The notes below the pieces were generated by a model. That model had not been told where the DNA came from. It worked only from the letters and a program-made list of their open reading frames with translations, and ran no database searches. The position numbers were made by a program, and so were the translations under genes. This document shows, in pieces, positions 1 to 64,000 of a stretch of DNA of 64,000 nt. Source of the DNA: an uncultured Candidatus Saccharibacteria bacterium (lineage in GTDB: Bacteria > Patescibacteriota > Minisyncoccia > Phycocordibacterales > UBA12088); NCBI GenBank assembly GCA_964411375.1, contig CAYPKR010000001.1, forward strand, positions 422,831 to 486,830. The letters run 5' to 3'. How positions within the stretch are numbered: the first letter of the stretch is position 1; the number at the start of each line of letters is the position of its first letter.

Positions 1-1084
1 CTCGTTTGGCACGCTCGCAACTGATGTATGGAGCGCAACGACTCGGCTACTCACCGGAGCCTCGCTAAGCTCGGGGTCACTCGCGACATTGTCTGACGTG
101 CAAACTGCAAGTTCGTCGATTGCGGCTGCTGTTTCTAATAGTTCTTCTTCTGCCGGTTGGAATGTCACCATGTCAGATTTTGGCAGTGTCTTGGCAGGCG
201 GTGTATATCGAGCACGCATCACCATTCTTCACGACTCAACGCTCGCCGATCCAAATTCCGCACCATCTATTACGATTTATGATGCAAACCGAAGCACGAT
301 CGTTTCGGGCGCCGCAATGACGCACTCAAGTACCGGCGTCTATGAATACACATACACGACTTCCGGCTCTGCCGCCGAAGGAGTTTGGGAATCAGTTGTC
401 TCAACCGGTGTCGAATCAGGAAAAACAATTTCCACAAATGATTATTGGAATATTGTGACTGCGCCAGCGCAAGTACTTATCCAAAGCATGGCAAGTACCA
501 GTGTTCCTGATATCGGCGCGAATATTCGAATTACCAACGAAGGTAATGTTGATTATGAATATCATTATGAATGGTGCGTTGTCTCATCTCAGGCAAATTC
601 GTGCGGTGGTGGAGATGATACCTATTTCGCTTCTGCCTCGAAACTCATCCATCCAGGAGCTAATTTCGACACCACACTTTCGGCAACCGTTCCACTCGAT
701 GGCGCCTATTATTTTAAGGTTGTCGTTTATTACGGATCACAATCATCTGGCGCAACTCGCCAATTCTCAACTGATAACGCGTCGAGTGGTGGCGGGACAA
801 CTGGAGGAACAACAGGTACAACAGGCGGCGGAGGGACGACTGGCGGCGGAACCGGCGGTGGAGGTGGAGGCGGTGCTCTCGCTCCAATAATTCCAGTAGC
901 TAATCGAATTCCAAGCGATATCAATGGAGACGGTCGCGTAGACGGCATTGATTTCTCGATTCTCCTTGCCTATTGGAAAACCGCTCCTCCTTTCAAAAAT
1001 CCATCGGTGGATTTGAATGGAGACAACAAAGTAGATTCAATCGACTTCTCGATCCTTCTGTATCGCTGGGGTACTCATCAATAA
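1..1084 (+). CDS. Secreted dockerin-domain protein, 5' partial. The reading frame is open to the window's left edge. It has a Gly/Thr-rich linker and C-terminal tandem dockerin type I repeats.
   Basis: The frame is open from position 2 with no stop, so the listed start at 89 is internal. The C-terminus has two EF-hand-like dockerin repeats (DINGDGRVDGIDFSILLAYW and DLNGDNKVDSIDFSILLYRW). A long GGTTGG linker precedes them. Confidence 0.6.
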   Translation, partial: SFGTLATDVWSATTRLLTGASLSSGSLATLSDVQTASSSIAAAVSNSSSSAGWNVTMSDFGSVLAGGVYRARITILHDSTLADPNSAPSITIYDANRSTIVSGAAMTHSSTGVYEYTYTTSGSAAEGVWESVVSTGVESGKTISTNDYWNIVTAPAQVLIQSMASTSVPDIGANIRITNEGNVDYEYHYEWCVVSSQANSCGGGDDTYFASASKLIHPGANFDTTLSATVPLDGAYYFKVVVYYGSQSSGATRQFSTDNASSGGGTTGGTTGTTGGGGTTGGGTGGGGGGGALAPIIPVANRIPSDINGDGRVDGIDFSILLAYWKTAPPFKNPSVDLNGDNKVDSIDFSILLYRWGTHQ

Positions 1085-1087
1085 GAT

Positions 1088-1939
1088 ATGGAGATGCGCG
1101 CATATTACAAAATGTTTTTCCTCACCTCTCTCTTGTTCGGAGCAATTGCGTTTATTCCGACTGTCCATGCGCAAGAGATTGGACTCGTGAGTGAACCAAC
1201 ATCGTCATCAACGACGCGAGTGAATGTCGTCTTTAATCCAAATAATGAAGCATTCAACGCTATTGATGTGACGATCGTCACTCCCAAAGAAGCGGTAGTA
1301 TCGGAAGTAACAAGTGCAGGAAGTGCGTTGTCGCTTTTTCCAGTACCACCGCAATACACTTCGGAGACAAGAACGATAACCATGACCGGAGGACTGCCTG
1401 GATCATTTGCGCTCTCTAAAGATTCTGTCCTCATGAGTTTTGTTGTCGTCACTAAACAATCTCTTACATTTCGTGTATCAGGAAACGCATATCGCGCAGA
1501 CGGGAAGGGAACAAAGCTTTCAATTCCGGTGCGCTCGATCGCTATTTCATCGTCCCCGGGAGACGCTACGCCATCGGCTCCCGACAATCTGGATCCGGTC
1601 ATGTCGGCGTATGTTGGTCGCGATGAATCGCTTTTTGGTGGCCGATATTATGTTGTTTGGTACGGATCAGATAATCGATCAGGTACCTTGCACTATCAAG
1701 TAAAAGAAGGTTGGTGGGGAACATTCCACGATGCTTCAGGATATTATATTGTGCAGGATCAATCACTTGGCGCCCCGGTATGGGTTCGCGCAACAGATGA
1801 AGCGGGGAATTCAACAACCGTTCTCGTGTCTGGTACCAACACATCACTCTTCATTCCCGGTGTCGGTCTCGCACTCATCTTAATCGCAATTGTTGGATTC
1901 ATCGTCCTCAAACGAAAGCGAAAAGTATCAGTACTATGA
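1088..1939 (+). CDS. Cell-surface protein with an N-terminal signal peptide, a cohesin-like beta-sandwich domain, a second Ig-like domain and a C-terminal TM anchor followed by a basic tail.
   Basis: Signal peptide MEMRAYYKMFFLTSLLFGAIAFIPTVHA. The cohesin-like pattern (VNVVF....AIDVTIV...LSLFPVP...TITMTGG) is paralogous to the N-terminus of the next ORF. C-terminal anchor LALILIAIVGFIVLKRKRK. Confidence 0.5.
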   Translation: MEMRAYYKMFFLTSLLFGAIAFIPTVHAQEIGLVSEPTSSSTTRVNVVFNPNNEAFNAIDVTIVTPKEAVVSEVTSAGSALSLFPVPPQYTSETRTITMTGGLPGSFALSKDSVLMSFVVVTKQSLTFRVSGNAYRADGKGTKLSIPVRSIAISSSPGDATPSAPDNLDPVMSAYVGRDESLFGGRYYVVWYGSDNRSGTLHYQVKEGWWGTFHDASGYYIVQDQSLGAPVWVRATDEAGNSTTVLVSGTNTSLFIPGVGLALILIAIVGFIVLKRKRKVSVL

Positions 1940-3393
1940 GCGCATGCGCAAAAAAAATATTTGAAATATCCCGCGTAGTATTCATTCTCTCTATATTTCT
2001 TTATAGTCTCCCGACAGTTGTTTCTGCGGCGACTCTCAGTATTTCACCTGCCGGAGCGGGAGTTACTTCGGGAGATCTCGCGACGATTCGTCTCGCGCTC
2101 GATTCGGGTGGTACTGCAATAAATAACGCGGAAGGCACGCTCCGATTTCCAGTAGATCTGCTCCGTGTTGTTTCGATATCAAAATCCCCATCAATCTTCT
2201 CGCTCTGGGTTTCTGAGCCGGTATTTTCGAATACTGCGGGCACTATTTCATTTAATGGTGGAGTACCGTCTCCTGGATTTTCTGGATCAAACGGCACTGT
2301 CTTTACTGTTACGTTTGAAACAAAAAAAGTTGGCAGTGCAACTCTTTCAATTACTGATGCGTTTGTACGTGCAAATGATGGTGAGGGGACTAATGTACTA
2401 AATCAAGTATTTGGTGGAAGTATTTCGATTGCTCAGCCAAGCAGTGTGACGTCGCCTCCGAGTACTCCGCCGTCATCCAATATAGAATCAAAAGGAATTC
2501 AAATTTCTTCCGCGACACATCCTGACCAAACTCGGTGGTATCAAAATGGAGAGCCGATCTTTGGAGTTACTTTGCCAAGTAGTGCCACGCTGTTTGAAAT
2601 GAATATTTCGACCAGTAGTAAATCACTGGTATGGAATCCAGTTCCCAAACCGTATAGTTCGGTTTCAGTTGGAGAATTGGGAAGCGGCATATGGCATCTC
2701 TCGGTACGCGGAAAAACGGGCACGCTTAAAAATTCTCCTGCAACATATACTTTCCGTATCGATCGTACGTTGCCAACATTTGTCGATACCTCGTTCTCCT
2801 ATGACACGAAGAATAATCAGTTTCTCATAAATGCTATCGCAACCGATACTGATTCGGGAATCAAGGAATACACACTCCTTGTCGATTCGAGTAACCTACT
2901 CCATCTTCCAGAAAACGTATTTACCGAAGGTGTATATGCTATGGACGGAGGTTCAGTCGGAGCGCATCATGTGACGCTTTCGGCAATAGACGCTGCAGGT
3001 AATACTTCGACTATCAGCTCATCGTATGTAGTTCCCGCAAAGAGAGATACTGAATCTGGGGGTCTCAGTGGACTTATACTTTCGGTAATTGCCATAGTAA
3101 TTTTGTTGTCGGCCGCTGCACTCTTTGTAGCGCTTCGTACGTACCGAGCGGTGCATACTCGTGCCACACACATCGAATCTCACGTTCAGAAAGTAGTGCA
3201 TGATACCCATCACACACTCGTCGTATTTGGCAGACAATTGATTCAGGACATAGAAGCAATCAAGCGGGTCCAAAAAATACGCGGACTTTCTGCTGAGGAA
3301 AAAGAAACACTCCGTATGTTACTTCGAGAAACAGCGGTCTTGGAGCGCGAAGTCATCGAAAAAATACACCGAGTTGAGATGCGCGAGCGTTGA
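1936..3393 (+). CDS. Cohesin-domain surface protein with a signal peptide, cohesin, Ig-like domains, a C-terminal TM helix and a cytoplasmic coiled-coil tail.
   Basis: The start overlaps the stop of the previous gene (ATGA). Cohesin-like region: ATLSISPAGAGVTSGDLATIRLALDSGG...GTLRFPVDLLRVVSI...GTISFNGGV...ATLSITDAFVRANDGEG. TM helix LSGLILSVIAIVILLSAAALFVAL followed by a charged coiled-coil tail. Confidence 0.55.
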   Translation: MSACAKKIFEISRVVFILSIFLYSLPTVVSAATLSISPAGAGVTSGDLATIRLALDSGGTAINNAEGTLRFPVDLLRVVSISKSPSIFSLWVSEPVFSNTAGTISFNGGVPSPGFSGSNGTVFTVTFETKKVGSATLSITDAFVRANDGEGTNVLNQVFGGSISIAQPSSVTSPPSTPPSSNIESKGIQISSATHPDQTRWYQNGEPIFGVTLPSSATLFEMNISTSSKSLVWNPVPKPYSSVSVGELGSGIWHLSVRGKTGTLKNSPATYTFRIDRTLPTFVDTSFSYDTKNNQFLINAIATDTDSGIKEYTLLVDSSNLLHLPENVFTEGVYAMDGGSVGAHHVTLSAIDAAGNTSTISSSYVVPAKRDTESGGLSGLILSVIAIVILLSAAALFVALRTYRAVHTRATHIESHVQKVVHDTHHTLVVFGRQLIQDIEAIKRVQKIRGLSAEEKETLRMLLRETAVLEREVIEKIHRVEMRER

Positions 3394-3542
3394 CATGTAT
3401 ATAAATCCATTCTGCCTTGGAATACGCTCGGTAATTACCCAGTGTTTTGCACCTCAGGATGTACACTTTGAGCACTACCCATTTGAATTCAATCTGGTAG
3501 TATAAAGCGACAAATTGTAAGCACTAATATCATAATAAGTAT

Positions 3543-4166
3543 ATGGAAGAAGTAGGGATGATGTCGAAGAAGGGGATGATGGGAAATAAGTGGACGAAGC
3601 TCGCGATCATTGTCGCAGTCCTTCTCGTCGTTGGAGCAGCGCTCTATATGATGCGCAGTTATTTTGTTGCGGCAACTGTTGATGGTGCACCGATTAGCAG
3701 ATGGAGTGTTATGAAAGAAGCAGAGAAACAGTCAGGAAAGGCCATCTTGGATTCCATGATCACTCAGAAACTTGTTGAAAAGGCACTGGATGAAGCAAAG
3801 GTGACTGTATCAAATGACGAAATTAATACAGAGCTCGCAAAAATCGAAGATCAATTGAAGAGCAGCGGCATGTCTCTTGATGATGCGCTCAAGGCACAAG
3901 GAATCACCAAGGAAGATTTGGTAAAGCAAATCAAAACGCAGAAGCGCGCAGAGAAGTTGCTCTCCGATAAACTTAGCGTTAGCGATGATGAAATCAAAAA
4001 GTACATTAGCGATAATAAATTGACTGCACCGCAAGGTACATCAGAAGCAGATTTCAAGACACAAGTTGCTGATGGACTTAAGGGACAGAAATTTAGCGCC
4101 GCTGCAGCTGACTGGGTAAATACTCTTCAGGCAAAAGCAAAGATCACTCGCTACGTTTCGTACTAA
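3543..4166 (+). CDS. Periplasmic chaperone-like protein containing only a SurA N-terminal domain, with an N-terminal membrane anchor.
   Basis: TM anchor WTKLAIIVAVLLVVGAALYMM is followed by AATVDGAPISRWSVMKEAEKQSGKAILDSMITQKLVEKAL, typical of the SurA/PpiD N-terminal chaperone domain. No PPIase domain is present. Confidence 0.45.
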   Translation: MEEVGMMSKKGMMGNKWTKLAIIVAVLLVVGAALYMMRSYFVAATVDGAPISRWSVMKEAEKQSGKAILDSMITQKLVEKALDEAKVTVSNDEINTELAKIEDQLKSSGMSLDDALKAQGITKEDLVKQIKTQKRAEKLLSDKLSVSDDEIKKYISDNKLTAPQGTSEADFKTQVADGLKGQKFSAAAADWVNTLQAKAKITRYVSY

Positions 4167-4183
4167 TCAGAGCGTGGTAAATA

Positions 4184-4217
4184 GCACAAAAGACGGGCAT
4201 GCCCGTCTTTTGTGCTA
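4184..4217 (+). terminator. Rho-independent terminator downstream of the SurA-like gene.
   Basis: Perfect palindrome AGCACAAAAGACGGGCATGCCCGTCTTTTGTGCT followed by a T-rich stretch. Confidence 0.6.
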
Positions 4218-4244
4218 TTCAGGAGCGGTATATACTTATTTCAT

Positions 4245-5246
4245 ATGATGAACTCAAAAATATTGCTCCCCCTAGTGATTGTCGGTCTTCTTGGAGCCGC
4301 TGGATTTTATCTGCTCATGGGTAAGTCGGTACCCTCGAACACCTCGACTCCTGACGCAAAAAATACTTCATACATGATCGAAGGCGTATCAGTTACTCTA
4401 AAAGACGGCAAATCAGAAGTTGAAGCCGCGCCAGGTTCTGCATCGAAAATAACAACCACCGTATTTGGAGAGCCAACCGTTGGAGACTTGAATGGAGACG
4501 GTGTTCCCGACTCCGCAGTTATCCTCGTTCAAAATACTAGCGGTTCCGGTACGTTTTATTATGTTGCCGCTGCGCTTCAAACTACTGAGGGAATAAAGGG
4601 AACGAACGCGATCCTTCTGGGCGATCGGATCGCACCACAAACGCTCGAAATAAATGGTAGCGAAATCATTGCAAATTATGCTGATCGAAATGCAGGGGAG
4701 CCAATGACCACAAATCCGTCTGTCGGTGTTTCAAAATATTTGAAAGTAAACGGAATGCAGCTTAAGGAGATAGAAAATGGGCAATCAGATTCTTCCGAAG
4801 GAGTCACGAGTAGCAGTACAACCGCACCGGAAAAAATAACCAAGGATATGAACGAAAAAACCCTCTATTACAATGTGGGTGATCGGTTCAGTCTCACGCT
4901 TGGAGAAGAAACATGGGATATCGCAGTAAGTGATCCAACAATAATTAGTCGTGTAAAAAATATCGCAACGATTAAAGGAACGCAGGGAGTCTACACTGCA
5001 GACAAAGCAGGGAAGACCACGCTTTCTGGTCAAGGAAGACCGGTATGTCCACCAGATACAATGTGTGCCCAGTACATCATCGATTTCTCCGTACAAATTG
5101 TGGTGCTTGGAAAAAGTACTGCAGTTCCTGCAGGAACAGCAGGAGACACTGGCATTTGCACCGCTGATGCAAAAATGTGTCCGGATGGAAGTTATGTTGG
5201 ACGAGTCGGTCCGTCGTGCGAGTTTGCCGCATGTCCGGGAAATTAG
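4245..5246 (+). CDS. Membrane-anchored extracytoplasmic hypothetical protein with a Cys-rich C-terminus.
   Basis: Likely start is MMNSKILLPLVIVGLLGAAGFYLL (signal anchor); the upstream ATG at 4212 lies inside the terminator hairpin. C-terminus contains 8 Cys (CPPDTMC...CTADAKMCPDGS...CEFAACPGN). No recognisable family. Confidence 0.4.
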   Translation: MMNSKILLPLVIVGLLGAAGFYLLMGKSVPSNTSTPDAKNTSYMIEGVSVTLKDGKSEVEAAPGSASKITTTVFGEPTVGDLNGDGVPDSAVILVQNTSGSGTFYYVAAALQTTEGIKGTNAILLGDRIAPQTLEINGSEIIANYADRNAGEPMTTNPSVGVSKYLKVNGMQLKEIENGQSDSSEGVTSSSTTAPEKITKDMNEKTLYYNVGDRFSLTLGEETWDIAVSDPTIISRVKNIATIKGTQGVYTADKAGKTTLSGQGRPVCPPDTMCAQYIIDFSVQIVVLGKSTAVPAGTAGDTGICTADAKMCPDGSYVGRVGPSCEFAACPGN

Positions 5247-5550
5247 TGGAGAATTGAAATAAAGAAATACAAACCTTCACTCGTCAAATAGTGGAATGAA
5301 AAATAAAAATGCACGATTGACACTCGCACATTTTTATTTTTGGCTCTGATTTTTCGGAGTTATACCACGCTTGTGAACACCTTGTCCCCATACTTACAAA
5401 CAGTTTGGGGAGTTTTTACACTTGCGAGAAAAAGTGCAGTGCTACAATTTTTTCGTCACCTTTGCCAAGGATGCCTAATTGCAAAGGGAAGATCACGACG
5501 AAATGTATCTAACTGCGACGAACTGTTCCCCGCGTTCGGCAGGCTTTCAA

Positions 5551-5603
5551 AAAAGAGCTGCTTTTTGTTGCGCACCATTTGCGCGATAAAAAGCAGCTCT
5601 CTT
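5551..5603 (+). promoter_or_regulatory. Large near-perfect inverted repeat (stem-loop) about 100 nt upstream of the first TasA-like gene.
   Basis: AAAAGAGCTGCTTTTT (5551-5566) pairs with AAAAAGCAGCTCTCTTT (5587-5603). The ~20 nt loop contains a nested GCGC...GCGC mini-hairpin. It lies in the 5' leader region of the gene cluster. Confidence 0.4.
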
Positions 5604-5701
5604 TGTATTTGGACGGAGTGCGCATGATGGTCGAGCATATGCGCGCCTTGTCCAAAGGGGGCGACGAAATTATTAGATTATCAATTAATTCACAGTCAAT
5701 T

Positions 5702-6580
5702 ATGAAAAGAATCGTTATGAGTTTGGGCGCAATCGTGTTTGTCGCTGCAGTTGCAGTCGGCGCAACCGGCGCGTTCTTCAATGATACAGAGACTTCGACT
5801 GGCAACACCTTCACCGCAGGCGCAATCGACCTCAGGGTTGATTCAACCCAGCACTACAACAACGCAGTTTGCGTGGTTGGACAAGCAAGCTCGACATGGC
5901 AGCTTGCACCGGGTGCGGTACTTGCGATTGACCAGTATCCAGTGATCGGCTCTCCGTGCGATGGCACATGGGCACTTACGGATCTCGGTCCAACATTCCA
6001 CTTCTTTAACTTCGGCGATGTAAAGCCTGAAGATCAGGGAGAGGACACGGTATCACTCCACATCGACAATAACCCCGCATGGGCATGCGCATACATCAAG
6101 ACAACTGGAAACAATGAGAATTCACTCATCGAACCAGAAGCAAGCGCAGGCGATGTAACCAATGATCCAAATGGCGGCGAGCTTGCGCAGAATATCCATG
6201 TATTCGCATGGCTCGACAACGCATCAACCTCAGGCGCTGTTGCCGGTGACAACATCTGGCAGGCAGGAGAATCAGTTCTCCAGACTCCCGTTGCACTCTC
6301 TGCACTTAATGCAACAACCACACTCACTCTTGCTGATGGTGGCACGGGCAATCCACTTCCAGGTGGCTCAACAAGCTACATCGGTCTCGGATGGTGCGCA
6401 GGTACGCTTAACGCAAGCATTCCAGGTTCATGGACTTGCGATGGTTCAACCATGGGCAATGAAACCCAGACTGACTCAGCAACCACGTCCGTATCCTTCT
6501 ACGTAGAGCAGGCTCGCAACAATGCAGATTTCCGCTGCGTTCCACAGGTAGAGGAAGTTGTTCCTAATCAACCCGAATAA
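5702..6580 (+). CDS. TasA/camelysin-like secreted protein with a SipW-cognate signal peptide (paralog 1).
   Basis: Start chosen at MKRIVMSLGAIVFVAAVAVGATGAFFNDTETSTGNTFTAGAIDLRVD, the hallmark SipW-cognate class signal and TasA N-terminus (AFFxDxExSxGNxFxAGxxDL). The upstream part of the 5579 ORF lies in an intergenic hairpin region. Confidence 0.7.
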   Translation: MKRIVMSLGAIVFVAAVAVGATGAFFNDTETSTGNTFTAGAIDLRVDSTQHYNNAVCVVGQASSTWQLAPGAVLAIDQYPVIGSPCDGTWALTDLGPTFHFFNFGDVKPEDQGEDTVSLHIDNNPAWACAYIKTTGNNENSLIEPEASAGDVTNDPNGGELAQNIHVFAWLDNASTSGAVAGDNIWQAGESVLQTPVALSALNATTTLTLADGGTGNPLPGGSTSYIGLGWCAGTLNASIPGSWTCDGSTMGNETQTDSATTSVSFYVEQARNNADFRCVPQVEEVVPNQPE

Positions 6581-7480
6581 GAATTAGATAATTCCCCGAT
6601 ATGAAAAAAATTCTGATTGGTGCCGCATCAATCGTACTCGTTGCCGCTGCAGCAGTTGGCGCAACTGGCGCATTTTTCTCCGATTCCGAAACGTCATCGG
6701 GAAATGTGTTCACTGCCGGCGCGATCGATCTCACCGTCGATTCAACGCAGCATTATAACAATGCAGTGTGTGTGATCGGTCCCGAGATTTCTTCGTGGCA
6801 GCTTGCGCCGGGCGCAGTTGAAGCGGGCGATCAGTATCCGGTAATCGGTTCTCCGTGCGATGGCACATGGGCTGAGACCAACCTTGGTCCAACGTTCCAT
6901 TTCTTCAACTTCGGCGATGTAAAACCTGCCGATCAAGGAGAAGACACGATATCACTCCATATCGAAAACAATTCGGCATGGGTATGTGCGTACATCAAAA
7001 CGACTGGCGACAATGAAAACGGCATCAACAATCCTGAATCAAAATCAGGAGATGTGACGAACGATCCATCGGGTGGCGAACTCGCAGAAAATATTCACGT
7101 ATTCGCATGGCTCGATAACGGTGTCGGCGGCGTGGATGACTCACGCCAAGCGGGCGACAACATCTGGCAGGCTGATGAACCAATACTCCAAGCTCCGCTT
7201 TCCTTAAGCGCCTTGAACGCAACGACGACGCTTACTCTTGCTGACTCAACAACCGGAAATGGTCCGCTTGCTGGCGGTACGACAAGTTTCATTGGTCTCG
7301 GATGGTGCGCAGGCACGCTTGTTGTAAATGGTCCCGGGAGCTGGTCATGCGATGGTTCAACCATGGGCAATGACACGCAGACCGATTCAGCAACAACATC
7401 TGTTTCATTTTACGTAGAGCAATCTCGTAATAACGCAAACTTCCGCTGTTCAAATGCAACGCTCGTTCATGTAACCGCAA
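5702..7480 (+). repeat. Tandem gene duplication: the ~880 bp N-terminal coding regions of TasA-like paralogs 1 and 2 are about 75-80% identical at the nucleotide level.
   Basis: Aligned stretches include GGCGCAATCGACCTCAGGGTTGATTCAACCCAGCACTACAACAACGCAGT versus GGCGCGATCGATCTCACCGTCGATTCAACGCAGCATTATAACAATGCAGT. Protein identity is near-complete across ~290 aa. Confidence 0.55.
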
Positions 7481-8142
7481 ATGATCTCGATCCAAATGGT
7501 CCGAACCCAGCAACGGTTCGACTCGATGGACTCGACAAGTGGTTCATGTACAACGACACGAATGACACTGTCGACAACACGCTCGGTACATTTGTTGCAG
7601 GACCAGGAACGCCGCCGTTTGGCGCAAACAGCATCCAGTTTGTACTTGCCGCAAGTCCGCTGGATCGAAAGAATATCGCGACGTATCAGTTTGCAGGAAC
7701 GCCACTCTCTTCGATCACCGAAATGAAGTACGGCGCGTACTCGCACTCGGGTGTTGCTGGACCGAATGAATCTCCGTATCTCAATTTCAACATTGATTTC
7801 ACGGGAAGCTCAGTCGTATTCCAGAAGCGCATCGCATACGTTCCAAGTCAAAATGGTGGAGTTCCGCAAGACACGTGGAACTCATTCGATACGATACAAA
7901 GCGGCAACGCGAAGTGGGTATATTCCGGCGCAACATGGCCAGCACCAAACGCGATTCCAGGAACGTCGCCAAAAACGTGGACCCAGATTCTTGCTGACTA
8001 TCCAAGCGCTCGGATTCTTCCAAGCGACAGCTGGCTTGGCATCCGCGTCGGCGAGCCAGGTCCAACCGGCTACATCGGTAATGTCGACTTCTTCACTATC
8101 GCAACGTCATCCGGACCGACGACGTACGACTTCGGAAATTAA
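6601..8142 (+). CDS. TasA/camelysin-like secreted protein with a SipW-cognate signal (paralog 2) and an extra ~220 aa C-terminal domain of unknown function.
   Basis: MKKILIGAASIVLVAAAAVGATGAFFSDSETSSGNVFTAGAIDLTVD. The first ~290 aa are near-identical to paralog 1, including DTVSLHIDNN/DTISLHIENN and SFYVEQ(A/S)RNNA(D/N)FRC. Confidence 0.7.
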   Translation: MKKILIGAASIVLVAAAAVGATGAFFSDSETSSGNVFTAGAIDLTVDSTQHYNNAVCVIGPEISSWQLAPGAVEAGDQYPVIGSPCDGTWAETNLGPTFHFFNFGDVKPADQGEDTISLHIENNSAWVCAYIKTTGDNENGINNPESKSGDVTNDPSGGELAENIHVFAWLDNGVGGVDDSRQAGDNIWQADEPILQAPLSLSALNATTTLTLADSTTGNGPLAGGTTSFIGLGWCAGTLVVNGPGSWSCDGSTMGNDTQTDSATTSVSFYVEQSRNNANFRCSNATLVHVTANDLDPNGPNPATVRLDGLDKWFMYNDTNDTVDNTLGTFVAGPGTPPFGANSIQFVLAASPLDRKNIATYQFAGTPLSSITEMKYGAYSHSGVAGPNESPYLNFNIDFTGSSVVFQKRIAYVPSQNGGVPQDTWNSFDTIQSGNAKWVYSGATWPAPNAIPGTSPKTWTQILADYPSARILPSDSWLGIRVGEPGPTGYIGNVDFFTIATSSGPTTYDFGN

Positions 8143-8163
8143 TCCAATTCACGGTAGAAACTC

Positions 8164-9489
8164 ATGAAAAAAATCCTCTTAAGCCTCGGATCCATCCTCT
8201 TCGTCGGCGCACTCTTGGCCGGCGGGACGGGCGCATTCTTGGCTGATTCGGGGAAGTCAACGGGAAATACATTCGCGAGCGGCGTCATCAATCTCAAAGT
8301 CGATAACGAAAGTTATGTCACCGACAATTGGGGCAAACTTATCTTCTCGACATCGACATCGTGGAATCTCTCTAATCTGGAAGGAAAATTATTCTTTAAT
8401 TTTCTCGACCTGAAACCGGGAGATATTGGCGAAGACACCATCTCGCTCCATGTGAACAACAATAACGCATGGGCGTGCATGAACGTAAGTGTGACGGCAA
8501 CGCCTGAAAATGGTCAGCCTGAACCAGAAGCCGCAGTGGATCCGACGGTCGGATCAAACGACGGCGAACTGCAGAATTATCTCCAGTTTGTATTCTGGGC
8601 AGATGATGGCGACAACGTCTTTGAAAAAGGAGAAGACGTTTTCAAAAAAGGATTGGTCAAAGATATTTTCAACGGAAAAAATTGGCCGATTGCCGATTCG
8701 AAGAACAATATCTGGAGCCAAAATGGTCCGCTCCTTCCGGAATATACCTACTACATCGGCAAAGCATGGTGCTTTGGAACAATGACCGAAGTACCGCTTC
8801 CGCAGGATGGGTTTAGTAAGAAGGGAAACAACGGACCTCTGCAGCGCGGAACCGGATTCACGTGTTCAGGCGTCGATGTTGGAAATATCGTGCAGTCTGA
8901 CGGAATTAAGGCAGATGTCTCATTCGCAGTCGCACAAGCACGAAATAATAATTCGTTCCTGTGTTCCGACGGAGGAGATCCAAAAAATCCGCCAACCGGA
9001 ACGTCCACAATATTTAGCGACAACTTCGAGAGTTACCAGAATGGGCATCGATGTGATGACGGCAAGGATGATAAAAATTGGGATCAACAGGGTGGCGTGA
9101 AGTTTGTATCGCTTGGCGGAGTACACAGCAAAGTTGCTGATCTCCAGAGCTCATCGGCAAACAATCACAAAGTCGTCATGATTTCATCCGGCATCAATTT
9201 GACTGGCTTCCACAACGTCACGCTTTCATACGATCGAAAGCTTGATGATGTTGATGCGCCGCCAGTTGGGACACAGAATTTGCTCGTCGAATTCAGTACA
9301 AACGGTGGGGGTTCATGGACAACACTTGAAAATGTTTCGGGTGAAGTAGATTGGACGACGAAGTCCTTCTCACTCTCGCCGAGTGCTGACAACAAGTCGA
9401 ATGTAAAACTTAGATTTACCTTTACGGGACAGGATGGTTCAAATCACGCATATATCGACAACGTGGTTGTAACCGCCGTCACTCCGTAA
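8164..9489 (+). CDS. TasA/camelysin-like secreted protein with a SipW-cognate signal (paralog 3) and a C-terminal beta-rich domain.
   Basis: MKKILLSLGSILFVGALLAGGTGAFLADSGKSTGNTFASGVINLKVD. Shares the motifs ISLHVNNNNAWAC, FVFWADDGDNVFEKGE and YIGKAWCFG with paralog 4. Confidence 0.65.
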   Translation: MKKILLSLGSILFVGALLAGGTGAFLADSGKSTGNTFASGVINLKVDNESYVTDNWGKLIFSTSTSWNLSNLEGKLFFNFLDLKPGDIGEDTISLHVNNNNAWACMNVSVTATPENGQPEPEAAVDPTVGSNDGELQNYLQFVFWADDGDNVFEKGEDVFKKGLVKDIFNGKNWPIADSKNNIWSQNGPLLPEYTYYIGKAWCFGTMTEVPLPQDGFSKKGNNGPLQRGTGFTCSGVDVGNIVQSDGIKADVSFAVAQARNNNSFLCSDGGDPKNPPTGTSTIFSDNFESYQNGHRCDDGKDDKNWDQQGGVKFVSLGGVHSKVADLQSSSANNHKVVMISSGINLTGFHNVTLSYDRKLDDVDAPPVGTQNLLVEFSTNGGGSWTTLENVSGEVDWTTKSFSLSPSADNKSNVKLRFTFTGQDGSNHAYIDNVVVTAVTP

Positions 9490-9524
9490 ATTTGAAAGCT
9501 TTTATTAGTTACTGAAACGCAGTT

Positions 9525-10955
9525 ATGAAAAGAATTCTCGGAAGCCTCACTGTCCTCACCGCCGTCGGGCTTCTTGCCATCGGTGCGACCGGAGCATTCT
9601 TCTCGGACTCGGAAGTCTCGAGCGCAAATACATTTGCCGCTGGAGCAATCGATCTCAAAATCGACAATCACGGTTACTATAATCACAACGAATGTAAGGA
9701 AGTAACCGCCGGAGTATTTCAGTGGGTTGGGCAAGCTGATTTCCCAGTCCCTGGAACTTCCTGCAGTGATTCGTGGAGTGTGACCGATCTTACGATCCAG
9801 AAGTTCTTCGATTTCACTGACATAAAGCCGGGCGATACCGGGGAAGATACAATTTCGCTTCATGTGAGCAACAACGACGCGTACATGTGCGCCAATGTGA
9901 AATTGACGTCAAACGACGACAATGGACTCACTGAACCGGAAGGGCAGATTGATCCAACTGATGGACCAGGAAATGGTGAACTCGCATCAAATGTAAACTT
10001 CGTGTGGTGGGCAGATGACGGCGACAATGTTCTTGAAGATAACGAAAAGGTTATCTCACAAGGACCAATCGGCGCGCTCGGATTAAACGGCTCGACAACC
10101 GTTCCGCTTGCCGACTCACAGAATAATATTTGGACGGGAACTCCAGGTCCGGTGCCGGGAGATCAAACACTCTACATCGGCAAAGCGTGGTGCTTTGGAA
10201 ACATCGGTGCTGCTCCTCTTGTACAAGATGGACTTGGCACGACGTCTCCACGCACTCCTGGAAATTCAACGGGTGGAATCACCTGCGATGGGCACTTGCT
10301 CGACAACTCAACGCAGACAGATAGTTTGACCGCAGATGTTACCTTTACCGCAGTTCAAGCTCGTCATAATTCTGATTTCCTCTGCACTCCACCAGTGCGC
10401 GAAAGTGGAGATTTGATCGTGACGAAAGTAGTCGTAAATAACAACGGCGGCAACAATGTCGTGAACGATTTCCATCTCTTTGTTGACGATGGATTTGTCT
10501 CGACTGCAATCATCTCTGGTGCAACGACTACGCTTCCTGCTGGAACATACAGCGTGAATGAAAGTGGAGATTCTGGTTACCAGGCTTCATTCTCCGGCGA
10601 TTGTGATCAAGATGGAAATGTTACGGTCACAAATGGTGGTGTAAAACATTGCACCATCACGAATACCGAACTTCCTGCGCACATCACGCTTACGAAAGTC
10701 GTGATTAATCATGGAGGAACGGCAACACCAAATTCCTTCACGATGCGCATTGATGGGGGTGCGAAAGTACCAAGTGGTTCATCAGTCGCTGTTACTTCAA
10801 ACGCACTTCACTCAATCAATGAAGATGCAAAGACGGGATATCACTTCGTCTCGATTACCGGCAGTCCAAAATGTCCGGCAGTCTTAGGCGGCACTGCAAT
10901 GCTTGATGAAGGTGAAACGATTTCGTGCACCATCACCAACGAGCAGAACCAATAG
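9525..10955 (+). CDS. TasA/camelysin-like secreted protein with a SipW-cognate signal (paralog 4) and two C-terminal CnaB/prealbumin-fold-like repeats.
   Basis: MKRILGSLTVLTAVGLLAIGATGAFFSDSEVSSANTFAAGAIDLKID. The C-terminus has two ~90 aa repeats (LIVTKVVVNNNGGNNVVNDFHLFVDDG...TYSVNESGDSGY and ITLTKVVINHGGTATPNSFTMRIDGG...GYHFVSITGSP). Confidence 0.65.
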   Translation: MKRILGSLTVLTAVGLLAIGATGAFFSDSEVSSANTFAAGAIDLKIDNHGYYNHNECKEVTAGVFQWVGQADFPVPGTSCSDSWSVTDLTIQKFFDFTDIKPGDTGEDTISLHVSNNDAYMCANVKLTSNDDNGLTEPEGQIDPTDGPGNGELASNVNFVWWADDGDNVLEDNEKVISQGPIGALGLNGSTTVPLADSQNNIWTGTPGPVPGDQTLYIGKAWCFGNIGAAPLVQDGLGTTSPRTPGNSTGGITCDGHLLDNSTQTDSLTADVTFTAVQARHNSDFLCTPPVRESGDLIVTKVVVNNNGGNNVVNDFHLFVDDGFVSTAIISGATTTLPAGTYSVNESGDSGYQASFSGDCDQDGNVTVTNGGVKHCTITNTELPAHITLTKVVINHGGTATPNSFTMRIDGGAKVPSGSSVAVTSNALHSINEDAKTGYHFVSITGSPKCPAVLGGTAMLDEGETISCTITNEQNQ

Positions 10956-10961
10956 ATTCAA

Positions 10962-12416
10962 ATGAAATTGATCTTCGCTACAATCCGATACTTGTTAATC
11001 GGAGGAGTCGTTCTCCTAACGCTCCTTCTTCTTGGCACACTCATGCCAATTCAAGGTGGGATAAAAGTGAAGATTGTGAAGTCTGGTTCGATGGAACCGA
11101 CGATTATGACGGGTTCGATTGTCATTATCAAACCCGAACCCGCATATTCGATCGGCGACATCATCACCTTCGGCAAAGATACCAAGACACAAATTCCGAC
11201 CACGCACCGCATTGTTGCGGTTTCGGGGTCGGGAGCATCGAGCGAGTTCCAAACAAAAGGGGACGCGAATGATGCTCCCGATCCGGTAGCAACTCGCATG
11301 AGTGATATTTCTGGAAAAGTAATTTTCCACGCATCCTACATCGGCTACATTCTTGATTTTGCGAGAAAGCCTCTCGGCTTCGCGCTTATTGTCGGCGTTC
11401 CAGCATTCGCAATCATTTTGGACGAGGTTATGAAGATAGTTGCAGAAGTCCGCCGTATGAGACGAGAGAAACGGAAAGCTGCTCCAGTTGTTCGTACAGA
11501 GGAAATTGCTCCGCCTCCACCACCACCAACTCCGCGCCGAAACGTTTCGTCTGATGGGATTATGAAAATGCAGCCTCCAGTTAGGGAGCCCGAGCATTTT
11601 CTAAAAACAGAACCGAAGGAGTCACATATATATGTAAAATCATTTACCGCAATGTTGTTTATTGTGGGTTCGCTTGCTGGAATTTCGTCAATCGGCGGGA
11701 CGAAAGCGTACTTCAATGATGTAGAAGTATCGATTGGCAATTTACTCAAAGCCGGACTCGTATCTCTCGTCATTTCAACCGACAATGATACCCTTGGTCG
11801 CGCCGCATTTGTACAAACACTCGATGCATCATCAAGCAACGAGACAAATAATGGAGAAACTCCCCCGAAGGAAGAATATGCAATTGGTAGTGATTTATTT
11901 TCAATCGATATTAATAAAGGAGATCAAAGTTTCCCACTGCAATATACGATTACACCAAAACTCGACGATGATGCGCCAAATGGTTGTAAGGAAATGACGC
12001 TTGAAGCATGGATCGGCGATTTTCACTGGAGTGGATTACTTACCGATTTCAATCTTCCTGCCACAACAACACTCGGACACCTGCAATTTTTGCTCACGAT
12101 TCCGGTACCAAATACACTCGCACCAAATGCTGAGTGTGGCGGCGCACTTATCTTCAAAGCCGGAATTGCCGGTGCACCGGATCCTTTGAAGCATGTATTT
12201 TCAGACACCAAAGAATATCGATTTGAAATTTTGAATAGTGAAACTACTCCAAGTGAGGAAGAAACTACAGAAGCGGATCAAGAATCTGGTAATCCAACCG
12301 AACCTAGTGCGTCCTCGAATGAGGCAGAAAATGCCAGCACTTCACCAGTCGGGGGAGAGGAAGCTCCCGCGGCAGAGGCAATTGATGGCTCTGTAGAGGC
12401 TCAAATAGAAGAATAA
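10962..12416 (+). CDS. sipW: Type I signal peptidase of the SipW (S26B, archaeal/ER-like) class. The same reading frame continues through a poly-Pro linker and a TM segment into a TasA-like domain.
   Basis: N-terminal TM segment, then KIVKSGSMEPTIMTGSIVIIKPEP (the catalytic Ser box, SGSMEPT) ...THRIVAV...KGDANDAPD (SipW C-box). After a second TM (PLGFALIVGVPAFAIIL) and PPPPPPTPRR, there is a third hydrophobic segment followed by GGTKAYFNDVEVSIGNLL, a SipW-cognate/TasA-like N-terminus. No stop codon separates the two parts. Confidence 0.7.
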   Translation: MKLIFATIRYLLIGGVVLLTLLLLGTLMPIQGGIKVKIVKSGSMEPTIMTGSIVIIKPEPAYSIGDIITFGKDTKTQIPTTHRIVAVSGSGASSEFQTKGDANDAPDPVATRMSDISGKVIFHASYIGYILDFARKPLGFALIVGVPAFAIILDEVMKIVAEVRRMRREKRKAAPVVRTEEIAPPPPPPTPRRNVSSDGIMKMQPPVREPEHFLKTEPKESHIYVKSFTAMLFIVGSLAGISSIGGTKAYFNDVEVSIGNLLKAGLVSLVISTDNDTLGRAAFVQTLDASSSNETNNGETPPKEEYAIGSDLFSIDINKGDQSFPLQYTITPKLDDDAPNGCKEMTLEAWIGDFHWSGLLTDFNLPATTTLGHLQFLLTIPVPNTLAPNAECGGALIFKAGIAGAPDPLKHVFSDTKEYRFEILNSETTPSEEETTEADQESGNPTEPSASSNEAENASTSPVGGEEAPAAEAIDGSVEAQIEE

Positions 12417-12498
12417 GGCGACGACAACCGACATAGTTGACTTTTTCTAATATTAGTTTTACTATGCTCGAAGCTCCAATACGCGGAGCCCCGGTTCA

Positions 12499-12942
12499 AT
12501 GAGAAAGAAGGGAATAGCGATAGTAGTCAGTATAACTGCGCTCGTAGCAGTTTTTATTTTGTATGTAGAGCGCAGCGCGCTGTACGCCACTTTGGATTCG
12601 CTTCACCTTATTCCTCACGAAGAACCGCTGACGGAGTTGTATTTTGAATCACCACTCCCGACGCTCCGCACCATCGGTGCAGATGATCGTACTTCGTTTT
12701 CTTTCACCATCCATAACTTGGAAGGAAGAGGAATGAACTACGAATATCACGTGTATGCGGTAACAACGAATGGTACGACGACCATTGAGCGCGGTTCGGT
12801 AAGTGTTCGAGCACTCGAATATGTTACGAGAAAGGAATCAATCCTTTTTGTAAAAGCGACACCGCAAGCAGAAATTTTTGTCGAATTACTTCCGCCGATC
12901 AATGAAATGATTCATTTCAAACTCATACGTACCGGCACATAA
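12499..12942 (+). CDS. Small membrane-anchored hypothetical protein.
   Basis: N-terminal TM IAIVVSITALVAVFILYV followed by a beta-rich soluble domain. No recognisable motifs. It sits at the head of the glycosyltransferase operon. Confidence 0.35.
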   Translation: MRKKGIAIVVSITALVAVFILYVERSALYATLDSLHLIPHEEPLTELYFESPLPTLRTIGADDRTSFSFTIHNLEGRGMNYEYHVYAVTTNGTTTIERGSVSVRALEYVTRKESILFVKATPQAEIFVELLPPINEMIHFKLIRTGT

Positions 12943-12969
12943 TTCCTTAATACTATTCAAAAAAATTGT

Positions 12970-13728
12970 ATGGCAGTTCCCCGCCAAAAAATTACCGCAC
13001 TCATCCCATGCTACAACGAAGCAGAGGGTATTAAATCTGTGATCGAAAGTTTTCCGCTCGCGGAACTCAATCAATATGGTTTTGATGTTGAAATCGTTAT
13101 TATCGATAATAATTCAACGGACGGTACCGCCGCGATTGCTCGCTCTCTTGGTGCAACAGTGATTCATGAGCCGAAAAAAGGAAAGGGAAATGCAATGCGC
13201 ACCGGATTTTTCTCAATATCTGATGACACGGATTTTGTCGTGATGCTCGACGGTGACGACACCTATCGTCCGGAAGAAATTCTTCGAATGGTTGAACCGC
13301 TTAAAGCTGGATTTGCCGATGTCATCATTGGATCTCGCCTCAGCGGTAAGATCAAAGAAGGTTCCATGAAAGGACTGAATCGTCTTGGCAACTGGACGTA
13401 TTCATTTTTAGTGCGCATTTTCTATCAAGTAAATGTCACAGACGTACTGACTGGATATTTTGCATGGAAAACAGAAGCACTTGAACGTCTTCGTCCACAT
13501 TTGCACTCCGAAGGTTTTGCAATCGAGATGGAAATGGTTACCAAAATGGCACGACTTGGCCAGGAAATCTATTCGGTACCAATCAGCTATCACCCACGTG
13601 CTGGCGAGAGTAACTTGAGCCCAATCTATGATGGTGCACGCATCATGACTATGTTCACCAAAAATCTCTTCTGGAGCCCTGTACCATGGAGATTCTTCCG
13701 TCCTCGCTTCTTCCGCAGGGGCGCCTAG
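12970..13728 (+). CDS. Family 2 glycosyltransferase, dolichyl-/polyprenyl-phosphate sugar transferase-like.
   Basis: ALIPCYNEAEGI, VIIDNNSTDGTAAIA and MLDGDDTY (DxD) motifs of GT2/GT-A. Confidence 0.75.
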   Translation: MAVPRQKITALIPCYNEAEGIKSVIESFPLAELNQYGFDVEIVIIDNNSTDGTAAIARSLGATVIHEPKKGKGNAMRTGFFSISDDTDFVVMLDGDDTYRPEEILRMVEPLKAGFADVIIGSRLSGKIKEGSMKGLNRLGNWTYSFLVRIFYQVNVTDVLTGYFAWKTEALERLRPHLHSEGFAIEMEMVTKMARLGQEIYSVPISYHPRAGESNLSPIYDGARIMTMFTKNLFWSPVPWRFFRPRFFRRGA

Positions 13729-13738
13729 AAGAAAGTGC

Positions 13739-15568
13739 ATGAAAATTGTTTCCGTATCACATTACTACACCCCGCATATCGGCGGACTCGAAATCGTCGC
13801 ACGTAAGTTGGCGCGCAGTTTGACTGCTTCCGGCCACGAGGTTTCGATTGTCACTTTTAAAACTGATCCTATTCCAAGCGTGTCAGTAGAAGAGGGCGTG
13901 ACTGTATATCGTGTTCGCGGTCTCAATTTTTTTGATACCTATTTTGGTATCCCGTTTCCAATTGGCGGAATCGGACTTTTTTCAAGACTCTTTCGTGAGA
14001 TACAAACTGCAGACGCGGTGCACCTCCATGATGTTTTTTATCAGTCGTCTTGGATCGCCTATTTTTTTGCCAGGCTTTTGGGAAAGCCGCTCATTCTGAC
14101 TCAACACGTTGGAATAGTTGAACATCCAAGCGCTATCGTTATGGGGATTCAGAAAGCAGTCTATCGCGCGATTGGACGAATGATTTTTGCGTTCGCTGAA
14201 ACTATTATTGTATACAACCGAAATGTCCGTACCTTCTTGGAAAAAGAAGGGGTGCCAACGGGGAAAATTATCGAACTTCGAAATGGAATCGACACGAATA
14301 CATTCTGTCCAATTGATAGAGCACTTCGAAAAGAGAAGCGTCAGGCGCTCGGGCTTCCCGCGGACCGTCCACTCGCGCTTTTTGTTGGTCGCTTTGTGCC
14401 GAAGAAAGGATTTACCGAAGTATATGGCGCGCGTGATCCAAAATATGATCTAGTTTTTGTTGGAAGTGGTAATTTTCCCGAGGAATACAAAAAAACTAAC
14501 GGTGTCTATTGTCTGGGACCAAAAAACCAAACAGAACTCGCTCTAATCTACCCGCTCGTCGATTTCTTTGTATTTCCTTCAAAAGGAGAAATGTTTACGC
14601 TGGTGATGCAGGAGGCGATGGCAGCAGGACTTCCTATTGTCACCACCAATGAACCTGGCTATGCGGAATATAATCTCGATCAAACACTTATCACATTTGT
14701 TGAGCCAAAAGCAGAATCTCTCAAAACGACAATGACTAAACTGGTTGATGATCCGGAACTGCTCCAAAAAATGGGTGCGTACTCGCGCGCACTTGCGGTT
14801 GAGCGATTTGATTGGGATACCAATATTAGTCCACTACTTTCAATCTATGCGGATATTGCCAAAAGAAAGAGGGTAATCGTTACGACAAGTTGGGACGATG
14901 GTCATATTCTTGATCTCAAGCTCGCAGATCTTCTTCGAAAATATTCCGTAGGTGGAACATTTTATATTTCGCCTCGCGATCATGAAATTATTCCGGAAAA
15001 GCGTCTCTCGAATGAGCAAATCAGAAGTCTCCTTCCGGATTTTGAAATTGGTGCGCACACGATGACCCATCGCCCGCTTCCAACTATTTCGGATGATGCG
15101 GCAAACGAGGAAATTATTACTTCCAAAAAATATCTTGAGGAAGTAATTGGAGGACCGGTCACGAGCTTTTGTTACCCACGCGGTGAATACACACCGACAC
15201 ATGCAATAATGACGAAGCAGGCCGGCTTTCACCTTTCGCGCACGGTTGCTCGTTTTTCATACGACACTGGTTCAAATCCATTTGAACTTCCGACTTCAGT
15301 TCATACGTACGATCACTTCTCTGATGTTTGGGGTGTACTTCGCCTTGCAAAATTCAATCCAATGCGTTTCTTGAAGTTGTATCGCAACTGGGAAGCACAA
15401 GCGATCGCTATGTTTGATGCAGTCTCAAAACGCGGCGGCATATTCCATTTGTGGGGACACAGTTGGGAAGTAGACGATCATAATGATTGGAATCGACTTG
15501 AGCGAGTACTTCAGTATGTCGGGGGCAGGGCGAATGTTTCGTATGTAGCGAACAGAGAACTGGTATGA
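13739..15568 (+). CDS. Bifunctional protein: GT4 glycosyltransferase fused to a polysaccharide deacetylase (NodB-homology) domain.
   Basis: The N-terminus is GT4-like (HYYTPHIGGLE ... EAMAAGLPIVTT). The C-terminal ~230 aa carry VIVTTSWDDGHILDLKLADLL (the NodB motif TxDDG) and HTMTHRPL (His-His metal site). Confidence 0.75.
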   Translation: MKIVSVSHYYTPHIGGLEIVARKLARSLTASGHEVSIVTFKTDPIPSVSVEEGVTVYRVRGLNFFDTYFGIPFPIGGIGLFSRLFREIQTADAVHLHDVFYQSSWIAYFFARLLGKPLILTQHVGIVEHPSAIVMGIQKAVYRAIGRMIFAFAETIIVYNRNVRTFLEKEGVPTGKIIELRNGIDTNTFCPIDRALRKEKRQALGLPADRPLALFVGRFVPKKGFTEVYGARDPKYDLVFVGSGNFPEEYKKTNGVYCLGPKNQTELALIYPLVDFFVFPSKGEMFTLVMQEAMAAGLPIVTTNEPGYAEYNLDQTLITFVEPKAESLKTTMTKLVDDPELLQKMGAYSRALAVERFDWDTNISPLLSIYADIAKRKRVIVTTSWDDGHILDLKLADLLRKYSVGGTFYISPRDHEIIPEKRLSNEQIRSLLPDFEIGAHTMTHRPLPTISDDAANEEIITSKKYLEEVIGGPVTSFCYPRGEYTPTHAIMTKQAGFHLSRTVARFSYDTGSNPFELPTSVHTYDHFSDVWGVLRLAKFNPMRFLKLYRNWEAQAIAMFDAVSKRGGIFHLWGHSWEVDDHNDWNRLERVLQYVGGRANVSYVANRELV

Positions 15569-17796
15569 GCACAGAAACCCGCACAATAGCGATCGTCTCC
15601 CCATACTTTCCGCCAGCCGCTGGCGGTCTTGAACGATATGCATCCGAGATTGCAAATCTTCTCCATACAGAACATGGATACCGCATCGTTGTCCTAACTT
15701 CAGGAGAAAAGGGAGGTGCGGATGTTCAAGAAGTAAGAGACGGCTATACGGTGTATCGACTCGGCTATTCGTTTAAAGTATCGAACACGCCGTTTTCATT
15801 CGCATGGTTTGGAAAGGTGCGACGAATTTTACAAAAAGAATCACCGGATGTTGTTCATATTCATACACCAGTTCCAGGAATCGGTGATATTGCCGCATTT
15901 TTTGCGCGAGTACCCGTTGTTGTGACCTATCACGCAAGTACCATGCGAAAAGGAAAGGGTAATAGTATCGTAAACATGATTATCGCGGGATACGAAAAGA
16001 TACTGCTTCCGTTTCTTCTTAGTAAGGCAGAAAAAATCATTTGCGCGTCCGACTTTATTCGCGACGACTTTCTCAGTGCATACAAAGAAAAAAGTATCAC
16101 TCTCACACCTGGTGTATATCCAGAGCATTTCACCCCAAACGCATTTTTGAAATCAAAATCACCAACTATTCTTTTTGTTGCTGGACGCATTGGCCGAACT
16201 GATACCTATAAAGGACTCGATACCCTTCTTGATGCGATGGCGCTCGTTTCAAAAAAGGTGCCAAGTGCACGGCTCGTTGTCGTTGGAGACGGCGACATGC
16301 TCTATGAATATGAAATGCGCGCAGAGCGACTCACCCCAGGCATTGTTTCCTTTACGGGTACGCTCCATGGAGAAATGTTGACGGCTGAATATCAAAAAGC
16401 ACATGTGCTTGCGCATCCATCGAGAAATGAAAGTTTCGGTATGGTTATTCTTGAAGCAATGGCGACCGAACTTCCCGTTGTCGCAACGAATGTCGGTGGA
16501 ATTCCAACGCTTCTTCAGGACGGAAAAACAGGTTTCCTCGTTCCTCCAGGTAATTCTGAAATGCTCGCCGAAAAATTGATCGAAGTACTTACTGATCATG
16601 AGCTTTCTGCCGCGCTTGGCAAAAACGGACGACTCCGTGCAATCGAAAACTATTCATGGAGTGGTCGCGCAACTACATATCACACTATATTTGAATCGTT
16701 CATTCGTCCGGAGATTGTGCATGCCGTCGGATATTATCCACCGCATATCGGTGGAATGGAGCGTGTCGCCGAAACCATCTCAAAACTTCTCGCAAAAGAT
16801 AATTGGCGAGTCCGTGTACTAACTTCGAACGGCTCACTTAGAGGTGAAGTGGAGCGGAGTGAAAACCTCGTCGTCAAAAGACTTGCGTCATTTGAGTTTG
16901 CACATACACCAATTGCACCAAGCCTTCCTTTTCACCTTTTTTCAATTTCAAAGAGAAGCATCATTCACCTACATCTCTCGCAGGCATTTTGGCCGGAATG
17001 GATTCTTCTTGTTTCAAAACTTCGGGGCATTCCGTACGTGCTACACCTGCATCTCGATGTAGCGCCGTCTGGCCCCCTTGGTCCACTCTTCCTCATCTAC
17101 AAAAAAATGATATGGGGTCCAGTAATCCGAAACGCATCGCTTGTTATCGCGTGTTCTGATGATCTTGCTCGTATGGCGGTCGAAGTATATGGAGCAAAGA
17201 AAACCAAACTTGAGATCATGCCAAACGCGGTAAATGATAATTTCTTTTCTGCTCGAGCCTATACGGTTCCTGCCGATCGTCTACGCTTGCTTTCAATTGG
17301 ACGACTTGCGCCACAGAAAAAAACAGAGCGTCTCGTCAAAATGATGCCGCTCCTCAAAATTCCCGCTGAATTAATTATTGCGGGAGACGGGGAAGATCGC
17401 GCTACGCTTGAGGCATTGGTTCGCGGCGAGAAAATTCCAAACGTCACATTTGTCGGTGAGAAAAATGATGCCGAGATGCGCGCTCTCCACGAGGCGGCAG
17501 ATGCATTTGTGATTGCGTCCGATAGGGAAGGACGTCCGCTCGCGGTTCTTGAAGCAATGGCGGCGGGGCTTCCCATTATTGCGTCTGATGTGGTAGGAAA
17601 TCATGAGCTCGTAGGGGGGGTAGGTATTCTTGTTTCTCCTCCAACCCCTGAAGCATTTGCGACCGCAATCAATACTCTTTGGCAAAATAAAGAGTCGTTG
17701 GAGACATTGTCGAAGCGAAGCGTAAAGCGGGCGAGTGAAGCAACGTGGGATTCGGTCATCCGACGTCTCGAAAATATATATACTACGCTCATATGA
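15565..17796 (+). CDS. Tandem double-GT4 glycosyltransferase.
   Basis: Two complete GT4 units, each ending in an EX7E-type donor motif region (EAMATELPVVATNVGG and EAMAAGLPIIASDVVG). The start overlaps the previous stop (ATGA). Confidence 0.75.
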   Translation: MSTETRTIAIVSPYFPPAAGGLERYASEIANLLHTEHGYRIVVLTSGEKGGADVQEVRDGYTVYRLGYSFKVSNTPFSFAWFGKVRRILQKESPDVVHIHTPVPGIGDIAAFFARVPVVVTYHASTMRKGKGNSIVNMIIAGYEKILLPFLLSKAEKIICASDFIRDDFLSAYKEKSITLTPGVYPEHFTPNAFLKSKSPTILFVAGRIGRTDTYKGLDTLLDAMALVSKKVPSARLVVVGDGDMLYEYEMRAERLTPGIVSFTGTLHGEMLTAEYQKAHVLAHPSRNESFGMVILEAMATELPVVATNVGGIPTLLQDGKTGFLVPPGNSEMLAEKLIEVLTDHELSAALGKNGRLRAIENYSWSGRATTYHTIFESFIRPEIVHAVGYYPPHIGGMERVAETISKLLAKDNWRVRVLTSNGSLRGEVERSENLVVKRLASFEFAHTPIAPSLPFHLFSISKRSIIHLHLSQAFWPEWILLVSKLRGIPYVLHLHLDVAPSGPLGPLFLIYKKMIWGPVIRNASLVIACSDDLARMAVEVYGAKKTKLEIMPNAVNDNFFSARAYTVPADRLRLLSIGRLAPQKKTERLVKMMPLLKIPAELIIAGDGEDRATLEALVRGEKIPNVTFVGEKNDAEMRALHEAADAFVIASDREGRPLAVLEAMAAGLPIIASDVVGNHELVGGVGILVSPPTPEAFATAINTLWQNKESLETLSKRSVKRASEATWDSVIRRLENIYTTLI

Positions 17797-20141
17797 CCTT
17801 CCGTCTGACACAAAAGCATATCTTTTTGGGAACTACTATTTGGTGGGGAACTTTCTTGATCCTTTCCATCTTTCAGATCAATCCATTTCAAATTCAGAAC
17901 ATCGTTGGCATAAGCGCACTTCTCATCCTTCCCGGTCTTCTCACTATTATTCTGCTCGGACTCATTAATCTTGAGTGGTGGGGCAAGATTATGCTTATTC
18001 TCTCAATCAGTATTCTTGAAATCATTGGCGTCGGACTTTTCGTCAATGAACTATTCCCGCACATCGGCATCAATCGCCCGCTTGAAGCATCCCCAGTACT
18101 TCTTACATTAACGATGCTCATTGTATCCCTGCTTCTCTTGGTATATATCCGAGTGCGTGAGATTGATCTTTCGCTGAAGAAATATATTGTCTTTGATTCG
18201 ATCCTCGACACTTTTGTTGCGCTCTTTCCAGCAATCTTCACGCTTCTTGCGTTTCTCGGTTCGATCAGTATCAACAATGGTGGCAGTAATCTTTGGACGA
18301 TCGGCATGCTCGTCGGCATTGGGGTATATGCGTTTATTCTCATCAAGTATCACAAACGCCTCGGGGAAAATGTTATTCCGGTCGCGCTTTTTTTCATCTC
18401 ACTTTCGCTCCTCTTCATGACGTCGCTTCGAAGTTGGTACATCAGCGGGCATGATATTCAGCGTGAATATCGCGTATTCCAGCTCGCAAAAGATGCCGGC
18501 CTCTGGTCAATCGCCAACTACAAAGACGCATATAACGCATGCATGTCGATAACCATTCTGCCGACGATATTGAGCAACCTCCTCAATCTTTCTGATCAAT
18601 ACATATATAAGACGCTCTTCCAGATCATATTTGCAACCGTTCCGAGCGCGATCTTCCTGATTGCTCGTCGCTATGTATCCGGTGCAGCCGCGCTTACTGC
18701 GGCGGTATATTTCATCGCGTTTCCAACTTTCTTCACCGACATGGCATTCTTGAATCGACAAGAAATCGCCTTTCTTTTCTTGGTGGTGATGTTCTACACG
18801 ATTTGGAGCGACTCGATTATGCTCCACACCAAGAGAATCCTCTTCACCTTTTTGGGAGTGGGCTTGGTGCTCTCCCATTACTCGACCACCTACATCGTCA
18901 TTGGACTGTTAGGATTTTTGGTCACGGCACGCCCATTCTATCTATGGCTTACTAAGCGCCTACGATCATTCAAGTGGTTCCAAAATTCTGGTGTTGCTGC
19001 CCTCGAAGAGAATCATGTATCGGCACGAAATATCACGGTGGGTATGGTGGTATTTCTTGCGGCTGCAAGCTTCGTCTGGAGCAGTGTCTTAACTGATACG
19101 TCCTCGAACAGCATTTACCGTGTCGTGACCGAAACGATTCACGTGATGCAACACAATGCAAAAGAGGATTCTCGCTCAAACGATGTACTCTACAGTCTCT
19201 TTTCGTGGCGGGTGAGTGATCCGGCAACCGATTTTGAAACCTACAAAAAAACGGTGGTTGCGCCGCTTCGTGCAGAAATGCCTGACGCGTTTTATCCTGA
19301 CGGAACCTATTCGGACGATTCGATTCACTTGGTCGAAGAAACGCTTCTTCCGCTCACCGCGCTCGGTAAGGCGGTTGAAAATGAGGGAATCAACGTACCG
19401 CAATTTAACTTCCTTTTTAGGCAGAGTTCTGCAAAACTCTTGCAGATATTCATCTTGATCGGTGTTGTCGCCGTATTTGTCACCAGACGATTCGTATCGA
19501 AACCGCTGCCAGATGAATTTATGCTCCTCGTGGGCGGAAGCATTTTGCTTATTCTCTCACAGGTACTCTTGCCCGTCTTGTCAGTCGAATACGGACTTCT
19601 TCGCGCCTTCCAGCAATCACTCATTTTCCTCGGCATCTTTGTCGTTATCGGTAGTGAAGTGATCTTCATGTGGTCGAAGAAAACAACAATGATTGCCGGC
19701 ACGATTGCGGTTGTATTTCTTCTGTCATCAACCGGTGTGTTCACGGAAGCGCTTGGAGGATATATGCCGCAGATGCATCTTGAAAATCGCGGTGTGTATT
19801 ATGATGTGTTCTACGAACACCGAGGCGAAGGTGTCGGTATCGATTGGCTCGTGTCTCGAATGCGTTCCAATGATGGCTATACACTCCAGTCATCAACGCA
19901 GTCTGACCGCTATTCATCGAGTAAACTTCCAATTTTGACCAAGGTAGATATCTTGAATGACATTTACCCGGGCATCGTTCAAAAAAATGCATACATCTTT
20001 TTGGGATATACCAATATTAAAAAAGGGGAAGTGGCGCTCTCATACCAAGGAGACACGCTTTCGTATGTCTATCCGCTAAACTTCTTGGATGATCACAAAG
20101 ATCTTATCTACGTGAATCAGGGGGTAAAAATATATCGATGA
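17793..20141 (+). CDS. Large polytopic membrane protein (>12 TM helices) with a C-terminal extracytoplasmic domain. Putative GT-C-type glycosyltransferase or glycan polymerase (DUF2206-like).
   Basis: The start MTFRLTQ overlaps the upstream stop (ATGA). Many TM helices, an SGHDIQREY loop motif, and a ~250 aa soluble C-terminal domain. The gene is embedded between glycosyltransferases. Confidence 0.5.
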   Translation: MTFRLTQKHIFLGTTIWWGTFLILSIFQINPFQIQNIVGISALLILPGLLTIILLGLINLEWWGKIMLILSISILEIIGVGLFVNELFPHIGINRPLEASPVLLTLTMLIVSLLLLVYIRVREIDLSLKKYIVFDSILDTFVALFPAIFTLLAFLGSISINNGGSNLWTIGMLVGIGVYAFILIKYHKRLGENVIPVALFFISLSLLFMTSLRSWYISGHDIQREYRVFQLAKDAGLWSIANYKDAYNACMSITILPTILSNLLNLSDQYIYKTLFQIIFATVPSAIFLIARRYVSGAAALTAAVYFIAFPTFFTDMAFLNRQEIAFLFLVVMFYTIWSDSIMLHTKRILFTFLGVGLVLSHYSTTYIVIGLLGFLVTARPFYLWLTKRLRSFKWFQNSGVAALEENHVSARNITVGMVVFLAAASFVWSSVLTDTSSNSIYRVVTETIHVMQHNAKEDSRSNDVLYSLFSWRVSDPATDFETYKKTVVAPLRAEMPDAFYPDGTYSDDSIHLVEETLLPLTALGKAVENEGINVPQFNFLFRQSSAKLLQIFILIGVVAVFVTRRFVSKPLPDEFMLLVGGSILLILSQVLLPVLSVEYGLLRAFQQSLIFLGIFVVIGSEVIFMWSKKTTMIAGTIAVVFLLSSTGVFTEALGGYMPQMHLENRGVYYDVFYEHRGEGVGIDWLVSRMRSNDGYTLQSSTQSDRYSSSKLPILTKVDILNDIYPGIVQKNAYIFLGYTNIKKGEVALSYQGDTLSYVYPLNFLDDHKDLIYVNQGVKIYR

Positions 20142-22504
20142 AAATTCTTCGTGTAAATTCGGCTGGTTTTGAAGAAGGTGGCGCAGAAAGCGGCATTGTT
20201 GCTATTCAGCCTGTCCTCGAAAGACTTGGTCATACCGTACGCACTCTGGCGAGTGACGCGAGACCTGATATGCCGCATTTCAATGAATACACGTTTCGCG
20301 CTCCACATGGAATCTTTGCAAAAATAATGTACACGCTGAATTTTTCAGCATATTTTGCGCTTCGCAGTGCAATTCGTGATTACAATCCGGACGTCATTCA
20401 TCTCCACACCCTCGGTTCAGCTTCACCGTTAATCCTTTTTGCGCTTCGAAATGTTCCGACTATTGCTACCGTTCACGGACCAGAAGGGTACACCAGAGAT
20501 CTTTTGATGTGGTGTATGCCAAAATCCGATTTTATTAATGAAGAGTATGATCTCAAAAAACTCCGTCTCGCCGGCATTTTTCGATACATCTATTATCGAT
20601 ATATCAACTACCCGTTCTTCCGAATCGGATTTCGAAATATAACGCACTTTGTAACAATCAGTCGATATATTCAGGGTTTGATGAAGGCGCAAGGAGTTCC
20701 AAGTATTTATATCCCAAACGGCGTGAAGATGCTCCCATACTCGCCACTCGTTGAAGGAAATATTTCTCCCCGAGCGGTATATGCAGGACGATTGGAAAAA
20801 TTCAAAGGTGTTGAATATCTTCTTCGTGCGGTGCCGACGATCGTTGCTGCGATTCCAGAGTTTGAACTTACGGTGGCTGGAACCGGAAGAGATGCGGAAG
20901 AGCTGGAGTCGCTTGCAAAGGAACTTCACATTGAAAAGCACGTGCATTTTCTCGGGCATGTTGGCAAAGCAGAATTATTTGAAATGTACAAAAATGCATC
21001 GATTGTCGTTGTCCCATCAATCTGGCCAGAAAATGCATCAAGAAGCGGTATCGAATCTATGAGTCTCGGTCGCCCTATTATTGGGACGGATGTTGGAGGT
21101 ACCAGTGATTGGCTGATTGATGGTGAAACGGGTTACTTGATTCCACCAAAAGATTCAGGAGCAATTGCGGGTGCAATGATTCGCGCTTTTAGCGATACGA
21201 ATGCGCTGATTCGAATGAGTGCAAATGCTCGTAAAAAAGCAGAAGAGTATGCAATTGAACGCCATGCGGAGAAGATTGTTGAAGTATATGAAAGCGTCGT
21301 CGTAGATACTCATTCGGTTACAGCGTCTGAATCAAAGACAACAACGATCATGTATGTGACCGATCAACTTATGGATCAGGGATCGGCAGCGTATGTACAC
21401 GTGAGTGAAATTTGCACCAATATACAAGCGCTCGGACACAAAATTACGCTCTATGCGCCAACGATTGGAAAAAGAGAGGAAGTTGGATCATACGGAACCC
21501 AATTTATTTCTGTAACAGGAAAATATCTATCAGCGGTGTATCAACCCAAACTATTTATTCGACTTATTCGGGATATTCGAACAAATCGTCCTGATGTTCT
21601 CTATGTACGAAAAAGCCAACTTTTGTTTGTTCCAGCGATTATATCGCGCCTCTTTTCTATTCCACTTATTCTTGAAATAAACGGGCTGGTTGAGCAGGAT
21701 GCAAAGTATGTAAATCCCGACTTGATCGCACGAATATTCCTCCGAACCAAAATATTTGCACTCATTGAAATAATTAATGTACGCACTGCGCGACATTTTG
21801 TCGTGGTCGCGGAAGGTCTTAAGGCCTTTTTGACCGATCGGTATCACATTCCAGAGAATCGTATCTCACTCATTCAAAATGGGGTGAATACTGAATTGTT
21901 TGCTCCACGTGATCGAGTAGAAATGCGCCGTGAGCTTGGACTCCCGGAAGCATTCACCGTTGGATACGTCGGCAGTCTGCATCGCTGGCAGGGACTTCGA
22001 TGTATTGTTGCTGCTGCAAAAGTAGCGCTCGAACAAAAACCTGACATACATTTTTGTATCGCGGGCGGCGCAGGAGCTGATGGCGAATATCTCGAGAGTT
22101 TCATCAAAAAAAATGACCTTACAAAAAATGTTCACCTGATATCAGAAAATGATTACATCGCACTTTCTCACTTTAAGAGTGCTATCGATATTGGCCTGTG
22201 TTATCCCTTGCATATTCGTGCCGGTCTCACGTCACCAATGAAAATTTACGAATACCTTTCAAGTGGATGCCCAGTTATTGCATCAGATATTTCCGGTATG
22301 CGAGAAGAGTTTGGCGACATTATCATGTACGCTGAAGCAGAATCAGCAAAATCACTTGCGGAGAAAATTCTTGAGCTTGCAAATGATTCAGAGAAGCGCG
22401 AAACACTTGCGCTAAATGGTCGCTCCTTCATCGAAGCAGGACATAGTTGGAGAGTTGTTGCAGAAAAAATCCTCGCGATTATTGCTATCTGCGTTGATCT
22501 ATAG
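20138..22504 (+). CDS. Tandem double-GT4 glycosyltransferase.
   Basis: The N-terminal unit has MKILRVNSAGFEEGGAESGI and a GT4 core; the second unit has VGSLHRWQGL...KIYEYLSSGCPVIASDISG. The start overlaps the upstream stop. Confidence 0.7.
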   Translation: MKILRVNSAGFEEGGAESGIVAIQPVLERLGHTVRTLASDARPDMPHFNEYTFRAPHGIFAKIMYTLNFSAYFALRSAIRDYNPDVIHLHTLGSASPLILFALRNVPTIATVHGPEGYTRDLLMWCMPKSDFINEEYDLKKLRLAGIFRYIYYRYINYPFFRIGFRNITHFVTISRYIQGLMKAQGVPSIYIPNGVKMLPYSPLVEGNISPRAVYAGRLEKFKGVEYLLRAVPTIVAAIPEFELTVAGTGRDAEELESLAKELHIEKHVHFLGHVGKAELFEMYKNASIVVVPSIWPENASRSGIESMSLGRPIIGTDVGGTSDWLIDGETGYLIPPKDSGAIAGAMIRAFSDTNALIRMSANARKKAEEYAIERHAEKIVEVYESVVVDTHSVTASESKTTTIMYVTDQLMDQGSAAYVHVSEICTNIQALGHKITLYAPTIGKREEVGSYGTQFISVTGKYLSAVYQPKLFIRLIRDIRTNRPDVLYVRKSQLLFVPAIISRLFSIPLILEINGLVEQDAKYVNPDLIARIFLRTKIFALIEIINVRTARHFVVVAEGLKAFLTDRYHIPENRISLIQNGVNTELFAPRDRVEMRRELGLPEAFTVGYVGSLHRWQGLRCIVAAAKVALEQKPDIHFCIAGGAGADGEYLESFIKKNDLTKNVHLISENDYIALSHFKSAIDIGLCYPLHIRAGLTSPMKIYEYLSSGCPVIASDISGMREEFGDIIMYAEAESAKSLAEKILELANDSEKRETLALNGRSFIEAGHSWRVVAEKILAIIAICVDL

Positions 22505-23420
22505 ACGCAAATGCTTTTTCGAATGCATCAGACATTCGGAAAAGAAGGGTACGGTAGTCAGATGAGCTCATATGAACTCCGGGACGAGGAGAACCGGAAG
22601 TGGTGTTTGCATCGACAATATAAATCTTCCGATCAACATTGTCTCGAAGTACATCAAGTTCTCCATACTCGAGTCCGAATACGTGGGCAAATTCAACAAT
22701 TTTTTCTTGCTCGTCTTTTGAGAGATGATCATCGACTTCAGCAAGGTCTCCGCGGAGCGTATTATCAAACCGATCAGTGATTTTTTTGTATCGAATCGTA
22801 AGGAGAGGAATATCACTACCAAAAATTGGAACGCGAATATCTAGTGCCATATCGCCTTTTTGATTGTCGATCAGTCTCTGATAGATATAGCCTGGTTCTG
22901 GCTCTGCCGGACAATCGATTACCTTGCCGTCATGCACAGCATTATCATTTGATTTTCGAACACATTTTCCGTTCCACGTGCGTGGATCAACCTCCATTCC
23001 ATAACCAAATACTTCTTTGAATACTTTCTCGACTCGCGCCTTGGTGATGTCGCAGGCTCCTATATTGATTACATGATGTGTTTTTGTAAGTTCCTCAAGT
23101 TTTTGGTCAGGTTCGTAGACCGTTGCGTCTTTAAATGCAATCACAATGTCCGCAGGTCTATTCGGATCATTGGTAAGTGCATACCCGAGGCGATTACAAA
23201 TTCCATAGAGAATATGGTAGTACCGTGCGGGCATGTCGGGATACGAGAGTACTACTTTCTTTTTCTTTCCGAGTAACCGCGCACGAATATAATCGCGTTT
23301 CGCGTTTGTGACTGTACGGACGCGATTCATCAAATCCTTCAGTTTTTCGCCGAATGAGAGTTCAGCGCCATGACCAGATGAGGTATGTTCTGTTGTATGA
23401 GTAGGATTCATAAATATCAA
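22485..23420 (-). CDS. ATP-grasp-like ligase domain protein of the kind associated with sugar-transfer clusters.
   Basis: The C-terminal region ELDVLRDNVDRKIYIVDANTTSGSP resembles the RimK/ATP-grasp C-terminal strand-loop. It lies convergent with the glycosyltransferase operon. Confidence 0.4.
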   Translation of the reverse strand: MIFMNPTHTTEHTSSGHGAELSFGEKLKDLMNRVRTVTNAKRDYIRARLLGKKKKVVLSYPDMPARYYHILYGICNRLGYALTNDPNRPADIVIAFKDATVYEPDQKLEELTKTHHVINIGACDITKARVEKVFKEVFGYGMEVDPRTWNGKCVRKSNDNAVHDGKVIDCPAEPEPGYIYQRLIDNQKGDMALDIRVPIFGSDIPLLTIRYKKITDRFDNTLRGDLAEVDDHLSKDEQEKIVEFAHVFGLEYGELDVLRDNVDRKIYIVDANTTSGSPRPGVHMSSSDYRTLLFRMSDAFEKAFASIDQRR

Positions 23421-23426
23421 CGGTAT

Positions 23427-24689
23427 TTATATATGTGTCCGACTGCGACCTCGAAGAAATAGGAAATATCCTGCAAGCGCGGCACAAATATTTCCAAGAA
23501 TCCACGCGGCGCCAACTCCGGAGAGTCCAAATGACATAAGAAGTGCTGCAAAGACCAGTATGCTTACCGAATAGACGATATTTGCAAACAACAGTGATTT
23601 CAAATCCTTCGTGATTCTAAAGAGCGAGCAGAATGTGGTGTATGCGGCGACTGGAATACCGGTTAACGCAATAATGCGGAGGAACGAAGCACTTTCAATA
23701 GAATATTCTGTTCCGAATACCGAAAGAATCAAGTGAGCCCCGATCAAGATTACCAGTATCGCGGGAACCAAGATAAGCGTCATCGTAATTATCGCGCGTT
23801 TCAAATGTTCGCGAAGTGCATGTTCGTCATGGGAACTTTCCGCAAACATCGACCGAGCAGTCGAATAGGGAATCACGTACAACAAATTGCCGATCATCAT
23901 TGAAATATAAAAATATGCGGCGACGCGCGGACCCAAGTCATTCGTAATCATGATCGGGAGAAATGTCGCAGGGAGAAGACCAAGAATCCCCGCAAAATAA
24001 TTGGCGGCAGAATATTTCCAGATTGAACCAACAACGCTCGAATCAAATGCAAAATCAGGAACGTATTCAAACCAATACGCCATTGCGCCGAGACTCAAGA
24101 TGAGACCGACCGCTTGTGCGACTGCAGCAGCAGTAAATATGCCGATCGCGCCCCACGAAAGAAATGCAAATGGTATGAGCATCTTTACCAAGCTGAAAAT
24201 AGTGTTGATGATCAGCGTAAATTTTGCCTGACGATTGGCGAGGAAGACCGAATCCGTGAGTACGTTCAGTCCGTTCATAACGCAAGCGATAACGAACACG
24301 ACCCCATAGAGTGGATGATCTTGCACGAATGAAAGTCGTGGAGAGATAAGGTGGATTGAAAGGACAAAAAGGGTAGAAAGGATGAGTGCGGTTGTTCCAA
24401 CCAAAATGAGCCCCGTATTTATCTTCCGATTTCGATCAGTTGCCGTGGGTAAGAAGCGCACGAAGGCAGCGTCAAATCCAATAAGGCTGAAAGTGGCGAT
24501 AAGACTCATTACCGATATGAGAGTGGTCGCGAGACCGATATTTTCGGTCGTATAGAGCCTCGCCGTAATCAGCCAGAAAAAGAAGCCAAAGCCCGCCATA
24601 ACGGCGGTTGCAAGCATCAAATAGAGCGAATTTCGAAACAAGCTGTCTTCGAACATCCGCCGTATGGTGTAGTATGAATATCTGACCAT
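23427..24689 (-). CDS. Polysaccharide/oligosaccharide flippase of the MOP/Wzx-like family.
   Basis: About 12-14 predicted TM helices throughout, with the composition and length typical of the polysaccharide biosynthesis protein family. It sits adjacent to the glycosyltransferase cluster. Confidence 0.65.
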   Translation of the reverse strand: MVRYSYYTIRRMFEDSLFRNSLYLMLATAVMAGFGFFFWLITARLYTTENIGLATTLISVMSLIATFSLIGFDAAFVRFLPTATDRNRKINTGLILVGTTALILSTLFVLSIHLISPRLSFVQDHPLYGVVFVIACVMNGLNVLTDSVFLANRQAKFTLIINTIFSLVKMLIPFAFLSWGAIGIFTAAAVAQAVGLILSLGAMAYWFEYVPDFAFDSSVVGSIWKYSAANYFAGILGLLPATFLPIMITNDLGPRVAAYFYISMMIGNLLYVIPYSTARSMFAESSHDEHALREHLKRAIITMTLILVPAILVILIGAHLILSVFGTEYSIESASFLRIIALTGIPVAAYTTFCSLFRITKDLKSLLFANIVYSVSILVFAALLMSFGLSGVGAAWILGNICAALAGYFLFLRGRSRTHI

Positions 24690-24828
24690 AGGTCTAAAGT
24701 CCCCGCCATCTCCCCGAATGCGTCCCTATCACCCATAATATAGGAAAACAGAAAGATACCGTAGTCTATGGGAGGAATGGCAATAAGTCAAAAGGAAAAA
24801 CAAGAGGAACTGGCAGATTTCGTACCCT

Positions 24829-26310
24829 ATGAGTGAACCAAACCAATCTTCAAAAGTAGTCTATCGAAAGGCGTCGGCGGCTCGCGGACGCCGGCAACTT
24901 GTGGTGTTTTTGGCTTTATTTTGCCTTGGTATTGGCGCCATGGGACTTGCCGCCACGTCTTCAGAAAAAACATTTCATATAATAGAAAATGATTTGGAGA
25001 ATCATCTAGCTAGTGCAACTACTACTTCTCCAACCGGTGTTGTGAATGAACCGGTGGGGACCACTTCTCCTGGGGTCGCTAAATCGCCCGATGAAAGTCC
25101 AAAGGGAAGTAATAGCGGAAGTGGAACAACAGATAATCCAACACAATCCACCCCATCTTCTTCTCCAGTCACGAAACCTCCGATTACCACCCCGCCAATA
25201 TCGAATCCAATTCCAAATCCGACACCAGTACCAATTCCCACTCCAGCCCCTACACCGATTCCAATAGATCCAATTCCTATGCCAAACATTCCTTCAGTTG
25301 GAAGTAAATTCGGACTATCGCTTGCAGGAACTCTCCTTGGATTGTCCGATTCCCAAGTTGGTGCACGTCTCGATGAAGTCGCCGTAACCGGAGTCGAATG
25401 GATCAGAATTGATGTGGGATGGAATGATATTGAACGACGCGATTTTGAACACACTGATTGGAGCGGAATCGATCGAATCGTGAATGCCGCAAATGAGCGC
25501 GGTATTCATGTGCTGGGCATTCTCTCCTATACGCCGAAGTGGGCGCGAGATGACGGATGTCCAGAAATAAATTGTCCACCCGCTGATCAAGATCAGTTTG
25601 CAGAATTTTCTGCTGCTGCGGTCAGACGATATGCGCCAAAAGGCGTGCATGCATGGGAAATTTGGAATGAACCAAACCTCAATTTGAATTATTGGGGTGG
25701 TAACGCAACTAGGTATTCAAATCTGTTGAAAGTCACGTACCAAGCAATTCACGAAGTTGATCCAAATGCGACGGTTATTTCTGGTGGTTTATCTCCTGCA
25801 GCGACGAGGGACGGAAGTATGTCACCGGTGGATTTTCTAACCGCACTCTACTCCTCTGGCGCGGGGCATTCGTTTGATGCAGTCGGAATGCATCCATACT
25901 CTTTTCCCGCGACACCAAATTACACGCAAAAATGGAATGCGTGGTCGCAGATGAATGATACTGGTTTGACGCTCCGAAATGTCATGACCTCAAACGGCGA
26001 TTCTTCCAAGAAAATATGGATGACTGAATTTGGCGCGCCGACTGGAGGTCCGGAAAATCTCGCGACCATGAGCAATTACCGATCCATCACCAACTCAGAC
26101 CATGTGACAGAAGAGCTGCAGGCAGAAATGCTCCGTCAAGCATTTTCGCTCGCGCAGACCTATTTGTGGGCGGGACCGCTTTTCTGGTACAGCTACAAAG
26201 ACCTCGGTGAAGATGAGGGAGACAATGAGAATTTTTTTGGTATTATTCGGTACGACGGCAGTCATAAGCCGGCATACGACGCTTTGCGGAGTATGCTCGG
26301 TACTAACTAA
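24829..26310 (+). CDS. Secreted clan GH-A glycoside hydrolase (GH5/GH39-like, PslG-like) with an N-terminal anchor and a Pro/Thr-rich linker.
   Basis: TM segment LVVFLALFCLGIGAMGLAA, a PTPVPIPTPAPTPIPIDPIP linker, then WIRIDVGWNDIE...HVLGILSYTPKWA...WEIWNEPNL (acid/base Glu) and KIWMTEFGAP (nucleophile Glu). Confidence 0.65.
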   Translation: MSEPNQSSKVVYRKASAARGRRQLVVFLALFCLGIGAMGLAATSSEKTFHIIENDLENHLASATTTSPTGVVNEPVGTTSPGVAKSPDESPKGSNSGSGTTDNPTQSTPSSSPVTKPPITTPPISNPIPNPTPVPIPTPAPTPIPIDPIPMPNIPSVGSKFGLSLAGTLLGLSDSQVGARLDEVAVTGVEWIRIDVGWNDIERRDFEHTDWSGIDRIVNAANERGIHVLGILSYTPKWARDDGCPEINCPPADQDQFAEFSAAAVRRYAPKGVHAWEIWNEPNLNLNYWGGNATRYSNLLKVTYQAIHEVDPNATVISGGLSPAATRDGSMSPVDFLTALYSSGAGHSFDAVGMHPYSFPATPNYTQKWNAWSQMNDTGLTLRNVMTSNGDSSKKIWMTEFGAPTGGPENLATMSNYRSITNSDHVTEELQAEMLRQAFSLAQTYLWAGPLFWYSYKDLGEDEGDNENFFGIIRYDGSHKPAYDALRSMLGTN

Positions 26311-26316
26311 TCCAGT

Positions 26317-26541
26317 ATGGAAACCAAAACAATTCGCTCACTTTCGCTCACTTTTTTCCTCTTCGGTCTTCTTGGATGGCTGTATATTGTGTTGAACGCC
26401 GAAGTTCATCCAGAAAGTCTGTCGTGGCCACTCACTCATTTTGCGCCATTTCCTCGCGAAGATACTTTCGGCGCATTTTGCTTTCTGATCTCTTTTATTT
26501 CATTCTTTGTTTGGAACATGGTGAGGGATGATCGAAGATAA
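26317..26541 (+). CDS. Small two-TM membrane protein (hypothetical).
   Basis: Two hydrophobic helices (LSLTFFLFGLLGWLYIVL and FGAFCFLISFISFFVW). No similarity recognised. Confidence 0.3.
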   Translation: METKTIRSLSLTFFLFGLLGWLYIVLNAEVHPESLSWPLTHFAPFPREDTFGAFCFLISFISFFVWNMVRDDRR

Positions 26542-26553
26542 TTATTCATAATT

Positions 26554-26958
26554 TTGCATACTATGGTCTGGAACAAAGTGACTCCCTTCTCTCAAATTGT
26601 CGCAATCATTCTTTTTGTTGGTGTGTTTGCGCTTGGCTACTATCTCGGCATTTCAAGTGCCGGCTATCATACCGAGGTTCAAAGCGTCCTTCAGAATACT
26701 TCTGCAGTTGTCGCTTCAGCGCGATACGAATGTGCGGGCGGCAAATCAATTGACGCAAGATATTTGAGCGAACAGGGAAAAAATTCAGTAGCCATTACAC
26801 TTTCTGATAGCCGCGAACTCTCGCTCCCACAAGCAATGTCTGCTTCCGGCGCAAGATACGCAAATGCTGACGAATCATTCGTATTTTGGAACAAAGGGAA
26901 TACCGCATTCATCGAAGAAGATGGAGTGACGACGTTTACCGACTGCGCTTCAAAATAA
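26554..26958 (+). CDS. MliC-family membrane-bound lysozyme inhibitor-like protein.
   Basis: N-terminal anchor followed by YECAGG...SASGARYAN...FWNKGNTAFIEEDG...C, matching the MliC signature (SGxxY and W-K-G motifs, two Cys). Confidence 0.6.
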   Translation: MHTMVWNKVTPFSQIVAIILFVGVFALGYYLGISSAGYHTEVQSVLQNTSAVVASARYECAGGKSIDARYLSEQGKNSVAITLSDSRELSLPQAMSASGARYANADESFVFWNKGNTAFIEEDGVTTFTDCASK

Positions 26959-27054
26959 TCTCCTCACCTGTGGCGTACTGCTTTGACAAAGAGTCAGAGC
27001 GTGGTATCACATACCTCGTGCCCGAGTCTGGGCTCCGTAACATATCTATCCAAT

Positions 27055-37363: not shown

Positions 37364-38005
37364 ATGGAAATATATAAAGTAAGAAAAAATCAATATTTAT
37401 GGGGAGGTCTATTTTTTGGCATAATCCTGGTCGCTCTTAGCATCTCCTTGATTGGTGAAGGATCTATCGAAAGAACTAAATTCTTAGGGTTAATTGGATT
37501 TTGGGCCATAGCAATTATCCTGACTCTTGCCCCGTTTGGTTTTAAGTTAGAGGTAGGAGAAGATTACGTAAAAACATTTTTTTTGGGATTCTGTCTAAGA
37601 TACTTAAAGCGCGAAAATATTGAAGTCATTGAATATGGAAATTTGATGCGTGGCGGGGGATTGGGTTATGGAAAAGGCTTGAAAGGTTGGGAAAGAACTA
37701 AGAGAGGAAATCGAAAGTATTTTAGTATCGGGGAAGATGCTTATGGTAAGGGAGCAATGAAAGGCATTGCTCGTGCTCTTAGTAAAGACTCTCTACTTGA
37801 AAATAAGTTTAAGAACCAGGATCCCCATAAGGAAATTGATAGTAAAAAGAAAGTTCAGATAGCCATGATATGGACTGCTGGCTCGATAATAGGTTTCTTT
37901 CTTTTGCTTAATTATGCTCAAAATACAAAATTCGCCATTCTTATTCCGATTTCTATTCTCTCGTTAATTATTTCAATGGTGTATTTAATTAAGGCCAAGA
38001 GTTAA
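37364..38005 (+). CDS. Putative cognate immunity protein: four-TM membrane protein with a central bPH-like soluble domain.
   Basis: Starts 1 nt after the toxin stop. TM helices GLFFGIILVALSISLIG, LIGFWAIAIILTLAPFGF, two C-terminal helices, and a central Gly/Lys-rich domain. Position and topology fit immunity to a membrane-targeting toxin. Confidence 0.45.
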   Translation: MEIYKVRKNQYLWGGLFFGIILVALSISLIGEGSIERTKFLGLIGFWAIAIILTLAPFGFKLEVGEDYVKTFFLGFCLRYLKRENIEVIEYGNLMRGGGLGYGKGLKGWERTKRGNRKYFSIGEDAYGKGAMKGIARALSKDSLLENKFKNQDPHKEIDSKKKVQIAMIWTAGSIIGFFLLLNYAQNTKFAILIPISILSLIISMVYLIKAKS

Positions 38006-39777
38006 TTTGTAATCACTTTACTAAAAGTTCTGCTATTTCTCGCTAGCAATTGCTCATAATTGTCAGGAGTAATTGGTTCACTAAAATCGGGCTTCTTTCT
38101 TCTGCGTCCTAGCAGTTCCCATTGAGGAACTTTTCCCTCGATGCGGAACTCTATAGTCTTGTTTTCTTCAGTATTGCCATTTTGTGTAATCGGCAGAGCT
38201 CCATAAATAGAGAACTGATCAAGTTTGAAAACTATTTTGGTTACGTGCTCCAACAGAAATTTTCTTTTGGAGTCAAACTCTTTGGCATTTATGAACTGCA
38301 CTCGTGCATTTTCGCAGTACTCTTTGATGCTCGAATTGACGACATCAGTCTTGTACAGCAGTGGTATTCGCTTTGCCAATTCAATGTACTCCGTCTTCAG
38401 AGCACTTGTTTCCTCGTCGTATTTTTGGCTCTTTGAGACATACACCTCTTTCTCAAGATTGCCCATCGTATATATCTCCACCAAGCGTTTCTTTTTGTGA
38501 GTAATCAGTTTTATTTTTTGATCAATATACCTGCGCTGTCGTTCTAATTTCTTGTGTTCTTTATCCGCATCAATTTTTAAGAAATCCATACACTTCTTGA
38601 GCTTGGACGGCTCGAGCATGAAATCGAAGATTGCCTTCCAGACATAGTATTCAAGAATATCGGCTTTGACCTCCTTGTTGTGGCATTTCTTCAATGGATT
38701 ATTTACAGAGTGCATTCTTTGTCGATATCTCCAGTTACATTTATACGCACGCTTATGAATAACCCTGGGTACTTTTGTACGTTTGTCGTGATAGTGAGTC
38801 CGGTATGCAAAGAAGCTACTTCCGCATTCGCCACAGCGTACTAGCGAGGAAAGCAACTGAATCACCCTGGGATTCCTATACTTCTTCCTGTTCCATTGAA
38901 TACGCTCTTGTACCGTATCGAAAATCTTTTGCGGTATGATTCTCGGTACCTCGATACCTACCCATTCAGTCCGGTCTCGCTTTAACATTTTCTTCGTCGT
39001 GCTCTGTATCCCATGTATTGGATTCGCGTATTCACGCACCACTTTCATGGTATTGAAATAGCGAATGCCGGTGTACATCTCATTTCGAGTCATGCATTTG
39101 ATCAGGGAAGTGCGCCAGATATTTTTCCTCCTCTTTGTTGGCGCACCCATTTCCTCGAGTCGCCTTGTTATCTGATTTACCCCAACCTGTCCCTTCGCAT
39201 ATGTTTCAAATACATACCGTACTACTTTGGCTTCCTCCTCATTGATCGTGTAGTACGGATCAGACGTGGGGGTACGTTTGTGATAGTCATAGCCGTATAT
39301 GTTATTGCCACATCCGAGCAGTTTTCCTTGTTGCAGTCGATGCTGTCGTGCTCGCACTGTGCGCTCAATGATCTTTGCTCTCTCTAGTTCTGCTACCGCT
39401 CCAAGTACGGTGACCGTGAACTTGTTTTCAGGATTGTGGATGTAGTCCTTGCCGTTGATGATGATTTGTTTTTTGTACTTTAGGATCTCCGCAATGATGA
39501 TGGTCTGGTACGTTACTTCCCGGGCAATCCGGTCGGTGTTGAGAAAGTAGATCACATCGAATACATCCGTTTTCAGGTCTTTCCGTAATTCATCCATTGC
39601 CGGACGATCCAATCGGGCACCGGTATATCCGTCGTCCACGTACTCCTTCACGAGCAGATTGCCGTCCCCGGCAATCTGTCGTTTCAGCTCAACTATCTGG
39701 CTCTCGATCGTTTTCTCGTTCCGCTGAAGTGTCGAACTGACTCGGGCATAGTAACTTGCGCGTTTCATATACCCCAT
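38002..39777 (-). CDS. Large serine recombinase (integrase).
   Basis: N-terminal resolvase catalytic domain (YARVSSTLQ with Ser nucleophile, DGYTGARLDRP), recombinase domain, Cys-rich zinc ribbon (CGECGSSF...C) and C-terminal coiled coil. About 590 aa. Confidence 0.8.
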   Translation of the reverse strand: MGYMKRASYYARVSSTLQRNEKTIESQIVELKRQIAGDGNLLVKEYVDDGYTGARLDRPAMDELRKDLKTDVFDVIYFLNTDRIAREVTYQTIIIAEILKYKKQIIINGKDYIHNPENKFTVTVLGAVAELERAKIIERTVRARQHRLQQGKLLGCGNNIYGYDYHKRTPTSDPYYTINEEEAKVVRYVFETYAKGQVGVNQITRRLEEMGAPTKRRKNIWRTSLIKCMTRNEMYTGIRYFNTMKVVREYANPIHGIQSTTKKMLKRDRTEWVGIEVPRIIPQKIFDTVQERIQWNRKKYRNPRVIQLLSSLVRCGECGSSFFAYRTHYHDKRTKVPRVIHKRAYKCNWRYRQRMHSVNNPLKKCHNKEVKADILEYYVWKAIFDFMLEPSKLKKCMDFLKIDADKEHKKLERQRRYIDQKIKLITHKKKRLVEIYTMGNLEKEVYVSKSQKYDEETSALKTEYIELAKRIPLLYKTDVVNSSIKEYCENARVQFINAKEFDSKRKFLLEHVTKIVFKLDQFSIYGALPITQNGNTEENKTIEFRIEGKVPQWELLGRRRKKPDFSEPITPDNYEQLLARNSRTFSKVITN

Positions 39778-39821
39778 GGATGACGCTGATCCATGGGGGA
39801 GTCAAGGATTTTCTGGTATAT

Positions 39822-40241
39822 CTATTTACCTCTCTCGTTGTACTTTGGCTGATGAGCAAGAATTTGCTCTGCTTCCCATCTTAGAGCTTCCTCTGCATTG
39901 TCACAAAGATGGTAACCAAAATGAGTAGCTTCTGGCCAGTAATCATCTCGTAGGTGGCAAAGTAGACGGTCACGCATTCCACCGTTTCCGGTTCCTACAC
40001 CAATATAGACTGGCTGCAATTGATTTTGTGCTGTCAAAAAACCACAAAAATAGACCCCAATTGCCCTTGAATTCCAGTTACCAATAATTTCGTCGTTGTA
40101 AAGGTAATGCCCTTGATAGTTGTAGATCATAGTTTTTTGTTTCCCCTCGTAATAATTCTGGGTTCGAATAATTGAACCTTCAGCCGCTGTGTGAGAGTAG
40201 GCAGTGGGAGAGGAGTTACCTCTCGGGAGAGATTTTCGCAC
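39822..40241 (-). CDS. Hypothetical protein, possibly a GIY-YIG-like nuclease fold.
   Basis: GVYFCGF...PVYIGVGTG...RL..H...E arrangement loosely resembling the GIY / YIG / Arg / Glu motif order. Weak. Confidence 0.25.
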   Translation of the reverse strand: MRKSLPRGNSSPTAYSHTAAEGSIIRTQNYYEGKQKTMIYNYQGHYLYNDEIIGNWNSRAIGVYFCGFLTAQNQLQPVYIGVGTGNGGMRDRLLCHLRDDYWPEATHFGYHLCDNAEEALRWEAEQILAHQPKYNERGK

Positions 40242-40327
40242 CCGCGCTCTTCACCGTCAATCTTTACGGACTTCTGTTAGTATTGCATGTTATGGACTGG
40301 ATATGCCCTATATGATATACTTCAAGC

Positions 40328-40990
40328 ATGCATCCCATTCAAGAGAACCTGCTTCTTTTATCGAAAACCGAAAATCTTGCGAAATTAAGCTTGAGAGAGA
40401 TGGCTAAGCGCATTGCGATGCCTAAAGAATCTCCTCAAAAAATTAAGCATCATCTCCTCCAGCTTCAGAAGAAGGGATTTTTGAGTATCGACAGGGCGAA
40501 GGGGATGATGAGCAGAACAACCCTTGAGCCAGATTGGGCAAAAGGACTTTTGAAGAAAACGTCTCGGTTGTTTTCAATTCCCGTTATTGGTACCGCTAAT
40601 TGTGGCCCAGCAACAGTTTTTGCTGAACAAAATTTCCAAGGTTTTCTTCGGGCTTCGAGTAAACTCGTCGGTAGATCAAGACCGAATGGGTTGTATGCGT
40701 TAAAAGCTGACGGATCATCGATGAATAGGGCGGAAATAAACGGTAAAAAAATTGAAGATGGAGATTATGTAATAATCGATAGTAAAAACAAAAGCGTTAG
40801 TACCGGAGACGTAGTACTCGCCATTATTGACAATAAAGCAACTGTAAAAAGATTTATTGACGATCGTCTAAATAAGCAGATTGTATTGAAAGCTGACTCA
40901 TCATTTGACTATGCTCCTATCTATTTGCATCCGAGTGATGATTTCAGTATTAGCGGGAAAATCGTAGGTGTAATTAAAAGATCATCATAA
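40328..40990 (+). CDS. LexA/phage CI-like repressor: N-terminal wHTH plus C-terminal S24 self-cleaving peptidase domain.
   Basis: The N-terminus is HTH-like (SLREMAKRIAMPKESPQKIKHHLLQLQKKGFL). The C-terminal S24 domain has LKADGSSMNRAEI (Ser nucleophile) and ATVKRF (Lys general base). Confidence 0.65.
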   Translation: MHPIQENLLLLSKTENLAKLSLREMAKRIAMPKESPQKIKHHLLQLQKKGFLSIDRAKGMMSRTTLEPDWAKGLLKKTSRLFSIPVIGTANCGPATVFAEQNFQGFLRASSKLVGRSRPNGLYALKADGSSMNRAEINGKKIEDGDYVIIDSKNKSVSTGDVVLAIIDNKATVKRFIDDRLNKQIVLKADSSFDYAPIYLHPSDDFSISGKIVGVIKRSS

Positions 40991-40994
40991 TTCT

Positions 40995-41228
40995 ATGACT
41001 AAGAAAAATTTTCATAGTGTGCCCTGGGGAGAAGATTGGGCGGTTAAAAAAGAAGGAATTAATAAGCCGGTTTCTATTCATCGAACGCAGGCCACCGCTG
41101 AAGACAAAACCCATACTCTTGCAAAAAAGAATGAAGTTGAGGCTGTGTACCACAACAAACACGGGCAAATTAAAGACAAAGACAGTTTTGGAAACGACCC
41201 TCATCCGCCAATCGACCGTAAACATTAG
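40995..41228 (+). CDS. DUF2188-family small protein.
   Basis: FHSVPWGEDWAVKKEG...VSIHRTQATAEDKTHTLAKKNEVEAVYHNKHGQIKDKDSFGNDPHPP closely follows the DUF2188 consensus (HVVP..GGWAVK...DSYGNDPNPP). Confidence 0.55.
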   Translation: MTKKNFHSVPWGEDWAVKKEGINKPVSIHRTQATAEDKTHTLAKKNEVEAVYHNKHGQIKDKDSFGNDPHPPIDRKH

Positions 41229-41280
41229 TTTTGTTGGTAACCCCTCTTCGCAAATTCTTGGGATCTGCTAGGGTACTGAC

Positions 41281-41505
41281 TGATAGCCTTCTTTAGGCTA
41301 TCATTGTAGCTACAATTAAATATTGCCCCGCAAGGGGCTAAGACCTAAACCAATGACTTCGGTCACTGGCATGGTCCCAAATCGTAGTGCATAGAGAACC
41401 CGTCATTCAGGGCGTGCACTACGTTATCAGGGGAAACTCTGGTAGGGCCGCAAGGCCTCCTGGTGGCGGGCTTTGTGTTTTCCACCAGACACATTACCAA
41501 TGTAA
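41281..41505 (+). ncRNA. Candidate structured non-coding RNA of unassigned class.
   Basis: A dense series of hairpins: 8-bp stem GATAGCCT/AGGCTATC; GCCCC-GCAA-GGGGC (GNRA loop); TGAC-TTCG-GTCA (UUCG loop); GGCC-GCAA-GGCC (GNRA loop); 7-bp CTGGTGG/CCACCAG; and a 9-bp long-range pairing CGTAGTGCA/TGCACTACG. Stable GNRA/UUCG tetraloops occur only on the + strand reading. No ORF is supported here. Confidence 0.3.
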
Positions 41506-41514
41506 TTCGTCGGT

Positions 41515-42036
41515 ATGGAAAATACTGAAAAGGTACAGAGACCAATTTATAAAAAACCGTGGTTCTGGTTGATCGCAACTTTCCTCGTACTTTTTATTGT
41601 TAGTTTGTCAGGTCAGCATCCTTCAAATAATGCAGTTTCAAAAAGTATCCAAAGACCGCCAACTCTAAGTGACCAAATTACTATCGCATGTGACACATTT
41701 GCGACTGGTACCCCGGTAACACTTAGTTACAAAGAACTTGAGAAGAGTCCCGACAATTTTTCAAACCAGTATGCTCGCTTCACTGGACAAGTACTGCAGA
41801 TTCAAGAATTAGATAATCTTGGATATATGCGGCTGGCAATAGTAAAGAATGAGTTCGGTGATTGGGATTTATCACACGTACTATACGTTCAGTACACAGG
41901 GAATACAGAAGCAGTGGAAGATGATGTCGTTACTGTAACTGGGGTGATGGAGGGAAGTCATACCTATACGTCACAAGCAAACTATCAGATCACCGTACCT
42001 TCAATGTATGCGTGCTCAGTTAAAAAGATAAGTTAA
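41515..42036 (+). CDS. Membrane-anchored extracytoplasmic hypothetical protein (DUF4352-like beta-sandwich?).
   Basis: N-terminal TM WFWLIATFLVLFIVSL, then a beta-rich domain with one Cys pair. No firm family. Confidence 0.3.
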   Translation: MENTEKVQRPIYKKPWFWLIATFLVLFIVSLSGQHPSNNAVSKSIQRPPTLSDQITIACDTFATGTPVTLSYKELEKSPDNFSNQYARFTGQVLQIQELDNLGYMRLAIVKNEFGDWDLSHVLYVQYTGNTEAVEDDVVTVTGVMEGSHTYTSQANYQITVPSMYACSVKKIS

Positions 42037-42476
42037 GCATCCTCGTTAAATCCCAAACTCCTATTCCTATGCTTCTGCTTCTCGCCCCTTTCATTCCGAA
42101 GCATTTCCGCAGTCTGCTTACTCACTCTAATTTCTCCATCTTCACTTCGAAATGAATCCATGGAATTGTTACTTTCGGTTTCAACAATCTGAACCTTGTT
42201 TCGATATCGATTCGAATTGTGAGTCAGAAAAAACTTTGCCGCACCCAAGTCACCATTTCGTACCTTGTTAACTAGAGTTACTTCTGCCAACTCGATAAGA
42301 TTTTCTCTGCCACTATTTTGCGCTTTCAGCACTTTCTGTTTGAATCGATAGTTGCTATGCATCCATCGATAGATAGTGGCGCGAGAAACTCCTACTTTCT
42401 TACAGGCGTGGTTAATGAACGGCGTTGTCGCTAGAATCTCTAGAAACTTCTTTCGCTCATCGCTACTGCGAGCCAT
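42033..42476 (-). CDS. HTH-domain protein resembling phage terminase small subunit or a transposase HTH.
   Basis: KKFLEILATTPFINHACKKVGVSRATIYRWM is a homeodomain-like HTH typical of TerS N-termini. The start overlaps the upstream ParB-methylase gene. Confidence 0.35.
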   Translation of the reverse strand: MARSSDERKKFLEILATTPFINHACKKVGVSRATIYRWMHSNYRFKQKVLKAQNSGRENLIELAEVTLVNKVRNGDLGAAKFFLTHNSNRYRNKVQIVETESNNSMDSFRSEDGEIRVSKQTAEMLRNERGEKQKHRNRSLGFNEDA

Positions 42477-43806
42477 GGATCTTAACGCGTTTCTTGCCCG
42501 TAAACTTCTCCCATCGATTCAGAATGACTTCGGCATAGACAGGGGACTTCTCCATGACGAAGCATCGACGCTTAAGAGTAATAGAAGCGATCAGAGTGGA
42601 TCCACTCCCGCCAAATGGTTCAAGAACAATTTGGTTTCGAGTAGTAAGTACCTTAATGTAGGGAATTAAAATCTCTACAGGTTTCACCCCGAAGATGATA
42701 CCTTGTCCGCTCGTCTTCCGATTTGCCGCATTGAATTCGATAAAATCAGTCGGAGAATACTTCTTGCCACTCTCGTATCCTTCCCATTGCGGTTTTCCCG
42801 ATATGGCAAACAGAGCGGTAAGATATTCATTTCCAAGCAATCCTTCGTCTTCCGTATTTACTCCAAGCTTCCCACTGGTTCCCAGTAGTGCAATGTCATG
42901 CTTAGAGAAGAATTTGTATTTACTCGGATGGTTTTGATTTCGATTCGGTACATGCCAAACAAGCATGTTGCGGACTTTCCAGTTTTTCTCCATCTCGTTC
43001 CAGACTTCCCGAATATTTTTCCAGTTCTCGTAGCAGATGATTGAAAAATCTACTTTGGCTACTGTCGCAACATTACCCATCCAGAGTTCGGTAAAATTTT
43101 CTGGTAATACCTCGGTCTCGATATATCGTCGATCCTGTTTTGCGCCGAATCCTTTCGACTTACTCCCGGGCTTCAGATATTCAAGGCGATACGGCGGATC
43201 AGTCATGACCATGTCTATTTTTTCGGAACCTGCGAGTGCTTGAGCATCTGTCTCTATAGTGCTGTCGCCACACATCAACCGAGATCCATCGAGATCATAT
43301 AGGTCTCCCTTCTGTACGGTAATTTCGGTAATATCGAGTTTCTCCAGTTCCTTTTCTATATCGAAGTCCGACTCCTCCAGTTCGTCATCAAAGACTTCAT
43401 CTATCTCTTCTGAATCGAATCCAATATCGGTGAGAAAAGACTCATCGAATTCTGCGAGTAGATCAAAGTCCCACTCGCCGACTGCTTTGTTCAGTCGCAA
43501 ACATAAATCTTTTTCTTTTTCCAAATCACTAATCTCAACAAATATTACCGGCACCTCGGTATATCCCAGATCCTTCAATACCTCGAAGCGGAGATTGCCT
43601 CCAATGATTATCCCTTCTCGACCCGCCGCTTTGTTCACCAGCAGGGGATCTTTCACTCCATGAAGCTCAATACTTTTTCGGACTGGAGTTTTCGTTTCTT
43701 CTGAAATAGCTCGAGGATTGTACTCTGCATGGCGCAGGGAATCAGTAGGTACGTACTCGACATGCATCCTATACGCCTCATTTGTTGTATGAGAATCACT
43801 AACCAT
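42463..43806 (-). CDS. ParB-like nuclease domain fused to an N6-adenine/N4-cytosine DNA methyltransferase (phage-type).
   Basis: The N-terminal ParB/Srx-like segment (IIIGGNLRFEVLKDLGY), an acidic linker, then the methylase core: CGDSTIETD...IDMVMTDPPY (motif IV DPPY) and VLEPFGGSGSTLIAS (motif I). Confidence 0.75.
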   Translation of the reverse strand: MVSDSHTTNEAYRMHVEYVPTDSLRHAEYNPRAISEETKTPVRKSIELHGVKDPLLVNKAAGREGIIIGGNLRFEVLKDLGYTEVPVIFVEISDLEKEKDLCLRLNKAVGEWDFDLLAEFDESFLTDIGFDSEEIDEVFDDELEESDFDIEKELEKLDITEITVQKGDLYDLDGSRLMCGDSTIETDAQALAGSEKIDMVMTDPPYRLEYLKPGSKSKGFGAKQDRRYIETEVLPENFTELWMGNVATVAKVDFSIICYENWKNIREVWNEMEKNWKVRNMLVWHVPNRNQNHPSKYKFFSKHDIALLGTSGKLGVNTEDEGLLGNEYLTALFAISGKPQWEGYESGKKYSPTDFIEFNAANRKTSGQGIIFGVKPVEILIPYIKVLTTRNQIVLEPFGGSGSTLIASITLKRRCFVMEKSPVYAEVILNRWEKFTGKKRVKIHGSQ

Positions 43807-44045
43807 ATGTATTTTTTAGGAATTAATCGACTCCGGAGTCGGAGAGTAGAGGAACATTCCTCAACTCATACATATAAGTATGCGCGCGAAAACCTATTTT
43901 TAATTGGGAGCGCTTCATTTTTCACTTTGTCTGGAATGCTCCTAAATAGGGGATTATACGGAATGAAATTTTGCACGAATTTTTTGCCACGAAAATATTA
44001 CTCTGACAATATATTCAAATTTCTGGGAGATGTAGACTAAATTGC

Positions 44046-44384
44046 ATGAAACTGAACATGAGATTCAACTGGCCGCTCGGTGAAAATTCTGCATACGTAA
44101 GCGTGGGAATGCCTAATATCGACGATCTTAAAAAGGAGTTCAAAATTGGCGTGATTCCCAAAGCACACCCAAAGGAAATTCAGTGGCAAGACCTTGGCTG
44201 GATCCCAGGAAATGAAATCGATGCAAAAATGGAATTCCGAGTAGATAGGGGCGACAAGGTTGTATTGCAATATGGCGATCTCGGTACGAACAAAGCGGAA
44301 GGGGGAATAACAATAGATTCGGAAGAAGAGTGGCCTATGGAGGCGCAGGGAGCCGCGGTCACTGACATGTCTTGGAATCTTTGA
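44046..44384 (+). CDS. Small hypothetical protein.
   Basis: ORF only; no motifs. Located at the distal edge of the phage-like element. Confidence 0.2.
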   Translation: MKLNMRFNWPLGENSAYVSVGMPNIDDLKKEFKIGVIPKAHPKEIQWQDLGWIPGNEIDAKMEFRVDRGDKVVLQYGDLGTNKAEGGITIDSEEEWPMEAQGAAVTDMSWNL

Positions 44385-44589
44385 TTCTCGTACTGCGTTC
44401 CGGTGTCTCATCTGTCGCATTTTGCTGGTACCATATGTATGACAAGGTTCTTTGAAAAAGTCGCGCATCTACATATATATTGTGTTGGTTTCGATACCGG
44501 GGGAATGGGCGAAAATATTTGAAAACCCAGTTGGACTACTAACTGGATTCAATCCTGGCTTGTACGATTTAACGTACTGTAATGCCTAG

Positions 44590-44703
44590 AATCTCGGGCA
44601 ACCTCCAGAAGGTGTTGGCCGTGACGATCTGAATGCCAGATATTACAATCCATCCACAGGGGAATTCTTGAGTCAAGATCCACTTCCGGCGTATTTTGCG
44701 AGC
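44590..44703 (+). pseudogene. Orphan remnant of an RHS core C-terminal region. It is truncated, with no toxin domain.
   Basis: Translation NLGQPPEGVGRDDLNARYYNPSTGEFLSQDPLPAYFASCRFAHRTY* matches the big toxin's ...LNARYYNGTQGQFLSQDPVF... core motif. It is bounded by an in-frame stop 3 codons upstream and has no plausible start. Confidence 0.55.
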
Positions 44704-44822
44704 TGCCGTTTTGCCCATCGTACATATTGAATGAATCATCCATGCGTGCTACTATCCAATTACTTAGAATCTCTAAGTAAATTATTCAACTATTCGTCAA
44801 GTATCGTTGTAAATCATTTTTT

Positions 44823-46352
44823 ATGCAGGCATTTGCAAAATATATTACTCCGTCGAATGTAGTCGGGGCGGCGGCGGTCGTCGCGGTCTTGGCGTCAGCC
44901 GTTGTATTCGTACTGTCGATCAAAAAACCGGCGTCGGCCTACACGGAAGCGTCGTCCGGAAGCTTGGTCGAAGAAGTCGATACGACCGGATCGGTGAAGG
45001 CGGCGGAAGCGATCGATCTTTCGTTTGAGCGTTCGGGGCAGATCGGCAGCGTGAACGCAAAAGTCGGAAGCATGGTCGCGCAAGGTCAAGTGCTCGCGAG
45101 CCTTTCTGCGGGAGACGTCAGTGCTTCGCTCGAGCAGGCGCGCGCGGCGCTTCAGGTCGAGCAGGCTCGGCTTGATGCGGTAAAAGCGGGAACGCGTCCG
45201 GAAGATATCGCGGTGTCGCAAGTTGCGGTGTCAGCCGCGCAGGCATCCGTGTCGCAAGCGATGCAAGACGCATACATCAAAGCAGACGACGCGATCCGCA
45301 ACAAAGTCGACCAATTCTTCGACAGTCCGCGATCCGTTTCGCCTCGCTTGAATATCAATATCGGCGATTCGCAGGCGGCGCTCGACATCGAAAGCGGACG
45401 CCCCGCGATGGAGGTTCTCCTCAAGTCGTGGCAGAGCGATTCGGGCATTTCAGCAAGCGGCGCGGCGTCGGCGCCGAACAGCGCGTCGATCGCATCGGCA
45501 AAAAATAATATCGCGGCAGTCAGCGCCTATCTCGACAAGGTCGCGTATGGGCTCTCGAAGCTCACTTCTTCCGCACAACTCTCGGCATCCACGATTCAAA
45601 CGTATCAGGCGAATATCGCAACTGCTCGAAACGCCGTCTCGGGATCGCTCGCGGCCTTGAATGCGGCGAATAACACCCTCCTTACCGTGCAGTCGCAATT
45701 GGCATTGAAGCAGGCAGGCGCGACGCCGCAGGACATCGAAGCGCAGACGGCGGAAGTCGCGCGCGCCGCAGCGAATGTGCATGCGGCAGAAGCGGAAACG
45801 GCGAAGTCGGTGATTCGCGCGCCGATCGGCGGCGTCATCACTCGGAATGACGCGCACGCGGGAGCGACAGCCGCACCGGGAGTCGCCCTCATTTCGATGA
45901 ACAGCACGGCGCACTTCGCGGTCGAAGCGTATGTGTCCGAAGCAGATTTCGCGAAGATCGCGATCGGGGACGAAGTGTCCGTCTACCTCGATGCATACCA
46001 AAACGCAGCGCCGTTCGCTGCGCACGTAACTGCGATCGATCCGGCGGCAACAGTGGTAAACGGTGTCGCCTCGTACAAAGTAACCGCGCAGTTCGATTCG
46101 GACGATCAGCAGATAAAAGCGGGACTCACGGCAAATCTCCATATCATCGCGGCGAAGAAAGATTCGGCGCTCAAGGTGCCGACGAGCGCCATTATCAGGA
46201 AAGGCAATGCGCTCTTCGTGCTGAAGCAAAACGGGAAGAGCGACGATCTGGTTCCTGTTACGATCGGCCTCGCAAGCTCCGACGGATTTACGGAAATCAT
46301 AAGCGGCATATCGGCGGGAGACTCGGTCAGGAGTTTCGGCGCGGCTGAATAA
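44823..46352 (+). CDS. HlyD-family membrane fusion / periplasmic adaptor protein (EmrA-like).
   Basis: N-terminal TM, a long Ala/Gln-rich coiled coil (LEQARAALQVEQARLDAVKAG...), and a C-terminal beta-barrel (IRAPIGGVITRND). GC-rich codon usage distinct from the flanking genes. Confidence 0.65.
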   Translation: MQAFAKYITPSNVVGAAAVVAVLASAVVFVLSIKKPASAYTEASSGSLVEEVDTTGSVKAAEAIDLSFERSGQIGSVNAKVGSMVAQGQVLASLSAGDVSASLEQARAALQVEQARLDAVKAGTRPEDIAVSQVAVSAAQASVSQAMQDAYIKADDAIRNKVDQFFDSPRSVSPRLNINIGDSQAALDIESGRPAMEVLLKSWQSDSGISASGAASAPNSASIASAKNNIAAVSAYLDKVAYGLSKLTSSAQLSASTIQTYQANIATARNAVSGSLAALNAANNTLLTVQSQLALKQAGATPQDIEAQTAEVARAAANVHAAEAETAKSVIRAPIGGVITRNDAHAGATAAPGVALISMNSTAHFAVEAYVSEADFAKIAIGDEVSVYLDAYQNAAPFAAHVTAIDPAATVVNGVASYKVTAQFDSDDQQIKAGLTANLHIIAAKKDSALKVPTSAIIRKGNALFVLKQNGKSDDLVPVTIGLASSDGFTEIISGISAGDSVRSFGAAE

Positions 46353-46371
46353 TCGAATATCATATATCTAT

Positions 46372-47010
46372 ATGGCCACTCATCATTCAAAATCGCGGAC
46401 GCCGAAACAGGAATGGATGCGCGCAGCAATACTGTCGCTTCTTATCTTGATCGTAGCTGGCGGCTTCATCTATTGGAGAATGTATCAGGGACGGATCTCG
46501 ATCGACACTGCGTCGATCGAAGCGCCTGAAATCGATCTCGCGCCGTCGACTGGCGACATTCTCGAAGAAGTGTACGTGCGGGAAGGCGACACGGTGCCGG
46601 CCAATATGGTTGTCGCGCGGGTCGGCAATGAGCTTTTGAAGAGCAAGGTTGCGGGACTCATCGTCTCGGTGCCGAAAAATGTGGGCGCGGATGTGCGAAG
46701 CGGCGAGACGGTGGTCGCGATGATCGATCCGTCGGCGCTTCGCGTGGTCGGCCGCATCGACGAAGACAAAGGGCTTAAAAATGTCACGGTAGGGGACACG
46801 GTCGTCTTTACGGTCGACGCATTCGGCGGCAAAAAATACTCGGCGGTCGTCGATGAAGTCGCGCCCGCCTCGCGCAATTCGGGCGTCGTCTTCAATATTT
46901 CTGACAAGCGGGAAGTGAAGCAGTTCGATATCAAGGCGCGATTCGATACGAACGCGTATCCCGAACTCAAGAACGGCATGTCGGCGCGCATGTACATCCG
47001 TTCGAATTAA
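46372..47010 (+). CDS. Short HlyD-like adaptor protein (lipoyl/beta-barrel domains only, no coiled coil).
   Basis: TM ILSLLILIVAGGFIYW, then lipoyl-like GDILEEVYVREGDTV and a beta-barrel VVGRIDEDKGLKNVTVGDTVVFTVDAF. Confidence 0.5.
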   Translation: MATHHSKSRTPKQEWMRAAILSLLILIVAGGFIYWRMYQGRISIDTASIEAPEIDLAPSTGDILEEVYVREGDTVPANMVVARVGNELLKSKVAGLIVSVPKNVGADVRSGETVVAMIDPSALRVVGRIDEDKGLKNVTVGDTVVFTVDAFGGKKYSAVVDEVAPASRNSGVVFNISDKREVKQFDIKARFDTNAYPELKNGMSARMYIRSN

Positions 47011-47076
47011 AAAGCGTACATACGTTGTCGCAGGCTTTGTATCTCCATCTTTGTAATCCGAACTACACCAAAAATT

Positions 47077-48555
47077 ATGAACGGATCCGGCAAATGGATA
47101 GTCCTCGCAACCGTCATGGTCGGCACCTTTTTGGGCCGGCTCGATCAGACCGTGGTGAATCTGGGGCTTCCGAAAATCATCAATGACTTCGGCATTACCG
47201 TTTCAGCTGCAGGCTGGATCGCGACCGCATACATTTTAGCGAACGCGGTTTTTGTTCCCGTGTGGGGCAAACTCGGCGACACCATCGGCCGCAAAAAAGT
47301 GTACGTGATCGGGTTCCTCATGTTCATCGTCGGCTCTGTCTTAGCCGGTCTTTCGTGGAATCTTCCGTCAATGATCGTCTTTCGCATCATCCAAGCGATC
47401 GCGGGATCGGCCGATTATCCAACAGCTATGGCGATCCTTGCGGTGACGTTTACAGAACCGCGCGAACGCTCACAGGCGCTCGGCATCTGGTCGGCGTCCT
47501 TTGCCGCGGCTGCGGTCTTTGGGCCATTGGTGGGAGGCCCACTCATCGACAACTTTGGATGGCGGGCGGTGTTTCTCGTCAACTTGCCGGTCGGGGTCAT
47601 CGGGCTTCTCATGGCGCTCGCATTCATCAATGAGTCGGTGTCTGAAAAGAAAACCACCGTATTCGATTGGTGGGGAGCGGCAACGCTCGGCGCTTCGCTC
47701 TCGGCGCTCGTCCTCGTCCTTGATCGCGGCCTTGATTGGGGATGGCTATCGCTTTCCAGCATGCTCTGCTATGCCGCGAGCCTTCTCTTTCTATGGATAT
47801 TCATACAGATCGAAACGCGCCATCCGGAACCGATCGTCGATCTCAAATTTTTCAAAAATTCCGTCTTCGTCAACGCCCTCGTCAACAATTTCATCATGTT
47901 CATGGGGCTCATGGGATCGATCTTCCTCTTGCCGATCTTCGCGCAAACCTTTCTCGGCTACGACGCAACCGAAACAGGCTACCTCTTCATTCCAATGGCG
48001 TTCGGTCTTCTCTTTACGGCGCCCTTCGGCGGCATGCTGACCGGCAAAGTGCAGACCAGGTACGTTATTTTTTGGAGCACCTTCCTCGCCGGATGCGCGA
48101 TGTATCTTTTTTCGTATATCGATCCGCGCTCGAGCGCGCTTGATCTCATGATCCCGCTCGCGCTCATGGCAGGCGCAATGGGATTCGGCATGGCGGGCCG
48201 CACATCGGTCGTGGCCGCGTCGGTCGAGGAGCATGAAATCGGCACCGCCTCGGCGGTTTTGGCGCTCGCGCGCAATATTGCGGGCGCGTTCGGGATTGCG
48301 CTTTTCGGCACGATCTTGAATAATGCAATCGAAAGCAATGTGCTGTCGATCGCTGGGCAGAGCATCATCCGGAGCAGCGATCCTACAATCATCCAGCAGG
48401 GAATCGCGCTCATCGAGCTCAAAGCGCAGGTTTCCGCCTATGGGCAAGTGTACGCGGCGGCGGCGATCCTCATTATTCTCGGATCCTTCACGGCGCTTCT
48501 CATGAAAATCCCGAAAGCCCGCGAGCTCGAAAAGCGCGAAATGATCGTTGAATAG
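47077..48555 (+). CDS. MFS drug:H+ antiporter, DHA2 (EmrB/QacA) family, 14 TM.
   Basis: N-terminus LATVMVGTFLGRLDQTVVNLGLPKI, then GKLGDTIGRKKV (MFS motif A-like). 14 hydrophobic segments over a ~490 aa length. Confidence 0.75.
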   Translation: MNGSGKWIVLATVMVGTFLGRLDQTVVNLGLPKIINDFGITVSAAGWIATAYILANAVFVPVWGKLGDTIGRKKVYVIGFLMFIVGSVLAGLSWNLPSMIVFRIIQAIAGSADYPTAMAILAVTFTEPRERSQALGIWSASFAAAAVFGPLVGGPLIDNFGWRAVFLVNLPVGVIGLLMALAFINESVSEKKTTVFDWWGAATLGASLSALVLVLDRGLDWGWLSLSSMLCYAASLLFLWIFIQIETRHPEPIVDLKFFKNSVFVNALVNNFIMFMGLMGSIFLLPIFAQTFLGYDATETGYLFIPMAFGLLFTAPFGGMLTGKVQTRYVIFWSTFLAGCAMYLFSYIDPRSSALDLMIPLALMAGAMGFGMAGRTSVVAASVEEHEIGTASAVLALARNIAGAFGIALFGTILNNAIESNVLSIAGQSIIRSSDPTIIQQGIALIELKAQVSAYGQVYAAAAILIILGSFTALLMKIPKARELEKREMIVE

Positions 48556-48561
48556 CAATTC

Positions 48562-49026
48562 ATGCAAAATCGTCCTGATCGAAAAAAAATAGATGCGGCG
48601 GATACGAAGAATCTCTATGCGGATTTGACTTCGCTTTTTTTTGAGACGAGGCAGATCATCCGCTCGCAAGTGCCGGAAAAAGGAAAAAAGGATCCGAACG
48701 AATGGATGCGTCTTGAGCTTTTGACTTTCCTCAAGCAGAAAGAAGCGCCGACGATGCAGGAAATCGCGCGGCATCTCCATGTCGAAGCGCCGTCGGCGAC
48801 GTCTTTGGTCGCCACGCTCGACCGCGCGGGACTCATCGAACGCCGGGCGGGCAAAGCGGACAAGCGCGTGACTTGCATTTATTTGACTGGCAAAGGAGAG
48901 GAGAAGCTTCGGAAATATGCGGTTCATTCGAGCGCGCTCATGGAGCGCGTTTTCAAAAAGCTCCGGCGGGAAGAAATCGCAGTACTCAAGCGTATTTTGA
49001 AGCGTGTTATTGAAACCAATCAATAA
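48562..49026 (+). CDS. MarR-family transcriptional regulator.
   Basis: Winged HTH: LTFLKQKEAPTMQEIARHLHVEAPSATSLVATLDRAGLIERRAGKADKRVTCIYLTGKG. Confidence 0.7.
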   Translation: MQNRPDRKKIDAADTKNLYADLTSLFFETRQIIRSQVPEKGKKDPNEWMRLELLTFLKQKEAPTMQEIARHLHVEAPSATSLVATLDRAGLIERRAGKADKRVTCIYLTGKGEEKLRKYAVHSSALMERVFKKLRREEIAVLKRILKRVIETNQ

Positions 49027-49083
49027 TTTAGATGCATTGTTATGGGGATCCTTTCCCATCCGTATGCTACAATCTGATTTCAC

Positions 49084-50007
49084 ATGACGAGCGCATTATC
49101 GATCAAGCATCTGACCAAGACCTACAAAAGCGGTACGCAAGCACTGAAAGGGGTTTCGCTTGAGGTGCCAGAGGGCGATTTTTACGCGCTTCTTGGTCCT
49201 AATGGCGCGGGAAAGACAACGATAATCGGCGTAGTCACTGGGTTGGTTAGTAAAACAGCCGGCAGTGTTTCGGTATTTGGCGCCGACATCGAAAAGCAAC
49301 CTGAACTCGCACGAACCTATATCGGTGTGGTGCCGCAGGAAATGAATTTCAATATTTTTGAAAAAGTTATGAATGTGGTGGTGACACAGGGCGGTTATTA
49401 TGGAATCCCGCGGAGTGTCGCACTTCCTCGTGCAGAAAAAATTCTCGAAGGACTTGGGCTTGGTGATAAAAAATGGGCAGTTTCAAATACGCTTTCTGGC
49501 GGTATGAAGCGGCGCCTTCTTATCGCACGCGCACTTATTCATGAGCCAAAATTTCTCATACTCGATGAACCCACCGCCGGAGTGGACGTCGAACTTCGGC
49601 GCGGCATGTGGGAGTATCTCAAAACATTGACTGCAAAGGGAACAACGATTCTTCTTACCACTCATTATCTCGAAGAAGCAGAACAACTCGCAAAGCGCGT
49701 CGCGATCATTAATGGCGGCCAGATTATTGCCGACGGCACTATGAAAAGCGTGCTTCAAAATTTGCATACCGAAACGCTTGTCATGGAACTTGCCAAGCCG
49801 ATTTCAGACGATGCGCTCAAAAATCTCAAAGAATTCAATCCAAAGAAAACCGACAACGACACGATCGAAATTGAAATCGAACGCGAACAAAATGTCTCTG
49901 AAGCGGTGCGAGCACTCGATCGTTTCGGCATTCCGGTTAAAACGATTCATGGCAAATCAGGTCGACTGGAAGAAGTCTTTGTACGGCTAACTGGCGGACA
50001 GAAGTAA
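49084..50007 (+). CDS. ABC transporter ATP-binding protein (ABC-2/daunorubicin-type exporter).
   Basis: Walker A GPNGAGKTT, signature LSGGMKRRLLIARAL, Walker B ILDEPTAGVD. Confidence 0.8.
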   Translation: MTSALSIKHLTKTYKSGTQALKGVSLEVPEGDFYALLGPNGAGKTTIIGVVTGLVSKTAGSVSVFGADIEKQPELARTYIGVVPQEMNFNIFEKVMNVVVTQGGYYGIPRSVALPRAEKILEGLGLGDKKWAVSNTLSGGMKRRLLIARALIHEPKFLILDEPTAGVDVELRRGMWEYLKTLTAKGTTILLTTHYLEEAEQLAKRVAIINGGQIIADGTMKSVLQNLHTETLVMELAKPISDDALKNLKEFNPKKTDNDTIEIEIEREQNVSEAVRALDRFGIPVKTIHGKSGRLEEVFVRLTGGQK

Positions 50008-50009
50008 TT

Positions 50010-50786
50010 ATGAATGCAAAAGGAATGTGGATTTCGTTTTATACCATTGTCCGAAAAGACTTCGTGCGCATTATGCGCATCTGGCCGCAAACCTTCCTGC
50101 CGTCGGCGATCACTTCAGCATTATACTTTTTGATATTTGGCGCGTTTCTCGGAGGGAAAATTGGCGTTGTAAACGGCGTGCCCTATATCAATTTCGTCAT
50201 TCCTGGACTCGTGATGCTCGCTGTTGTTACCAACGCGTACTCGAACGTTGCGACAATTGTCTTCCAGGCAAAATTTTTCTCTCGGAACATTGATGAGATA
50301 TTGGTCTCCCCAACTCCGCCATGGGTTTTGATTGCCGGATTTGTTACAACCGGCGTTGTGCGAGGAGTAGGAGTGGGAATCGTGGTTTTGATCGTCTCGC
50401 TTCTGTTTGCAAAAATTTCACTCGCGCATATTGGGATCGTCATCCTCTTCCTCTTCCTCACGAGCATCGTCTTTTCGCTTGCAGGACTCGTGAACGGCAT
50501 TTATGCGAAAGGATTTGATGCAATCACGATTGTGCCGACTTTTGTCCTGACTCCTTTGGTGTATTTGGGGGGCGTATTTTATTCAAGCGCCGTTCTTCCT
50601 GATTTCTGGAAGATATTTACGCATCTCAATCCAATCTTTTACATCATCAATGGTTTTCGATACGGATTTATCGGCTTCTCAGACGTTTCGCTCGCAATGA
50701 GCATATATGTGCTCCTTGGCCTTGCTGCAGTTTTAGTCGCAATAAATTGGTACCTCATTCGCACCGGTCTCGGCTTGAAGCAGTAG
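50010..50786 (+). CDS. ABC-2 family transporter permease.
   Basis: Six TM helices over ~250 aa, translationally adjacent to the ATPase gene. Confidence 0.7.
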   Translation: MNAKGMWISFYTIVRKDFVRIMRIWPQTFLPSAITSALYFLIFGAFLGGKIGVVNGVPYINFVIPGLVMLAVVTNAYSNVATIVFQAKFFSRNIDEILVSPTPPWVLIAGFVTTGVVRGVGVGIVVLIVSLLFAKISLAHIGIVILFLFLTSIVFSLAGLVNGIYAKGFDAITIVPTFVLTPLVYLGGVFYSSAVLPDFWKIFTHLNPIFYIINGFRYGFIGFSDVSLAMSIYVLLGLAAVLVAINWYLIRTGLGLKQ

Positions 50787-50804
50787 CAAATAGACTACAT
50801 TGCT

Positions 50805-50845
50805 AAAAAAACAAACCCCTACATCGCAGGGGTTTGTTTTTTATT
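50805..50845. terminator. Bidirectional rho-independent terminator between convergent genes.
   Basis: AAAAAAACAAACCCCT-ACATCGC-AGGGGTTTGTTTTTTATT: a 9-bp GC-rich stem with A-tract and T-tract on either side. Confidence 0.65.
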
Positions 50846-50851
50846 AGATTT

Positions 50852-51532
50852 TTATTGAGTAGTAGTGGTATTTGTTTGTGTTGGCGCTGGCGGCACTCCA
50901 TCGTCAATCATTGTCGCTGTCATTGAAGCGGTGGTGATTTTTCCGCCAACATGTATGGTGTCGCCTACTTTGACGTTTGAGAGAGAAGAGGTTGTTCCAC
51001 TTTCTTTCACCGTCGCGCTCGAAGCATCAATGGTGAATGTACCGCCGTCTCGGTCAGTCAGGGTAATAGTGGTTCCATTAATTGCGGAAACAGTTCCCAT
51101 TACTCCACCACCCATACCTCGTGGGCCTCCATGCATTCCCATCGGGAATTTTCCGTCCATGACTTCTGTTGCAGTTACGCTGGTGCCATTTACGGTACCG
51201 CGTACCATTACCGTATCGCCGGTCACAATATCAGAAGCGGTTATGTTTGTTGGTTCAGAGGCATCGCTACCTTTTTTGATTGATGCATTGGTAACATCAA
51301 CGGTGTAGGTAGTGCCGTCTTTTCCGGTCACCGTAAGCGAGTTGCCGCTTACGCTCGAGACGGTACCAACTACGCCGGGACCCATGCGTTCTCCGTGCTC
51401 GTGCATCGTTTGCGTCGTGGTCGATGCAGTTTCGGCGCTTGCCAAGCCAGTGATTCCTGCGGCTGCGCCGCCAAGTAGCGCCATGACGGCTGCCGGGATT
51501 ATTAGGAATTTGCCAGTAAATCTGTTTTTCAT
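50852..51532 (-). CDS. Secreted protein with two DUF5666-like repeats and a Thr-rich tail.
   Basis: Signal peptide; two ~70 aa repeats (GTVSSVSGNSLTVTGKDGTTYTVDVTNASIKKG and GTVSAINGTTITLTDRDGGTFTIDASSATVKESG) separated by a Gly/Met-rich linker. Confidence 0.45.
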   Translation of the reverse strand: MKNRFTGKFLIIPAAVMALLGGAAAGITGLASAETASTTTQTMHEHGERMGPGVVGTVSSVSGNSLTVTGKDGTTYTVDVTNASIKKGSDASEPTNITASDIVTGDTVMVRGTVNGTSVTATEVMDGKFPMGMHGGPRGMGGGVMGTVSAINGTTITLTDRDGGTFTIDASSATVKESGTTSSLSNVKVGDTIHVGGKITTASMTATMIDDGVPPAPTQTNTTTTQ

Positions 51533-51792
51533 AGTGATTTGATTAGTAGTAATTGGGTGGACGCCTACTGAGTGGCCATCTCCATCTTCGTCCCCAGAAA
51601 CTAGTACCGACCCTTACCAACCTTATTTCATAGGAAATAAAATTCTGGCTCATGTGTATGCAAACTAGCTAAAATATCCTCTCTGTGGCCTATTTTGGCT
51701 TTTCCCCAGGCTCCCCTTAGGGGGAGGCGCAATTCCCCTAGGGGTGGTAGTATAGGGGGGAGGAATTTACTAGGTAACGTATACAGACAAGT

Positions 51793-52050
51793 ATGGCAAA
51801 AAAGGCCAACGCCGCATTTATGAAGCCGATGAATGTAAGCGATGAACTCGCTGAAATCGTCGGAAAAGGACCAATGCCGCGTTCTGAAGTAGTGAAGAAG
51901 CTTTGGGTCTACATTAAGAAGAACGATCTTCAGGATCCAAAGAATAAGCGCAACATCAATGCTGATTCAGCGCTTAAGGCAGTATTCGGCGGAAAGGCAA
52001 CGGTAAACATGTTCGAAATGACGAAACTCGTTTCGAAGCACCTTTCATAG
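51793..52050 (+). CDS. SWIB/MDM2-domain protein.
   Basis: SDELAEIVGKGPMPRSEVVKKLWVYIKKNDLQDPKNKRNINADSALKAVFG, the canonical SWIB domain pattern. Confidence 0.7.
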   Translation: MAKKANAAFMKPMNVSDELAEIVGKGPMPRSEVVKKLWVYIKKNDLQDPKNKRNINADSALKAVFGGKATVNMFEMTKLVSKHLS

Positions 52051-52072
52051 ATTTTTAGAGATATATTCCAAA

Positions 52073-52108
52073 CAGTCGCCGAGCTTCGCTCGGCGACTGT
52101 TTGCGTTT
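52073..52108 (+). terminator. Rho-independent terminator with a UUCG loop.
   Basis: ACAGTCGCCGAGC-TTCG-GCTCGGCGACTGT followed by TTGCGTTT. Confidence 0.55.
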
Positions 52109-52115
52109 ATGATAT

Positions 52116-52823
52116 TTGTATATGCGCACTCTAGTACTCGATATTGAAACCATCGGGGAAGACTGGGAAAAGCTCGACGAGACTTCAAAAGAGTCACTAA
52201 CTCGTTGGATTAAACGAACGGCGAAAACGGATGAAGAATATCAGGCCGAACTTCTCGATGTGAGAGAAGGACTCGGCTTCTCACCACTCACCGGAGAAAT
52301 CGTTGCGCTCGGACTCTATGATCTTGAACGTGCAAAGGGCGCGGTGTATTTTCAGTCTCCGAAGACAAAAGCAAAAGAGTTTGAAGAGGACGGCGTAAAA
52401 TATTGTCCTGCAAGCGAGAAAGAAATGCTTGAGAAATTCTGGCAGGGCGCAAGGGAATACGATACCTTCGTGACCTTTAACGGAAGAAGTTTTGATATCC
52501 CGTTTATGTTGATCCGCGGCATGGTTCATGAAATCAAGCCGAGCAAGGACCTTATGAGTAATCGGTACCTTACTCTTCAGCGCGGCGCAGTACATGTCGA
52601 TCTTCTAGACCAGCTTTCTTTTTATGGCGCGGTGCGTCGAGCAGGCTCACTTCATTTGTATTGTCGCGCATTCGGAATCGAAAGCCCAAAAATTGACGGT
52701 GTCTCGGGCGATGATGTCGCCGCATTATTTAAAAACGAGGAATACGAAACGATTGCCAGGTACAATGTTCGCGATATTGTCGCTACTGCAGAACTGTATA
52801 AAAAATGGCAAATGCTTCGCTAA
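52116..52823 (+). CDS. RNase H-like 3'-5' exonuclease (PolB-exonuclease-like, YprB/RNase_H_2 family).
   Basis: LVLDIETIG (Exo I DxE) ...FNGRSFDIPF (Exo II) ...YNVRDIVATAELY (Exo III YxxxD). Confidence 0.5.
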   Translation: MYMRTLVLDIETIGEDWEKLDETSKESLTRWIKRTAKTDEEYQAELLDVREGLGFSPLTGEIVALGLYDLERAKGAVYFQSPKTKAKEFEEDGVKYCPASEKEMLEKFWQGAREYDTFVTFNGRSFDIPFMLIRGMVHEIKPSKDLMSNRYLTLQRGAVHVDLLDQLSFYGAVRRAGSLHLYCRAFGIESPKIDGVSGDDVAALFKNEEYETIARYNVRDIVATAELYKKWQMLR

Positions 52824-52863
52824 TACGTCTTTTATTCGAGCAGGCGGGGTATAATCATTATAT

Positions 52864-53430
52864 ATGGAAGCAGGGAATCAAAATCAGACAGAGATTGCAG
52901 TATTCGGCGGCGGATGCTTTTGGTGCACTGAAGCCGTATTTAAATTGCTTCGCGGTGTTGTATCAATCGCCCCTGGATATGCGGGCGGTAAAACCGAAAA
53001 CCCAACATATGAGAGCGTCTCCTATGGCAATACGGGACATGCAGAAGTTATTAAAGTCGAATTCGATCCGGCAAAAATTACGTATAAAGATTTGCTTACC
53101 GTATTTTTTGCGTCTCATGATCCGACGACTCTGAATCGCCAAGGACCCGACACCGGTACGCAATATCGTTCAATTATCCTCTATACAAGCGATCAGCAAA
53201 AAAAAGACGCCGAAGAATATATTGCTGAACTCACCAAAGCAGATCCCGGTGGCGCACCGATCGTGACTGAAGTTGTTCCACTTACGAAATTTTATGATGC
53301 GGAAGCATATCATTTTGATTATGCCGCAAACAATCCTGATCAGCCGTATATCCAAATTGTTTCAACCCCAAAGGTCGTGAAAGTGCAGAAATTGTTTGAT
53401 GCGCTTCTTAAAACGCATGCAGAAGGCTAA
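52864..53430 (+). CDS. msrA: Peptide methionine sulfoxide reductase A.
   Basis: AVFGGGCFWCTEAVF active-site motif (GCFWC), HAEVIKVEFDP, YHQDY-type C-terminal region. Confidence 0.85.
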   Translation: MEAGNQNQTEIAVFGGGCFWCTEAVFKLLRGVVSIAPGYAGGKTENPTYESVSYGNTGHAEVIKVEFDPAKITYKDLLTVFFASHDPTTLNRQGPDTGTQYRSIILYTSDQQKKDAEEYIAELTKADPGGAPIVTEVVPLTKFYDAEAYHFDYAANNPDQPYIQIVSTPKVVKVQKLFDALLKTHAEG

Positions 53431-53447
53431 TCTATAAATCGACGAAA

Positions 53448-54794
53448 ATGAATCTCATCGGCAATCCTAGAGCATCCTTTTTTATCTGGCTGACGTTTGG
53501 CGGAGTATTTCTCCTTGGCATTGCGGCGACGGTGTATGTGTATGGGACGGTCGATACTTTTCTGAAGCAGGGGATCGTAGCGCGCGCTGAAACAATCGCC
53601 TCTGCGCTTGATCCGGAAATGGTTAACTCACTCTCGGGATCAGAAGCAGACCTTCTAAATCCATCATACGATCTTCTGAAGTCGCGCATGCAAGATATTC
53701 ATGCGGTCAACCATGATTCTCGCTTCGTATATCTTATGGGGAAGCGAATAGATGGAACCGTTTTCTTTTATGTTGATTCTGAAAATCCTTCGTCAGAAGA
53801 TTATTCGCCACCCGGACAAACCTACGATGAAGCGAGTGAGTTGGTTCGAAACATGTTTGAGAGCAAACAAGCGGCGATTGAAGTTGCTTCGGATCGTTGG
53901 GGCTCGTGGGTTTCGGGACTCGCGCCGATTATTGATTTGCGAACAGGAGACACGGTTGCGATTGCTGGTATCGACATCGATATGAAGAGTTATACGCCTA
54001 CTCTTGCGGCGTACGCTTCAGTCCCGCTCTCTGCAACCATCATAATTCTCCTTGTACTTTTCATGGCGTATCGAAGGCGCATTGAGGAAGAACGTCGAAT
54101 CAACGCGCGCGCAGAACTCCTTGCAGTCGCGTCCCACGAAATCCGCGCTCCGCTCACTGGAATCCGATGGGCGGCAGAATCCATTCTAACTAATACTGAA
54201 TCGCTTCCATCTGAAATACGGAAAAAACTTGAAAGCGTGTATGAAAGTAGCCTCCTCATTATTGACAGGATAAGCAATCTTTTGACTGCCAACGCGCTTG
54301 AACACAAAGGAGCACCAAAACCATTTGAAATCGTGCCGCTCCGACCACAGATCGAAAACGCGATCAGTATGATTTTGCTCGTTGCGGAAGAGAAATCGCT
54401 CAAAGTATCTCTCGATGATTCGCTGTCCGAGAATATCCAGATTTCCGGAGATATCGAAAAAATACAGACGCTTTTTGCAAACCTGATATCGAATGCCGTG
54501 AAATATGCGGACTCAAATACCGAGGTCAAAATAGGATTTACTGAAAAAGAAGGCGGATATCAAATAACTATTTCAAATATCGGAGACGAGATTCCCGCAA
54601 AAGACTTGCCACATATTTTCTCCGGCTATTATCGTGGCTCCAATGTTGCGGGTAAAACTGAAGGAACAGGTATGGGACTCTTTCTGGTTGAAAAAATTGT
54701 TCTTATGCATGGCGGTACGGTAGGTGTCGAATCAAAAGGAAAGGAAACAATATTTACCGTCACGCTTCCAAAAGTAGCGGAGAAGAAAAAATAA
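53448..54794 (+). CDS. Sensor histidine kinase with a periplasmic sensing domain between two TM helices.
   Basis: HisKA H-box LAVASHEIRAPLTGI; HATPase N-box ISNAVKYAD; G-boxes GTGMGLFLVEKIV. Confidence 0.75.
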   Translation: MNLIGNPRASFFIWLTFGGVFLLGIAATVYVYGTVDTFLKQGIVARAETIASALDPEMVNSLSGSEADLLNPSYDLLKSRMQDIHAVNHDSRFVYLMGKRIDGTVFFYVDSENPSSEDYSPPGQTYDEASELVRNMFESKQAAIEVASDRWGSWVSGLAPIIDLRTGDTVAIAGIDIDMKSYTPTLAAYASVPLSATIIILLVLFMAYRRRIEEERRINARAELLAVASHEIRAPLTGIRWAAESILTNTESLPSEIRKKLESVYESSLLIIDRISNLLTANALEHKGAPKPFEIVPLRPQIENAISMILLVAEEKSLKVSLDDSLSENIQISGDIEKIQTLFANLISNAVKYADSNTEVKIGFTEKEGGYQITISNIGDEIPAKDLPHIFSGYYRGSNVAGKTEGTGMGLFLVEKIVLMHGGTVGVESKGKETIFTVTLPKVAEKKK

Positions 54795-54842
54795 AATAGC
54801 GCCGACAGCGCGCGTTACCAAAAAGCGAGAATTATTTTTCTC

Positions 54843-55214
54843 CTACAGAATTTTGCTTTTCACTGTCTCTACAATAGAAGAGAGGGAATGATCTGCTTTG
54901 AGAATATACGTCGTTATGCCGGCACCAATGGCTTCCGCCAAATGGCCCCCATCGTCGTTGTTGGTCAGTACGATAATCGGAATATTTTTTGTTGCATCCG
55001 TTTTTGCAATTTTTTCTGCAAGCGCGAGCCCATCCATGCCAGGAAGCGTTACGTCAGTCACGACAATGTCCGGCTTTTCATTTTCAATTTTTGCCCAACC
55101 CTCCTCAGCCGTTTTTGAAACAGTCACCAAAAAACCTGCCGCCTCAAGATGTTCGGCAAGTGAGTCGGAAAGTGTTGAGTCGTCCTCGACGAGGACAATA
55201 TGCTTTTCACCCAT
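54843..55214 (-). CDS. Single-domain response regulator (CheY-like receiver).
   Basis: IVLVEDD...DIVVTDVTLPGMDG (phospho-acceptor Asp) ...K near the C-terminus. Confidence 0.7.
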   Translation of the reverse strand: MGEKHIVLVEDDSTLSDSLAEHLEAAGFLVTVSKTAEEGWAKIENEKPDIVVTDVTLPGMDGLALAEKIAKTDATKNIPIIVLTNNDDGGHLAEAIGAGITTYILKADHSLSSIVETVKSKIL

Positions 55215-55254
55215 TAAGTCTAGTGTAGCAGAGTCCGAATAGGGAGCAACTAAG

Positions 55255-56478
55255 TTATTCGTAGCGCAGAGCTTCGATCGGATTCATGTTTGCGGCGCGG
55301 CGCGCAGGATAATATCCAAAAATAATGCCGATCGCGCCGGAGACTCCAAACGCAAGTGCGATTGCCGTAATTGATACGCTGGTTGTTACGAGTCCCGAAT
55401 AATTAACTGCGAATGAAATAGCGCTCCCCAGAACGATCCCGATCACGCCGCCAATAAGCGTAAGCGCGATTGCTTCGGCAAGAAATTGCCGGCTGATATC
55501 TGATTTTTTCGCGCCAATTGCTTTTCGGAGACCGATTTCCCGGGTTCGTTCGGTGACAGTGGTGAGCATCATATTCATAATGCCGATGCCGCCAACGAGA
55601 AGGGAAATGCCTGCGATTGCACCAAGGAGAATTGTCAGCGTTCCGGTAATTGCCGATGCGCTTGCAAGAATATCTGCTTGATTGATAACGCTAAAGTCGG
55701 CAGCCGTTGGATCACTAATATGATGGCGAGAAAGAAGAAGATCAGTGATGTCACTTTGAATTTGTGTCATTGAATCTGCGTCGGTTGCTTGGACGTCGAT
55801 CGAAGTTAGATATTGATTTCCCGCAAGAAATCGTTTTGCGCTCTCTACCGGAATATAAATAATATCGTCCTGATTGGTGAATCCGGAACCGCCTTTCGGT
55901 GCGGTAACCCCAACGACTTTAAATTCCATTCCCTTGATGCGAATTGTCTGCCCCACCACGCTCGTTGCGTCTTCACCAAAAAGGTCAGTCACTACCGTTG
56001 GACCAATCACTGCAACTTTGGCGAGTGAGGAATTTTGTTGATCAGTAATGAATGTTCCATCTGTGATAGATACATTTCGAATTGCTGGATAATTTGAACC
56101 GGTTCCAAGAACGGTAGTGTTGGTGTTGGTTCCTTTCGCGGTCACTTGATAGCGTCCCGACACTTCTGAGTTGATCGCCTGCACGTTAGAGATTTCTGCA
56201 ATCGCTTCAGCATCCTCGCTGGTGAGCGTACGTGCGCCTCCTCGTCCGCCGGAGGCTGCGAATCCTTGGGTGCGCTGCGCGCCGGGCATCACAATCAGCA
56301 AATTCGATCCAAGAGATTCGATGCTTGATTGTATCGAACTCTGCGCGCCTTGGCCGATTGAGACCAACGCAATCACGGAGGAAATACCAATGACAATGCC
56401 AAGAACGGTCAAACTCGAGCGCGTTTTGTTCGCGGAGAGTGCGGTGTATGTTTCTTGGAGTGTATCTTTGAGGGTCAT
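55255..56478 (-). CDS. MacB/FtsX-family ABC transporter permease.
   Basis: Start taken at MTLKDTLQETYTALSANKTRSSLTVLGIVIGISSV (TM1), 1 nt downstream of the ATPase stop. Large periplasmic domain, then three C-terminal TM helices (FtsX). Confidence 0.75.
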   Translation of the reverse strand: MTLKDTLQETYTALSANKTRSSLTVLGIVIGISSVIALVSIGQGAQSSIQSSIESLGSNLLIVMPGAQRTQGFAASGGRGGARTLTSEDAEAIAEISNVQAINSEVSGRYQVTAKGTNTNTTVLGTGSNYPAIRNVSITDGTFITDQQNSSLAKVAVIGPTVVTDLFGEDATSVVGQTIRIKGMEFKVVGVTAPKGGSGFTNQDDIIYIPVESAKRFLAGNQYLTSIDVQATDADSMTQIQSDITDLLLSRHHISDPTAADFSVINQADILASASAITGTLTILLGAIAGISLLVGGIGIMNMMLTTVTERTREIGLRKAIGAKKSDISRQFLAEAIALTLIGGVIGIVLGSAISFAVNYSGLVTTSVSITAIALAFGVSGAIGIIFGYYPARRAANMNPIEALRYE

Positions 56479-56479
56479 A

Positions 56480-57193
56480 CTAATTTGCGTGGTGGTGCCC
56501 GCGTCGCCGTGAATGCGATTTACTGTCTGACACAATCTGTCCGTCGCGAAGGGTGATAATGCGTTTCGCATGTTCAGCGACATCAGGTTCATGCGTAATC
56601 AAAATAACGGTGCGCCCGTATTTTTCATTCAGTTTTTGAAAGGTGTCGAGCACGATTTCGCCGGTCTTGGTATCGAGGTTTCCGGTCGGCTCATCGGCGA
56701 GGATCAACGTCGGATCATTCACCAGCGCGCGCGCGATCGCGACTCGTTGAATCTGCCCGCCGGAGAGTTCGTTTGATTTGTGGAGAAAATGGCTCTCAGT
56801 AAGACCCGCGGATATAAGCGCCGCTTTTGCGCGCGCTTCCCGCTCTTCTTCGCCAATGCCTCGGTATACCAGTGGCAACATTACGTTTCGAAGCACCGTC
56901 GTGCGGGGAAGCAGGTTGAATGCTTGAAAAACAAAGCCGACTTTATCTTTCCGAATATCTGCAAGATCTTCATCGTCGAGTTTGGAGACATCTTTGTGAT
57001 CAAGGAGATATTTTCCTGACGTTGGCGTATCGAGACATCCGAGAATATGCATCAAGGTTGATTTTCCCGAACCCGACGGACCCATGATCGCGACAAATTC
57101 GCCGTCTTCAATCGTGAAGGAAATACCTCCGAGCGCCTGAAATACGTTCTCGCCTGATCCGTACGACTTCGTAATATTTTCAATTTCAATCAT
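56480..57193 (-). CDS. MacB/LolD-type ABC transporter ATP-binding protein.
   Basis: Walker A GPSGSGKST, Q-loop, signature LSGGQIQRVAIARAL, Walker B ILADEPTGNLD. Confidence 0.85.
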   Translation of the reverse strand: MIEIENITKSYGSGENVFQALGGISFTIEDGEFVAIMGPSGSGKSTLMHILGCLDTPTSGKYLLDHKDVSKLDDEDLADIRKDKVGFVFQAFNLLPRTTVLRNVMLPLVYRGIGEEEREARAKAALISAGLTESHFLHKSNELSGGQIQRVAIARALVNDPTLILADEPTGNLDTKTGEIVLDTFQKLNEKYGRTVILITHEPDVAEHAKRIITLRDGQIVSDSKSHSRRRGHHHAN

Positions 57194-57199
57194 AGGCGG

Positions 57200-58987
57200 T
57201 TATAGCCGAATGCCCGGAGCGCCGAATCCAGCATTTCGAGTCGTGCCGCTGCCAGTTGTGGTTCGCGTCGTTCCGCTCACGGCCGCAGCGGTTCCAGTCG
57301 TTGTTTTTGTAACAATCTGTTCATTCTCTGAAAGGCCAGAAATGATCTCCACGTTGGTATCGTCAGAAATGCCGACTTCTACCGGAACATTTTCAGGAAG
57401 CGTTGCTGAAAGTATCCCTGCGGCGTTGGTAGGATCAGTCGAGCTTGCAGCGCTAATTGGTGGATTAAAGAGCATTACATAACTTGCTCCGTTTTGCGTT
57501 TTAACTGCGCTTGATGGAACGGTGAGCACGTTTTGATGAATCTCGGTAATGATATTCGCATTTACCGTCATTCCGGGTTTTACTTCATCGCTTTGCGTAT
57601 CGAATCCGACTTTAACCGTATAACTCACTACTCCTTGGGTCACCGTTCCAAGCGAATCGATTTCAGCGACTGAACCAGTGAGCGACAAGCCGTCAATTGC
57701 GTCGAATGTAAGCGTAACTTTGTCGCCTACTTTTATTTTTGCAGCGTCGACTTCGTTAAGTGAAAGTTCCGCGATCCGATCGTCGGTTATGAGCGTTGCA
57801 ACCGCGCTTCCGGAAGAGACGCTGTCGTGGTTTTTGACTGCAACTGATGCCAAAACGCCACTAAACGGTGCGCGGATTGAATAATCAGCCAAATTAGATT
57901 CTGCATCCGCAAGTGCATTTTCGGCTTTAGTGACGCTCAAATTGGACGACTGTACGTCGAGTGGATCTGCGCCAGCATTAATCTTGTCGAGTGACTGACG
58001 CTTTTCAGTAATTGATTGGACTCCCGTCGTGAGTGAGCTGATGTCGTTTGCAAGCGTCGTCACATGACTGTTTGTTTCGCTGGTGTACGTAGAGAGGGAA
58101 TTTTGGCTCGTACCAAGTTGTGTCGGAACATTGATGTTGTAAGTCGTCATTCGATCTTTTACGAAGTTCAGAAGATCATTTGTACTTTTCACCGCTTCAG
58201 CAACGGTCTTCGTCGTTGTATATGTTTCATTCAACATTTTTTCGATCGTTGCTTTGTCGGATGCGCGGCTTACATTTTTGTAATCAGCAATCGATGCATC
58301 ATAGGCAGTGCGTGCCGCACGGTATTTTGCTGCTGCATCATCGCGAAACGCAGTTACTCCGGCATCGACATTTTGTACCGAATCTGAATATGCCGAAATA
58401 TTATCCTTGGATCCATGAGAAATGTCGCTGCCATAGAGAATACTTTGAAGACCAGTCATGATCGACGGCAGATCAAGATAGGTATTTGAAATATCGTTGA
58501 AGCTCACATCATAGTTTTTTGCAAGGTCATTCGTTGCTTGAGTCAGCGCATTTTCTGCCTGCGTTTTGGTAAGTGCATCAGCAGGTTCGGTAAGTTTCGC
58601 ATGCGAAATCTGTGCGCTCTCGAGATTCGCCTTTGCGTCTCTCACACTTTTTAGTGCATCAGATGGATCAATCGAAGCGATCAAAGCCCCTGCGCTCACT
58701 TTTTGCCCTGCCTTAACTGCAAGGTAGGTGATATCGCCAGACGCTTTTGGTTTGATATCTACTTGGTTCGATGCTGCAACTTGTCCTGACGCAGAGACCG
58801 AAGAAATAATGGTTCCTTTTGAAACGGTTCCGAGAATATAACGAGTCTCACCTGATGTATTGGTTATTTTTCCATACGCGTAATATCCGACCCCGAGGAG
58901 GATTATCAGAATCAGCCCGGTCCATATTTTATGCCGTTTCGAGAAAGTGGCGGCACTCTCCCACACTCGCCGTATTTTGTGCTTCAT
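57200..58987 (-). CDS. HlyD/MacA-family periplasmic adaptor with a long coiled-coil hairpin.
   Basis: N-terminal TM; lipoyl domain (IKPKASGDITYLAVKAGQKV); extended coiled coil; beta-barrel (IRAPFSGVLASVAV); C-terminal Thr/Gly-rich tail. Confidence 0.65.
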   Translation of the reverse strand: MKHKIRRVWESAATFSKRHKIWTGLILIILLGVGYYAYGKITNTSGETRYILGTVSKGTIISSVSASGQVAASNQVDIKPKASGDITYLAVKAGQKVSAGALIASIDPSDALKSVRDAKANLESAQISHAKLTEPADALTKTQAENALTQATNDLAKNYDVSFNDISNTYLDLPSIMTGLQSILYGSDISHGSKDNISAYSDSVQNVDAGVTAFRDDAAAKYRAARTAYDASIADYKNVSRASDKATIEKMLNETYTTTKTVAEAVKSTNDLLNFVKDRMTTYNINVPTQLGTSQNSLSTYTSETNSHVTTLANDISSLTTGVQSITEKRQSLDKINAGADPLDVQSSNLSVTKAENALADAESNLADYSIRAPFSGVLASVAVKNHDSVSSGSAVATLITDDRIAELSLNEVDAAKIKVGDKVTLTFDAIDGLSLTGSVAEIDSLGTVTQGVVSYTVKVGFDTQSDEVKPGMTVNANIITEIHQNVLTVPSSAVKTQNGASYVMLFNPPISAASSTDPTNAAGILSATLPENVPVEVGISDDTNVEIISGLSENEQIVTKTTTGTAAAVSGTTRTTTGSGTTRNAGFGAPGIRL

Positions 58988-59073
58988 ATGCTCCTAGTAC
59001 GCATAGGTTCGTAATTTGTTACAAGTATAGCAGGGGCGTCTAAAGAGCCTCTCCACCGTGGTAGAATTGCCCT

Positions 59074-59703
59074 ATGTGGAGACGGCCGGTGGCAAACCTG
59101 CTTATTGAATTCGGACCGGTGACGGCGTTTTTCATTTCCTACAAGCTTAAGGGCTTTTTTGTCGCGATCGCGACAATTATGATTGCAACATTTATCGCGG
59201 TTGCAATTGCGCTTATTCGAGATCGCAGGCTCGCACTCTTTCCGCTCTTCGGATTTTTCATGGTAACCATTTTCGGGAGCCTCAGCCTCTTTGTGCGTGA
59301 TGCCGACCTCTTTATTCTTCGTGATACGATCGCTGATCTGACATTTGGAACAATTCTTCTCGCCAGCCTTATTCTGCATAAGCCTGCTCTGAAGCCTATG
59401 TTTGAAGCAACTATGGCGATTACCGACGAAGGATGGTGGAAATTAACGTTCCGTTGGATGATCGTCTATTTTGTCATTGGTTTCTCAAATGAAATCGTTC
59501 GTCGGACGTACTCCGACCACTTCTGGGTATTTTTTAAGGCATTTACGGTCGGCATTTCAATACTCTTTGCACTCTATCAATTCCGACTGACCGCACGTAC
59601 GAGAATTCCTACAGAATCAAATACGTGGGGATTCCGCATCAATACTTCCGAGGTTCAAAAAACGGTATCACGGACTGATGAGTCGACTCTCCGCCCTACC
59701 TAA
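59074..59703 (+). CDS. YciB/IspZ-like inner-membrane protein (intracellular septation protein A family).
   Basis: Five-TM architecture with the family pattern: N-terminal LIEFGPVTAFFISYKL, a central charged loop, then WWKLTFRWMIVYFVIGFSNEIV. Confidence 0.45.
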   Translation: MWRRPVANLLIEFGPVTAFFISYKLKGFFVAIATIMIATFIAVAIALIRDRRLALFPLFGFFMVTIFGSLSLFVRDADLFILRDTIADLTFGTILLASLILHKPALKPMFEATMAITDEGWWKLTFRWMIVYFVIGFSNEIVRRTYSDHFWVFFKAFTVGISILFALYQFRLTARTRIPTESNTWGFRINTSEVQKTVSRTDESTLRPT

Positions 59704-60555
59704 ATGAAATTGAATCAGAAACACATAGTTCGAGGACTCGTAGGACTTGCATTGTTTTTTCTAATTTATTTTCTTGGGCAAATTTCAGATTCTTCACAAA
59801 AAAGTATTGAAAATACTTCGCCGGAACAGGGGACTTCTACTACTCCAGTAACTCAGGAAAATACCGATGTTCAATATTCCGGAACTTCATCACTTCCAGC
59901 GGATGCCACTGGTCCATTTAGTGTGTCGCACGTTGTTGATGGCGATACAGTCACGATTATGAAAGAAGGGAAGGGTGTAACGCTTCGACTTATTGGAATT
60001 AACACGCCAGAAACGGTTGATCCAAGACGGTCCGTTGAATGTTTTGGGAAGGAAGCGTCAGACAAAATGAAAAGTCTGTTGAATGGCAAACAAATATATA
60101 TCGAAGCTGACGCGTCTCAAGACACTTATGACAAATATCAGCGTTTGCTTGCGTATATATTTCTCCAAGATGGCACCAACATAAATCTCAAAATGGTTGC
60201 TGAAGGTTTTGCATACGAGTACACCTACGATACGCCATACAAGTATCAAAAAGAATTCAAGGCAGCAGAAGCAAATGCACGGACAAACAATCTTGGACTG
60301 TGGTCGCCAAATACCTGTGGCGGTAAGAAAACGACTACGTCGACGAAACTCCAATCGGAGTCCCAAGTAGCGAGCGCCGTTTCTGCACTTGCTTCAAACG
60401 AACAATATATTTGCGATCGAAATGCCTACAACTGCACCAATTTTAAAACGCATGCAGAAGCGCAAACAGCATACGAATCTTGTGGAGGAGTAGCTAACGA
60501 TATTCATAAGCTCGATCAGGATCATGACGGTCTTGCATGCGAGACACTTCCATAA
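59704..60555 (+). CDS. Secreted thermonuclease (SNase) with a C-terminal Excalibur Ca-binding domain.
   Basis: Signal anchor. SNase core VVDGDTVTIMKEGKGVTLRLIGINTPE...ARTNNLGLW. Excalibur domain CTNFKTHAEAQTAYESCGGVANDIHKLDQDHDGLACE. Confidence 0.75.
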   Translation: MKLNQKHIVRGLVGLALFFLIYFLGQISDSSQKSIENTSPEQGTSTTPVTQENTDVQYSGTSSLPADATGPFSVSHVVDGDTVTIMKEGKGVTLRLIGINTPETVDPRRSVECFGKEASDKMKSLLNGKQIYIEADASQDTYDKYQRLLAYIFLQDGTNINLKMVAEGFAYEYTYDTPYKYQKEFKAAEANARTNNLGLWSPNTCGGKKTTTSTKLQSESQVASAVSALASNEQYICDRNAYNCTNFKTHAEAQTAYESCGGVANDIHKLDQDHDGLACETLP

Positions 60556-60557
60556 TT

Positions 60558-60950
60558 ATGCTACGTGAAGAATTTGAAAAATTGGTTGACGAAGGATATC
60601 TCCAAATTCCAGAAAAGTTTCGAGAGAAAATAAAGAATGTCGCAATCTTGATTGAAAACGAACCTTCCCTACAATTACGAAAGCAGGAAGAACTTCTAGA
60701 TGATGAAACGCTTCTCGGCTACTATCACGGTGTGCCGCGAACGCATCGTGGATCAGAATATGGGGTCGGTATAACCATGCCGGATACGATCACGCTTTTT
60801 CAGATTCCGATTGAAGAAGAAGCGGAAGGCAATCCCGAAAAAATTAAAAAAGTTGTTGCCGATACCATTTGGCACGAAGTTGGTCACTATTTTGGACTCG
60901 GCGAGGAAGCGGTTAGAAGAAGGGAAAACGAACGCGAGGAGAATGGCTAG
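60558..60950 (+). CDS. Zincin-like metallopeptidase domain protein (DUF1025/SprT-like).
   Basis: The start MLREEF follows the upstream stop. It contains TIWHEVGHYFGLGE, an HExxH zinc-binding motif. Confidence 0.5.
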   Translation: MLREEFEKLVDEGYLQIPEKFREKIKNVAILIENEPSLQLRKQEELLDDETLLGYYHGVPRTHRGSEYGVGITMPDTITLFQIPIEEEAEGNPEKIKKVVADTIWHEVGHYFGLGEEAVRRRENEREENG

Positions 60951-60967
60951 TTTGCTATACTTTTTGT

Positions 60968-61591
60968 ATGAATAAAAATCGACTCGATGCGCTTTCGGAT
61001 GGCGTATTTGCCATCGTTATGACGCTTTTGACGATTGAAATTGGTTTCTCCGGAGATTTTCATGCCGCAAATGATGGGGAGCTGTGGAGCGCACTCGTAT
61101 CGATCACTCCTTTGTTTGTCGCGTACTTTGTGAGTTTTAACGTACTCACGATGTTTTGGGTTTCGCACAACTTTTTATTTCATTCGCTGACCAAAACCAT
61201 TGATCGAGGACTCATTCTACTTAATCTTATTTATCTTTCGTTCGTAGCGCTCATTCCATTTTTTGCAAAAATTGTAGGAAACTATCCCGACTCGCGCCTT
61301 GCAGTACAGCTCTACGGCTTCAATGTGCTCATAATCGGCATTATGACTATCCTGCTTTTCCGGTATGCCAATTGGAGCAAGGAAGTCGAGACTCATGCTA
61401 TATCCTCCCGCATGCAGAAACAGGGAGTCATTCGCCGGTTCATCACCCCTTTCTTTACGATACTAGGCCTCATCGCTACATTTTGGAGTATTCCTGTCGC
61501 ACTTTTCTTCTACGCGCTTCCTATCGTATTCAATACGATTCCCGGTTCCTTAAACTTTCTCGAACGCTTTTTTGGATTCGAGCTTACATAA
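60968..61591 (+). CDS. TMEM175/DUF1211 family potassium channel-like membrane protein.
   Basis: N-terminal RLDALSDGVFAIVMTLLTIEI signature (RxxxFSDGVFAI..TLLVLE); six TM helices. Confidence 0.7.
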   Translation: MNKNRLDALSDGVFAIVMTLLTIEIGFSGDFHAANDGELWSALVSITPLFVAYFVSFNVLTMFWVSHNFLFHSLTKTIDRGLILLNLIYLSFVALIPFFAKIVGNYPDSRLAVQLYGFNVLIIGIMTILLFRYANWSKEVETHAISSRMQKQGVIRRFITPFFTILGLIATFWSIPVALFFYALPIVFNTIPGSLNFLERFFGFELT

Positions 61592-61592
61592 T

Positions 61593-62825
61593 TTATTTTC
61601 CGATTGTTTCAGGATCTGAACCCCTCGCGTAGCTTACAAGCGGAACATTCCGGAGCTTTTTCATCGCCTTTTCGGTAAATTTCCATTCCGCAATCGTTTC
61701 CGCCGCAGAAACGAATCGGTTTTGTTTGCCGATAAGCGCATCGGCAAATAATTTTTCATACGGCTCTTTCACTAATGACTTCGGTATATATTTTTCTGGA
61801 TCAATAGTGGTTGCCCGATCGCTCGTTCGATACGAAATCCGCTCTTTTGGTTGCACATCAAATACCAAGACTTCTCCATTGGTAAAAATAATTTCGATGG
61901 AAACGCTATTTTCTCTAAGCGCTTTTCCTGATCGAAGGAAAAAGGGAATCCCTTTCCATCTTGAAATATTTACTCGTGCTTCGATTGAAAAGTAGGTTTC
62001 AGTGTCTGATTCAGGCGAAACACCTGCTTCGTTCAAATATCCTGAATATTGGGCACATATTGGCTTCATTTTACCGATCGAAAGGTTTCCGAGAACCGAA
62101 TCAGGAGGCGCGGCAACCGCACGAAGCATTTGGAGTAAATGATTTTGTCCCACATCGAGAAATGCGCCGACTTGATCATAAAACGACGCGCGACCCGAGA
62201 CATCAATCTTCTCTAAAAGGGAAATACGAACTTCTTGTATGCCATTTTTTGACCAACGTTTTTCAAACGTTGCATTTTTCTTTCGAAAAAGAGGAATCGC
62301 TTCGACAATATTTTTTGCAAGATAGTGATCGATTCGAAAAATTTCTTTTTGCGTAAACATTTTTCGAAGCTCTGCTTCAAGTGTCTTCGCACTCTTCAAA
62401 TTTTCCCCGAATGGCTTTTCAATCAGTATTCGAAGGAATCCATTTTTTCGATTTTTCGCTTTGATTCCGGAGCGTCGTAAGTGCTCGACAGCAACATATG
62501 CTGTTTTTGGTGGAAGTGCTGCATAGATAAGCGCATTTGCTCCTTTGGGGATTGTCCCGGTAAGTTCTGCATATCCTGTCGGATCATCAATTTCTCCTGA
62601 CACATAGGAAAATAAGGCAAGAAATCGCTCGCTTCCTATGTGAGGCCTGAGAAACGCTTGAAATCCTGCATCAGTAAAGCTTCTTCTACCGTATGCAATA
62701 AATCGTACGTCTTGTGGAAACATGTCGCGTCCATAGAGTGTATGAAGTGCCGGTAAAATTTTCTTCACAAACAAATCTCCAGTCGCGCCGAAAAGAATAA
62801 TTCTAAGTGGTTTCATTGATTTCAC
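61593..62825 (-). CDS. zwf: Glucose-6-phosphate 1-dehydrogenase.
   Basis: RIILFGATGDLFVKKILPAL (NADP-binding GxxGDLA motif) and EIFRIDHYLAKN (active-site RIDHYLGK motif). Confidence 0.8.
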   Translation of the reverse strand: MKSMKPLRIILFGATGDLFVKKILPALHTLYGRDMFPQDVRFIAYGRRSFTDAGFQAFLRPHIGSERFLALFSYVSGEIDDPTGYAELTGTIPKGANALIYAALPPKTAYVAVEHLRRSGIKAKNRKNGFLRILIEKPFGENLKSAKTLEAELRKMFTQKEIFRIDHYLAKNIVEAIPLFRKKNATFEKRWSKNGIQEVRISLLEKIDVSGRASFYDQVGAFLDVGQNHLLQMLRAVAAPPDSVLGNLSIGKMKPICAQYSGYLNEAGVSPESDTETYFSIEARVNISRWKGIPFFLRSGKALRENSVSIEIIFTNGEVLVFDVQPKERISYRTSDRATTIDPEKYIPKSLVKEPYEKLFADALIGKQNRFVSAAETIAEWKFTEKAMKKLRNVPLVSYARGSDPETIGK

Positions 62826-63087
62826 AGGGAAACTGTAGCATATTCGAATTCGCTTGTAAGAAAGACAGGATTCTACCGTAATAAAGAATACGCCGTACTT
62901 TTATGACACTCCCTCACCGTGCTCAATTTTTTCACGGCTACTGATTTCAAGCGGCGATCGCATATTCCGAAACATGAGGGATTCGACCAATTTGACTCGC
63001 GCCTTCTCTATAAGGGAGAGAGGGCGCGTTCGCTTTTCAAGGAAAGAGGTGCGGTATATAGTACGTTTATAACTTCTAATACATAGT

Positions 63088-63762
63088 ATGAAATCGAACA
63101 GCAAATGGTTTTGGATCGGAGGCATTGTCCTCGTAGTCGCTATTTTTCTTATGTGGCTCGGTAATAACAGTTCTTCTATTTCAGGAGGAAGCGACGACCT
63201 TCTTGCGGTAACGGACAGTGATTGGACAAGAGGTGGAGATGCGAATGCACCGGTAACGCTTATTGAATACGGCGACTTCCAGTGCCCTGCATGTGGCGCC
63301 TACTATCCTTTGACCCATCAGCTTGAGATGGATTTCGGAACGCAGCTTCGATTCGTATTCCGTCATTTTCCGCTTCTTGAAGTGCATCCAAACGCAATTC
63401 CAGGAGCGCTTGCCGCAGAAGCCGCAGGAAAGCAAGGAAAATTCTGGGAAATGTACGATAAGCTCTATGAAAATCAGAAAGAATGGGGAGAATCACCAGA
63501 TGCGAAAAGCAAATTCGTAGAATACGCTGTCTCAATTGGCTTGAACAAAGATCAATTCATCGCTGACGAAGATGATTCGACCCTTCTTGCAAAGGTGAAA
63601 CAAAGTCGTTCAAATTCTGAGAAACTTGGACTCAATGGCACCCCGTCGTTCTTCTTGAATGGCAAGAAAATCGAAAACCCTCAAAGCTACCCGTCATTTA
63701 AAGCACTCCTTGAGGCCGCAGGCGCAAAAGCAATAAACGCAAGCACAACCCCAACAAACTAA
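63088..63762 (+). CDS. DsbA-family thiol:disulfide oxidoreductase (membrane-anchored, extracytoplasmic).
   Basis: TM anchor, then LIEYGDFQCPACGAYYP (a CPAC active site in a thioredoxin fold). Confidence 0.75.
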   Translation: MKSNSKWFWIGGIVLVVAIFLMWLGNNSSSISGGSDDLLAVTDSDWTRGGDANAPVTLIEYGDFQCPACGAYYPLTHQLEMDFGTQLRFVFRHFPLLEVHPNAIPGALAAEAAGKQGKFWEMYDKLYENQKEWGESPDAKSKFVEYAVSIGLNKDQFIADEDDSTLLAKVKQSRSNSEKLGLNGTPSFFLNGKKIENPQSYPSFKALLEAAGAKAINASTTPTN

Positions 63763-63772
63763 TCTAATTCAC

Positions 63773-63801
63773 AAAAAAGCCCCTCTTAAGGGGCTTTTTT
63801 C
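63773..63801 (+). terminator. Rho-independent terminator.
   Basis: AAAAGCCCCT-CTTA-AGGGGCTTTTTT. Confidence 0.6.
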
Positions 63802-63829
63802 GTCAGTGCGAGGAAATGCTATAATATGG

Positions 63830-64000
63830 TTCATGAACATTGCATTTTTCGGCTCGTCTACTTCAGAGAAGGAATTATTACAGGCAAAATTATCTGCGCA
63901 CTCACTGACATTTATCGATGCGGTGCTTGATTCTGCGAATATTCCCGAAAAAACAGATTTTGAGGTACTTTCAATTTTTGTCGATTCAAAAGTAACCGCT
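63830..64000 (+). CDS. D-isomer-specific 2-hydroxyacid dehydrogenase (N-terminus only; runs off the window).
   Basis: MNIAFFGSSTSEKELLQ...IPEKTDFEVLSIFVDSKVT parallels the N-termini of D-lactate dehydrogenases (MKLAVYSTKQYDKKYL...CIFVND). Confidence 0.4.

Follow-up and report, generated by a model that had tools for sequence, protein, structure and literature searches.

A putative non-cellulosomal cohesin-dockerin surface-anchoring module in a Patescibacteria bacterium

What does an ultra-small bacterium do with a dockerin protein that is encoded directly in front of two cohesin-like membrane proteins? We analysed a 64-kb stretch of DNA (the window) from a member of the Patescibacteria (Parcubacteria/Paceibacteria-type), which has such a locus at its left edge. 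A reading made from the sequence alone had proposed that the three genes act together to hold a secreted, dockerin-tagged protein at the cell surface. The data presented here suggest that the trio is probably a non-cellulosomal cohesin-dockerin surface-anchoring module. The domains of the three proteins are already annotated in public records; a description of the three-gene operon was not found in the literature.

Gene layout and conservation of the locus

All three ORFs of the sequence-only reading were found (Table 1). They encode the dockerin protein (DOC) and a small and a large cohesin protein (C2 and C3). The reported overlap of stop and start was confirmed for the second gene junction, where C2 and C3 share four nucleotides (ATGA), while the first junction needs a minor amendment: DOC and C2 do not overlap but are 3 nt apart. 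Promoter-like sites (6, with 6.6 expected) and terminator-like sites (4, with 3.7 expected) are not in excess, and none of either type is located on the coding strand inside the three genes. Together with the short gap and the overlap this shows that DOC, C2 and C3 have a tight operon structure.

At least 573 related stretches were identified among the GTDB species genomes. Eighty related loci, one per Patescibacteria species, were compared, and 64 of them show the order DOC, C2, C3; most of the others are fusions, have additional cohesin copies or end with the contig. The cohesin and dockerin genes are adjacent and co-inherited, both in this genome and in the 64 species loci, and the conserved order strengthens the tether idea. 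DOC is usually a single gene per locus and near-universal in the family. Conservation within the trio is highest in the dockerin, with a mean pairwise identity of 57%, and in the C3 cohesin, with 50%.

Table 1. Features of the locus and of a downstream GH5-family gene (positions in the window).
Feature	Position	Strand	Remarks
ORF1, DOC, dockerin-protein gene, 3′ 1,083 nt	1..1084	+	frame from nt 2, stop 1082-1084, open at the left window edge
DOC, two predicted beta-sandwich (MG2/Ig-like) domains, C-terminal core conserved in the DOC family	155..766	+	weak MG2 and PirA-like Pfam matches
DOC, Gly/Thr-rich flexible linker before the dockerin	782..874	+	direct reading: SSGGGTTGGTTGTTGGGGTTGGGTGGGGGGG
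DOC, predicted type I dockerin with a pair of 22-residue Ca-binding repeats (first nt 917 and 1010)	914..1075	+	Pfam PF00404
ORF2, C2, small membrane-anchored cohesin protein (predicted), 283 aa	1088..1939	+
C2, predicted signal peptide, residues 1-28, ends VHA|QE	1088..1171	+	hydrophobic segment; N-terminal helix in model; Sec-type
C2, predicted cohesin domain, residues 29-155, nine strands	1172..1552	+	profile and structure matches
C2, predicted Ig-like stalk domain, residues 170-247	1595..1828	+	strands in model
C2, predicted transmembrane helix, then a short basic tail in the cytoplasm (KRKRKVSVL)	1841..1936	+	model and hydrophobic segment
ORF3, C3, large membrane-anchored cohesin protein (predicted), 485 aa	1936..3393	+
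C3, predicted signal peptide, residues 1-31, ends VSA|AT	1936..2028	+	hydrophobic segment; model
C3, predicted cohesin domain, residues 32-168	2029..2439	+	PF00963 in relatives; Foldseek; profile alignment to 5m2o
C3, Pro/Ser-rich disordered linker	2440..2496	+	pLDDT <50 at residues 171-185
C3, two predicted Ig/FN3-like stalk domains, residues 188-367	2497..3036	+	weak DUF7743 and OmpL47-type matches
C3, predicted transmembrane helix	3064..3135	+	model and hydrophobic segment
C3, predicted cytoplasmic helical tail, about 85 aa, residues 401-485	3136..3390	+	family-conserved
GH5-family protein	24829-26310		without dockerin

The dockerin protein

To obtain the complete DOC, the window was extended leftwards using sequence L001, which is identical to it across the entire overlap (window position 1 corresponds to L001 position 8066). 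The gene begins 1,370 nt beyond the left window edge (L001:6696) and encodes a protein of 817 aa consisting of a signal peptide, Ig-like domains, Ser/Thr/Ala/Asn-rich repeats and the dockerin; these four residues account for 50-70% of the middle region. The N-terminal part, for which the extension had been suggested as a check, thus turned out to be a repeat-rich Ig-like fibre and not catalytic. A catalytic domain was likewise not found in 44 relatives, in a 1,404-aa homologue (L002) or in three giant homologues. Relatives share the C-terminal core of DOC with 40-67% identity, and an MG2 match is present in 29 of 44 family members (Pfam). The length of DOC homologues varies more than 13-fold between species, from 247 to >3,345 aa, and two of the giants are made up of 16-27 FN3 repeats and a dockerin. 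DOC is most likely a variable surface fibre, possibly an adhesin or a surface coat.

Pfam Dockerin_1 (PF00404) matches residues 305-352 of the partial protein (nt 914-1057) with an E-value of 2.4e-10 and 40.9 bits, which is above the curated cut-off of 22.9 bits. Dockerins consist of two segments of approximately 22 residues, in which an EF-hand-like Ca loop with Asp/Asn at positions 1, 3, 5, 9 and 12 is followed by a helix. This duplication is found in DOC: the repeats read DINGDGRVDGID... and DLNGDNKVDSID..., and in DINGDGRVDGIDFSILLAYWKT as well as in DLNGDNKVDSIDFSILLYRWGT the five positions are D/N/D/D/D. The dockerin consensus could be drawn from 71 relatives, PF00404 was found in all 44 DOC relatives, and type I dockerins rank first when the DOC family profile is compared with the PDB (2yik, 4.8e-6). 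The two classical type I repeats originally read from the sequence are thereby corroborated, with canonical Ca ligands in both, and the C-terminus of DOC is, as judged from its sequence, a canonical type I dockerin. The pair is the sole dockerin-like motif pair across the six frames of the window; the search for further dockerins covered 74 kb of the approximately 514-kb genome.

Membrane anchors and cohesin domains of C2 and C3

C2 and C3 contain exactly two hydrophobic segments each, a signal-peptide-like one at the N-terminus and a second one at the C-terminus, the latter with basic residues directly behind it (KRKRK in C2, RTYR in C3). Both are thus predicted to be type I membrane proteins that have a signal peptide and are anchored by a single transmembrane helix at the C-terminus. 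The C-terminal tail of C3 is a second HMM domain (E 3e-13) that is conserved within the family; long helices are predicted at residues 374-448 and 453-484 with pLDDT values of 78-87.

Anchoring by sortase (LPXTG) was considered and rejected. The LPXTG models remain sub-threshold for C2 (12.6 vs 20 bits and 14.3 vs 15.9 bits; Pfam/NCBIfam), and a conserved sortase motif is absent in front of the C-terminal segment: a loose motif occurs in 4 of 79 C2 tails, which is chance level, and in none of the 47 C3 tails.

The PF00963 cohesin family does not match C2 or C3 themselves in Pfam, even at E ≤ 1, and a cohesin was found neither with NCBIfam nor in a PDB search with the single sequences. It does match 8 of the 79 C2 relatives (best E 5.2e-11) and 26 of the 47 C3 relatives (best E 8.2e-10); DUF7743 matches 9 of the former and Big_13 32 of the latter. 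The Pfam check proposed with the sequence-only reading was therefore directly positive for the dockerin (PF00404), whereas for the cohesins it was positive only via the relatives. C2 matches the family profile of C3 with 95.7% probability (hhalign). A PDB search with the C2 family profile places the cohesins 5aoz, 5m2o and 5m2s on top (E 1e-3), and positions 3-135 of the 136 positions of a joint C2 and C3 domain profile align to residues 6-140 of 5m2o (E 4.6e-4), a solved cohesin of Ruminococcus flavefaciens ScaB that is thereby aligned end to end. Both cohesin families have the motifs N, S..LW, GG.P and NDG.GT, which are invariant across species.

Cohesins fold into a nine-strand jelly-roll beta-sandwich of approximately 140 aa, in contrast to the seven-strand Ig fold. 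The two AlphaFold models, which are confident (pLDDT 88.2 and 90.8), show such nine-strand sandwiches at the N-termini, in C2 at residues 30-153. The top Foldseek match for both is 2w1n, a cohesin and FN3 double module. Among single domains, cohesins match C3 best, with TM-scores of 0.72-0.79 and an rmsd of 2.5-3 Å; of these, 1g1k, 6kgd, 5nrm and 2xdh match as whole modules (TM 0.78-0.79, rmsd 2.5-2.7 Å). The best single-domain matches of the C2 model are the cohesins 2vo8 and 2jh2 with moderate TM-scores of 0.62-0.66, and other beta-sandwiches, for example a collagen-binding domain and YcnI, follow closely. Taken together, family-level Pfam, profile and structure evidence supports the prediction that the N-terminal domains of C2 and C3 are cohesins. 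The assignment has held under profile search and structure prediction, which had been named beforehand as the analyses on which it could fail, and hydrophobic segments and models agree with the signal peptide, cohesin-like beta-sandwich and C-terminal transmembrane segment that had been read in each protein.

Alternative explanations and proposed function

The C2 and C3 ectodomains might also be generic beta-sandwiches that do not bind dockerins, with the dockerin having a different target (for example cell wall, host or some other protein) and the genes being linked only by a shared surface role. The missing direct Pfam match and the moderate fold match of C2 would fit, and to our knowledge the roles of many non-cellulosomal dockerins are not known. 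Nevertheless, this explanation is improbable: cohesin homology has four independent lines of evidence, the motifs mentioned above are invariant in both families, and without an interaction it would be difficult to account for a dockerin gene and two cohesin genes being strictly adjacent in 64 of 80 species. A miniature cellulosome, in which the cohesin proteins are scaffoldins for dockerin-bearing carbohydrate-active enzymes, is largely refuted and retains hardly any probability. Cohesin and dockerin are the defining modules of cellulosomes, the structure matches are to cellulosomal cohesins and a GH5-family protein is encoded 21 kb downstream, but this protein has no dockerin, and that of DOC is the only one in 64 kb. 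No scaffoldin that combines several cohesins with a carbohydrate-binding module was found, since C2 and C3 have one cohesin domain each and no such module, and dockerin-bearing enzymes were not found either, as the linked dockerin proteins scanned lack enzyme domains.

Two further alternatives concern the export and the nature of DOC. In this genome tatC-tatA(-tatA) ends 32 nt ahead of the DOC start codon, and tatC-tatA is located directly upstream of DOC in 15 of the 33 loci with a visible DOC start. One source labels a C3 relative 'TatA', and RR occurs in a few DOC signal peptides (e.g., RRNRRFLL in L042). This could indicate that tatC-tatA and the trio are one export-and-anchoring unit, with DOC or the cohesin proteins being Tat substrates or Tat-associated receptors. 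We regard this as very unlikely: a twin-arginine motif (S/T-R-R-x-F-L-K-type, within the signal peptide) is present in none of the 79 C2 and 47 C3 relatives, it is absent from the DOC of this genome and only sporadic in others, and about half of the loci have no tat genes beside DOC. In addition, a profile comparison of the C3 tail with TatA gives no similarity (hhalign probability 1%), and it is implausible that Tat exports proteins of more than 3,300 aa. DOC could also be an S-layer or surface-coat protein that is held by the cohesin proteins, instead of a host-attachment adhesin. A Ser/Thr/Ala/Asn-rich composition as in the middle of DOC is typical of surface-layer proteins, the DOC gene is near-universal and typically single in a locus, and Luef et al. 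(2015) reportedly observed surface layers on ultra-small groundwater bacteria. This is unlikely, however, because the length spread and the beads-on-a-string FN3 architecture of the giants fit a fibre better than a lattice-forming protein, and an S-layer family match was not found in DOC or its relatives (Pfam).

The non-cellulosomal anchoring module favoured here resembles several known systems. R. flavefaciens possesses CttA, a non-catalytic adhesin that is, like ScaB, an X-dockerin partner of ScaE. ScaE is the cell-anchoring scaffoldin of this bacterium (PMC12270676). As proposed for C2 and C3, it is a single-cohesin envelope protein whose ligand is a dockerin at the C-terminus of a non-catalytic protein, and the ScaB cohesins 5aoz and 5m2o are the best solved sequence relatives of the C2 and C3 family profiles. 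In contrast to C2 and C3, with their predicted transmembrane helix and no sortase motif, ScaE is attached to peptidoglycan by sortase, and it belongs to an enzyme-carrying cellulosome with >200 dockerin proteins, whereas here there are one enzyme-free partner and two cohesin proteins. Surface cohesins also dock dockerin proteins on the cell in Clostridium (Acetivibrio) thermocellum, namely OlpA and OlpC (type I cohesins) and SdbA and OlpB (type II); the OlpA and OlpC cohesin-dockerin complexes 3ul4 and 4dh2 match C3 with TM-scores of 0.72-0.77. These proteins attach to the wall by SLH domains and bind enzymes or scaffoldin. C2 and C3 differ from them by the transmembrane helix, the Ig-like stalks and the conserved 85-aa cytoplasmic tail of C3.

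Cohesins are used outside cellulose degradation in Archaeoglobus fulgidus (2xdh, TM 0.78 to C3) and in the Clostridium perfringens GH84C, GH33 and toxin-complex modules (2w1n, 2vo8, 2jh2). The C. perfringens modules serve to assemble enzyme complexes from secreted glycoside hydrolases; here, unlike there, a three-gene operon with one dockerin fibre and two membrane cohesin proteins is conserved in many species. That cohesin-dockerin pairs also exist in non-cellulolytic lineages is already established, according to PMC10066038, which cites the survey by Peer et al. (2009). Omnitrophota nanobacteria have giant repeat-rich extracellular proteins with non-cellulosomal dockerins that were proposed to be adhesins (PMC10066038; bioRxiv 10.1101/2023.11.21.568195). 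Like DOC they are very large repeat-rich dockerin proteins of ultra-small, probably host-dependent bacteria. They contain several internal dockerin-like units, and the passages considered here describe no dedicated membrane cohesin partner genes for them, whereas DOC has a single dockerin at its C-terminus and lies next to the genes of two putative cohesin receptors.

In the proposed mechanism DOC, C2 and C3 would be exported via ordinary Sec-type signal peptides. C2 and C3 would stay in the cytoplasmic membrane by their single C-terminal helix and each present one cohesin outward, C2 on one Ig-like stalk domain and C3 on two. The 817-aa DOC would be released, and its dockerin would fold around two Ca2+ ions. 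That it binds a cohesin, be it that of C3, of C2 or of both, is what we infer; the co-variation of the dockerin with the two cohesins is nearly equal (Spearman 0.39 and 0.40) and singles out neither. A speculative and unlikely extension is that C2 and C3 form a heteromeric membrane receptor, whose two cohesins clamp both near-symmetrical faces of one dockerin at once. The trio would then be the conserved attachment organelle of Parcubacteria-type Patescibacteria. Its receptor would be a mount that bears the load of a host-contact fibre of species-specific type and variable length, and the conserved cytoplasmic C3 tail and the neighbouring TatAC genes would couple this mount to the cell interior or to its export. 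In the proposed mechanism itself, docking would fasten the long enzyme-free fibre so that the conserved N-terminal Ig-like domain points away from the cell. Judged by its architecture, the fibre would most likely be an adhesin or a protein of the surface coat, with which the bacterium makes contact with other cells or with surfaces.

The dockerin gene and its operon

The left end of the window (positions 1-3393, + strand) carries three co-directional ORFs. ORF1 is the 3′ portion of the gene for the dockerin protein (DOC) and is separated from ORF2 by 3 nt; ORF2 and ORF3 have the sequence ATGA in common, so the stop/start overlap that the sequence-only reading had described for the two cohesin-like genes is present. 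Promoter- and terminator-like sites showed no excess over shuffled sequence, and none was found on the coding strand inside the three genes. We read the three genes as one operon. The module probably does not include the next gene downstream of ORF3, since unrelated small proteins are encoded at the equivalent position of L002, one of the related loci.

ORF1 ends in 50-60 residues that match Pfam Dockerin_1 (PF00404) with 40.9 bits (E 2.4e-10; cut-off 22.9 bits). The two nearly symmetrical halves contain the repeats DINGDGRVDGIDFSILLAYWKT and DLNGDNKVDSIDFSILLYRWGT, each with Asp or Asn in all five of the five canonical Ca-binding positions, which confirms the type I dockerin proposed for the end of the first ORF. 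PF00404 was matched by 44 of 44 aligned DOC relatives, and the best matches of the DOC family profile among solved structures are type I dockerins of clostridial cellulases. The dockerin takes up window positions 914-1081, and a second dockerin-like repeat pair was not found in a six-frame motif scan of the 64-kb window.

The public contig L001, which overlaps the left end of the window and bears exactly ORF3, was used to extend ORF1 leftwards; it is identical to the window across the entire 4.2-kb overlap and adds 8 kb upstream. Full-length DOC has 817 aa and consists of a Sec-type signal peptide, an N-terminal Ig-like domain, a region of approximately 350 aa with 50-70% Ser/Thr/Ala/Asn in which the block W.Y..RTL.SFGTLATDVWSATTRLLTGA...GSLATLSDV occurs three times, two beta-sandwich domains with weak MG2 similarity, a Gly/Thr linker and the C-terminal dockerin. 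Neither a catalytic nor a carbohydrate-binding domain was detected in the 817 aa. The N-terminal part, for which the sequence-only reading had proposed the leftward extension, proved to be structural, and the cargo of the dockerin is a fibre-like protein.

Features of the window, of contig L001 and of two related loci. Positions refer to the window unless a locus is named.
Feature	Position	Strand	Description
ORF1 (3′ portion of DOC)	left edge (frame from nt 2) to stop 1082-1084	+	from ORF calling
ORF2	1088-1939	+	283 aa
ORF3	1936-3393	+	485 aa
tatC and two tatA genes	L001:5566-6664, left of the window		directly upstream of the DOC start (L001:6696)
Genes upstream of tatC	L001:1855-5569		several small proteins without family match, among them a pair of paralogues (267 and 269 aa), a 248-aa acidic protein rich in Pro and Glu, and one of 144 aa that faintly resembles a phage tail-collar fibre (E 0.028)
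Gene downstream of ORF3	3543-4166		207-aa membrane-anchored protein, SurA-like N-terminal chaperone domain (E 4e-12)
Secreted protein genes	5579-12416		co-directional; 333, 513, 441, 476 and 484 aa; possibly a second cluster of surface-fibre or pilin-like genes
Within this cluster	5579-6580, 6601-8142		clearly paralogous products; N-termini match the camelysin/TasA-type (Peptidase_M73) signal region
Within this cluster	9525-10955		same N-terminal match; additional SpaA-like prealbumin domain
Glycosyltransferase cluster	12970-22504		GT2, GT4-polysaccharide deacetylase fusion, DUF2206 membrane protein, two large double-GT4 proteins (743 and 788 aa)
Polysaccharide-export gene	23427-24689	opposite to glycosyltransferase cluster	Polysacc_synt/MatE-like
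GH5 'cellulase'-family protein	24829-26310		493 aa
Large protein	29791-37362		2,523 aa; SpvB, FG-GAP repeat and DUF6443 matches; Tc-toxin- or RHS-like architecture
Possible element	38002-50786		may be integrated or acquired
Large serine recombinase	38002-39777	-	
LOOT RNA	41342-41458		70.6 bits
ParB-DNA methylase fusion	42463-43806	-	
Higher-G+C block	after the ParB-DNA methylase fusion, within 38002-50786		G+C 0.51-0.55 vs about 0.45; two HlyD-like proteins, MFS transporter, ABC-2 transporter
Giant DOC	L046:3-9962		cut by locus edge
Giant DOC	L034:1-10038		cut by locus edge

Cohesin domains and membrane topology of ORF2 and ORF3

ORF2 and ORF3 alone do not match the Pfam Cohesin family (PF00963) even at E≤1, and NCBIfam and single-sequence PDB searches returned only noise. 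The assignment therefore required family profiles and structure models. Patescibacteria contain hundreds of ORF3 relatives, some of which NCBI names 'cohesin domain-containing protein', and PF00963 is matched by 26 of the 47 aligned family members (best 8.2e-10). When clustered at 50% identity, the ORF2 family forms more than 2,100 clusters; here, eight of 79 aligned members match (best 5.2e-11). The Pfam check suggested by the sequence-only reading is thus positive for the dockerin itself, while the cohesin match is found in relatives and not in ORF2 or ORF3 directly. The ORF3 family profile matches residues 25-144 of ORF2 with 95.7% probability, and the two families can be readily aligned, with the invariant motifs N, S..LW, GG.P and NDG.GT in common. 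Among solved structures, the top matches of the ORF2 family profile are the R. flavefaciens ScaB cohesins 5aoz, 5m2o and 5m2s, and positions 3-135 of a 136-position joint cohesin-domain profile align with residues 6-140 of 5m2o (E 4.6e-4). The whole-length ORF3 family profile reached a cohesin in the PDB at E 0.69 only, because it is dominated by Ig-like domains; the joint profile of the cohesin domain alone did better.

The AlphaFold models are confident (pLDDT 88.2 for ORF3, 90.8 for ORF2). The N-terminal domain of ORF3 matches whole cohesin modules with structural match scores (TM) of 0.72-0.79 and an rmsd of 2.5-3 Å, including 1g1k, 6kgd, 2vn6, 5nrm and the archaeal, non-cellulosomal 2xdh. 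The ORF2 cohesin domain is modeled with nine strands, and among single domains it is best matched by 2vo8 and 2jh2, cohesins of C. perfringens (TM 0.62-0.66). This match is moderate, and for ORF2 the sequence-profile evidence weighs more. In window coordinates, the cohesin of ORF2 spans 1172-1552 and that of ORF3 2029-2439. The top overall match of both models is the cohesin+FN3 double module 2w1n, the layout of which mirrors the predicted arrangement of a cohesin and an Ig-like stalk in both proteins. Four independent lines of evidence (relatives, paralogy, profiles against solved structures, and structure) support the presence of cohesins in ORF2 and ORF3, and the proposed cohesin-like identity withstands family-profile search and structure prediction despite the missing direct Pfam match.

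Both proteins have exactly two hydrophobic segments: at the N-terminus, a signal peptide that ends in an A-x-A-type site, and at the C-terminus, a helix with basic residues behind it. Both models show helices at the two termini. This agrees with the signal peptide and C-terminal membrane anchor claimed earlier for each protein. They look like type I membrane proteins whose cohesin would face outward, carried by one Ig-like domain in ORF2 and by two in ORF3. The cytoplasmic tail of ORF3 has approximately 85 aa, is conserved and is predicted to be helical. Sortase anchoring of ORF2 and its relatives (C2), prompted by weak matches to LPXTG models, was rejected, since the motif is not conserved in the family; ORF3 likewise shows no conserved sortase motif.

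Conservation of the trio and the tat neighborhood

Scanning GTDB with one genome per species revealed at least 573 ORF3-related stretches. We retrieved 80 loci, called the ORFs and scanned these with alignment-derived HMMs. All named loci belong to Patescibacteria (Nomura-, Adler-, Zambryski-, Vogel-, Yanofsky-, Falkow-, Doudna- and Taylorbacteria, Paceibacteria, Minisyncoccia). The strict same-strand order of DOC, C2-like and C3-like (ORF3-like) genes was found in 64 of the 80 loci, and the others are mostly variants or interrupted by contig ends. The variants are a C2-C3 fusion (L047) and additional cohesin genes (L074, L082, L083). The shortest DOC has 247 aa and the longest more than 3,345 aa; ten of the proteins are cut by the 10-kb flank. 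Two giant DOC proteins (L046, L034; more than 3,300 aa) are built of 16-27 FN3 repeats, after which comes the conserved dockerin of the other DOC proteins. C2 has its full length in these two loci and is shortened to approximately 200-220 aa in the giant-form loci L010, L014, L021, L038 and L045. The C-terminal approximately 360 aa of DOC relatives are 40-67% identical to the DOC studied here. Mean pairwise identity is 57% for the dockerin, 50% for the C3 cohesin and 32% for the C2 cohesin. Mirror-tree analysis of co-variation between dockerin and cohesins gave Spearman coefficients of 0.40 (C2) and 0.39 (C3) and partial correlations of 0.18 and 0.19; neither cohesin stood out as the partner of the dockerin.

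The tatC-tatA(-tatA) genes end 32 nt before DOC, and tat lies directly upstream of DOC in 15 of the 33 related loci with a visible DOC start, which suggests a functional link of the trio to Tat. Against such a link, the adjacency is absent from half of the loci, and no consistent twin-arginine signal was found in DOC, C2 or C3. The motif occurs in 0/79 C2 and 0/47 C3 relatives, on which grounds both were rejected as Tat substrates; DOC as a Tat substrate is not supported. The idea of a TatA-like C3 tail, which arose from the JGI name of the C3 relative P0095, was likewise rejected: profile-profile comparison gave a probability of 1%, and the tail is unrelated to TatA. We regard the adjacency as an unexplained association.

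A candidate surface tether

The analysis shows which domains are present, features of their topology, the structure of the operon and its conservation. The best-supported reading of the trio is a non-cellulosomal surface tether. DOC, C2 and C3 would be exported by Sec, C2 and C3 would be retained in the membrane, and the Ca-loaded dockerin of DOC would plug into the cohesin(s) of C2 and C3, so that a variable, enzyme-free fibre would be mounted on the cell. We infer the binding, its stoichiometry and the role of the fibre, which might be an adhesin or a surface coat. The near-symmetry of the dockerin is compatible with a dual-binding mode to a single cohesin and also with simultaneous engagement of C2 and C3.

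A cellulosome-like enzyme scaffold is essentially excluded: each cohesin protein has a single cohesin, none of the DOC, C2 and C3 proteins examined has an enzyme domain or CBM, and the nearby GH5-family protein is dockerin-free, which counts against a cellulosome-like role of the cohesins. That ORF2 and ORF3 are generic Ig-like proteins without dockerin binding is disfavored by the four lines of cohesin evidence and by the synteny of a dockerin gene with two cohesin genes. The closest functional counterpart of the proposed tether is R. flavefaciens ScaE, which also docks CttA, a non-catalytic adhesin. ScaE is anchored by sortase, whereas the trio has transmembrane anchors, two paralogous cohesin proteins, no cellulosome and a host from the Patescibacteria. 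ScaE is described as a cell-anchoring protein with a single cohesin (PMC12270676). Cohesins and dockerins outside cellulosomes are reported from all three domains, and non-cellulosomal pairs have been a concept since 2009 (Peer et al. 2009, cited in PMC10066038); in Omnitrophota, an adhesin role has been proposed for giant proteins with dockerins (PMC10066038). A cohesin-dockerin operon in Patescibacteria was not found described in the open-access full texts searched, and public records already label some members 'cohesin domain-containing protein' or 'dockerin type I domain-containing protein'. Since the domains are already annotated and non-cellulosomal pairs have been known since 2009, the trio extends a known principle and is not a new one.

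Patescibacteria (Candidate Phyla Radiation) account for a large part of bacterial diversity, and most are believed to live attached to other cells. To our knowledge, almost nothing is known of how cells of Parcubacteria-type lineages hold on. The trio, which is widespread in Patescibacteria, is a concrete and testable candidate for a surface-attachment device, with conserved receptor genes and a variable fibre (approximately 250 to more than 3,300 aa). As a natural, genetically paired and enzyme-free set of one dockerin and two cohesins, it is a clean case for the roles of these modules outside cellulosomes and for the question of whether a symmetrical dockerin is able to bind two distinct cohesins. 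It is a good candidate for the apparatus by which members of this poorly understood radiation attach.

What the first reader, a model, noticed from the sequence alone, without database searches (positions are those of the whole stretch)
5550..12420. Five-member TasA/camelysin-like gene array with a dedicated SipW signal peptidase: a candidate extracellular fibre/biofilm-matrix system in a divergent, decorated form
Four consecutive genes (5702, 6601, 8164, 9525) begin with the unmistakable SipW-cognate signal and TasA N-terminus (GATGAFFxDSExSxGNxFxAG.IDL). They are followed immediately by a SipW-class (S26B) signal peptidase gene.

In Bacillus the tapA-sipW-tasA operon builds amyloid-like TasA fibres. 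Here the substrates are expanded to 4-5 paralogs, each carrying a different C-terminal decoration: an unknown 220 aa domain, a beta-rich lectin-like domain, or tandem CnaB-like repeats. This suggests a modular surface fibre or adhesin system rather than a single matrix protein. Paralogs 1 and 2 are a recent tandem duplication.

The content and organisation differ from the characterised Bacillus locus.
Basis: partly seen in the sequence, partly recalled or inferred. Interest (0 to 1): 0.78.

Follow-up and report, generated by a model that had tools for sequence, protein, structure and literature searches.

The report
TasA-like fibre operon, peptidase fused to initiator
A tiny uncultured (Patescibacteria/CPR) bacterium carries a five-gene cassette that most likely builds a TasA-type surface fibre from four decorated subunits, and its dedicated signal peptidase is fused in one reading frame to a fifth, TapA-like module that it probably cuts off itself.

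Summary
Four adjacent genes (5702, 6601, 8164, 9525) and a fifth, in-frame copy inside the peptidase gene (10962-12416) carry the SipW-cognate signal and TasA-type N-terminal motif. The motif occurs nowhere else in the 64 kb.

The peptidase is an ER/archaeal (SipW/Sec11) type with Ser/His/Asp in place. The predicted core of subunit 1 is most similar to the TasA fibre, then to archaeal AbpA and thread subunits. At sequence-profile level, only the first ~50 residues are significantly TasA-like.

The cassette is conserved in about 80 Patescibacteria genomes: 1-4 TasA-like genes, then sipW, then a fifth module. That module is fused to sipW in 31 loci and a separate downstream gene in 40.

The fifth module shares only the cleavage/donor-strand motif with the subunits. 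It has its own pilin-like beta-sandwich and an acidic disordered tail, the same layout as Bacillus TapA.

Best reading: a donor-strand-exchange heteropolymer fibre whose initiator or tip subunit is made as a self-cleaving fusion with its peptidase. Cleavage and polymerisation are inferred, not shown.

TasA homologues in Patescibacteria and multi-paralog TasA/SipW operons are already in the literature. I found no description of the fusion or of this conserved CPR cassette. Verdict: new variant of a known kind, moderate interest.

The parts
5422..5448 (+). Promoter-like site TTGCGA-15 nt-TGcTACAAT (extended -10) upstream of the cassette
   Evidence: Read from the sequence. The block CAGTGCTACAATTTT is invariant in the syntenic relative L001. 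The generic promoter scan did not list it and found no enrichment in the region, so this is a weak, inferred feature.
5554..5610 (+). Conserved 21-bp hairpin followed by a U-rich tract in the leader, about 100 nt before the first ATG. Terminator- or attenuator-like.
   Evidence: Listed by the terminator scan. Fold energy is -35.6 kcal/mol, z = -6.7. It is conserved in L001 with one compensatory T-A to C-G change. No Rfam family matches it.
5702..6580 (+). Subunit 1 (292 aa): signal peptide aa 1-24 with predicted cleavage T-G-A|F-F, donor-strand-like motif aa 25-47, and a TasA-like beta core with six conserved Cys. No C-terminal decoration.
6601..8142 (+). Subunit 2 (513 aa): core 77% identical to subunit 1, plus a C-terminal domain of about 230 aa of unknown family (aa ~285-513).
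   Evidence: No PDB or Pfam match for the C-domain. 978 homologues, the named ones all from Patescibacteria.
8164..9489 (+). Subunit 3 (441 aa): more divergent signal/motif (GTGAFLADSGKSTGNTF), TasA-like core 43-50% identical to the others, and a beta-rich C-terminal domain with a sub-threshold Reelin-subrepeat-B match.
   Evidence: (PF21471 23.4 bits against 27; PF12389 18.0 against 22.5).
9525..10955 (+). Subunit 4 (476 aa): TasA-like core plus two C-terminal SpaA_2 prealbumin-like domains.
   Evidence: (PF19403 E 1.4e-11, two stretches; PF12389 28.6 bits).
10962..11486 (+). SipW/Sec11-type signal peptidase domain of gene 5 (aa 1-175): TM1, catalytic domain with S43, H82, D101/D107, and TM2.
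   Evidence: TIGR02228 97.5 bits against 51.85. Invariant SGSMEP / HR / GDAN...D columns across 57 homologues. phmmer to human SEC11A 2.2e-6 with those motifs aligned. Foldseek to SEC11C/A, E 2e-5. AF2 is confident and predicts helices 2-27 and 137-173.
11487..11708 (+). Basic/proline-rich cytoplasmic linker (aa 176-219) and third transmembrane helix (aa 220-243), acting as an internal signal peptide that ends in the predicted cleavage site G-T-K-A249|Y250.
   Evidence: The -3 Thr and small -1 residue are as conserved in fused forms (28/29 and 27/29) as in separate-gene forms (36/36 and 36/36).
11709..12416 (+). Fifth module ('D', aa 250-484): donor-strand-like motif YFNDVEVSIGNLLKAG, a high-confidence beta-sandwich (aa ~305-425, two Cys), and an acidic disordered tail (aa 426-484).
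   Evidence: AF2 pLDDT is 94-97 for the beta domain and below 50 for the motif and tail. Foldseek matches chaperone-usher pilins and adhesins at E ~1e-3. hhalign against the subunit family shares only 31 motif columns, prob 93%. The same domain occurs as a separate gene downstream of sipW in other genomes.

Best explanation
This is the Patescibacteria (Paceibacteria/Parcubacteria-type) version of a tapA-sipW-tasA system. It is a five-gene operon for a donor-strand-exchange surface fibre.

1. Genes 1-4 are exported through Sec.
2. The SipW/Sec11-type peptidase domain of gene 5 cuts each precursor after T-G-A24. This exposes the invariant N-terminus FFxDxExSxGNxFxAGxIDL.
3. As in TasA (residues 28-38), this segment is not part of the monomer fold. 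It inserts as a beta-strand into the TasA-like core of the next subunit, giving a polymer.
4. Subunit 1 is the plain building block. Subunits 2-4 carry C-terminal binding-type domains (unknown, lectin-like, SpaA-like) that the fibre would display.
5. The C-terminal half of gene 5 is a TapA-like fifth module. It begins with an internal signal-anchor helix and the same cleavage/donor-strand motif. After that it has a different, self-contained pilin-like beta-sandwich and an acidic disordered tail.
6. The peptidase most likely cuts this module off, in cis or in trans. The released module then donates its strand to the first subunit, so it starts or caps the fibre. The fusion would tie initiator supply to the peptidase.

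Shown: motifs, catalytic residues, predicted folds, synteny, and fused/split interchange.
Inferred: cleavage sites, polymerisation, the initiator role, and the adhesive function.
For: Motif and family
- Five motif copies occur only in this region.
- TIGR04088 and PF12389 pass for genes 1, 2 and 4.
- Profile-profile alignment with the Bacillus TasA family is significant over the signal plus first strand (prob 94%, E 1e-7).
- With greedy extension it is collinear over 213 columns. It lines up KPGD and the C-terminal QxDS...EQ motifs with TasA's invariant K61-P-G-D and Q214/N215...E229-Q232.

Fold
- The AF2 core has the TasA fibre as its only Foldseek hit at E<=1e-3.

Donor strand
- Residues 1-37 of the model have pLDDT below 50. 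Yet positions 22-47 are the most conserved part of the family: 20 of 26 are at least 90% conserved, against 77 of 266 elsewhere.
- Across 165 subunits from related loci, T(-3) is 100%, A(-1) 99%, F(+1) 97%, N(+11) 100% and F(+13) 95%.
- TasA's donor strand is exactly the first 11 mature residues (PMC9674648).

Peptidase
- TIGR02228 hit, aligned Ser/His/Asp, and Sec11 fold.

Dedicated cassette
- All 80 loci found through the peptidase lie in Patescibacteria. Each has 1-4 TasA-like genes directly upstream on the same strand, unless the contig is cut there (one exception, L039).
- Flanking genes are not conserved.

Fifth module
- It is fused in 31 loci, a separate overlapping or abutting downstream gene in 40, and unresolved in 11. 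The state switches at least 11 times on the peptidase tree, against a mean of 23 when states are shuffled.
- The globular domain is the same in fused and separate forms.
- Cleavage-site residues are equally conserved in both forms.
- It shares only the motif with the subunits.
- The layout of motif, complete beta-sandwich and disordered tail parallels TapA. TapA residues 44-57 suffice for function, its Ig fold is complete, and its tail is dispensable (PMC10151520).
- Eight of 70 D modules are just the motif plus a low-complexity tail.

The fusion is not an assembly artefact
- The identical 484-aa protein is on record from both NCBI and Logan assemblies.
Against: - No experiment or multimer model supports polymerisation or any cleavage site.
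- The core is not significantly alignable to Bacillus TasA by profile.
- Gene 3 and the fifth module fall below the TIGR04088 cutoff.
- The D beta-sandwich shows no specific similarity to TapA: 6HQC is not among the top 50 Foldseek hits. It resembles chaperone-usher pilins instead, so it could accept a strand and be an ordinary minor subunit.
- Whether the genome also has a LepB-type peptidase is unknown. None is in the window.
- Some 'split' states in metagenome bins could be frameshift errors.
- An internal ATG (11562/11568) could allow separate translation of the fifth module.
Confidence: 0.55

Rival explanations
1. The fifth module is not cleaved. The peptidase-D fusion stays intact, and its tethered donor strand anchors the base of the fibre to the membrane. 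The peptidase would then double as the fibre's membrane anchor.
For: - The module is covalently linked to a three-helix membrane protein.
- C. perfringens BsaA oligomers are held at the membrane by an uncleaved signal peptide (PMC11580942).
- Patescibacteria have no known TapA-like wall-anchoring route.
- Seven of the eight D modules that are only the motif plus a tail are fused forms.
Against: - The -3 Thr and small -1 residue of the cleavage site are as conserved in fused as in separate-gene forms.
- Fused and split states interchange repeatedly. In split forms the module is an ordinary secretory precursor.
- The motif starts only about 3 residues after the helix. That leaves little room to insert into a partner while tethered.
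Confidence: 0.17
2. Genes 1-4 are non-polymerising secreted or surface proteins (adhesins, lectins, envelope proteins). They share only a SipW-type export signal. The conserved N-terminal motif serves peptidase recognition, not strand donation.
For: - Significant sequence similarity to TasA is confined to the signal region and first strand.
- C. perfringens BsaB, a TasA paralog, does not form long oligomers (PMC11580942).
- The C-terminal domains look like binding modules.
Against: - The conserved motif extends about 23 residues past the cleavage site with beta-strand periodicity, far more than a signal peptidase needs.
- The best structural matches are all donor-strand filament subunits.
- The motif segment is left unfolded in the monomer model.
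- A fifth protein conserves only this motif.
Confidence: 0.15
3. The peptidase is simply the organism's housekeeping signal peptidase, and its position next to abundant substrates is incidental. The fusion is a neutral read-through or an assembly artefact.
For: - No LepB-type gene lies in the 64-kb window.
- Patescibacteria genomes are small.
- Split and fused states differ by small frame changes in a low-complexity linker.
Against: - The peptidase lies directly after TasA-like genes in 72 of 73 related loci with enough upstream sequence, while all other neighbours vary.
- The fused ORF is identical in two independent assemblies. It recurs in 31 loci and in 5 of 35 representatives from an exhaustive search.
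Confidence: 0.1

Closest known systems
Bacillus subtilis tapA-sipW-tasA operon (TasA fibre, PDB 8AUR; TapA, PDB 6HQC)
   Same: - A dedicated ER/archaeal-type signal peptidase is encoded with its substrates.
- The cleavage context is the same (T-x-A| then F-x-D).
- The N-terminal donor-strand motif is FNDxxxxxx(N/A)TFxxGxxDL.
- The subunit has a jelly-roll/beta-sandwich core.
- An accessory protein shares only the donor-strand motif and has a complete beta-sandwich and a disordered tail.
   Different: - There are four subunit paralogs instead of one, three of them with extra C-terminal domains.
- The core carries an insertion of about 50 residues and six conserved Cys, and is not alignable by profile beyond the N-terminus.
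- Gene order is subunits-sipW-D rather than tapA-sipW-tasA.
- The TapA-like module is fused to the peptidase and has no detectable homology to TapA.
- The host is a wall-poor, ultra-small Patescibacterium.
Clostridium perfringens sipW-bsaA-bsaB-bsaC and the wider BsaA/TasA family (PMC11580942)
   Same: - SipW sits next to several TasA-like paralogs.
- Neighbours include SpaA-type domains.
- Heteropolymers by donor-strand exchange have been proposed.
- The donor strand has the same Asn-x-Phe spacing (N35-x-F37) as the BsaA residue that forms the isopeptide lock.
   Different: - The Glu/Lys partners of a lock are not established here.
- sipW comes last rather than first.
- Binding domains are fused to the subunits rather than encoded as a separate vWA protein.
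- The peptidase is fused to a fifth module.
Archaeal bundling pili AbpA/AbpB (PDB 7UEG) and Sulfolobus threads (PDB 7PNB)
   Same: - They are donor-strand-complemented filaments.
- AbpB is proposed as a TapA-like initiator with distal adhesive domains.
   Different: - Those systems use the general signal peptidase, with no dedicated enzyme in the operon.
- There is no sequence-level similarity.
Chaperone-usher pili (e.g. type 1 pili with FimH; CFA/I with CfaE)
   Same: - The logic matches: a major subunit plus minor, decorated subunits joined by donor strands, with the first-incorporated subunit at the tip.
- The D beta-sandwich gives its best non-peptidase Foldseek matches to these pilins and adhesins.
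   Different: - There is no chaperone, usher or outer membrane.
- This is analogy only. The E-values are about 1e-3.

Membership tests
TasA/camelysin family (Pfam PF12389; TasA-superfamily fibre subunits) | Match to PF12389 at or above the gathering score | tested here: inconclusive
   Genes 1, 2 and 4 pass (24.1, 25.3 and 28.6 bits against 22.5), but only over profile positions 4-51 of 196. Gene 3 scores 18.0, below the cutoff.
TasA/camelysin family (Pfam PF12389; TasA-superfamily fibre subunits) | SipW-cognate signal peptide (TIGR04088) | tested here: met
   24.2, 20.0 and 20.5 bits against a cutoff of 19 for genes 1, 2 and 4. Gene 3 has no hit and the fifth module scores 15.8. All five match a family-specific motif HMM.
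TasA/camelysin family (Pfam PF12389; TasA-superfamily fibre subunits) | Jelly-roll/beta-sandwich core resembling TasA | tested here: met
   [not shown]
TasA/camelysin family (Pfam PF12389; TasA-superfamily fibre subunits) | Sequence homology of the mature core to Bacillus TasA | tested here: inconclusive
   hhalign is significant only over 50 N-terminal columns. The greedy alignment is collinear and matches the KPGD and QxDS..EQ motifs but has low confidence. The profile found no TasA chain in the PDB.
TasA/camelysin family (Pfam PF12389; TasA-superfamily fibre subunits) | Polymerisation by N-terminal donor-strand exchange | not testable with these tools
   No multimer prediction or experiment is available. 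Indirect support only: the motif is the most conserved segment yet is unfolded in the monomer model.
SipW / ER-archaeal type signal peptidase (MEROPS S26B; TIGR02228) | Match to the archaeal/ER-type signal peptidase model above its cutoff | tested here: met
   TIGR02228 scores 97.5 bits against 51.85. The Bacillus SipW equivalog NF046067 scores 100.7 against 190. So the enzyme is in the same class but is not an equivalog of Bacillus SipW.
SipW / ER-archaeal type signal peptidase (MEROPS S26B; TIGR02228) | Catalytic Ser and His (no Lys), with the conserved Asp of Sec11-type enzymes | tested here: met
   S43 (SGSMEP), H82 (HR) and D101/D107 (GDAN..D) are invariant in 57 homologues. They align to human SEC11A. 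The fold matches SEC11C/A.
SipW / ER-archaeal type signal peptidase (MEROPS S26B; TIGR02228) | Cleaves the adjacent TasA-like precursors | not testable with these tools
   Inferred from synteny in 80 loci and from the conserved T-x-A|F site.
TapA (TasA anchoring/assembly protein) | N-terminal segment mimicking the major subunit's donor strand, exposed by SipW cleavage | tested here: met
   hhalign of the D family against the subunit family aligns 31 columns covering the cleavage site and motif, prob 93%, and nothing else. T247, Y250, E255, N260 and A264 are conserved.
TapA (TasA anchoring/assembly protein) | Self-contained Ig-like beta-sandwich plus a dispensable disordered C-terminal tail | tested here: inconclusive
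   AF2 gives a beta domain at aa 305-425 with pLDDT 94-97 and a disordered acidic tail. Whether the sandwich is complete (unable to accept a strand) could not be judged.
TapA (TasA anchoring/assembly protein) | Homology to Bacillus TapA | tested here: not met
   TapA (6HQC) is not among the top 50 Foldseek hits of the gene-5 model. The best beta-domain matches are chaperone-usher pilins. I therefore describe the module as working like TapA, not as a TapA family member.
BsaA-type 'exchange and lock' subunits (intermolecular Asn-Lys isopeptide) | N-E-K triad: Asn in the donor strand, with Lys and a catalytic Glu in the acceptor | not testable with these tools
   Asn at +11 is 100% conserved, with Phe two residues later, as in BsaA N35-x-F37 (PMC11580942). 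K108 and E114 (KPGDxGE) are invariant candidates. Their geometry needs a multimer model.

The most novel reading that the evidence does not exclude
Gene 5 is a self-processing signal peptidase-initiator polyprotein, so each peptidase molecule releases one strand-donating tip or starter subunit at the site where subunits are processed. This would nucleate a heteropolymeric, possibly isopeptide-locked (N35-K108-E114), adhesin-decorated fibre. That fibre would be the host-attachment organelle of Paceibacteria-type episymbionts, a group for which no attachment structure other than type IV pili is known.
Probability: 0.25. Interest if true: 0.78.

Novelty: new variant of a known kind. Interest (0 to 1): 0.55.

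Why it matters
Patescibacteria (CPR) make up a large share of bacterial diversity and live attached to other cells. Apart from type IV pili, their surface structures are almost unknown.

A conserved, self-contained cassette for a TasA-type fibre with binding domains on its subunits is a concrete candidate for attachment or matrix formation in the Paceibacteria/Parcubacteria lineages. It has only five genes, so it can be tested by heterologous expression.

The repeated fusion of a signal peptidase to one of its own substrates is, as far as I could find, undescribed. It offers a natural system for asking three questions:
- How is a TasA-type fibre started?
- How is the initiator-to-subunit ratio set?
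- Does SipW act before or after strand exchange?

It also extends the tapA-sipW-tasA logic to a monoderm lineage far from Firmicutes. That bears on how old this fibre system is.

Tried and rejected
- A sequence profile of the subunit family against all PDB chains found no TasA, only a chance Pvc7 hit. Sequence alone does not place the core.
- Default hhalign against a Bacillus TasA alignment stops after 50 columns.
- The C-terminal domains of genes 2 and 3 gave nothing, or only a weak reelin hit, against the PDB.
- I considered the upstream SurA-N-like gene (3543-4166), the 344-aa gene, the small membrane protein (12499-12942) and the AglJ-like glycosyltransferase cluster as possible chaperone or glycosylation parts of the system. 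I rejected them. They are conserved only in the nearest relative L001 and in 0-5 of 81 loci.
- The exact-match contig look-up for the window's peptidase returned nothing. A relative (P0122) gave the syntenic locus L001.
- Rfam found nothing in the 455-nt leader. The generic promoter/terminator scan is not enriched over shuffles.
- Literature searches for TasA/SipW/camelysin together with CPR names found only the AnnoTree remark in PMC9245690. A search for SipW plus fusion plus donor strand found no description of a peptidase-substrate fusion.
- I rejected the 'metalloprotease camelysin' reading. The Pfam name is regarded as a misidentification (PMC11580942), and only the signal region matches.


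Full report
**What is in the sequence**

Between 5702 and 12416 there are five + strand genes separated by only 20, 21, 35 and 6 nt. Genes 1-4 start at 5702, 6601, 8164 and 9525 and encode 292, 513, 441 and 476 aa.

Each of the four begins with a short basic n-region, a hydrophobic stretch, the sequence (V/I/G)G(A/G)TGA, and then F(F/L)xDxExSxGNxFxAGxI(D/N)L.

A six-frame pattern scan of all 64 kb finds this motif five times and only here. The fifth copy is at aa 246-270 of gene 5, in the same reading frame as the peptidase, with no stop codon between them.

A motif HMM built from homologues scores the five copies 67, 63, 39, 55 and 18 bits.

Curated models agree:
- TIGR04088 (SipW-cognate signal) passes for genes 1, 2 and 4.
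- PF12389 passes for the same three, but only over profile positions 4-51.
- Gene 5 passes TIGR02228, the archaeal/ER-type signal peptidase I model, at 97.5 bits against 51.85.

- The fifth member is a fusion, not a separate gene.
- The gene 4 repeats are SpaA_2 (PF19403).
- The C-terminal domains of genes 2 and 3 remain essentially unassigned.
- Genes 1 and 2 are 77% identical in protein and 72.5% in DNA, so they are not recent copies. All other pairs are 43-50% identical.

**Whose genome**

The identical proteins are on record from NCBI and from a Logan assembly, on a 513,972-bp contig. Every named homologue comes from Patescibacteria: Minisyncoccia, Yonath-, Kaiser-, Moranii-, Zambryski- and Nomurabacteria.

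The rest of the window fits a CPR genome with many surface and glycan genes and a LOOT RNA.

**The peptidase**

S43 (SGSMEP), H82 (HR) and D101/D107 (GDAN..D) are invariant in 57 homologues. They align with the same motifs of human SEC11A (phmmer 2.2e-6).

The AF2 model of gene 5 (mean pLDDT 75) has a confident catalytic domain between two long helices (aa 2-27 and 137-173). Its best Foldseek match is SEC11C/A at E 2e-5.

This is the SipW/Sec11 class. It is not an equivalog of Bacillus SipW, because NF046067 is below its cutoff.

**The subunit core**

I predicted gene 1 from an alignment with 68 single-domain homologues (pLDDT 78, pTM 0.73).
- Foldseek against the PDB gives one hit at E<=1e-3, the cryo-EM TasA fibre 8AUR (E 1.9e-4). 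The TM-score is low at 0.30/0.37.

At the sequence level the link is weaker:
- The family profile finds no TasA chain in the PDB.
- hhalign against a 53-member Bacillus TasA alignment is significant only for the first 50 columns (prob 94%, E 1e-7).
- Forced extension gives a collinear 213-column alignment. It pairs FFNFGDVKPGD with FDLSNLKPGD, and MGNxxQTDS....VEQ with VQNKxQGxS....EATQ. These are TasA's own invariant positions.

I take the core to belong to the TasA superfamily by fold and landmarks. It is a divergent branch with an insertion of about 50 residues and six conserved cysteines.

**The donor-strand argument**

In TasA the first 11 mature residues (28-38) are the strand that completes the next subunit (PMC9674648).

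Here the equivalent segment has pLDDT below 50 in the monomer model. It is nevertheless the most conserved part of the protein: 20 of 26 positions between 22 and 47 are at least 90% conserved, against 77 of 266 elsewhere.

In 165 subunits from related genomes:
- T(-3) is 100%, A(-1) 99% and F(+1) 97%.
- D(+4) is 98%, E(+6) 93% and S(+8) 98%.
- N(+11) is 100% and F(+13) 95%.

This is an alternating pattern that runs far beyond what a signal peptidase recognises.

The N-x-F spacing equals that of C. perfringens BsaA N35-x-F37. In BsaA, N35 forms an intermolecular isopeptide bond with K74, catalysed by E56 (PMC11580942). The CPR proteins have invariant K108 and E114 in KPGDxGE. Whether these make a lock cannot be judged without a multimer model.

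**The cassette is conserved, its neighbours are not**

A scan of one genome per GTDB species with peptidase motifs returned 80 loci, all in Patescibacteria.

In every locus with enough upstream sequence, except L039, 1-4 TasA-like genes lie directly upstream on the same strand. A common order is: gene-1-like, gene-3-like, gene-4-like, sipW.

The SurA-N-like gene, the small membrane protein and the glycosyltransferase cluster that flank the window's cassette recur only in the closest relative. The functional unit is therefore 5702-12416.

**The fifth module**

After the peptidase's second helix comes a basic, proline-rich linker, then a third helix (aa 220-243), then G-T-K-A249|Y250-F-N-D-V-E-V-S-I-G-N-L-L-K-A-G.

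The positive charges after helix 2 place the linker in the cytoplasm. Helix 3 therefore has the orientation of a signal peptide, and its cleavage site faces the catalytic domain.

- Among 82 peptidases (81 related loci plus the window), the module is fused in 31, is a separate gene overlapping or abutting the end of sipW in 40, and was not detected in 11.
- On a peptidase tree the state changes at least 11 times, against 23 on average when states are shuffled.
- The globular domain is the same in fused and separate forms.
- In an exhaustive search of 1.84 billion representatives, the window's D-domain subtype has 35 relatives at E<=1e-10. Five are fused and most of the rest are stand-alone proteins of 270-410 aa whose match starts near residue 40-70.
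- The cleavage-site residues are as conserved in fused forms (T at -3 in 28/29; a small residue at -1 in 27/29) as in separate forms (36/36 and 36/36).

Together this argues that the fused protein is cut, giving the same mature products as two genes would.

The module shares only 31 motif columns with the subunit family. Its beta domain is modelled with pLDDT 94-97, and its last 59 residues are acidic and disordered. Its best non-peptidase structural matches are chaperone-usher pilins and adhesins at E ~1e-3.

In 8 of 70 loci the module is only the motif plus a low-complexity tail.

This is the architecture of TapA. TapA has a donor-strand mimic (residues 44-57 suffice for function), a complete Ig fold that cannot accept a strand, and a dispensable tail. 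It is thought to start the TasA filament (PMC10151520, PMC9674648). There is no detectable homology to TapA itself, so the claim is functional analogy.

**Mechanism proposed**

1. Genes 1-4 are exported by Sec.
2. The gene-5 peptidase cuts each after A24.
3. The exposed strand inserts into the next subunit. This gives a heteropolymer in which gene 1 is the plain unit and genes 2-4 display binding-type domains.
4. The peptidase also releases its own C-terminal module.
5. That module donates a strand to the first subunit and so sits at one end of the fibre. If growth is at the membrane, as proposed for BsaA, this end is the tip.
6. The fusion would keep the initiator sub-stoichiometric and place it at the processing site.

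Cleavage, polymerisation and role are all inferences.

The rivals are an uncleaved fusion acting as a membrane anchor, non-polymerising secreted adhesins, and a housekeeping peptidase with an incidental or artefactual fusion. They are weighed in the Rival explanations section.

**Comparison with what is known, and novelty**

PF12389 homologues in Patescibacteria were noted from a database survey (PMC9245690). Operons with several TasA/BsaA paralogs, SipW and SpaA-domain neighbours, and the idea of heteropolymers, are in PMC11580942.

In the searchable literature I found no description of this conserved CPR cassette or of a signal peptidase fused to a TapA-like substrate.

I rate it a new variant of a known kind, interest about 0.55.

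**Leader region (side observation)**

The 455-nt region before gene 1 contains blocks conserved with the relative L001:
- a promoter-like TTGCGA-15-TGcTACAAT at 5422-5448;
- a 21-bp hairpin with a U tract at 5554-5610 (z = -6.7, one compensatory change), lying between that site and the ATG.

It may be an attenuator, or the terminator of the upstream gene.

Noticed in passing
window 5554-5610 (+), with 5422-5448: A 21-bp perfect-stem hairpin plus U tract lies in the long leader of the cassette, downstream of a conserved extended -10 promoter-like site. Both are conserved in the relative L001, with one compensatory pair change. It could be a transcription attenuator controlling the fibre operon. 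No Rfam family matches.
   Followed up: partly
window 41342-41458 (+): LOOT RNA (Rfam RF03000, 70.6 bits against 46.4) lies between a LexA-like S24 peptidase gene (40328-40990) and a 173-aa ORF. A large serine recombinase (38002-39777, -) and a ParB-N6/N4 DNA methylase (42463-43806, -) are nearby. The region looks like an integrated mobile element carrying this orphan RNA.
   Followed up: no
window 29791-37362 (+): A giant 2523-aa ORF has an SpvB domain and FG-GAP repeats (Tc-toxin/teneurin-like surface protein). That is striking in a genome of about 0.5 Mb.
   Followed up: no
window 12970-24689: Directly downstream of the cassette is a glycan cluster. It holds an AglJ-like GT2 (TIGR04182, E 3e-58, below its cutoff), three large double GT4 proteins (one fused to a polysaccharide deacetylase), a DUF2206 membrane protein and a Wzx-like flippase. 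It is syntenic only in the closest relative, so I did not count it as part of the system. Glycosylation of the fibre subunits is conceivable.
   Followed up: partly
window 89-1084 (+) and 1936-3393 (+): A dockerin type I domain protein (E 2e-10) lies two genes upstream of a 485-aa membrane-anchored surface protein with OmpL47/DUF7743-like beta domains. Together with the fibre cassette, this makes a neighbourhood rich in surface proteins.
   Followed up: no
window 44000-48600: A GC-rich block (53-55% against about 45% elsewhere) encodes two HlyD-type membrane-fusion proteins and an MFS transporter. It may have been acquired horizontally.
   Followed up: no
window 63088-63762 (+): A DsbA-like thioredoxin (PF13462, E 8e-27). 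This could matter because the fibre subunits carry six conserved, presumably disulfide-forming cysteines.
   Followed up: no
related loci, e.g. L017, L024, L028, L047, L081 (D modules); proteins P0167, P0173, P0196: In some genomes the fifth module carries a lamin-tail domain (PF00932; sequence VINEFLPNPD...) instead of the beta-sandwich seen here. In others it is only the motif plus an acidic low-complexity tail. The only constant part is the cleavage/donor-strand motif.
   Followed up: partly
window 11562-11570: Two in-frame ATG codons (I-M-K-M) lie in the cytoplasmic linker of gene 5. They could allow separate translation of the fifth module as an ordinary precursor, alongside the fusion protein.
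   Followed up: no

What the first reader, a model, noticed from the sequence alone, without database searches (positions are those of the whole stretch)
10962..12416. SipW peptidase fused in-frame to its own substrate-like TasA domain (possible self-processing peptidase-pilin fusion)
The ORF encodes a canonical SipW core (SGSMEPT Ser box, HRIV, GDAND), a second TM helix, a PPPPPPTPRR linker, a third hydrophobic segment and then GGTKAYFNDVEVSIGNLLKAG. That last stretch is the same signal/N-terminal signature carried by the four upstream TasA-like genes. Roughly 250 aa of TasA-like domain and an acidic tail follow.

No stop codon separates the two parts, and there is no obvious internal start with an RBS. 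The inferred topology places the peptidase active site and the TasA-like signal on the same side of the membrane, so cleavage in cis or in trans is conceivable. This fusion is not part of the described Bacillus system.
Basis: seen in the sequence. Interest (0 to 1): 0.72.

Follow-up and report, generated by a model that had tools for sequence, protein, structure and literature searches.

The report
Signal peptidase fused to fibre-initiator-like substrate
In this ultra-small (CPR/Patescibacteria) bacterium, the dedicated signal peptidase of a TasA-type fibre operon is made as one protein with a minor fibre component that carries the peptidase's own cleavage motif; related genomes have this pair either fused or as two overlapping genes, which implies the two act together at the membrane.

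Summary
The 484-aa ORF (10962-12416, +) is real. It is identical in an independent assembly, and its closest orthologues are also fused. The N-terminal half is an archaeal/ER-type (SipW-like) signal peptidase with invariant Ser/His/Asp boxes. A cytoplasmic linker leads to a third hydrophobic segment and an internal SipW-type site (GGT-K-A249|Y250-FNDVE).

Only the signal and the first ~20 mature residues (the donor-strand motif) resemble TasA. The remainder is a ~125-aa generic Ig-like beta-sandwich plus an acidic disordered tail, which is TapA-like in layout and not a TasA fold. The four upstream genes do have the TasA fold.

Among 80 species-representative Patescibacteria loci, the operon order [TasA-like x1-3]-sipW-[motif module] is conserved. 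The last two parts are fused in 32, split into overlapping ORFs in 41, and the state changed at least ~11 times. The cleavage-site residues are equally conserved in both states.

Best reading: a peptidase-substrate polyprotein whose C-terminal part is a TapA-like minor (initiator/cap) subunit. Cleavage is inferred, not shown. I found no prior description. This is a new variant of a known system.

The parts
5702..6580 (+). TasA-fold fibre subunit, the simplest and most conserved paralogue and the likely major subunit. The mechanical ORF call starts at 5579 (TTG); the signal peptide MKRIVMSLG... starts at 5702.
   Evidence: PF12389 25.7 bits and TIGR04088 24 bits. 1363 homologues, 55-89% identical among the best 120. 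The AF2 model's best PDB matches are TasA fibre 8aur (E 4.9e-5) and AbpA 7ueg.
6601..8142 (+). TasA-like subunit paralogue with a C-terminal extension.
   Evidence: PF12389 and TIGR04088 above cutoff. 75% identical to the first paralogue over the core.
8164..9489 (+). TasA-like subunit paralogue with a C-terminal Reelin-subrepeat-like domain.
   Evidence: 41% identical to the first paralogue over the core. The Pfam PF12389 hit is below cutoff at 18 bits.
9525..10955 (+). TasA-like subunit paralogue with C-terminal SpaA_2 (prealbumin-like) domains.
   Evidence: PF12389 28.6 bits, PF19403 45.2 bits, TIGR04088 20.5 bits.
10962..12416 (+). The fusion gene: 484 aa plus the stop codon.
   Evidence: Identical in an independent assembly.
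10980..11045 (+). TM1 (res 7-28), the N-terminal membrane anchor of the peptidase.
   Evidence: Hydropathy peak of KD19 2.39 centred at res 21.
11046..11366 (+). Extracytoplasmic catalytic domain of the SipW-type (S26B) signal peptidase (res 29-135). It contains the Ser box SGSMEPT at 11082-11102 (S43 at 11088-11090), the His box TTHRIV at 11199-11216 (H82), and GDAND at 11259-11273 (D101).
   Evidence: TIGR02228 97.5 bits, cutoff 51.85. The boxes are invariant in 120 homologues and in alignment A3.
11367..11441 (+). TM2 (res 136-160), the C-terminal anchor typical of SipW/archaeal-type peptidases.
   Evidence: Hydropathy peak centred at res 147. The GFxLLVGxPA segment is conserved.
11442..11633 (+). 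Predicted cytoplasmic linker (res 161-224): a basic stretch RRMRREKRK, a Pro run, and a short conserved element VSSDGIM (res 195-201, nt 11544-11564).
   Evidence: K+R 14 against D+E 9. The [MLVIF]-D-[GDELIN]-[IVLM] element is in 30 of 76 linkers against 3.8 expected from shuffles. VSSDGIM is conserved in the 67%-identical orthologue.
11634..11708 (+). TM3, the internal SipW-type signal-like segment (res 225-249). It ends in the c-region SSIGG-T247-K-A249. The predicted cleavage is after A249 (nt 11708|11709).
   Evidence: TIGR04088 15.8 bits, below the cutoff of 19. hhalign 91.9% to the upstream signal plus strand. T247 and Y250 are invariant in A3.
11709..11771 (+). TasA/TapA-type N-terminal strand motif YFNDVEVSIGNLLKAGLVSLV (res 250-270), the putative donor strand.
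   Evidence: Conserved as Y-F-x-D-x-E-x-S-x-x-N-x-x-x-A in the family. Unstructured in the monomer AF2 model. TasA AFNDI and TapA AFHDI are the donor strands in Bacillus.
11880..12248 (+). Ig-like beta-sandwich domain (res ~307-429) with two family-invariant Cys (C342, C392). It follows a low-confidence spacer (res 271-306).
12249..12413 (+). Acidic, disordered C-terminal tail (res 430-484).
   Evidence: 0 K/R and 16 D/E over res 431-484. pLDDT about 50.

Best explanation
The gene encodes a three-TM polyprotein belonging to a TasA-type extracellular fibre operon of a Paceibacteria-group (CPR/Patescibacteria) bacterium.

Residues 1-160 are an active SipW-like (archaeal/ER-type, Ser-His-Asp) signal peptidase, with its catalytic domain outside the membrane between TM1 and TM2. 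A ~64-aa cytoplasmic linker leads to TM3, which re-exports the C-terminal part. TM3 ends in a SipW-type cleavage site (T247-K-A249|Y250-F-N-D).

The C-terminal part is not another TasA subunit. It is the system's distinct minor component, and its layout matches TapA of Bacillus subtilis: an N-terminal donor-strand motif, a self-contained Ig-like domain, and an acidic disordered tail.

Most likely the peptidase domain, in cis or from a neighbouring molecule, cuts after A249. This frees a ~235-aa protein whose new N-terminal strand (YFNDVEVS...) can insert into the open groove of a TasA-like subunit. In that way it would start a fibre, or cap its groove end, right where subunits are being processed.

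Fusion, or overlapping genes in relatives, would enforce 1:1 production and co-localisation of the peptidase and this low-abundance component.

Shown: the fusion, its conservation, active-site and cleavage-site conservation, the topology features, the folds, and the operon context.
Inferred: that cleavage occurs, and the initiator/cap role.
For: 1. Real and conserved. The ORF is identical in an independent assembly. 284 homologues were found, and the best 120 all carry invariant SGSMEP/TTHRI/KGDAN boxes, nearly all followed by TM2, linker, TM3 and the motif.

2. Conserved operon logic. In 80 GTDB species-representative Patescibacteria loci, 32 are fused and 41 are split, with a motif-bearing ORF directly downstream that often overlaps the sipW stop. 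Five are alone and two are truncated. Most also have 1-3 TasA-like genes upstream. At least ~11 state changes are needed on a peptidase tree, against 25 for shuffled labels.

3. Same orthologue in both states. The window-type C-domain is 36-38% identical in fused (L004, L005) and split (L015, L017, L044) loci. In 1.84 billion representatives, about 30 standalone clusters and 5 fused ones were found. Some standalone versions have ordinary short signal peptides (P0254, P0262), so they are plain secreted substrates.

4. No relaxation of the cleavage site after fusion. T(-3) is 31/33 in fused and 37/39 in split loci. S/A/G(-1), Y(P1'), F/Y(P2'), D(P4') and E(P6') are alike in both. A G/P helix breaker lies at -4 to -7 in 27 of 28 fused proteins. 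The register matches the experimentally known TasA (mature 28-261, AFNDI) and TapA (A44, AFHDI) sites.

5. Topology. There are three hydrophobic peaks, a basic linker after TM2, and an acidic C-terminal part.

6. TapA parallels from PMC10151520. TapA is a minor component with SipW-like abundance. The tapA stop overlaps the sipW start. It has a long 43-aa signal, donates its N-terminal strand, and has a complete Ig domain plus a disordered C-terminus. Residues 44-57 alone suffice for biofilm formation, which matches the CPR fusions that have only the motif plus a short tail (P0030, P0049, P0072).

7. The upstream genes have the TasA fold (8aur rank 1, AbpA rank 2). The fused C-domain does not.
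Against: No experiment or proteomic datum shows cleavage.

The internal signal scores below the TIGR04088 cutoff (15.8 against 19).

TM3 is somewhat longer than the upstream subunits' signal peptides: a median uncharged span of 27 (23 in the window protein) against 20. That is compatible with a stable membrane anchor.

The cytoplasmic linker carries a conserved short element. A throw-away signal peptide would not need this, which hints that the TM3-linker part has a function of its own.

No sequence or specific fold homology to TapA was found, so the TapA analogy rests on layout and genomic context only.

The peptidase tree is built on ~137 residues and is weak, so the number of fusion/fission events is only an order of magnitude.
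Confidence: 0.55

Rival explanations
1. Uncleaved membrane anchor or assembly platform. TM3 is a stable signal-anchor, so the donor-strand motif and Ig-like domain stay covalently tethered to the peptidase. The tethered strand fills the groove of the cell-proximal TasA-like subunit. It would then act as terminator/anchor (like PapH or FimI, or the basal pilin of sortase pili), or as a chaperone-like placeholder that the next processed subunit displaces. The fusion would be a one-protein processing-and-assembly site.
For: TM3's uncharged span is longer than that of the upstream signal peptides (27 against 20). A conserved cytoplasmic linker element is present in both fused and split forms. Many standalone orthologues keep a 40-60-aa N-terminal extension before the TM segment. 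TapA co-localises with the membrane, and in C. perfringens BsaA oligomers appear membrane-anchored before SipW acts.
Against: The -3/-1 small residues, the P1'/P2' aromatics and the helix breaker are conserved as in true substrates, and equally so in fused and split forms. An uncleaved anchor would not obviously need these. Some standalone orthologues have ordinary short signal peptides (P0254, P0262).
Confidence: 0.27
2. Two products from one gene. Besides, or instead of, the full-length fusion, the C-terminal module is translated independently from an internal start (for example ATG at M231, nt 11652). The 'fusion' would then be mostly an annotation consequence of a lost stop codon.
For: AAGGAG at 11615-11620 and an in-frame ATG at 11652 lie just inside TM3. 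Many homologues have a Met near the start of TM3. In 41 of 80 relatives the module is a separate, overlapping gene.
Against: The genome barely uses SD sites (2 of 43), and AAGGAG is at chance frequency. The 67%-identical orthologue has no AAGGAG and no in-frame start codon before or within TM3. A start at M231 would give a signal peptide without any charged n-region. The linker is conserved at the protein level in the fused frame (VSSDGIM).
Confidence: 0.08
3. Assembly or sequencing artefact, or a decaying pseudogene-like read-through of two genes.
For: Split, frame-shifted arrangements are common in relatives, and the break lies after an A-rich Lys/Arg-coding stretch.
Against: The DNA is identical in an independent assembly. 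32 species-level representatives and many metagenomic clusters carry intact fused ORFs with invariant catalytic and site residues. The whole window clade is fused.
Confidence: 0.02

Closest known systems
Bacillus subtilis tapA-sipW-tasA operon (SipW peptidase with the TasA fibre subunit and the TapA minor component)
   Same: A dedicated archaeal/ER-type signal peptidase is encoded with TasA-fold subunits that share a T-x-A|[AF]-F-x-D site. A minor component next to sipW carries the same N-terminal strand motif, an Ig-type domain and a disordered acidic C-terminus. Its gene overlaps sipW.
   Different: Here the minor component is translationally fused to the C-terminus of the peptidase through an extra cytoplasmic linker and a third TM segment, or sits downstream and overlapping. 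The gene order is subunits-sipW-module. There is no detectable sequence or specific fold homology to TapA. The peptidase scores below the Bacillus SipW equivalog cutoff (100.7 against 190).
Other sipW-linked fibre operons: B. cereus sipW-calY1-bc1280-calY2 and C. perfringens sipW-bsaA-bsaB-bsaC
   Same: SipW sits with several TasA-like paralogues and accessory proteins. Donor-strand assembly takes place at or near the membrane.
   Different: None of these is described as having the peptidase fused to a substrate.
Archaeal bundling pili (AbpA subunit, AbpB putative initiator)
   Same: A TasA-fold subunit assembled by donor-strand complementation. [quoted passage not shown] The upstream gene model matches AbpA 7ueg at rank 2.
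   Different: No dedicated peptidase gene lies in the ABP operon. No fusion.
Internal signal peptides in polyproteins cut by ER signal peptidase (SEC11, the same S26B family), for example the flavivirus and hepacivirus structural polyproteins (own knowledge)
   Same: A multi-spanning precursor in which an internal hydrophobic segment with a (-3,-1) site is cleaved on the trans side of the membrane by an ER/archaeal-type signal peptidase.
   Different: There the peptidase is a separate host enzyme. Here the enzyme itself would be the N-terminal part of the precursor.
Chaperone-usher pilus donor-strand players (PapD/FimC chaperones; PapH/FimI terminators)
   Same: A non-polymerising protein supplies or occupies a beta-strand position in a pilin groove to start, hold or stop assembly. 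The fused C-domain's best fold matches are chaperone-usher pilins and adhesins, though weakly.
Bifunctional SipW of B. subtilis, whose C-terminal tail has a peptidase-independent role in surface biofilm formation (Terra et al. 2012; own knowledge, not checked here)
   Same: A precedent for the cytoplasmic C-terminal tail of SipW carrying an extra function.
   Different: That is a ~20-residue tail, not a further TM segment plus an exported domain.

Membership tests
Signal peptidase I, archaeal/ER type (MEROPS S26B; NCBIfam TIGR02228 sigpep_I_arch) | Family HMM score above the curated cutoff | tested here: met
   97.5 bits against a cutoff of 51.85, res 12-157.
Signal peptidase I, archaeal/ER type (MEROPS S26B; NCBIfam TIGR02228 sigpep_I_arch) | Catalytic Ser box (SGSMxP), a His box instead of the Lys of LepB-type enzymes, and a conserved Asp (GDxN) | tested here: met
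   S43, H82 and D101 are present and invariant in 120 homologues and in A3.
Signal peptidase I, archaeal/ER type (MEROPS S26B; NCBIfam TIGR02228 sigpep_I_arch) | N-terminal and C-terminal membrane anchors flanking an extracytoplasmic catalytic domain | tested here: met
   Hydropathy peaks at res 21 and 147, with a basic stretch after TM2. This is a prediction only.
Signal peptidase I, archaeal/ER type (MEROPS S26B; NCBIfam TIGR02228 sigpep_I_arch) | Signal-peptide cleaving activity | not testable with these tools
   Needs biochemistry.
SipW of Bacillus (NCBIfam NF046067 equivalog) | Equivalog HMM score above the cutoff | tested here: not met
   100.7 bits against a cutoff of 190. It is SipW-like, not a SipW equivalog.
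SipW-dependent-type signal peptide (NCBIfam TIGR04088), applied to the internal segment res 225-257 | Domain HMM score above the cutoff | tested here: not met
   15.8 bits against a cutoff of 19. The upstream genes score 20-24 bits.
SipW-dependent-type signal peptide (NCBIfam TIGR04088), applied to the internal segment res 225-257 | Hydrophobic h-region followed by T(-3)-x-small(-1) | aromatic/Ala(P1')-aromatic(P2')-x-D, in register with TasA/TapA, and encoded beside a SipW-type peptidase | tested here: met
   T247-K-A249|Y250-F251-N-D253. hhalign 91.9% to the upstream paralogues.
SipW-dependent-type signal peptide (NCBIfam TIGR04088), applied to the internal segment res 225-257 | Located at the N-terminus of the precursor | tested here: not met
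   It is internal, starting at res 225 after a complete peptidase. In 41 of 80 relatives the same module is N-terminal in a separate ORF.
TasA/camelysin family (Pfam PF12389 Peptidase_M73; TasA jelly-roll fold), applied to the C-terminal part | Family HMM match over the mature domain | tested here: not met
   No PF12389 hit for the fusion. Profile-profile similarity to the upstream TasA-like genes covers only 42 columns, the signal plus the first strand.
TasA/camelysin family (Pfam PF12389 Peptidase_M73; TasA jelly-roll fold), applied to the C-terminal part | TasA-type fold | tested here: not met
TapA (B. subtilis TasA anchoring/assembly protein), considered as a functional analogue | Sequence or specific structural homology to TapA (PDB 6HQC/6QAY) | tested here: not met
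   A profile of the module finds nothing in PDB sequences even at E <= 10. TapA is not among the fold-search hits.
TapA (B. subtilis TasA anchoring/assembly protein), considered as a functional analogue | Layout: a long SipW-type signal, a TasA-like N-terminal strand, an Ig-type domain and a disordered acidic C-terminus, with the gene abutting sipW | tested here: met
   for the window protein. for TapA. for adjacency, overlap and fusion.
TapA (B. subtilis TasA anchoring/assembly protein), considered as a functional analogue | Donates its N-terminal strand to a TasA-type subunit and accelerates fibre formation | not testable with these tools
   Needs multimer modelling or in vitro polymerisation assays.

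The most novel reading that the evidence does not exclude
The fusion protein is not cleaved. It would be a minimal, single-polypeptide pilus assembly site. The peptidase domain processes incoming TasA-like subunits, while its covalently tethered donor strand and Ig-like domain hold the groove of the cell-proximal subunit. This would both template polymerisation and anchor the fibre in the membrane of a wall-poor, ultra-small CPR cell. That is functionally an 'usher plus chaperone/terminator' built from a signal peptidase. The recurrent fusion would then be Rosetta-stone evidence that SipW and TapA-like proteins form a physical complex in all TasA-type systems, including Bacillus.
Probability: 0.25. 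Interest if true: 0.8.

Novelty: new variant of a known kind. Interest (0 to 1): 0.6.

Why it matters
How TasA-type fibres are nucleated and attached to the cell is unresolved. The archaeal bundling-pili paper (PMC9245690) states that TapA's exact function remains unclear, and a functional and structural association between TapA and SipW has only been hinted at from overlapping genes.

A natural and repeatedly evolved fusion of the peptidase with the TapA-like component is direct comparative evidence that the two act together at the membrane in 1:1 stoichiometry. It occurs in dozens of species-level lineages, and both states exist for the same orthologue.

It also gives a simple experimental handle. 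One gene, one tag, and Ser43 or A249 mutants would test cis against trans processing and initiator against anchor roles.

It further indicates that many Paceibacteria, whose surface structures are central to their episymbiotic lifestyle, encode a TasA-type fibre system with a distinctive assembly module. That module is currently annotated only as 'signal peptidase I'.

Tried and rejected
1. Assembly frameshift: rejected. The DNA is identical in an independent assembly, and the orthologues are fused.

2. Internal RBS/start: the AAGGAG at 11615 looked suggestive, but the genome lacks SD usage and the motif is at chance frequency. The closest orthologue has neither the motif nor a start codon.

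4. Sequence homology of the module or the upstream subunits to solved structures: nothing found.

5. The flanking ORFs (147 aa at 12499-12942; 344 aa at 4212-5246) as conserved parts of the system: they are conserved only in the closest relative.

6. TM3 length as a discriminator between a cleaved signal and an anchor: intermediate values, so inconclusive.

7. The linker element as a universal motif: enriched (30 of 76 against 3.8) but not universal under my regular expression, and the window's own S-D-G-I variant is not counted by it.

8. Literature searches for a described SipW-substrate fusion or a CPR TasA system: none found beyond a note that PF12389 occurs in Patescibacteria. The library is incomplete, so this is absence of evidence.

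9. Rfam scan of the window: nothing relevant to the locus.

Limitations: the genome scan used patterns specific to this CPR peptidase family, so I cannot say whether similar fusions exist outside Patescibacteria. A full-length AF2 model was not made. The tool returns no coordinates, so the distance from the active site to the cleavage site could not have been measured.
Full report
OBSERVATION.
The features are SGSMEPT (res 41-47), TTHRIV (80-85), KGDAND (99-104), a second hydrophobic segment (136-160), a basic and Pro-rich linker, a third hydrophobic segment (225-245), and then GGTKAYFNDVEVSIGNLLKAG.

NCBIfam places residues 12-157 in the archaeal/ER-type signal peptidase family: TIGR02228 scores 97.5 bits against a cutoff of 51.85. 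The Bacillus SipW equivalog model scores 100.7 bits, below its cutoff of 190. Residues 234-257 give a sub-threshold match to the 'SipW-dependent-type signal peptide' model (15.8 against 19).

The four upstream genes (5702-6580, 6601-8142, 8164-9489, 9525-10955) are paralogues that share a signal peptide ending in T-G-A|F-F-S/N-D-x-E.

The DNA of the gene and 1 kb on each side is identical in an independent Logan assembly of run SRR12487045.

THE FUSION IS A FAMILY TRAIT, AND IT ALTERNATES WITH A SPLIT STATE.
A search of 5.8 billion clustered proteins gave 284 relatives. The best 120 all have the invariant catalytic boxes. Nearly all continue through TM2, a basic stretch, a variable 40-110-aa linker and a third hydrophobic segment into a conserved G-[ST]-x-[SA]-Y-[FY]-x-[DNQ]-x-E-x-S-x-x-N motif.

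The closest relative (67% identity) sits in a syntenic operon and is fused.

A scan of one genome per GTDB species returned 193 relatives. The best 80 are all Patescibacteria, mostly Paceibacteria-group lineages: Zambryski-, Nomura-, Kaiser-, Lloyd-, Taylor-, Adler- and Yonathbacteria, and Minisyncoccia.

I classified these 80 loci with an HMM of the TM3+motif region. The results were 32 fused, 41 split, 5 with the peptidase alone and 2 truncated by contig ends. In the split loci, a separate motif-bearing ORF begins right at the end of sipW, always in another frame and commonly overlapping it. Most loci also have 1-3 TasA-like genes upstream.

The truth is more interesting than a one-off fusion. 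The conserved unit is [TasA-like subunits]-sipW-[motif module], with the last two parts either fused or overlapping.

On a neighbour-joining tree of the peptidase core, the state is clustered but needs at least ~11 changes, against ~25 for shuffled labels. The window's clade is uniformly fused. The tree rests on ~137 residues, so this is an order-of-magnitude figure.

The break point in split loci lies on either side of a short linker element ([MLVIF]-D-[GDELIN]-[IVLM]; VSSDGIM in the window). This element is in 30 of 76 linkers against 3.8 expected by shuffling, which again argues for several independent events.

The window-type C-terminal domain occurs at the same identity (36-38%) in fused and split loci. 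In 1.84 billion representative proteins, about 30 standalone clusters and 5 fused clusters carry it. Some standalone versions keep a 40-60-aa N-terminal extension with the same linker element. Others start with an ordinary short signal peptide.

WHAT THE C-TERMINAL PART IS.
Profile-profile comparison with the upstream paralogues finds similarity over only 42 columns, the h-region plus the first mature strand (91.9% probability).

An AF2 model of residues 245-484 has these parts:
- an unstructured motif strand;
- a low-confidence spacer;
- a confident beta-sandwich at residues ~307-429, with block-mean pLDDT 88-97 over most of the core and two family-invariant Cys (C342, C392);
- a disordered acidic tail.

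As a positive control, an AF2 model of the upstream gene 5702-6577 (pLDDT 76) finds the TasA fibre 8aur at rank 1 (E 4.9e-5, probability 1.00) and archaeal AbpA 7ueg at rank 2.

The upstream genes are therefore TasA-fold subunits. The fused part is a different, minor component that shares only the signal and the donor-strand motif.

Its site also differs from that of the subunits in a consistent way: T-[VIL]-S|Y-F against T-G-A|F-F. In other family members, the region after the motif is an LTD domain (PF00932) or just a ~40-60-aa acidic/Pro-rich tail. What selection keeps fused to the peptidase is therefore TM3 plus the strand motif.

MECHANISM.
Hydropathy and charge put TM1 N-in/C-out, the catalytic domain outside, TM2 back in, a basic linker inside, TM3 out again, and an acidic ectodomain.

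The internal site T247-K-A249|Y250-F-N-D is in register with two experimentally defined sites: TasA (mature 28-261, N-terminus AFNDI) and TapA (A44, AFHDI).

The site residues are as conserved in fused as in split proteins. T(-3) is 31/33 against 37/39, with S/A/G at -1, Y at P1', F/Y at P2', D at P4' and E at P6'. A helix breaker lies at -4 to -7 in 27 of 28 fused proteins.

The same orthologue is a plain secreted substrate in some genomes. The most economical reading is therefore a polyprotein: the peptidase domain, in cis or from a neighbour, cuts after A249 and releases a ~235-aa protein starting YFNDVEVS.

Its layout matches TapA point for point: a long signal, a TasA-like strand, a self-contained Ig-type domain and a disordered acidic tail, with the gene abutting sipW. 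TapA is a low-abundance component that donates its N-terminal strand to TasA. Only residues 44-57 of TapA are needed, and its gene overlaps sipW. The short-tail CPR fusions resemble that minimal unit.

I therefore propose that the released, or possibly tethered, module supplies a donor strand without offering a groove. It would start a fibre or cap its groove end at the place where subunits are processed. Fusion or gene overlap would ensure 1:1 synthesis and co-localisation.

The steps from 'site conserved' to 'site cleaved', and from 'TapA-like layout' to 'initiator/cap', are inference.

RIVALS.
1. No cleavage; a tethered anchor or assembly platform. This is supported by the somewhat long TM3 (median uncharged span 27 against 20 for subunit signals), by the conserved cytoplasmic linker element, and by membrane association of TapA and BsaA oligomers in the literature. 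It is weakened by the fully conserved cleavage-site residues. I give it about 0.27.

2. An independent internal start. The AAGGAG at 11615-11620 and the ATG at 11652 are suggestive in isolation. However, only 2 of 43 long ORFs in the window have even a 4-mer SD core, AAGGAG occurs 18 times on the + strand, and the closest orthologue has neither feature. I give it about 0.08.

3. Artefact. About 0.02.

KNOWN OR NEW.
TasA homologues have been noted in Patescibacteria. SipW/TasA/TapA biology is well studied. I found no description of a peptidase-substrate fusion or of this conserved sipW-module pair. Databases label these proteins simply 'signal peptidase I'.

It is not a member of the TasA family (tested, not met). 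It is not demonstrably a TapA homologue (tested, not met). It appears to work within a TasA/TapA/SipW-type system. I rate it a new variant of a known kind, with interest about 0.6.

Limits:
- The literature library is incomplete.
- The genome scan used CPR-specific patterns, so the distribution outside Patescibacteria is unknown.
- No experiment bears on cleavage.

Noticed in passing
window 41342-41458 (+): A LOOT RNA (Rfam RF03000, 70.6 bits against a gathering score of 46.4) is the only Rfam hit in the window. It lies between a large serine recombinase and a ParB-methylase gene.
   Followed up: no
window 38002-43806: A large serine recombinase (38002-39777, -; Resolvase+Recombinase+Zn_ribbon_recom) and a ParB_N + N6/N4 DNA methylase fusion (42463-43806, -). 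This looks like an integrated mobile element.
   Followed up: partly
window 44001-48000: GC content jumps to 0.53-0.55 against ~0.45 elsewhere. The genes here include a HlyD-like membrane-fusion protein (44823-46352) and an MFS transporter (47077-48555). The region is possibly horizontally acquired.
   Followed up: partly
window 29869-37362 (+): A giant 2497-aa ORF with an SpvB domain and FG-GAP repeats, that is, a Tc-toxin/teneurin-like surface protein.
   Followed up: partly
window 12970-22504 (+): Directly downstream of the fusion lies a glycosylation cluster: GT2, GT4+polysaccharide deacetylase, two double-GT4 proteins and a DUF2206 membrane protein. It is syntenic in the closest relative (L001) but not generally linked to the module. 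It could glycosylate the fibre or the envelope.
   Followed up: partly
whole window: Shine-Dalgarno sites are essentially absent: 2 of 43 ORFs of at least 200 aa have a 4-mer SD core at -20 to -4. Several genes abut or overlap, for example 13739/13728, 15565/15568 and 20138/20141.
   Followed up: yes
L009, L015, L025, L044, L032, L054, L056 and other 'split' loci (junction at the end of sipW): In every split locus (41 of 41), the downstream module ORF is in a different frame from sipW, commonly overlapping its end. The break comes just after the Lys/Arg-rich (A-rich) stretch. Programmed frameshifting that produces a fused product is not excluded.
   Followed up: no
window 11544-11564 (res 195-201, VSSDGIM) and the equivalent linker positions in L004-L083: A short conserved cytoplasmic element ([MLVIF]-D-[GDELIN]-[IVLM], often followed by x-x-P) lies between TM2 and TM3. 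It is enriched 8-fold over shuffles and present in both fused and split forms. Its function is unknown.
   Followed up: partly
window 9525-10955 and 8164-9489: Two of the TasA-like paralogues carry extra C-terminal domains: SpaA_2 prealbumin-like (PF19403, 45 bits) and Reelin-subrepeat-like (23 bits, below cutoff). This suggests specialised or adhesive subunits within one fibre system.
   Followed up: no
P0047, P0053, P0076 and other homologues: In other lineages the peptidase-TM3-motif unit is followed by a Lamin Tail Domain (PF00932, 54-59 bits) instead of the window-type Ig-like domain. The exported 'payload' is therefore modular.
   Followed up: partly

Follow-up and report, generated by a model that had tools for sequence, protein, structure and literature searches.

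The displacement of rhs C-terminal ends and the orphan toxin-immunity arrays found with them have been described under a homologous-recombination model with hypothetical circular intermediates, and Rhs had no known accompanying integrase (Jackson et al. 2009, PMC2935791). A later study did no more than note integrase-like genes associated with Rhs, with their role unknown (Steele et al. 2017, PMC5727410). The entry of new tips into rhs genes has so far been explained by homologous recombination only, and we found no published description in the literature of RHS tip swapping driven by a large serine recombinase (LSR). We analyzed a window of 64,000 nt from an uncultured Candidatus Saccharibacteria bacterium, in which an 8-kb LSR element appears to lie within a giant RHS toxin gene, inside its 3′ end, carrying its own tip and antidote. 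As in rhs displacement, an incoming module of tip, toxin and immunity gene would take the place of the main rhs gene's 3′ end, and the old tip would stay behind downstream, without a promoter, as an orphan open to erosion; unlike the published cases, an LSR accompanies the incoming tip here and the junction has a fixed position and a conserved non-RHS arm. If true, the LSR-element route would be a form of rhs C-terminal displacement driven by a site-specific integrase.

LSR prophages and islands integrated into protein-coding genes include SPbeta in spsM, the skin element and A118 in comK, where insertion disrupts the gene and excision restores it. The window shares with these a three-domain LSR and an att site within an open reading frame (ORF), but its element provides an in-frame alternative 3′ end, so the RHS gene would stay functional and acquire a new toxin. 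Phage 21 and e14 integrate into icd by a tyrosine integrase and substitute its 3′ end with no change in function; there too the element brings replacement sequence for the gene segment distal to the crossover, whereas the substitute end in the window alters the effector and is accompanied by an immunity gene. SCCmec integrates at a gene 3′ end using two recombinases (ccrAB), and the class II relatives described below similarly combine two tandem LSR paralogues with gene-3′-end integration; the window, in contrast, has a single LSR, and its target and cargo are unrelated to those of SCCmec. Phage-inducible chromosomal islands combine helper-dependent packaging with an integrase, a repressor and a small terminase subunit (TerS). 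The element in the window fits such a small island in both gene content and size. At 8-13 kb the elements resemble these satellites, encoding an integrase and TerS (joined by TerL in some) together with a CI/LexA-type repressor but no capsid genes, a likeness drawn from gene content only, with no known helper phage, replication module or packaging evidence.

Within the window, positions ~36,570-44,634 (~36.57-44.63 kb) probably constitute a single integrative element of 8,061 bp, from a family widespread in Patescibacteria (candidate phyla radiation). The features of the locus are as follows.

29791-36573, + strand: host RHS shell (signal-like N-terminus, SpvB, FG-GAP, YD shell), running to ...EGPGLSYLN (ORF list, Pfam)
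36548-36600, + strand: putative attL (B arm joined to P′ arm), with a 10-bp core ATCTGAATGC at 36566-36575 common to attR (direct repeats, alignment)
36574-37362, + strand: putative element-borne replacement RHS tip, ARYY...NSYSYANGNPIVNKDPSGR, then a ~215-aa glycine-rich C-terminal toxin domain (translation)
37322-38005, + strand: predicted membrane immunity protein, 227 aa (ORF list)
38002-39777, - strand: LSR, 591 aa (Pfam Resolvase, Recombinase and Zn_ribbon_recom)
39822-40241, - strand: ORF of 102-139 aa, its sole match a weak PHROG 'endonuclease' (E=3.6e-4)
40328-40990, + strand: S24/LexA-CI-like repressor (Pfam Peptidase_S24, 1.6e-19; weak LexA DNA-binding match)
40995-41228, + strand: DUF2188 protein (Pfam, E=8.4e-14)
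41342-41458, + strand (opposite the LSR): full-length LOOT RNA, Rfam RF03000 (70.6 bits; gathering score 46.4)
41515-42036, + strand: 173-aa protein, membrane segment at its N-terminus (match to a PHROG family of unknown function, E=9e-22)
42033-42476, - strand: TerS-like HTH protein (Pfam HTH_Tnp_1_2)
42463-43806, - strand: ParB_N-N6/N4 DNA methyltransferase fusion (Pfam ParB_N and N6_N4_Mtase)
44046-44384, + strand: 112-aa ORF, the last before the element end (ORF list)
44605-44634, + strand: putative P arm of attR, a conserved ~30-bp non-RHS sequence, CCAGAAGGTGTTGGCCGTGACGATCTGAAT (alignment of L108, L105, L005, L004, L065, L026, L198 and L200)
44635-44730, + strand: probable remnant of the native RHS tip (B′) after displacement and erosion, ARYYNPSTGEFLSQDPL, with 14 unrelated codons before the stop (translation)

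The anatomy of the element is well established. The LSR has serine-integrase architecture, with a resolvase catalytic domain carrying the active-site serine, a recombinase domain and a zinc ribbon (PF00239, PF07508 and PF13408, all over cut-off); it matches a PHROG integrase at E=3.7e-77, and its YARVSS motif, including S14, is nearly invariant in a 30-sequence LSR alignment. Serine integrase excision requires a directionality factor, and none was recognisable for this LSR. An earlier note on this DNA had given correct coordinates throughout the block, and its gene set of LSR, S24 repressor, DUF2188, TerS-like HTH protein and ParB-methylase was borne out by Pfam and PHROG. What it called a structured RNA is the LOOT RNA, whose match covers model positions 1-121 and passes the gathering threshold, while its label of GIY-YIG-like for 39822-40241 was not confirmed: Pfam gave no match up to E=10, nor did a PDB sequence search. 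The S24 protein also matches a PHROG transcriptional repressor, the 173-aa protein has weak PHROG superinfection-exclusion matches, the TerS-like protein matches eight PHROG 'terminase small subunit' families and one 'terminase' (best E 2e-8), and the 44046-44384 ORF has no family match in Pfam or PHROG. The description of these genes as a small-phage set is right in part: modules on IMG/VR viral contigs share 56-61% identity with the ParB-methylase/TerS-like module, but viral homologues are limited to this ParB-methylase/TerS(-TerL) module, no capsid, portal, tail or lysis genes were found among the ORFs at 38-44.6 kb (Pfam, PHROG), and the LSR family is essentially absent from IMG/VR, with one distant match. 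The LSR, S24 repressor, DUF2188, LOOT RNA, TerS-like HTH protein and ParB-methylase probably form the phage-derived maintenance and transfer backbone of the family, and this gene content suggests a satellite-like or degraded-prophage lifestyle. Short-read contigs from the source sample end within multi-copy LOOT sequence (41379-41408), and given these breaks the assembly may have mis-joined two element copies.

The layout recurs well beyond the window. In total, 818 LSR homologues were found, and homologues of 42-68% identity adjoin RHS 3′ ends across loci of many Patescibacteria MAGs and metagenomes. An RHS core end lies no more than 4.5 kb away in 12 of 19 non-redundant loci (those with at least 3.5 kb beyond the LSR), and all but one of the detected RHS ends are on the strand opposite the LSR. 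A second RHS tip lies beyond the element in the window, L005, L012, L014, L049, L006, L029, L108 and L198; it carries a full 204-252-aa toxin where a complete reading frame was measured (L005, L006, L014, L049, L108 and L198), and the L012 tip is cut by the locus end. The earlier note had tied a mobile element to RHS toxin diversification, and with this recurrence in dozens of related loci the tie is no local accident. Among related elements the S24 repressor is present in 6/17 and the TerS-like HTH protein and the ParB-methylase fusion each in 14/17, and the cargo differs, with CBASS in L104, L198 and L200 and an AAA+S8 peptidase in L108. A scan of 22 related loci found LOOT RNA in 14 of them as well; it usually lies divergent to the recombinase gene, ~140-165 nt upstream. 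Counting against the insertion reading, the arm, tip and toxin are detached from any RHS core in L011 and L004.

The far junction is conserved. The distal tip starts at LNARYY in nine independent loci (window, L004, L005, L026, L065, L105, L108, L198 and L200) and is preceded in each by the ~30-bp arm, with GTGTYG exactly 17 nt ahead of the Ala codon (GCN); beyond the arm the upstream sequence is unrelated, and the arm is absent from main RHS genes. The pattern GTGTYG-N17-GCNMGNTAYTAY occurs once in the window, where ~0.01 chance matches are expected. Class I junctions go with 52-68% identical, single-LSR loci, and class II junctions, 14 codons further upstream, with 45-50% identical loci, mostly with two LSRs. 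In the window, direct repeats D4/D6 have a spacing of 8061, and the main RHS core end (36566-36621) aligns at the DNA level with 44627-44682 at 72-82% identity and the same 8061-nt spacing; attL was further assessed by pairwise alignment and comparison with class I junctions. Serine integrase att sites are ~40-50 bp long with imperfect dyad symmetry about a central dinucleotide. Such symmetry is clear in L005 alone (GTGTCG...34 nt...CGACAC) and weak in the window, and RACGGGRC at +13..+20 is common to the P′ arms of the window, L108 and L198.

The distal fragment translates as NLGQPPEGVGRDDLNARYYNPSTGEFLSQDPLPAYFASCRFAHRTY followed by a stop. It had been described as a 38-codon copy of the RHS core terminus with no start and no toxin domain; this is accurate except for the length, as the stop-to-stop frame (44590-44730) has 46 codons. 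Only 15 codons follow the DP motif, compared with 204-265 in relatives, and there is no usable start codon. An RHS orphan cassette is a 5′-truncated rhs fragment with some core, a complete toxin and an immunity gene; the window fragment, with 17 conserved tip codons and neither a toxin domain nor an immunity gene, is not one, and is most likely an eroded, displaced native tip at attR. On this reading it would not be part of a pre-existing orphan array split by insertion.

On the other side of the element, SpvB, FG-GAP and TEN_YD-shell were found on the 2497/2523-aa RHS protein (families assigned on an identical Logan gene), which also has the core-end motif LNARYYNGTQGQFLSQDP...NSYSYANGNPIVNKDPSGR (consensus RYYxPxxGRFxSxDP...NxYxYxxNNPxxxxDPxG). 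Shell, core-end motif, variable C-terminus and adjacent immunity gene identify it as an RHS/YD-repeat polymorphic toxin, and the end of the host shell would form the B arm side of attL. The ~215-aa toxin domain has no Pfam match. It is 48% identical to the toxin of L105, which keeps the window order of LSR (61% identical), toxin and immunity protein (39%) and where a divergent C-terminus and adjacent membrane ORF also occur together; immunity homologues adjoin LSRs in L019 (44%), L038 and L004 as well. The convergent immunity and LSR genes overlap at their stops by 4 nt in the window and by 24 nt in L198, and end 16 nt apart in L108. With the stops overlapping, no att site fits between them, and the toxin and immunity genes (36574-38005) must lie on the LSR side of any junction. 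The earlier note had placed the element between a host toxin-immunity pair and an orphan, with its left boundary at 38002; since the stops overlap and the far junction falls exactly at the L-N-A-R-Y-Y codons, the boundary is probably at ~36.57 kb instead, and the toxin tip and immunity gene are most likely element cargo inserted within the main RHS reading frame. We favour a single insertion because the RHS 3′ end association, two tips and fixed junction recur across loci, junction class follows LSR similarity, LSR, toxin and immunity gene are co-inherited in L105, cargo varies and the nearest RHS homologue (L112) is element-free.

Neither an excised circle nor any other excision product was found, close relatives offered no true empty site, and in no case did two different RHS genes prove to carry near-identical elements. 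L108 has two further orphan tips (2 and 3) that match its main gene left of the junction and its distal tip to the right, and these act as a virtual empty site. On the left, the orphans are 67-79% identical to the main gene over 90 nt and ~37% to the arm, and in the final 50 nt orphan 3, the closer of the two, reaches 90-100% to the main gene. Over 150 nt on the right, orphan 2 is 89% identical to the distal tip and the other orphan just 59%, and both are ~44% identical to the main tip. The switch in similarity falls within ~10 nt of the Ala codon, and L108 thus shows the topology of an insertion.

It is unlikely that the toxin and immunity gene are native and that an LSR element inserted downstream into an existing orphan array or captured a stray tip. 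LSR-free orphan arrays do occur in these lineages, as seen with L108 orphans 2 and 3 and with L112, whose immunity gene is followed by an orphan core fragment, now eroded. The main tip of the window is also of the L112 type: the last ~310 aa of the host shell are ~97% identical to L112 RHS, and the tip region (LNARYY...DPSG) is 84% identical at the aa level, against 98% for the preceding core, a stretch that gene conversion or a crossover further downstream may explain as well as an element origin. Against this, the stop overlap leaves no room for an att site, nothing of the B arm (...GLSY) remains between the immunity gene and LSR, the missing left half of the target is located at the main gene in L108, and the far junction is at one codon in nine loci, whereas ordinary orphans retain 40-80 upstream core codons.

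Somewhat less likely again is a domesticated, non-mobile switch resident in RHS loci, in which the LSR deletes the segment between directly repeated tips to bring the next stored toxin into use. LSR-driven developmental excision is known from the skin and fdxN elements, and direct-repeat tips flank the LSR, complete stored toxins lie downstream in L005, L014, L108 and L198, and the LSR family is nearly absent from IMG/VR; but the cargo is variable and of mobile type (CBASS, methylases, S24 repressor, TerS/TerL module), presence among RHS homologues is patchy, the distal tip is preceded by an arm of non-RHS sequence, and the stored tip in the window is dead, leaving nothing to switch to. We consider it slightly less likely still that RecA-dependent displacement, the established model for rhs loci (PMC2935791), acted here through circular or transduced tip, toxin and immunity DNA recombined by RHS core-end homology, with the LSR a passenger for some other att site. 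Tip copies are 72-93% similar at the DNA level, and the ~93% identity across ~195 nt in L005 also fits homologous recombination. That route predicts variable left ends with RHS sequence rather than a fixed non-RHS 30-bp arm, whereas the arm sits at a constant 17 nt from the Ala codon in nine loci and junction position co-varies with LSR subfamily.

Under the preferred reading of a single insertion, the LSR would recombine the element attP with a site in the 3′ part of the host RHS toxin gene, which for the window's subfamily would be the L-N-A-R-Y-Y codons. The arm fused to the host would supply an in-frame replacement tip (pre-toxin plug/cleavage region and C-terminal toxin) with its cognate immunity gene directly behind, and integration would therefore re-arm the host RHS shell with the element's toxin while the element provides the antidote. 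The native tip would be shifted to the far end as a promoterless orphan, which in the window would later have eroded to 17 conserved codons (44635-44685). We infer this mechanism of tip swapping, the LSR as catalyst of the insertion, and the continuing mobility and manner of transfer of the window element. The recurring layout in many candidate-phyla-radiation bacteria suggests a site-specific route of toxin swapping. The chances seem about even that small phage-derived LSR elements span the phylum, use conserved 3′ RHS coding sequence as their attachment site, carry a promoterless in-frame toxin tip and immunity gene, and hijack the RHS shell for delivery, with the pair probably also acting as an addiction module; in this broader proposal repeated insertions build orphan arrays by integrase-driven C-terminal displacement, and LOOT is the family's own small RNA.

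Little is known of mobile elements in these organisms. If the reading is true, these elements would be the missing vehicle and enzyme for RHS tip acquisition and would explain the origin of some orphan toxins, and a mobile element would be borrowing a 7-kb host delivery shell rather than bringing one. It would add serine integrases whose natural target is a conserved protein-coding site. Through the anti-phage cargo (CBASS) of some relatives, interbacterial toxins would be connected with defence islands and phage-derived packaging genes. LOOT, an orphan RNA of candidate-phyla-radiation bacteria, would also gain a genomic context, and therefore testable functions.

The RHS gene of the window and the genes beside it are laid out as follows:

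29791-37362, RHS protein of 2523 aa
37322-38005, membrane ORF of 227 aa, after the RHS gene
38002-39777, minus strand (opposite to the 227-aa ORF), large serine recombinase (LSR) of 591 aa, three-domain by Pfam
41342-41458, strand opposite to the LSR, full-length LOOT RNA (RF03000)

The earlier note had read a serine recombinase, a structured RNA and a block of phage-like genes from this region, and profile searches agreed on these points. The 591-aa protein has the three Pfam domains of an LSR, the S24 repressor, DUF2188, HTH protein and ParB_N-N6/N4 methyltransferase are present (Pfam), the HTH protein groups with small terminase subunits in PHROG profiles, as its TerS-like label implied, and the structured RNA is LOOT. 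The GIY-YIG-like identity proposed for 39822-40241 found no support. The RHS-end fragment noted at the far side was recovered at 44590-44730, where the DNA matches the core end of the main RHS gene 8061 nt upstream and reads ...PPEGVGRDDLNARYYNPSTGEFLSQDPL, then 14 unrelated codons and a stop. Searching the suggested ends (37990-38010 and 44380-44600) gave no convincing direct or inverted repeats; only the RHS tip repeat, with its copies 8061 nt apart, stood out as meaningful. The window holds no tRNA genes as a possible target. Identical copies of the LSR and RHS proteins are found in Logan assemblies of SRR12487045 and on an NCBI contig of 513,972 bp, and the gene content of the window (glycosyltransferases, few biosynthetic genes, RHS with SpvB/FG-GAP domains) is compatible with Patescibacteria/CPR, as are the source MAGs of the homologues.

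At E ≤ 1e-20 there were 818 LSR homologues, and 20 loci from genomes and 80 from metagenomes were fetched, along with several exact-protein contexts (L-numbers denote fetched loci with LSR or RHS homologues). Using tblastn with the window proteins, a recurrent order was seen of ParB-methylase, TerS-like HTH, (LOOT) and LSR, then a convergent immunity gene, toxin and the 3′ part of a full-length RHS gene. An RHS core end lies within 4.5 kb in 12/19 non-redundant loci that continue for 3.5 kb or more past the LSR, other loci have an RHS end immediately upstream of the LSR, and all but one of the detected RHS ends are on the strand opposite to the LSR. ORF clustering of 17 elements gave a backbone of LSR (17/17), ParB-methylase (14/17) and TerS-like HTH (14/17), with the S24 repressor in six and the remaining cargo variable. 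This cargo includes an AAA+S8 peptidase pair in L108, a D12 methylase in L105 and CBASS in L104 (1015-5270), L198 (4461-6672) and L200 (2030-6565); the CBASS adjoins the S24 repressor and consists of a SMODS cyclase with patatin or SAVED effectors, plus E2/ThiF/JAB. Many relatives (L011-L019, L035, L038) carry two tandem LSR paralogues, recalling the ccrAB arrangement, whereas the window has a single LSR.

A second RHS tip (the core end and, where kept, the toxin) lies past the element in the window, L005, L012, L014, L049, L006, L029, L108 and L198, although the tip of L012 ends at the locus edge and those of L029 were detected by tblastn only. Where this distal tip has a complete frame (L005, L006, L014, L049, L108 and L198) it encodes a full toxin, 204-252 aa past the motif, and it is followed by an immunity gene in L108 and L198, the loci with gene calls. 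Because only 15 codons follow the motif in the window, against complete toxins in its relatives, the window fragment is best read as an eroded form of a regular distal tip. About 100 nt past this tip begins a GC-rich 4.2-kb block (~44850-49050; GC 0.52-0.64 compared with ~0.44 elsewhere) encoding two HlyD-like adaptors, an MFS transporter and MarR, and gain of this block may have caused the loss of the displaced toxin and immunity gene.

The distal tip starts at the codons L-N-A-R-Y-Y in nine independent loci (the window, L004, L005, L026, L065, L105, L108, L198 and L200). It is preceded by a ~30-bp non-RHS arm (CCAGAAGGTGTTGGCCGTGACGATCTGAAT in the window, GGGGGAGGGTGTCGGCTCTGACAATCTGAAT in L198 and TACGCAGGTGTTGGCCATGCCTTGCTCAAC in L105) in which GTGTYG sits exactly 17 nt ahead of the Ala codon, while the sequences 5′ of the arm are unrelated between the nine loci. 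This junction pattern occurs once in the window, with 0.01 expected, and is confined to such junctions among 200 fetched loci; main RHS genes have ordinary core sequence (...YIGQxYDxxxxLSY) at the same position. In a second junction class (L012, L013, L030, L006, L011, L014), which accompanies more distant LSRs, mostly tandem pairs, the arm lies 14 codons further upstream. A third group (L087, L074, L055, L032, L040) has RHS C-terminal fragments of 140-240 core codons plus tip whose starts lie just 80-160 nt ahead of the LSR start, in some cases at a conserved TYDDLNRL motif, suggesting crossover points further inside the RHS core for other LSR subfamilies. Junction position thus follows the LSR subfamily, which is what would be seen if the choice of site lay with the recombinase.

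L108 carries its own control: two ordinary orphans lie past its element-adjacent tip. In the 90 nt that precede the Ala codon, these orphans resemble the main gene (67-79%, and 90-100% in the final 50 nt for orphan 3, the closer one) and not the arm (about 37%). In the 150 nt that follow, the element-adjacent tip is matched at 89% by orphan 2 and at only 59% by orphan 3, whose value is lowered in part by truncation after about 100 nt; both orphans are unlike the tip of the main gene (about 44%). The changeover lies no more than about 10 nt from the Ala codon. This pattern is what conservative insertion into an intact RHS gene would predict, with attL as host core joined to element tip and attR as element arm joined to host tip. 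Stop geometry gives the same polarity: the overlap described in the earlier note holds for the window, where the 591-aa ORF overlaps the stop of the 227-aa ORF by 4 nt, and the LSR and immunity stops overlap by 24 nt in L198 and are 16 nt apart in L108, so the toxin tip and immunity gene must belong to the element side. The co-occurrence in L105 of an LSR 61% identical to that of the window with same-order homologues of the toxin (48%) and immunity protein (39%) supports this assignment. The motif RACGGGRC at +13..+20 is common to the post-crossover element arms of the window, L108 and L198, and most displaced tips lack it.

Based on this anatomy, we propose that the LSR catalyses an attP x attB event inside the RHS reading frame. 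The host shell would thereby be fused to a tip and toxin that the element encodes, together with immunity in cis, and the insertion would displace the native tip. The inferred element limits in the window are ~36,570-44,634, with a core common to both ends, ATCTGAATGC, at 36566-36575 and 44627-44636. Serine integrases typically have a 5-bp offset between attB and attP motifs, of which by-eye inspection found no convincing case here.

The published model of rhs C-terminal displacement rests on homologous recombination (PMC2935791), and this process has its own traces here. The main tip region of the window resembles that of the element-free RHS of L112, and the two tips of L005 are about 93% identical, therefore homologous exchange clearly also acts on RHS tips. 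L112, the nearest RHS homologue, belongs to a dcw cell-division cluster and lacks an LSR element, yet its immunity gene is followed by the eroded remains of an orphan RHS core (17505-17860), which shows that tips are displaced in this lineage without a recombinase as well. L112 was ruled out as a true empty site as it is a different chromosomal locus, and its DNA shows no sharp breakpoint at LNARYY against the window, similarity only declining gradually towards the toxin. A chimeric-protein query for an empty site (L108 core plus displaced tip) returned only distant RHS proteins and missed even L108's own RHS, and so carries no weight. The sequences examined yielded neither an excision product nor a true empty site, and none of the elements was seen inserted twice. 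LSR-catalysed insertion is the reading favoured by the fixed junction and the L108 switch point.

Arm, tip and toxin without an RHS core are seen in L011 and L004, and may represent decayed loci or attP copies that have not recombined. In L011 (13339-15200) an LSR pair is followed by toxin and tip, the codons upstream of the tip look like element arm and not RHS core, and a tRNA cluster comes directly after; this stretch may be an intact attP within the chromosome. L004, from a MAG labelled Alphaproteobacteria and noted together with L003, has a 61%-identical LSR in a genome of GC ~0.6 and, ~8.6 kb downstream of it, a class I cassette (tip starting at L-N-A-R-Y-Y) of arm, tip, toxin and immunity gene (20095-21485, GC 0.49) from the same families as in the window, which could reflect spread across phyla, an attP that has not recombined or a mistake in binning.

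LOOT is found in the window and 14/22 related loci scanned, on the strand opposite to the LSR in the window and 13 of the 14 loci, and five loci have it 139-165 nt ahead of the LSR start, in divergent orientation. Positions outside the window include, among others:

L005, 9717-9841
L012, 8127-8247
L014, 9748-9862
L044, 9738-9855
L108, 9723-9855

It is absent from eight IMG/VR contigs with a homologous ParB-methylase/TerS/TerL module, and seems to be a hallmark of the LSR/RHS element family. Logan (De Bruijn-graph) contigs stop inside LOOT both in the window's sample (41379-41408) and, for the L108 population, in four samples (~9788), implying that these communities harbour multiple copies of the LOOT core as a repeat, which is also a possible mis-join point for assemblies. 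With short-read contigs breaking there, the joining of the element halves in the window relies on the NCBI assembly and family synteny.

The element backbone is phage-derived. IMG/VR contigs carry ParB-methylase/TerS/TerL modules 56-61% identical and larger relatives retain a TerL-like ORF. No structural genes are present in the element, and viral sets contain almost nothing of the LSR family, with one 26%-identity match in an IMG/VR scan using the LSR alignment and only LSRs at 28% identity or below in phage GenBank records. Together, these observations point to the lifestyle of a satellite-like element or a degraded prophage. In bee-gut bacteria, Rhs has been associated with integrase-like genes whose role is unknown (PMC5727410), and we found no literature description of such an arrangement for Rhs/polymorphic toxins together with serine recombinase, integrase, attB or CPR. 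Judged by comparative anatomy, the element would join two known kinds of system, the serine-integrase island and RHS tip displacement. Excision now would give a toxin-less RHS, and so the host would rely on the element for a functional effector.
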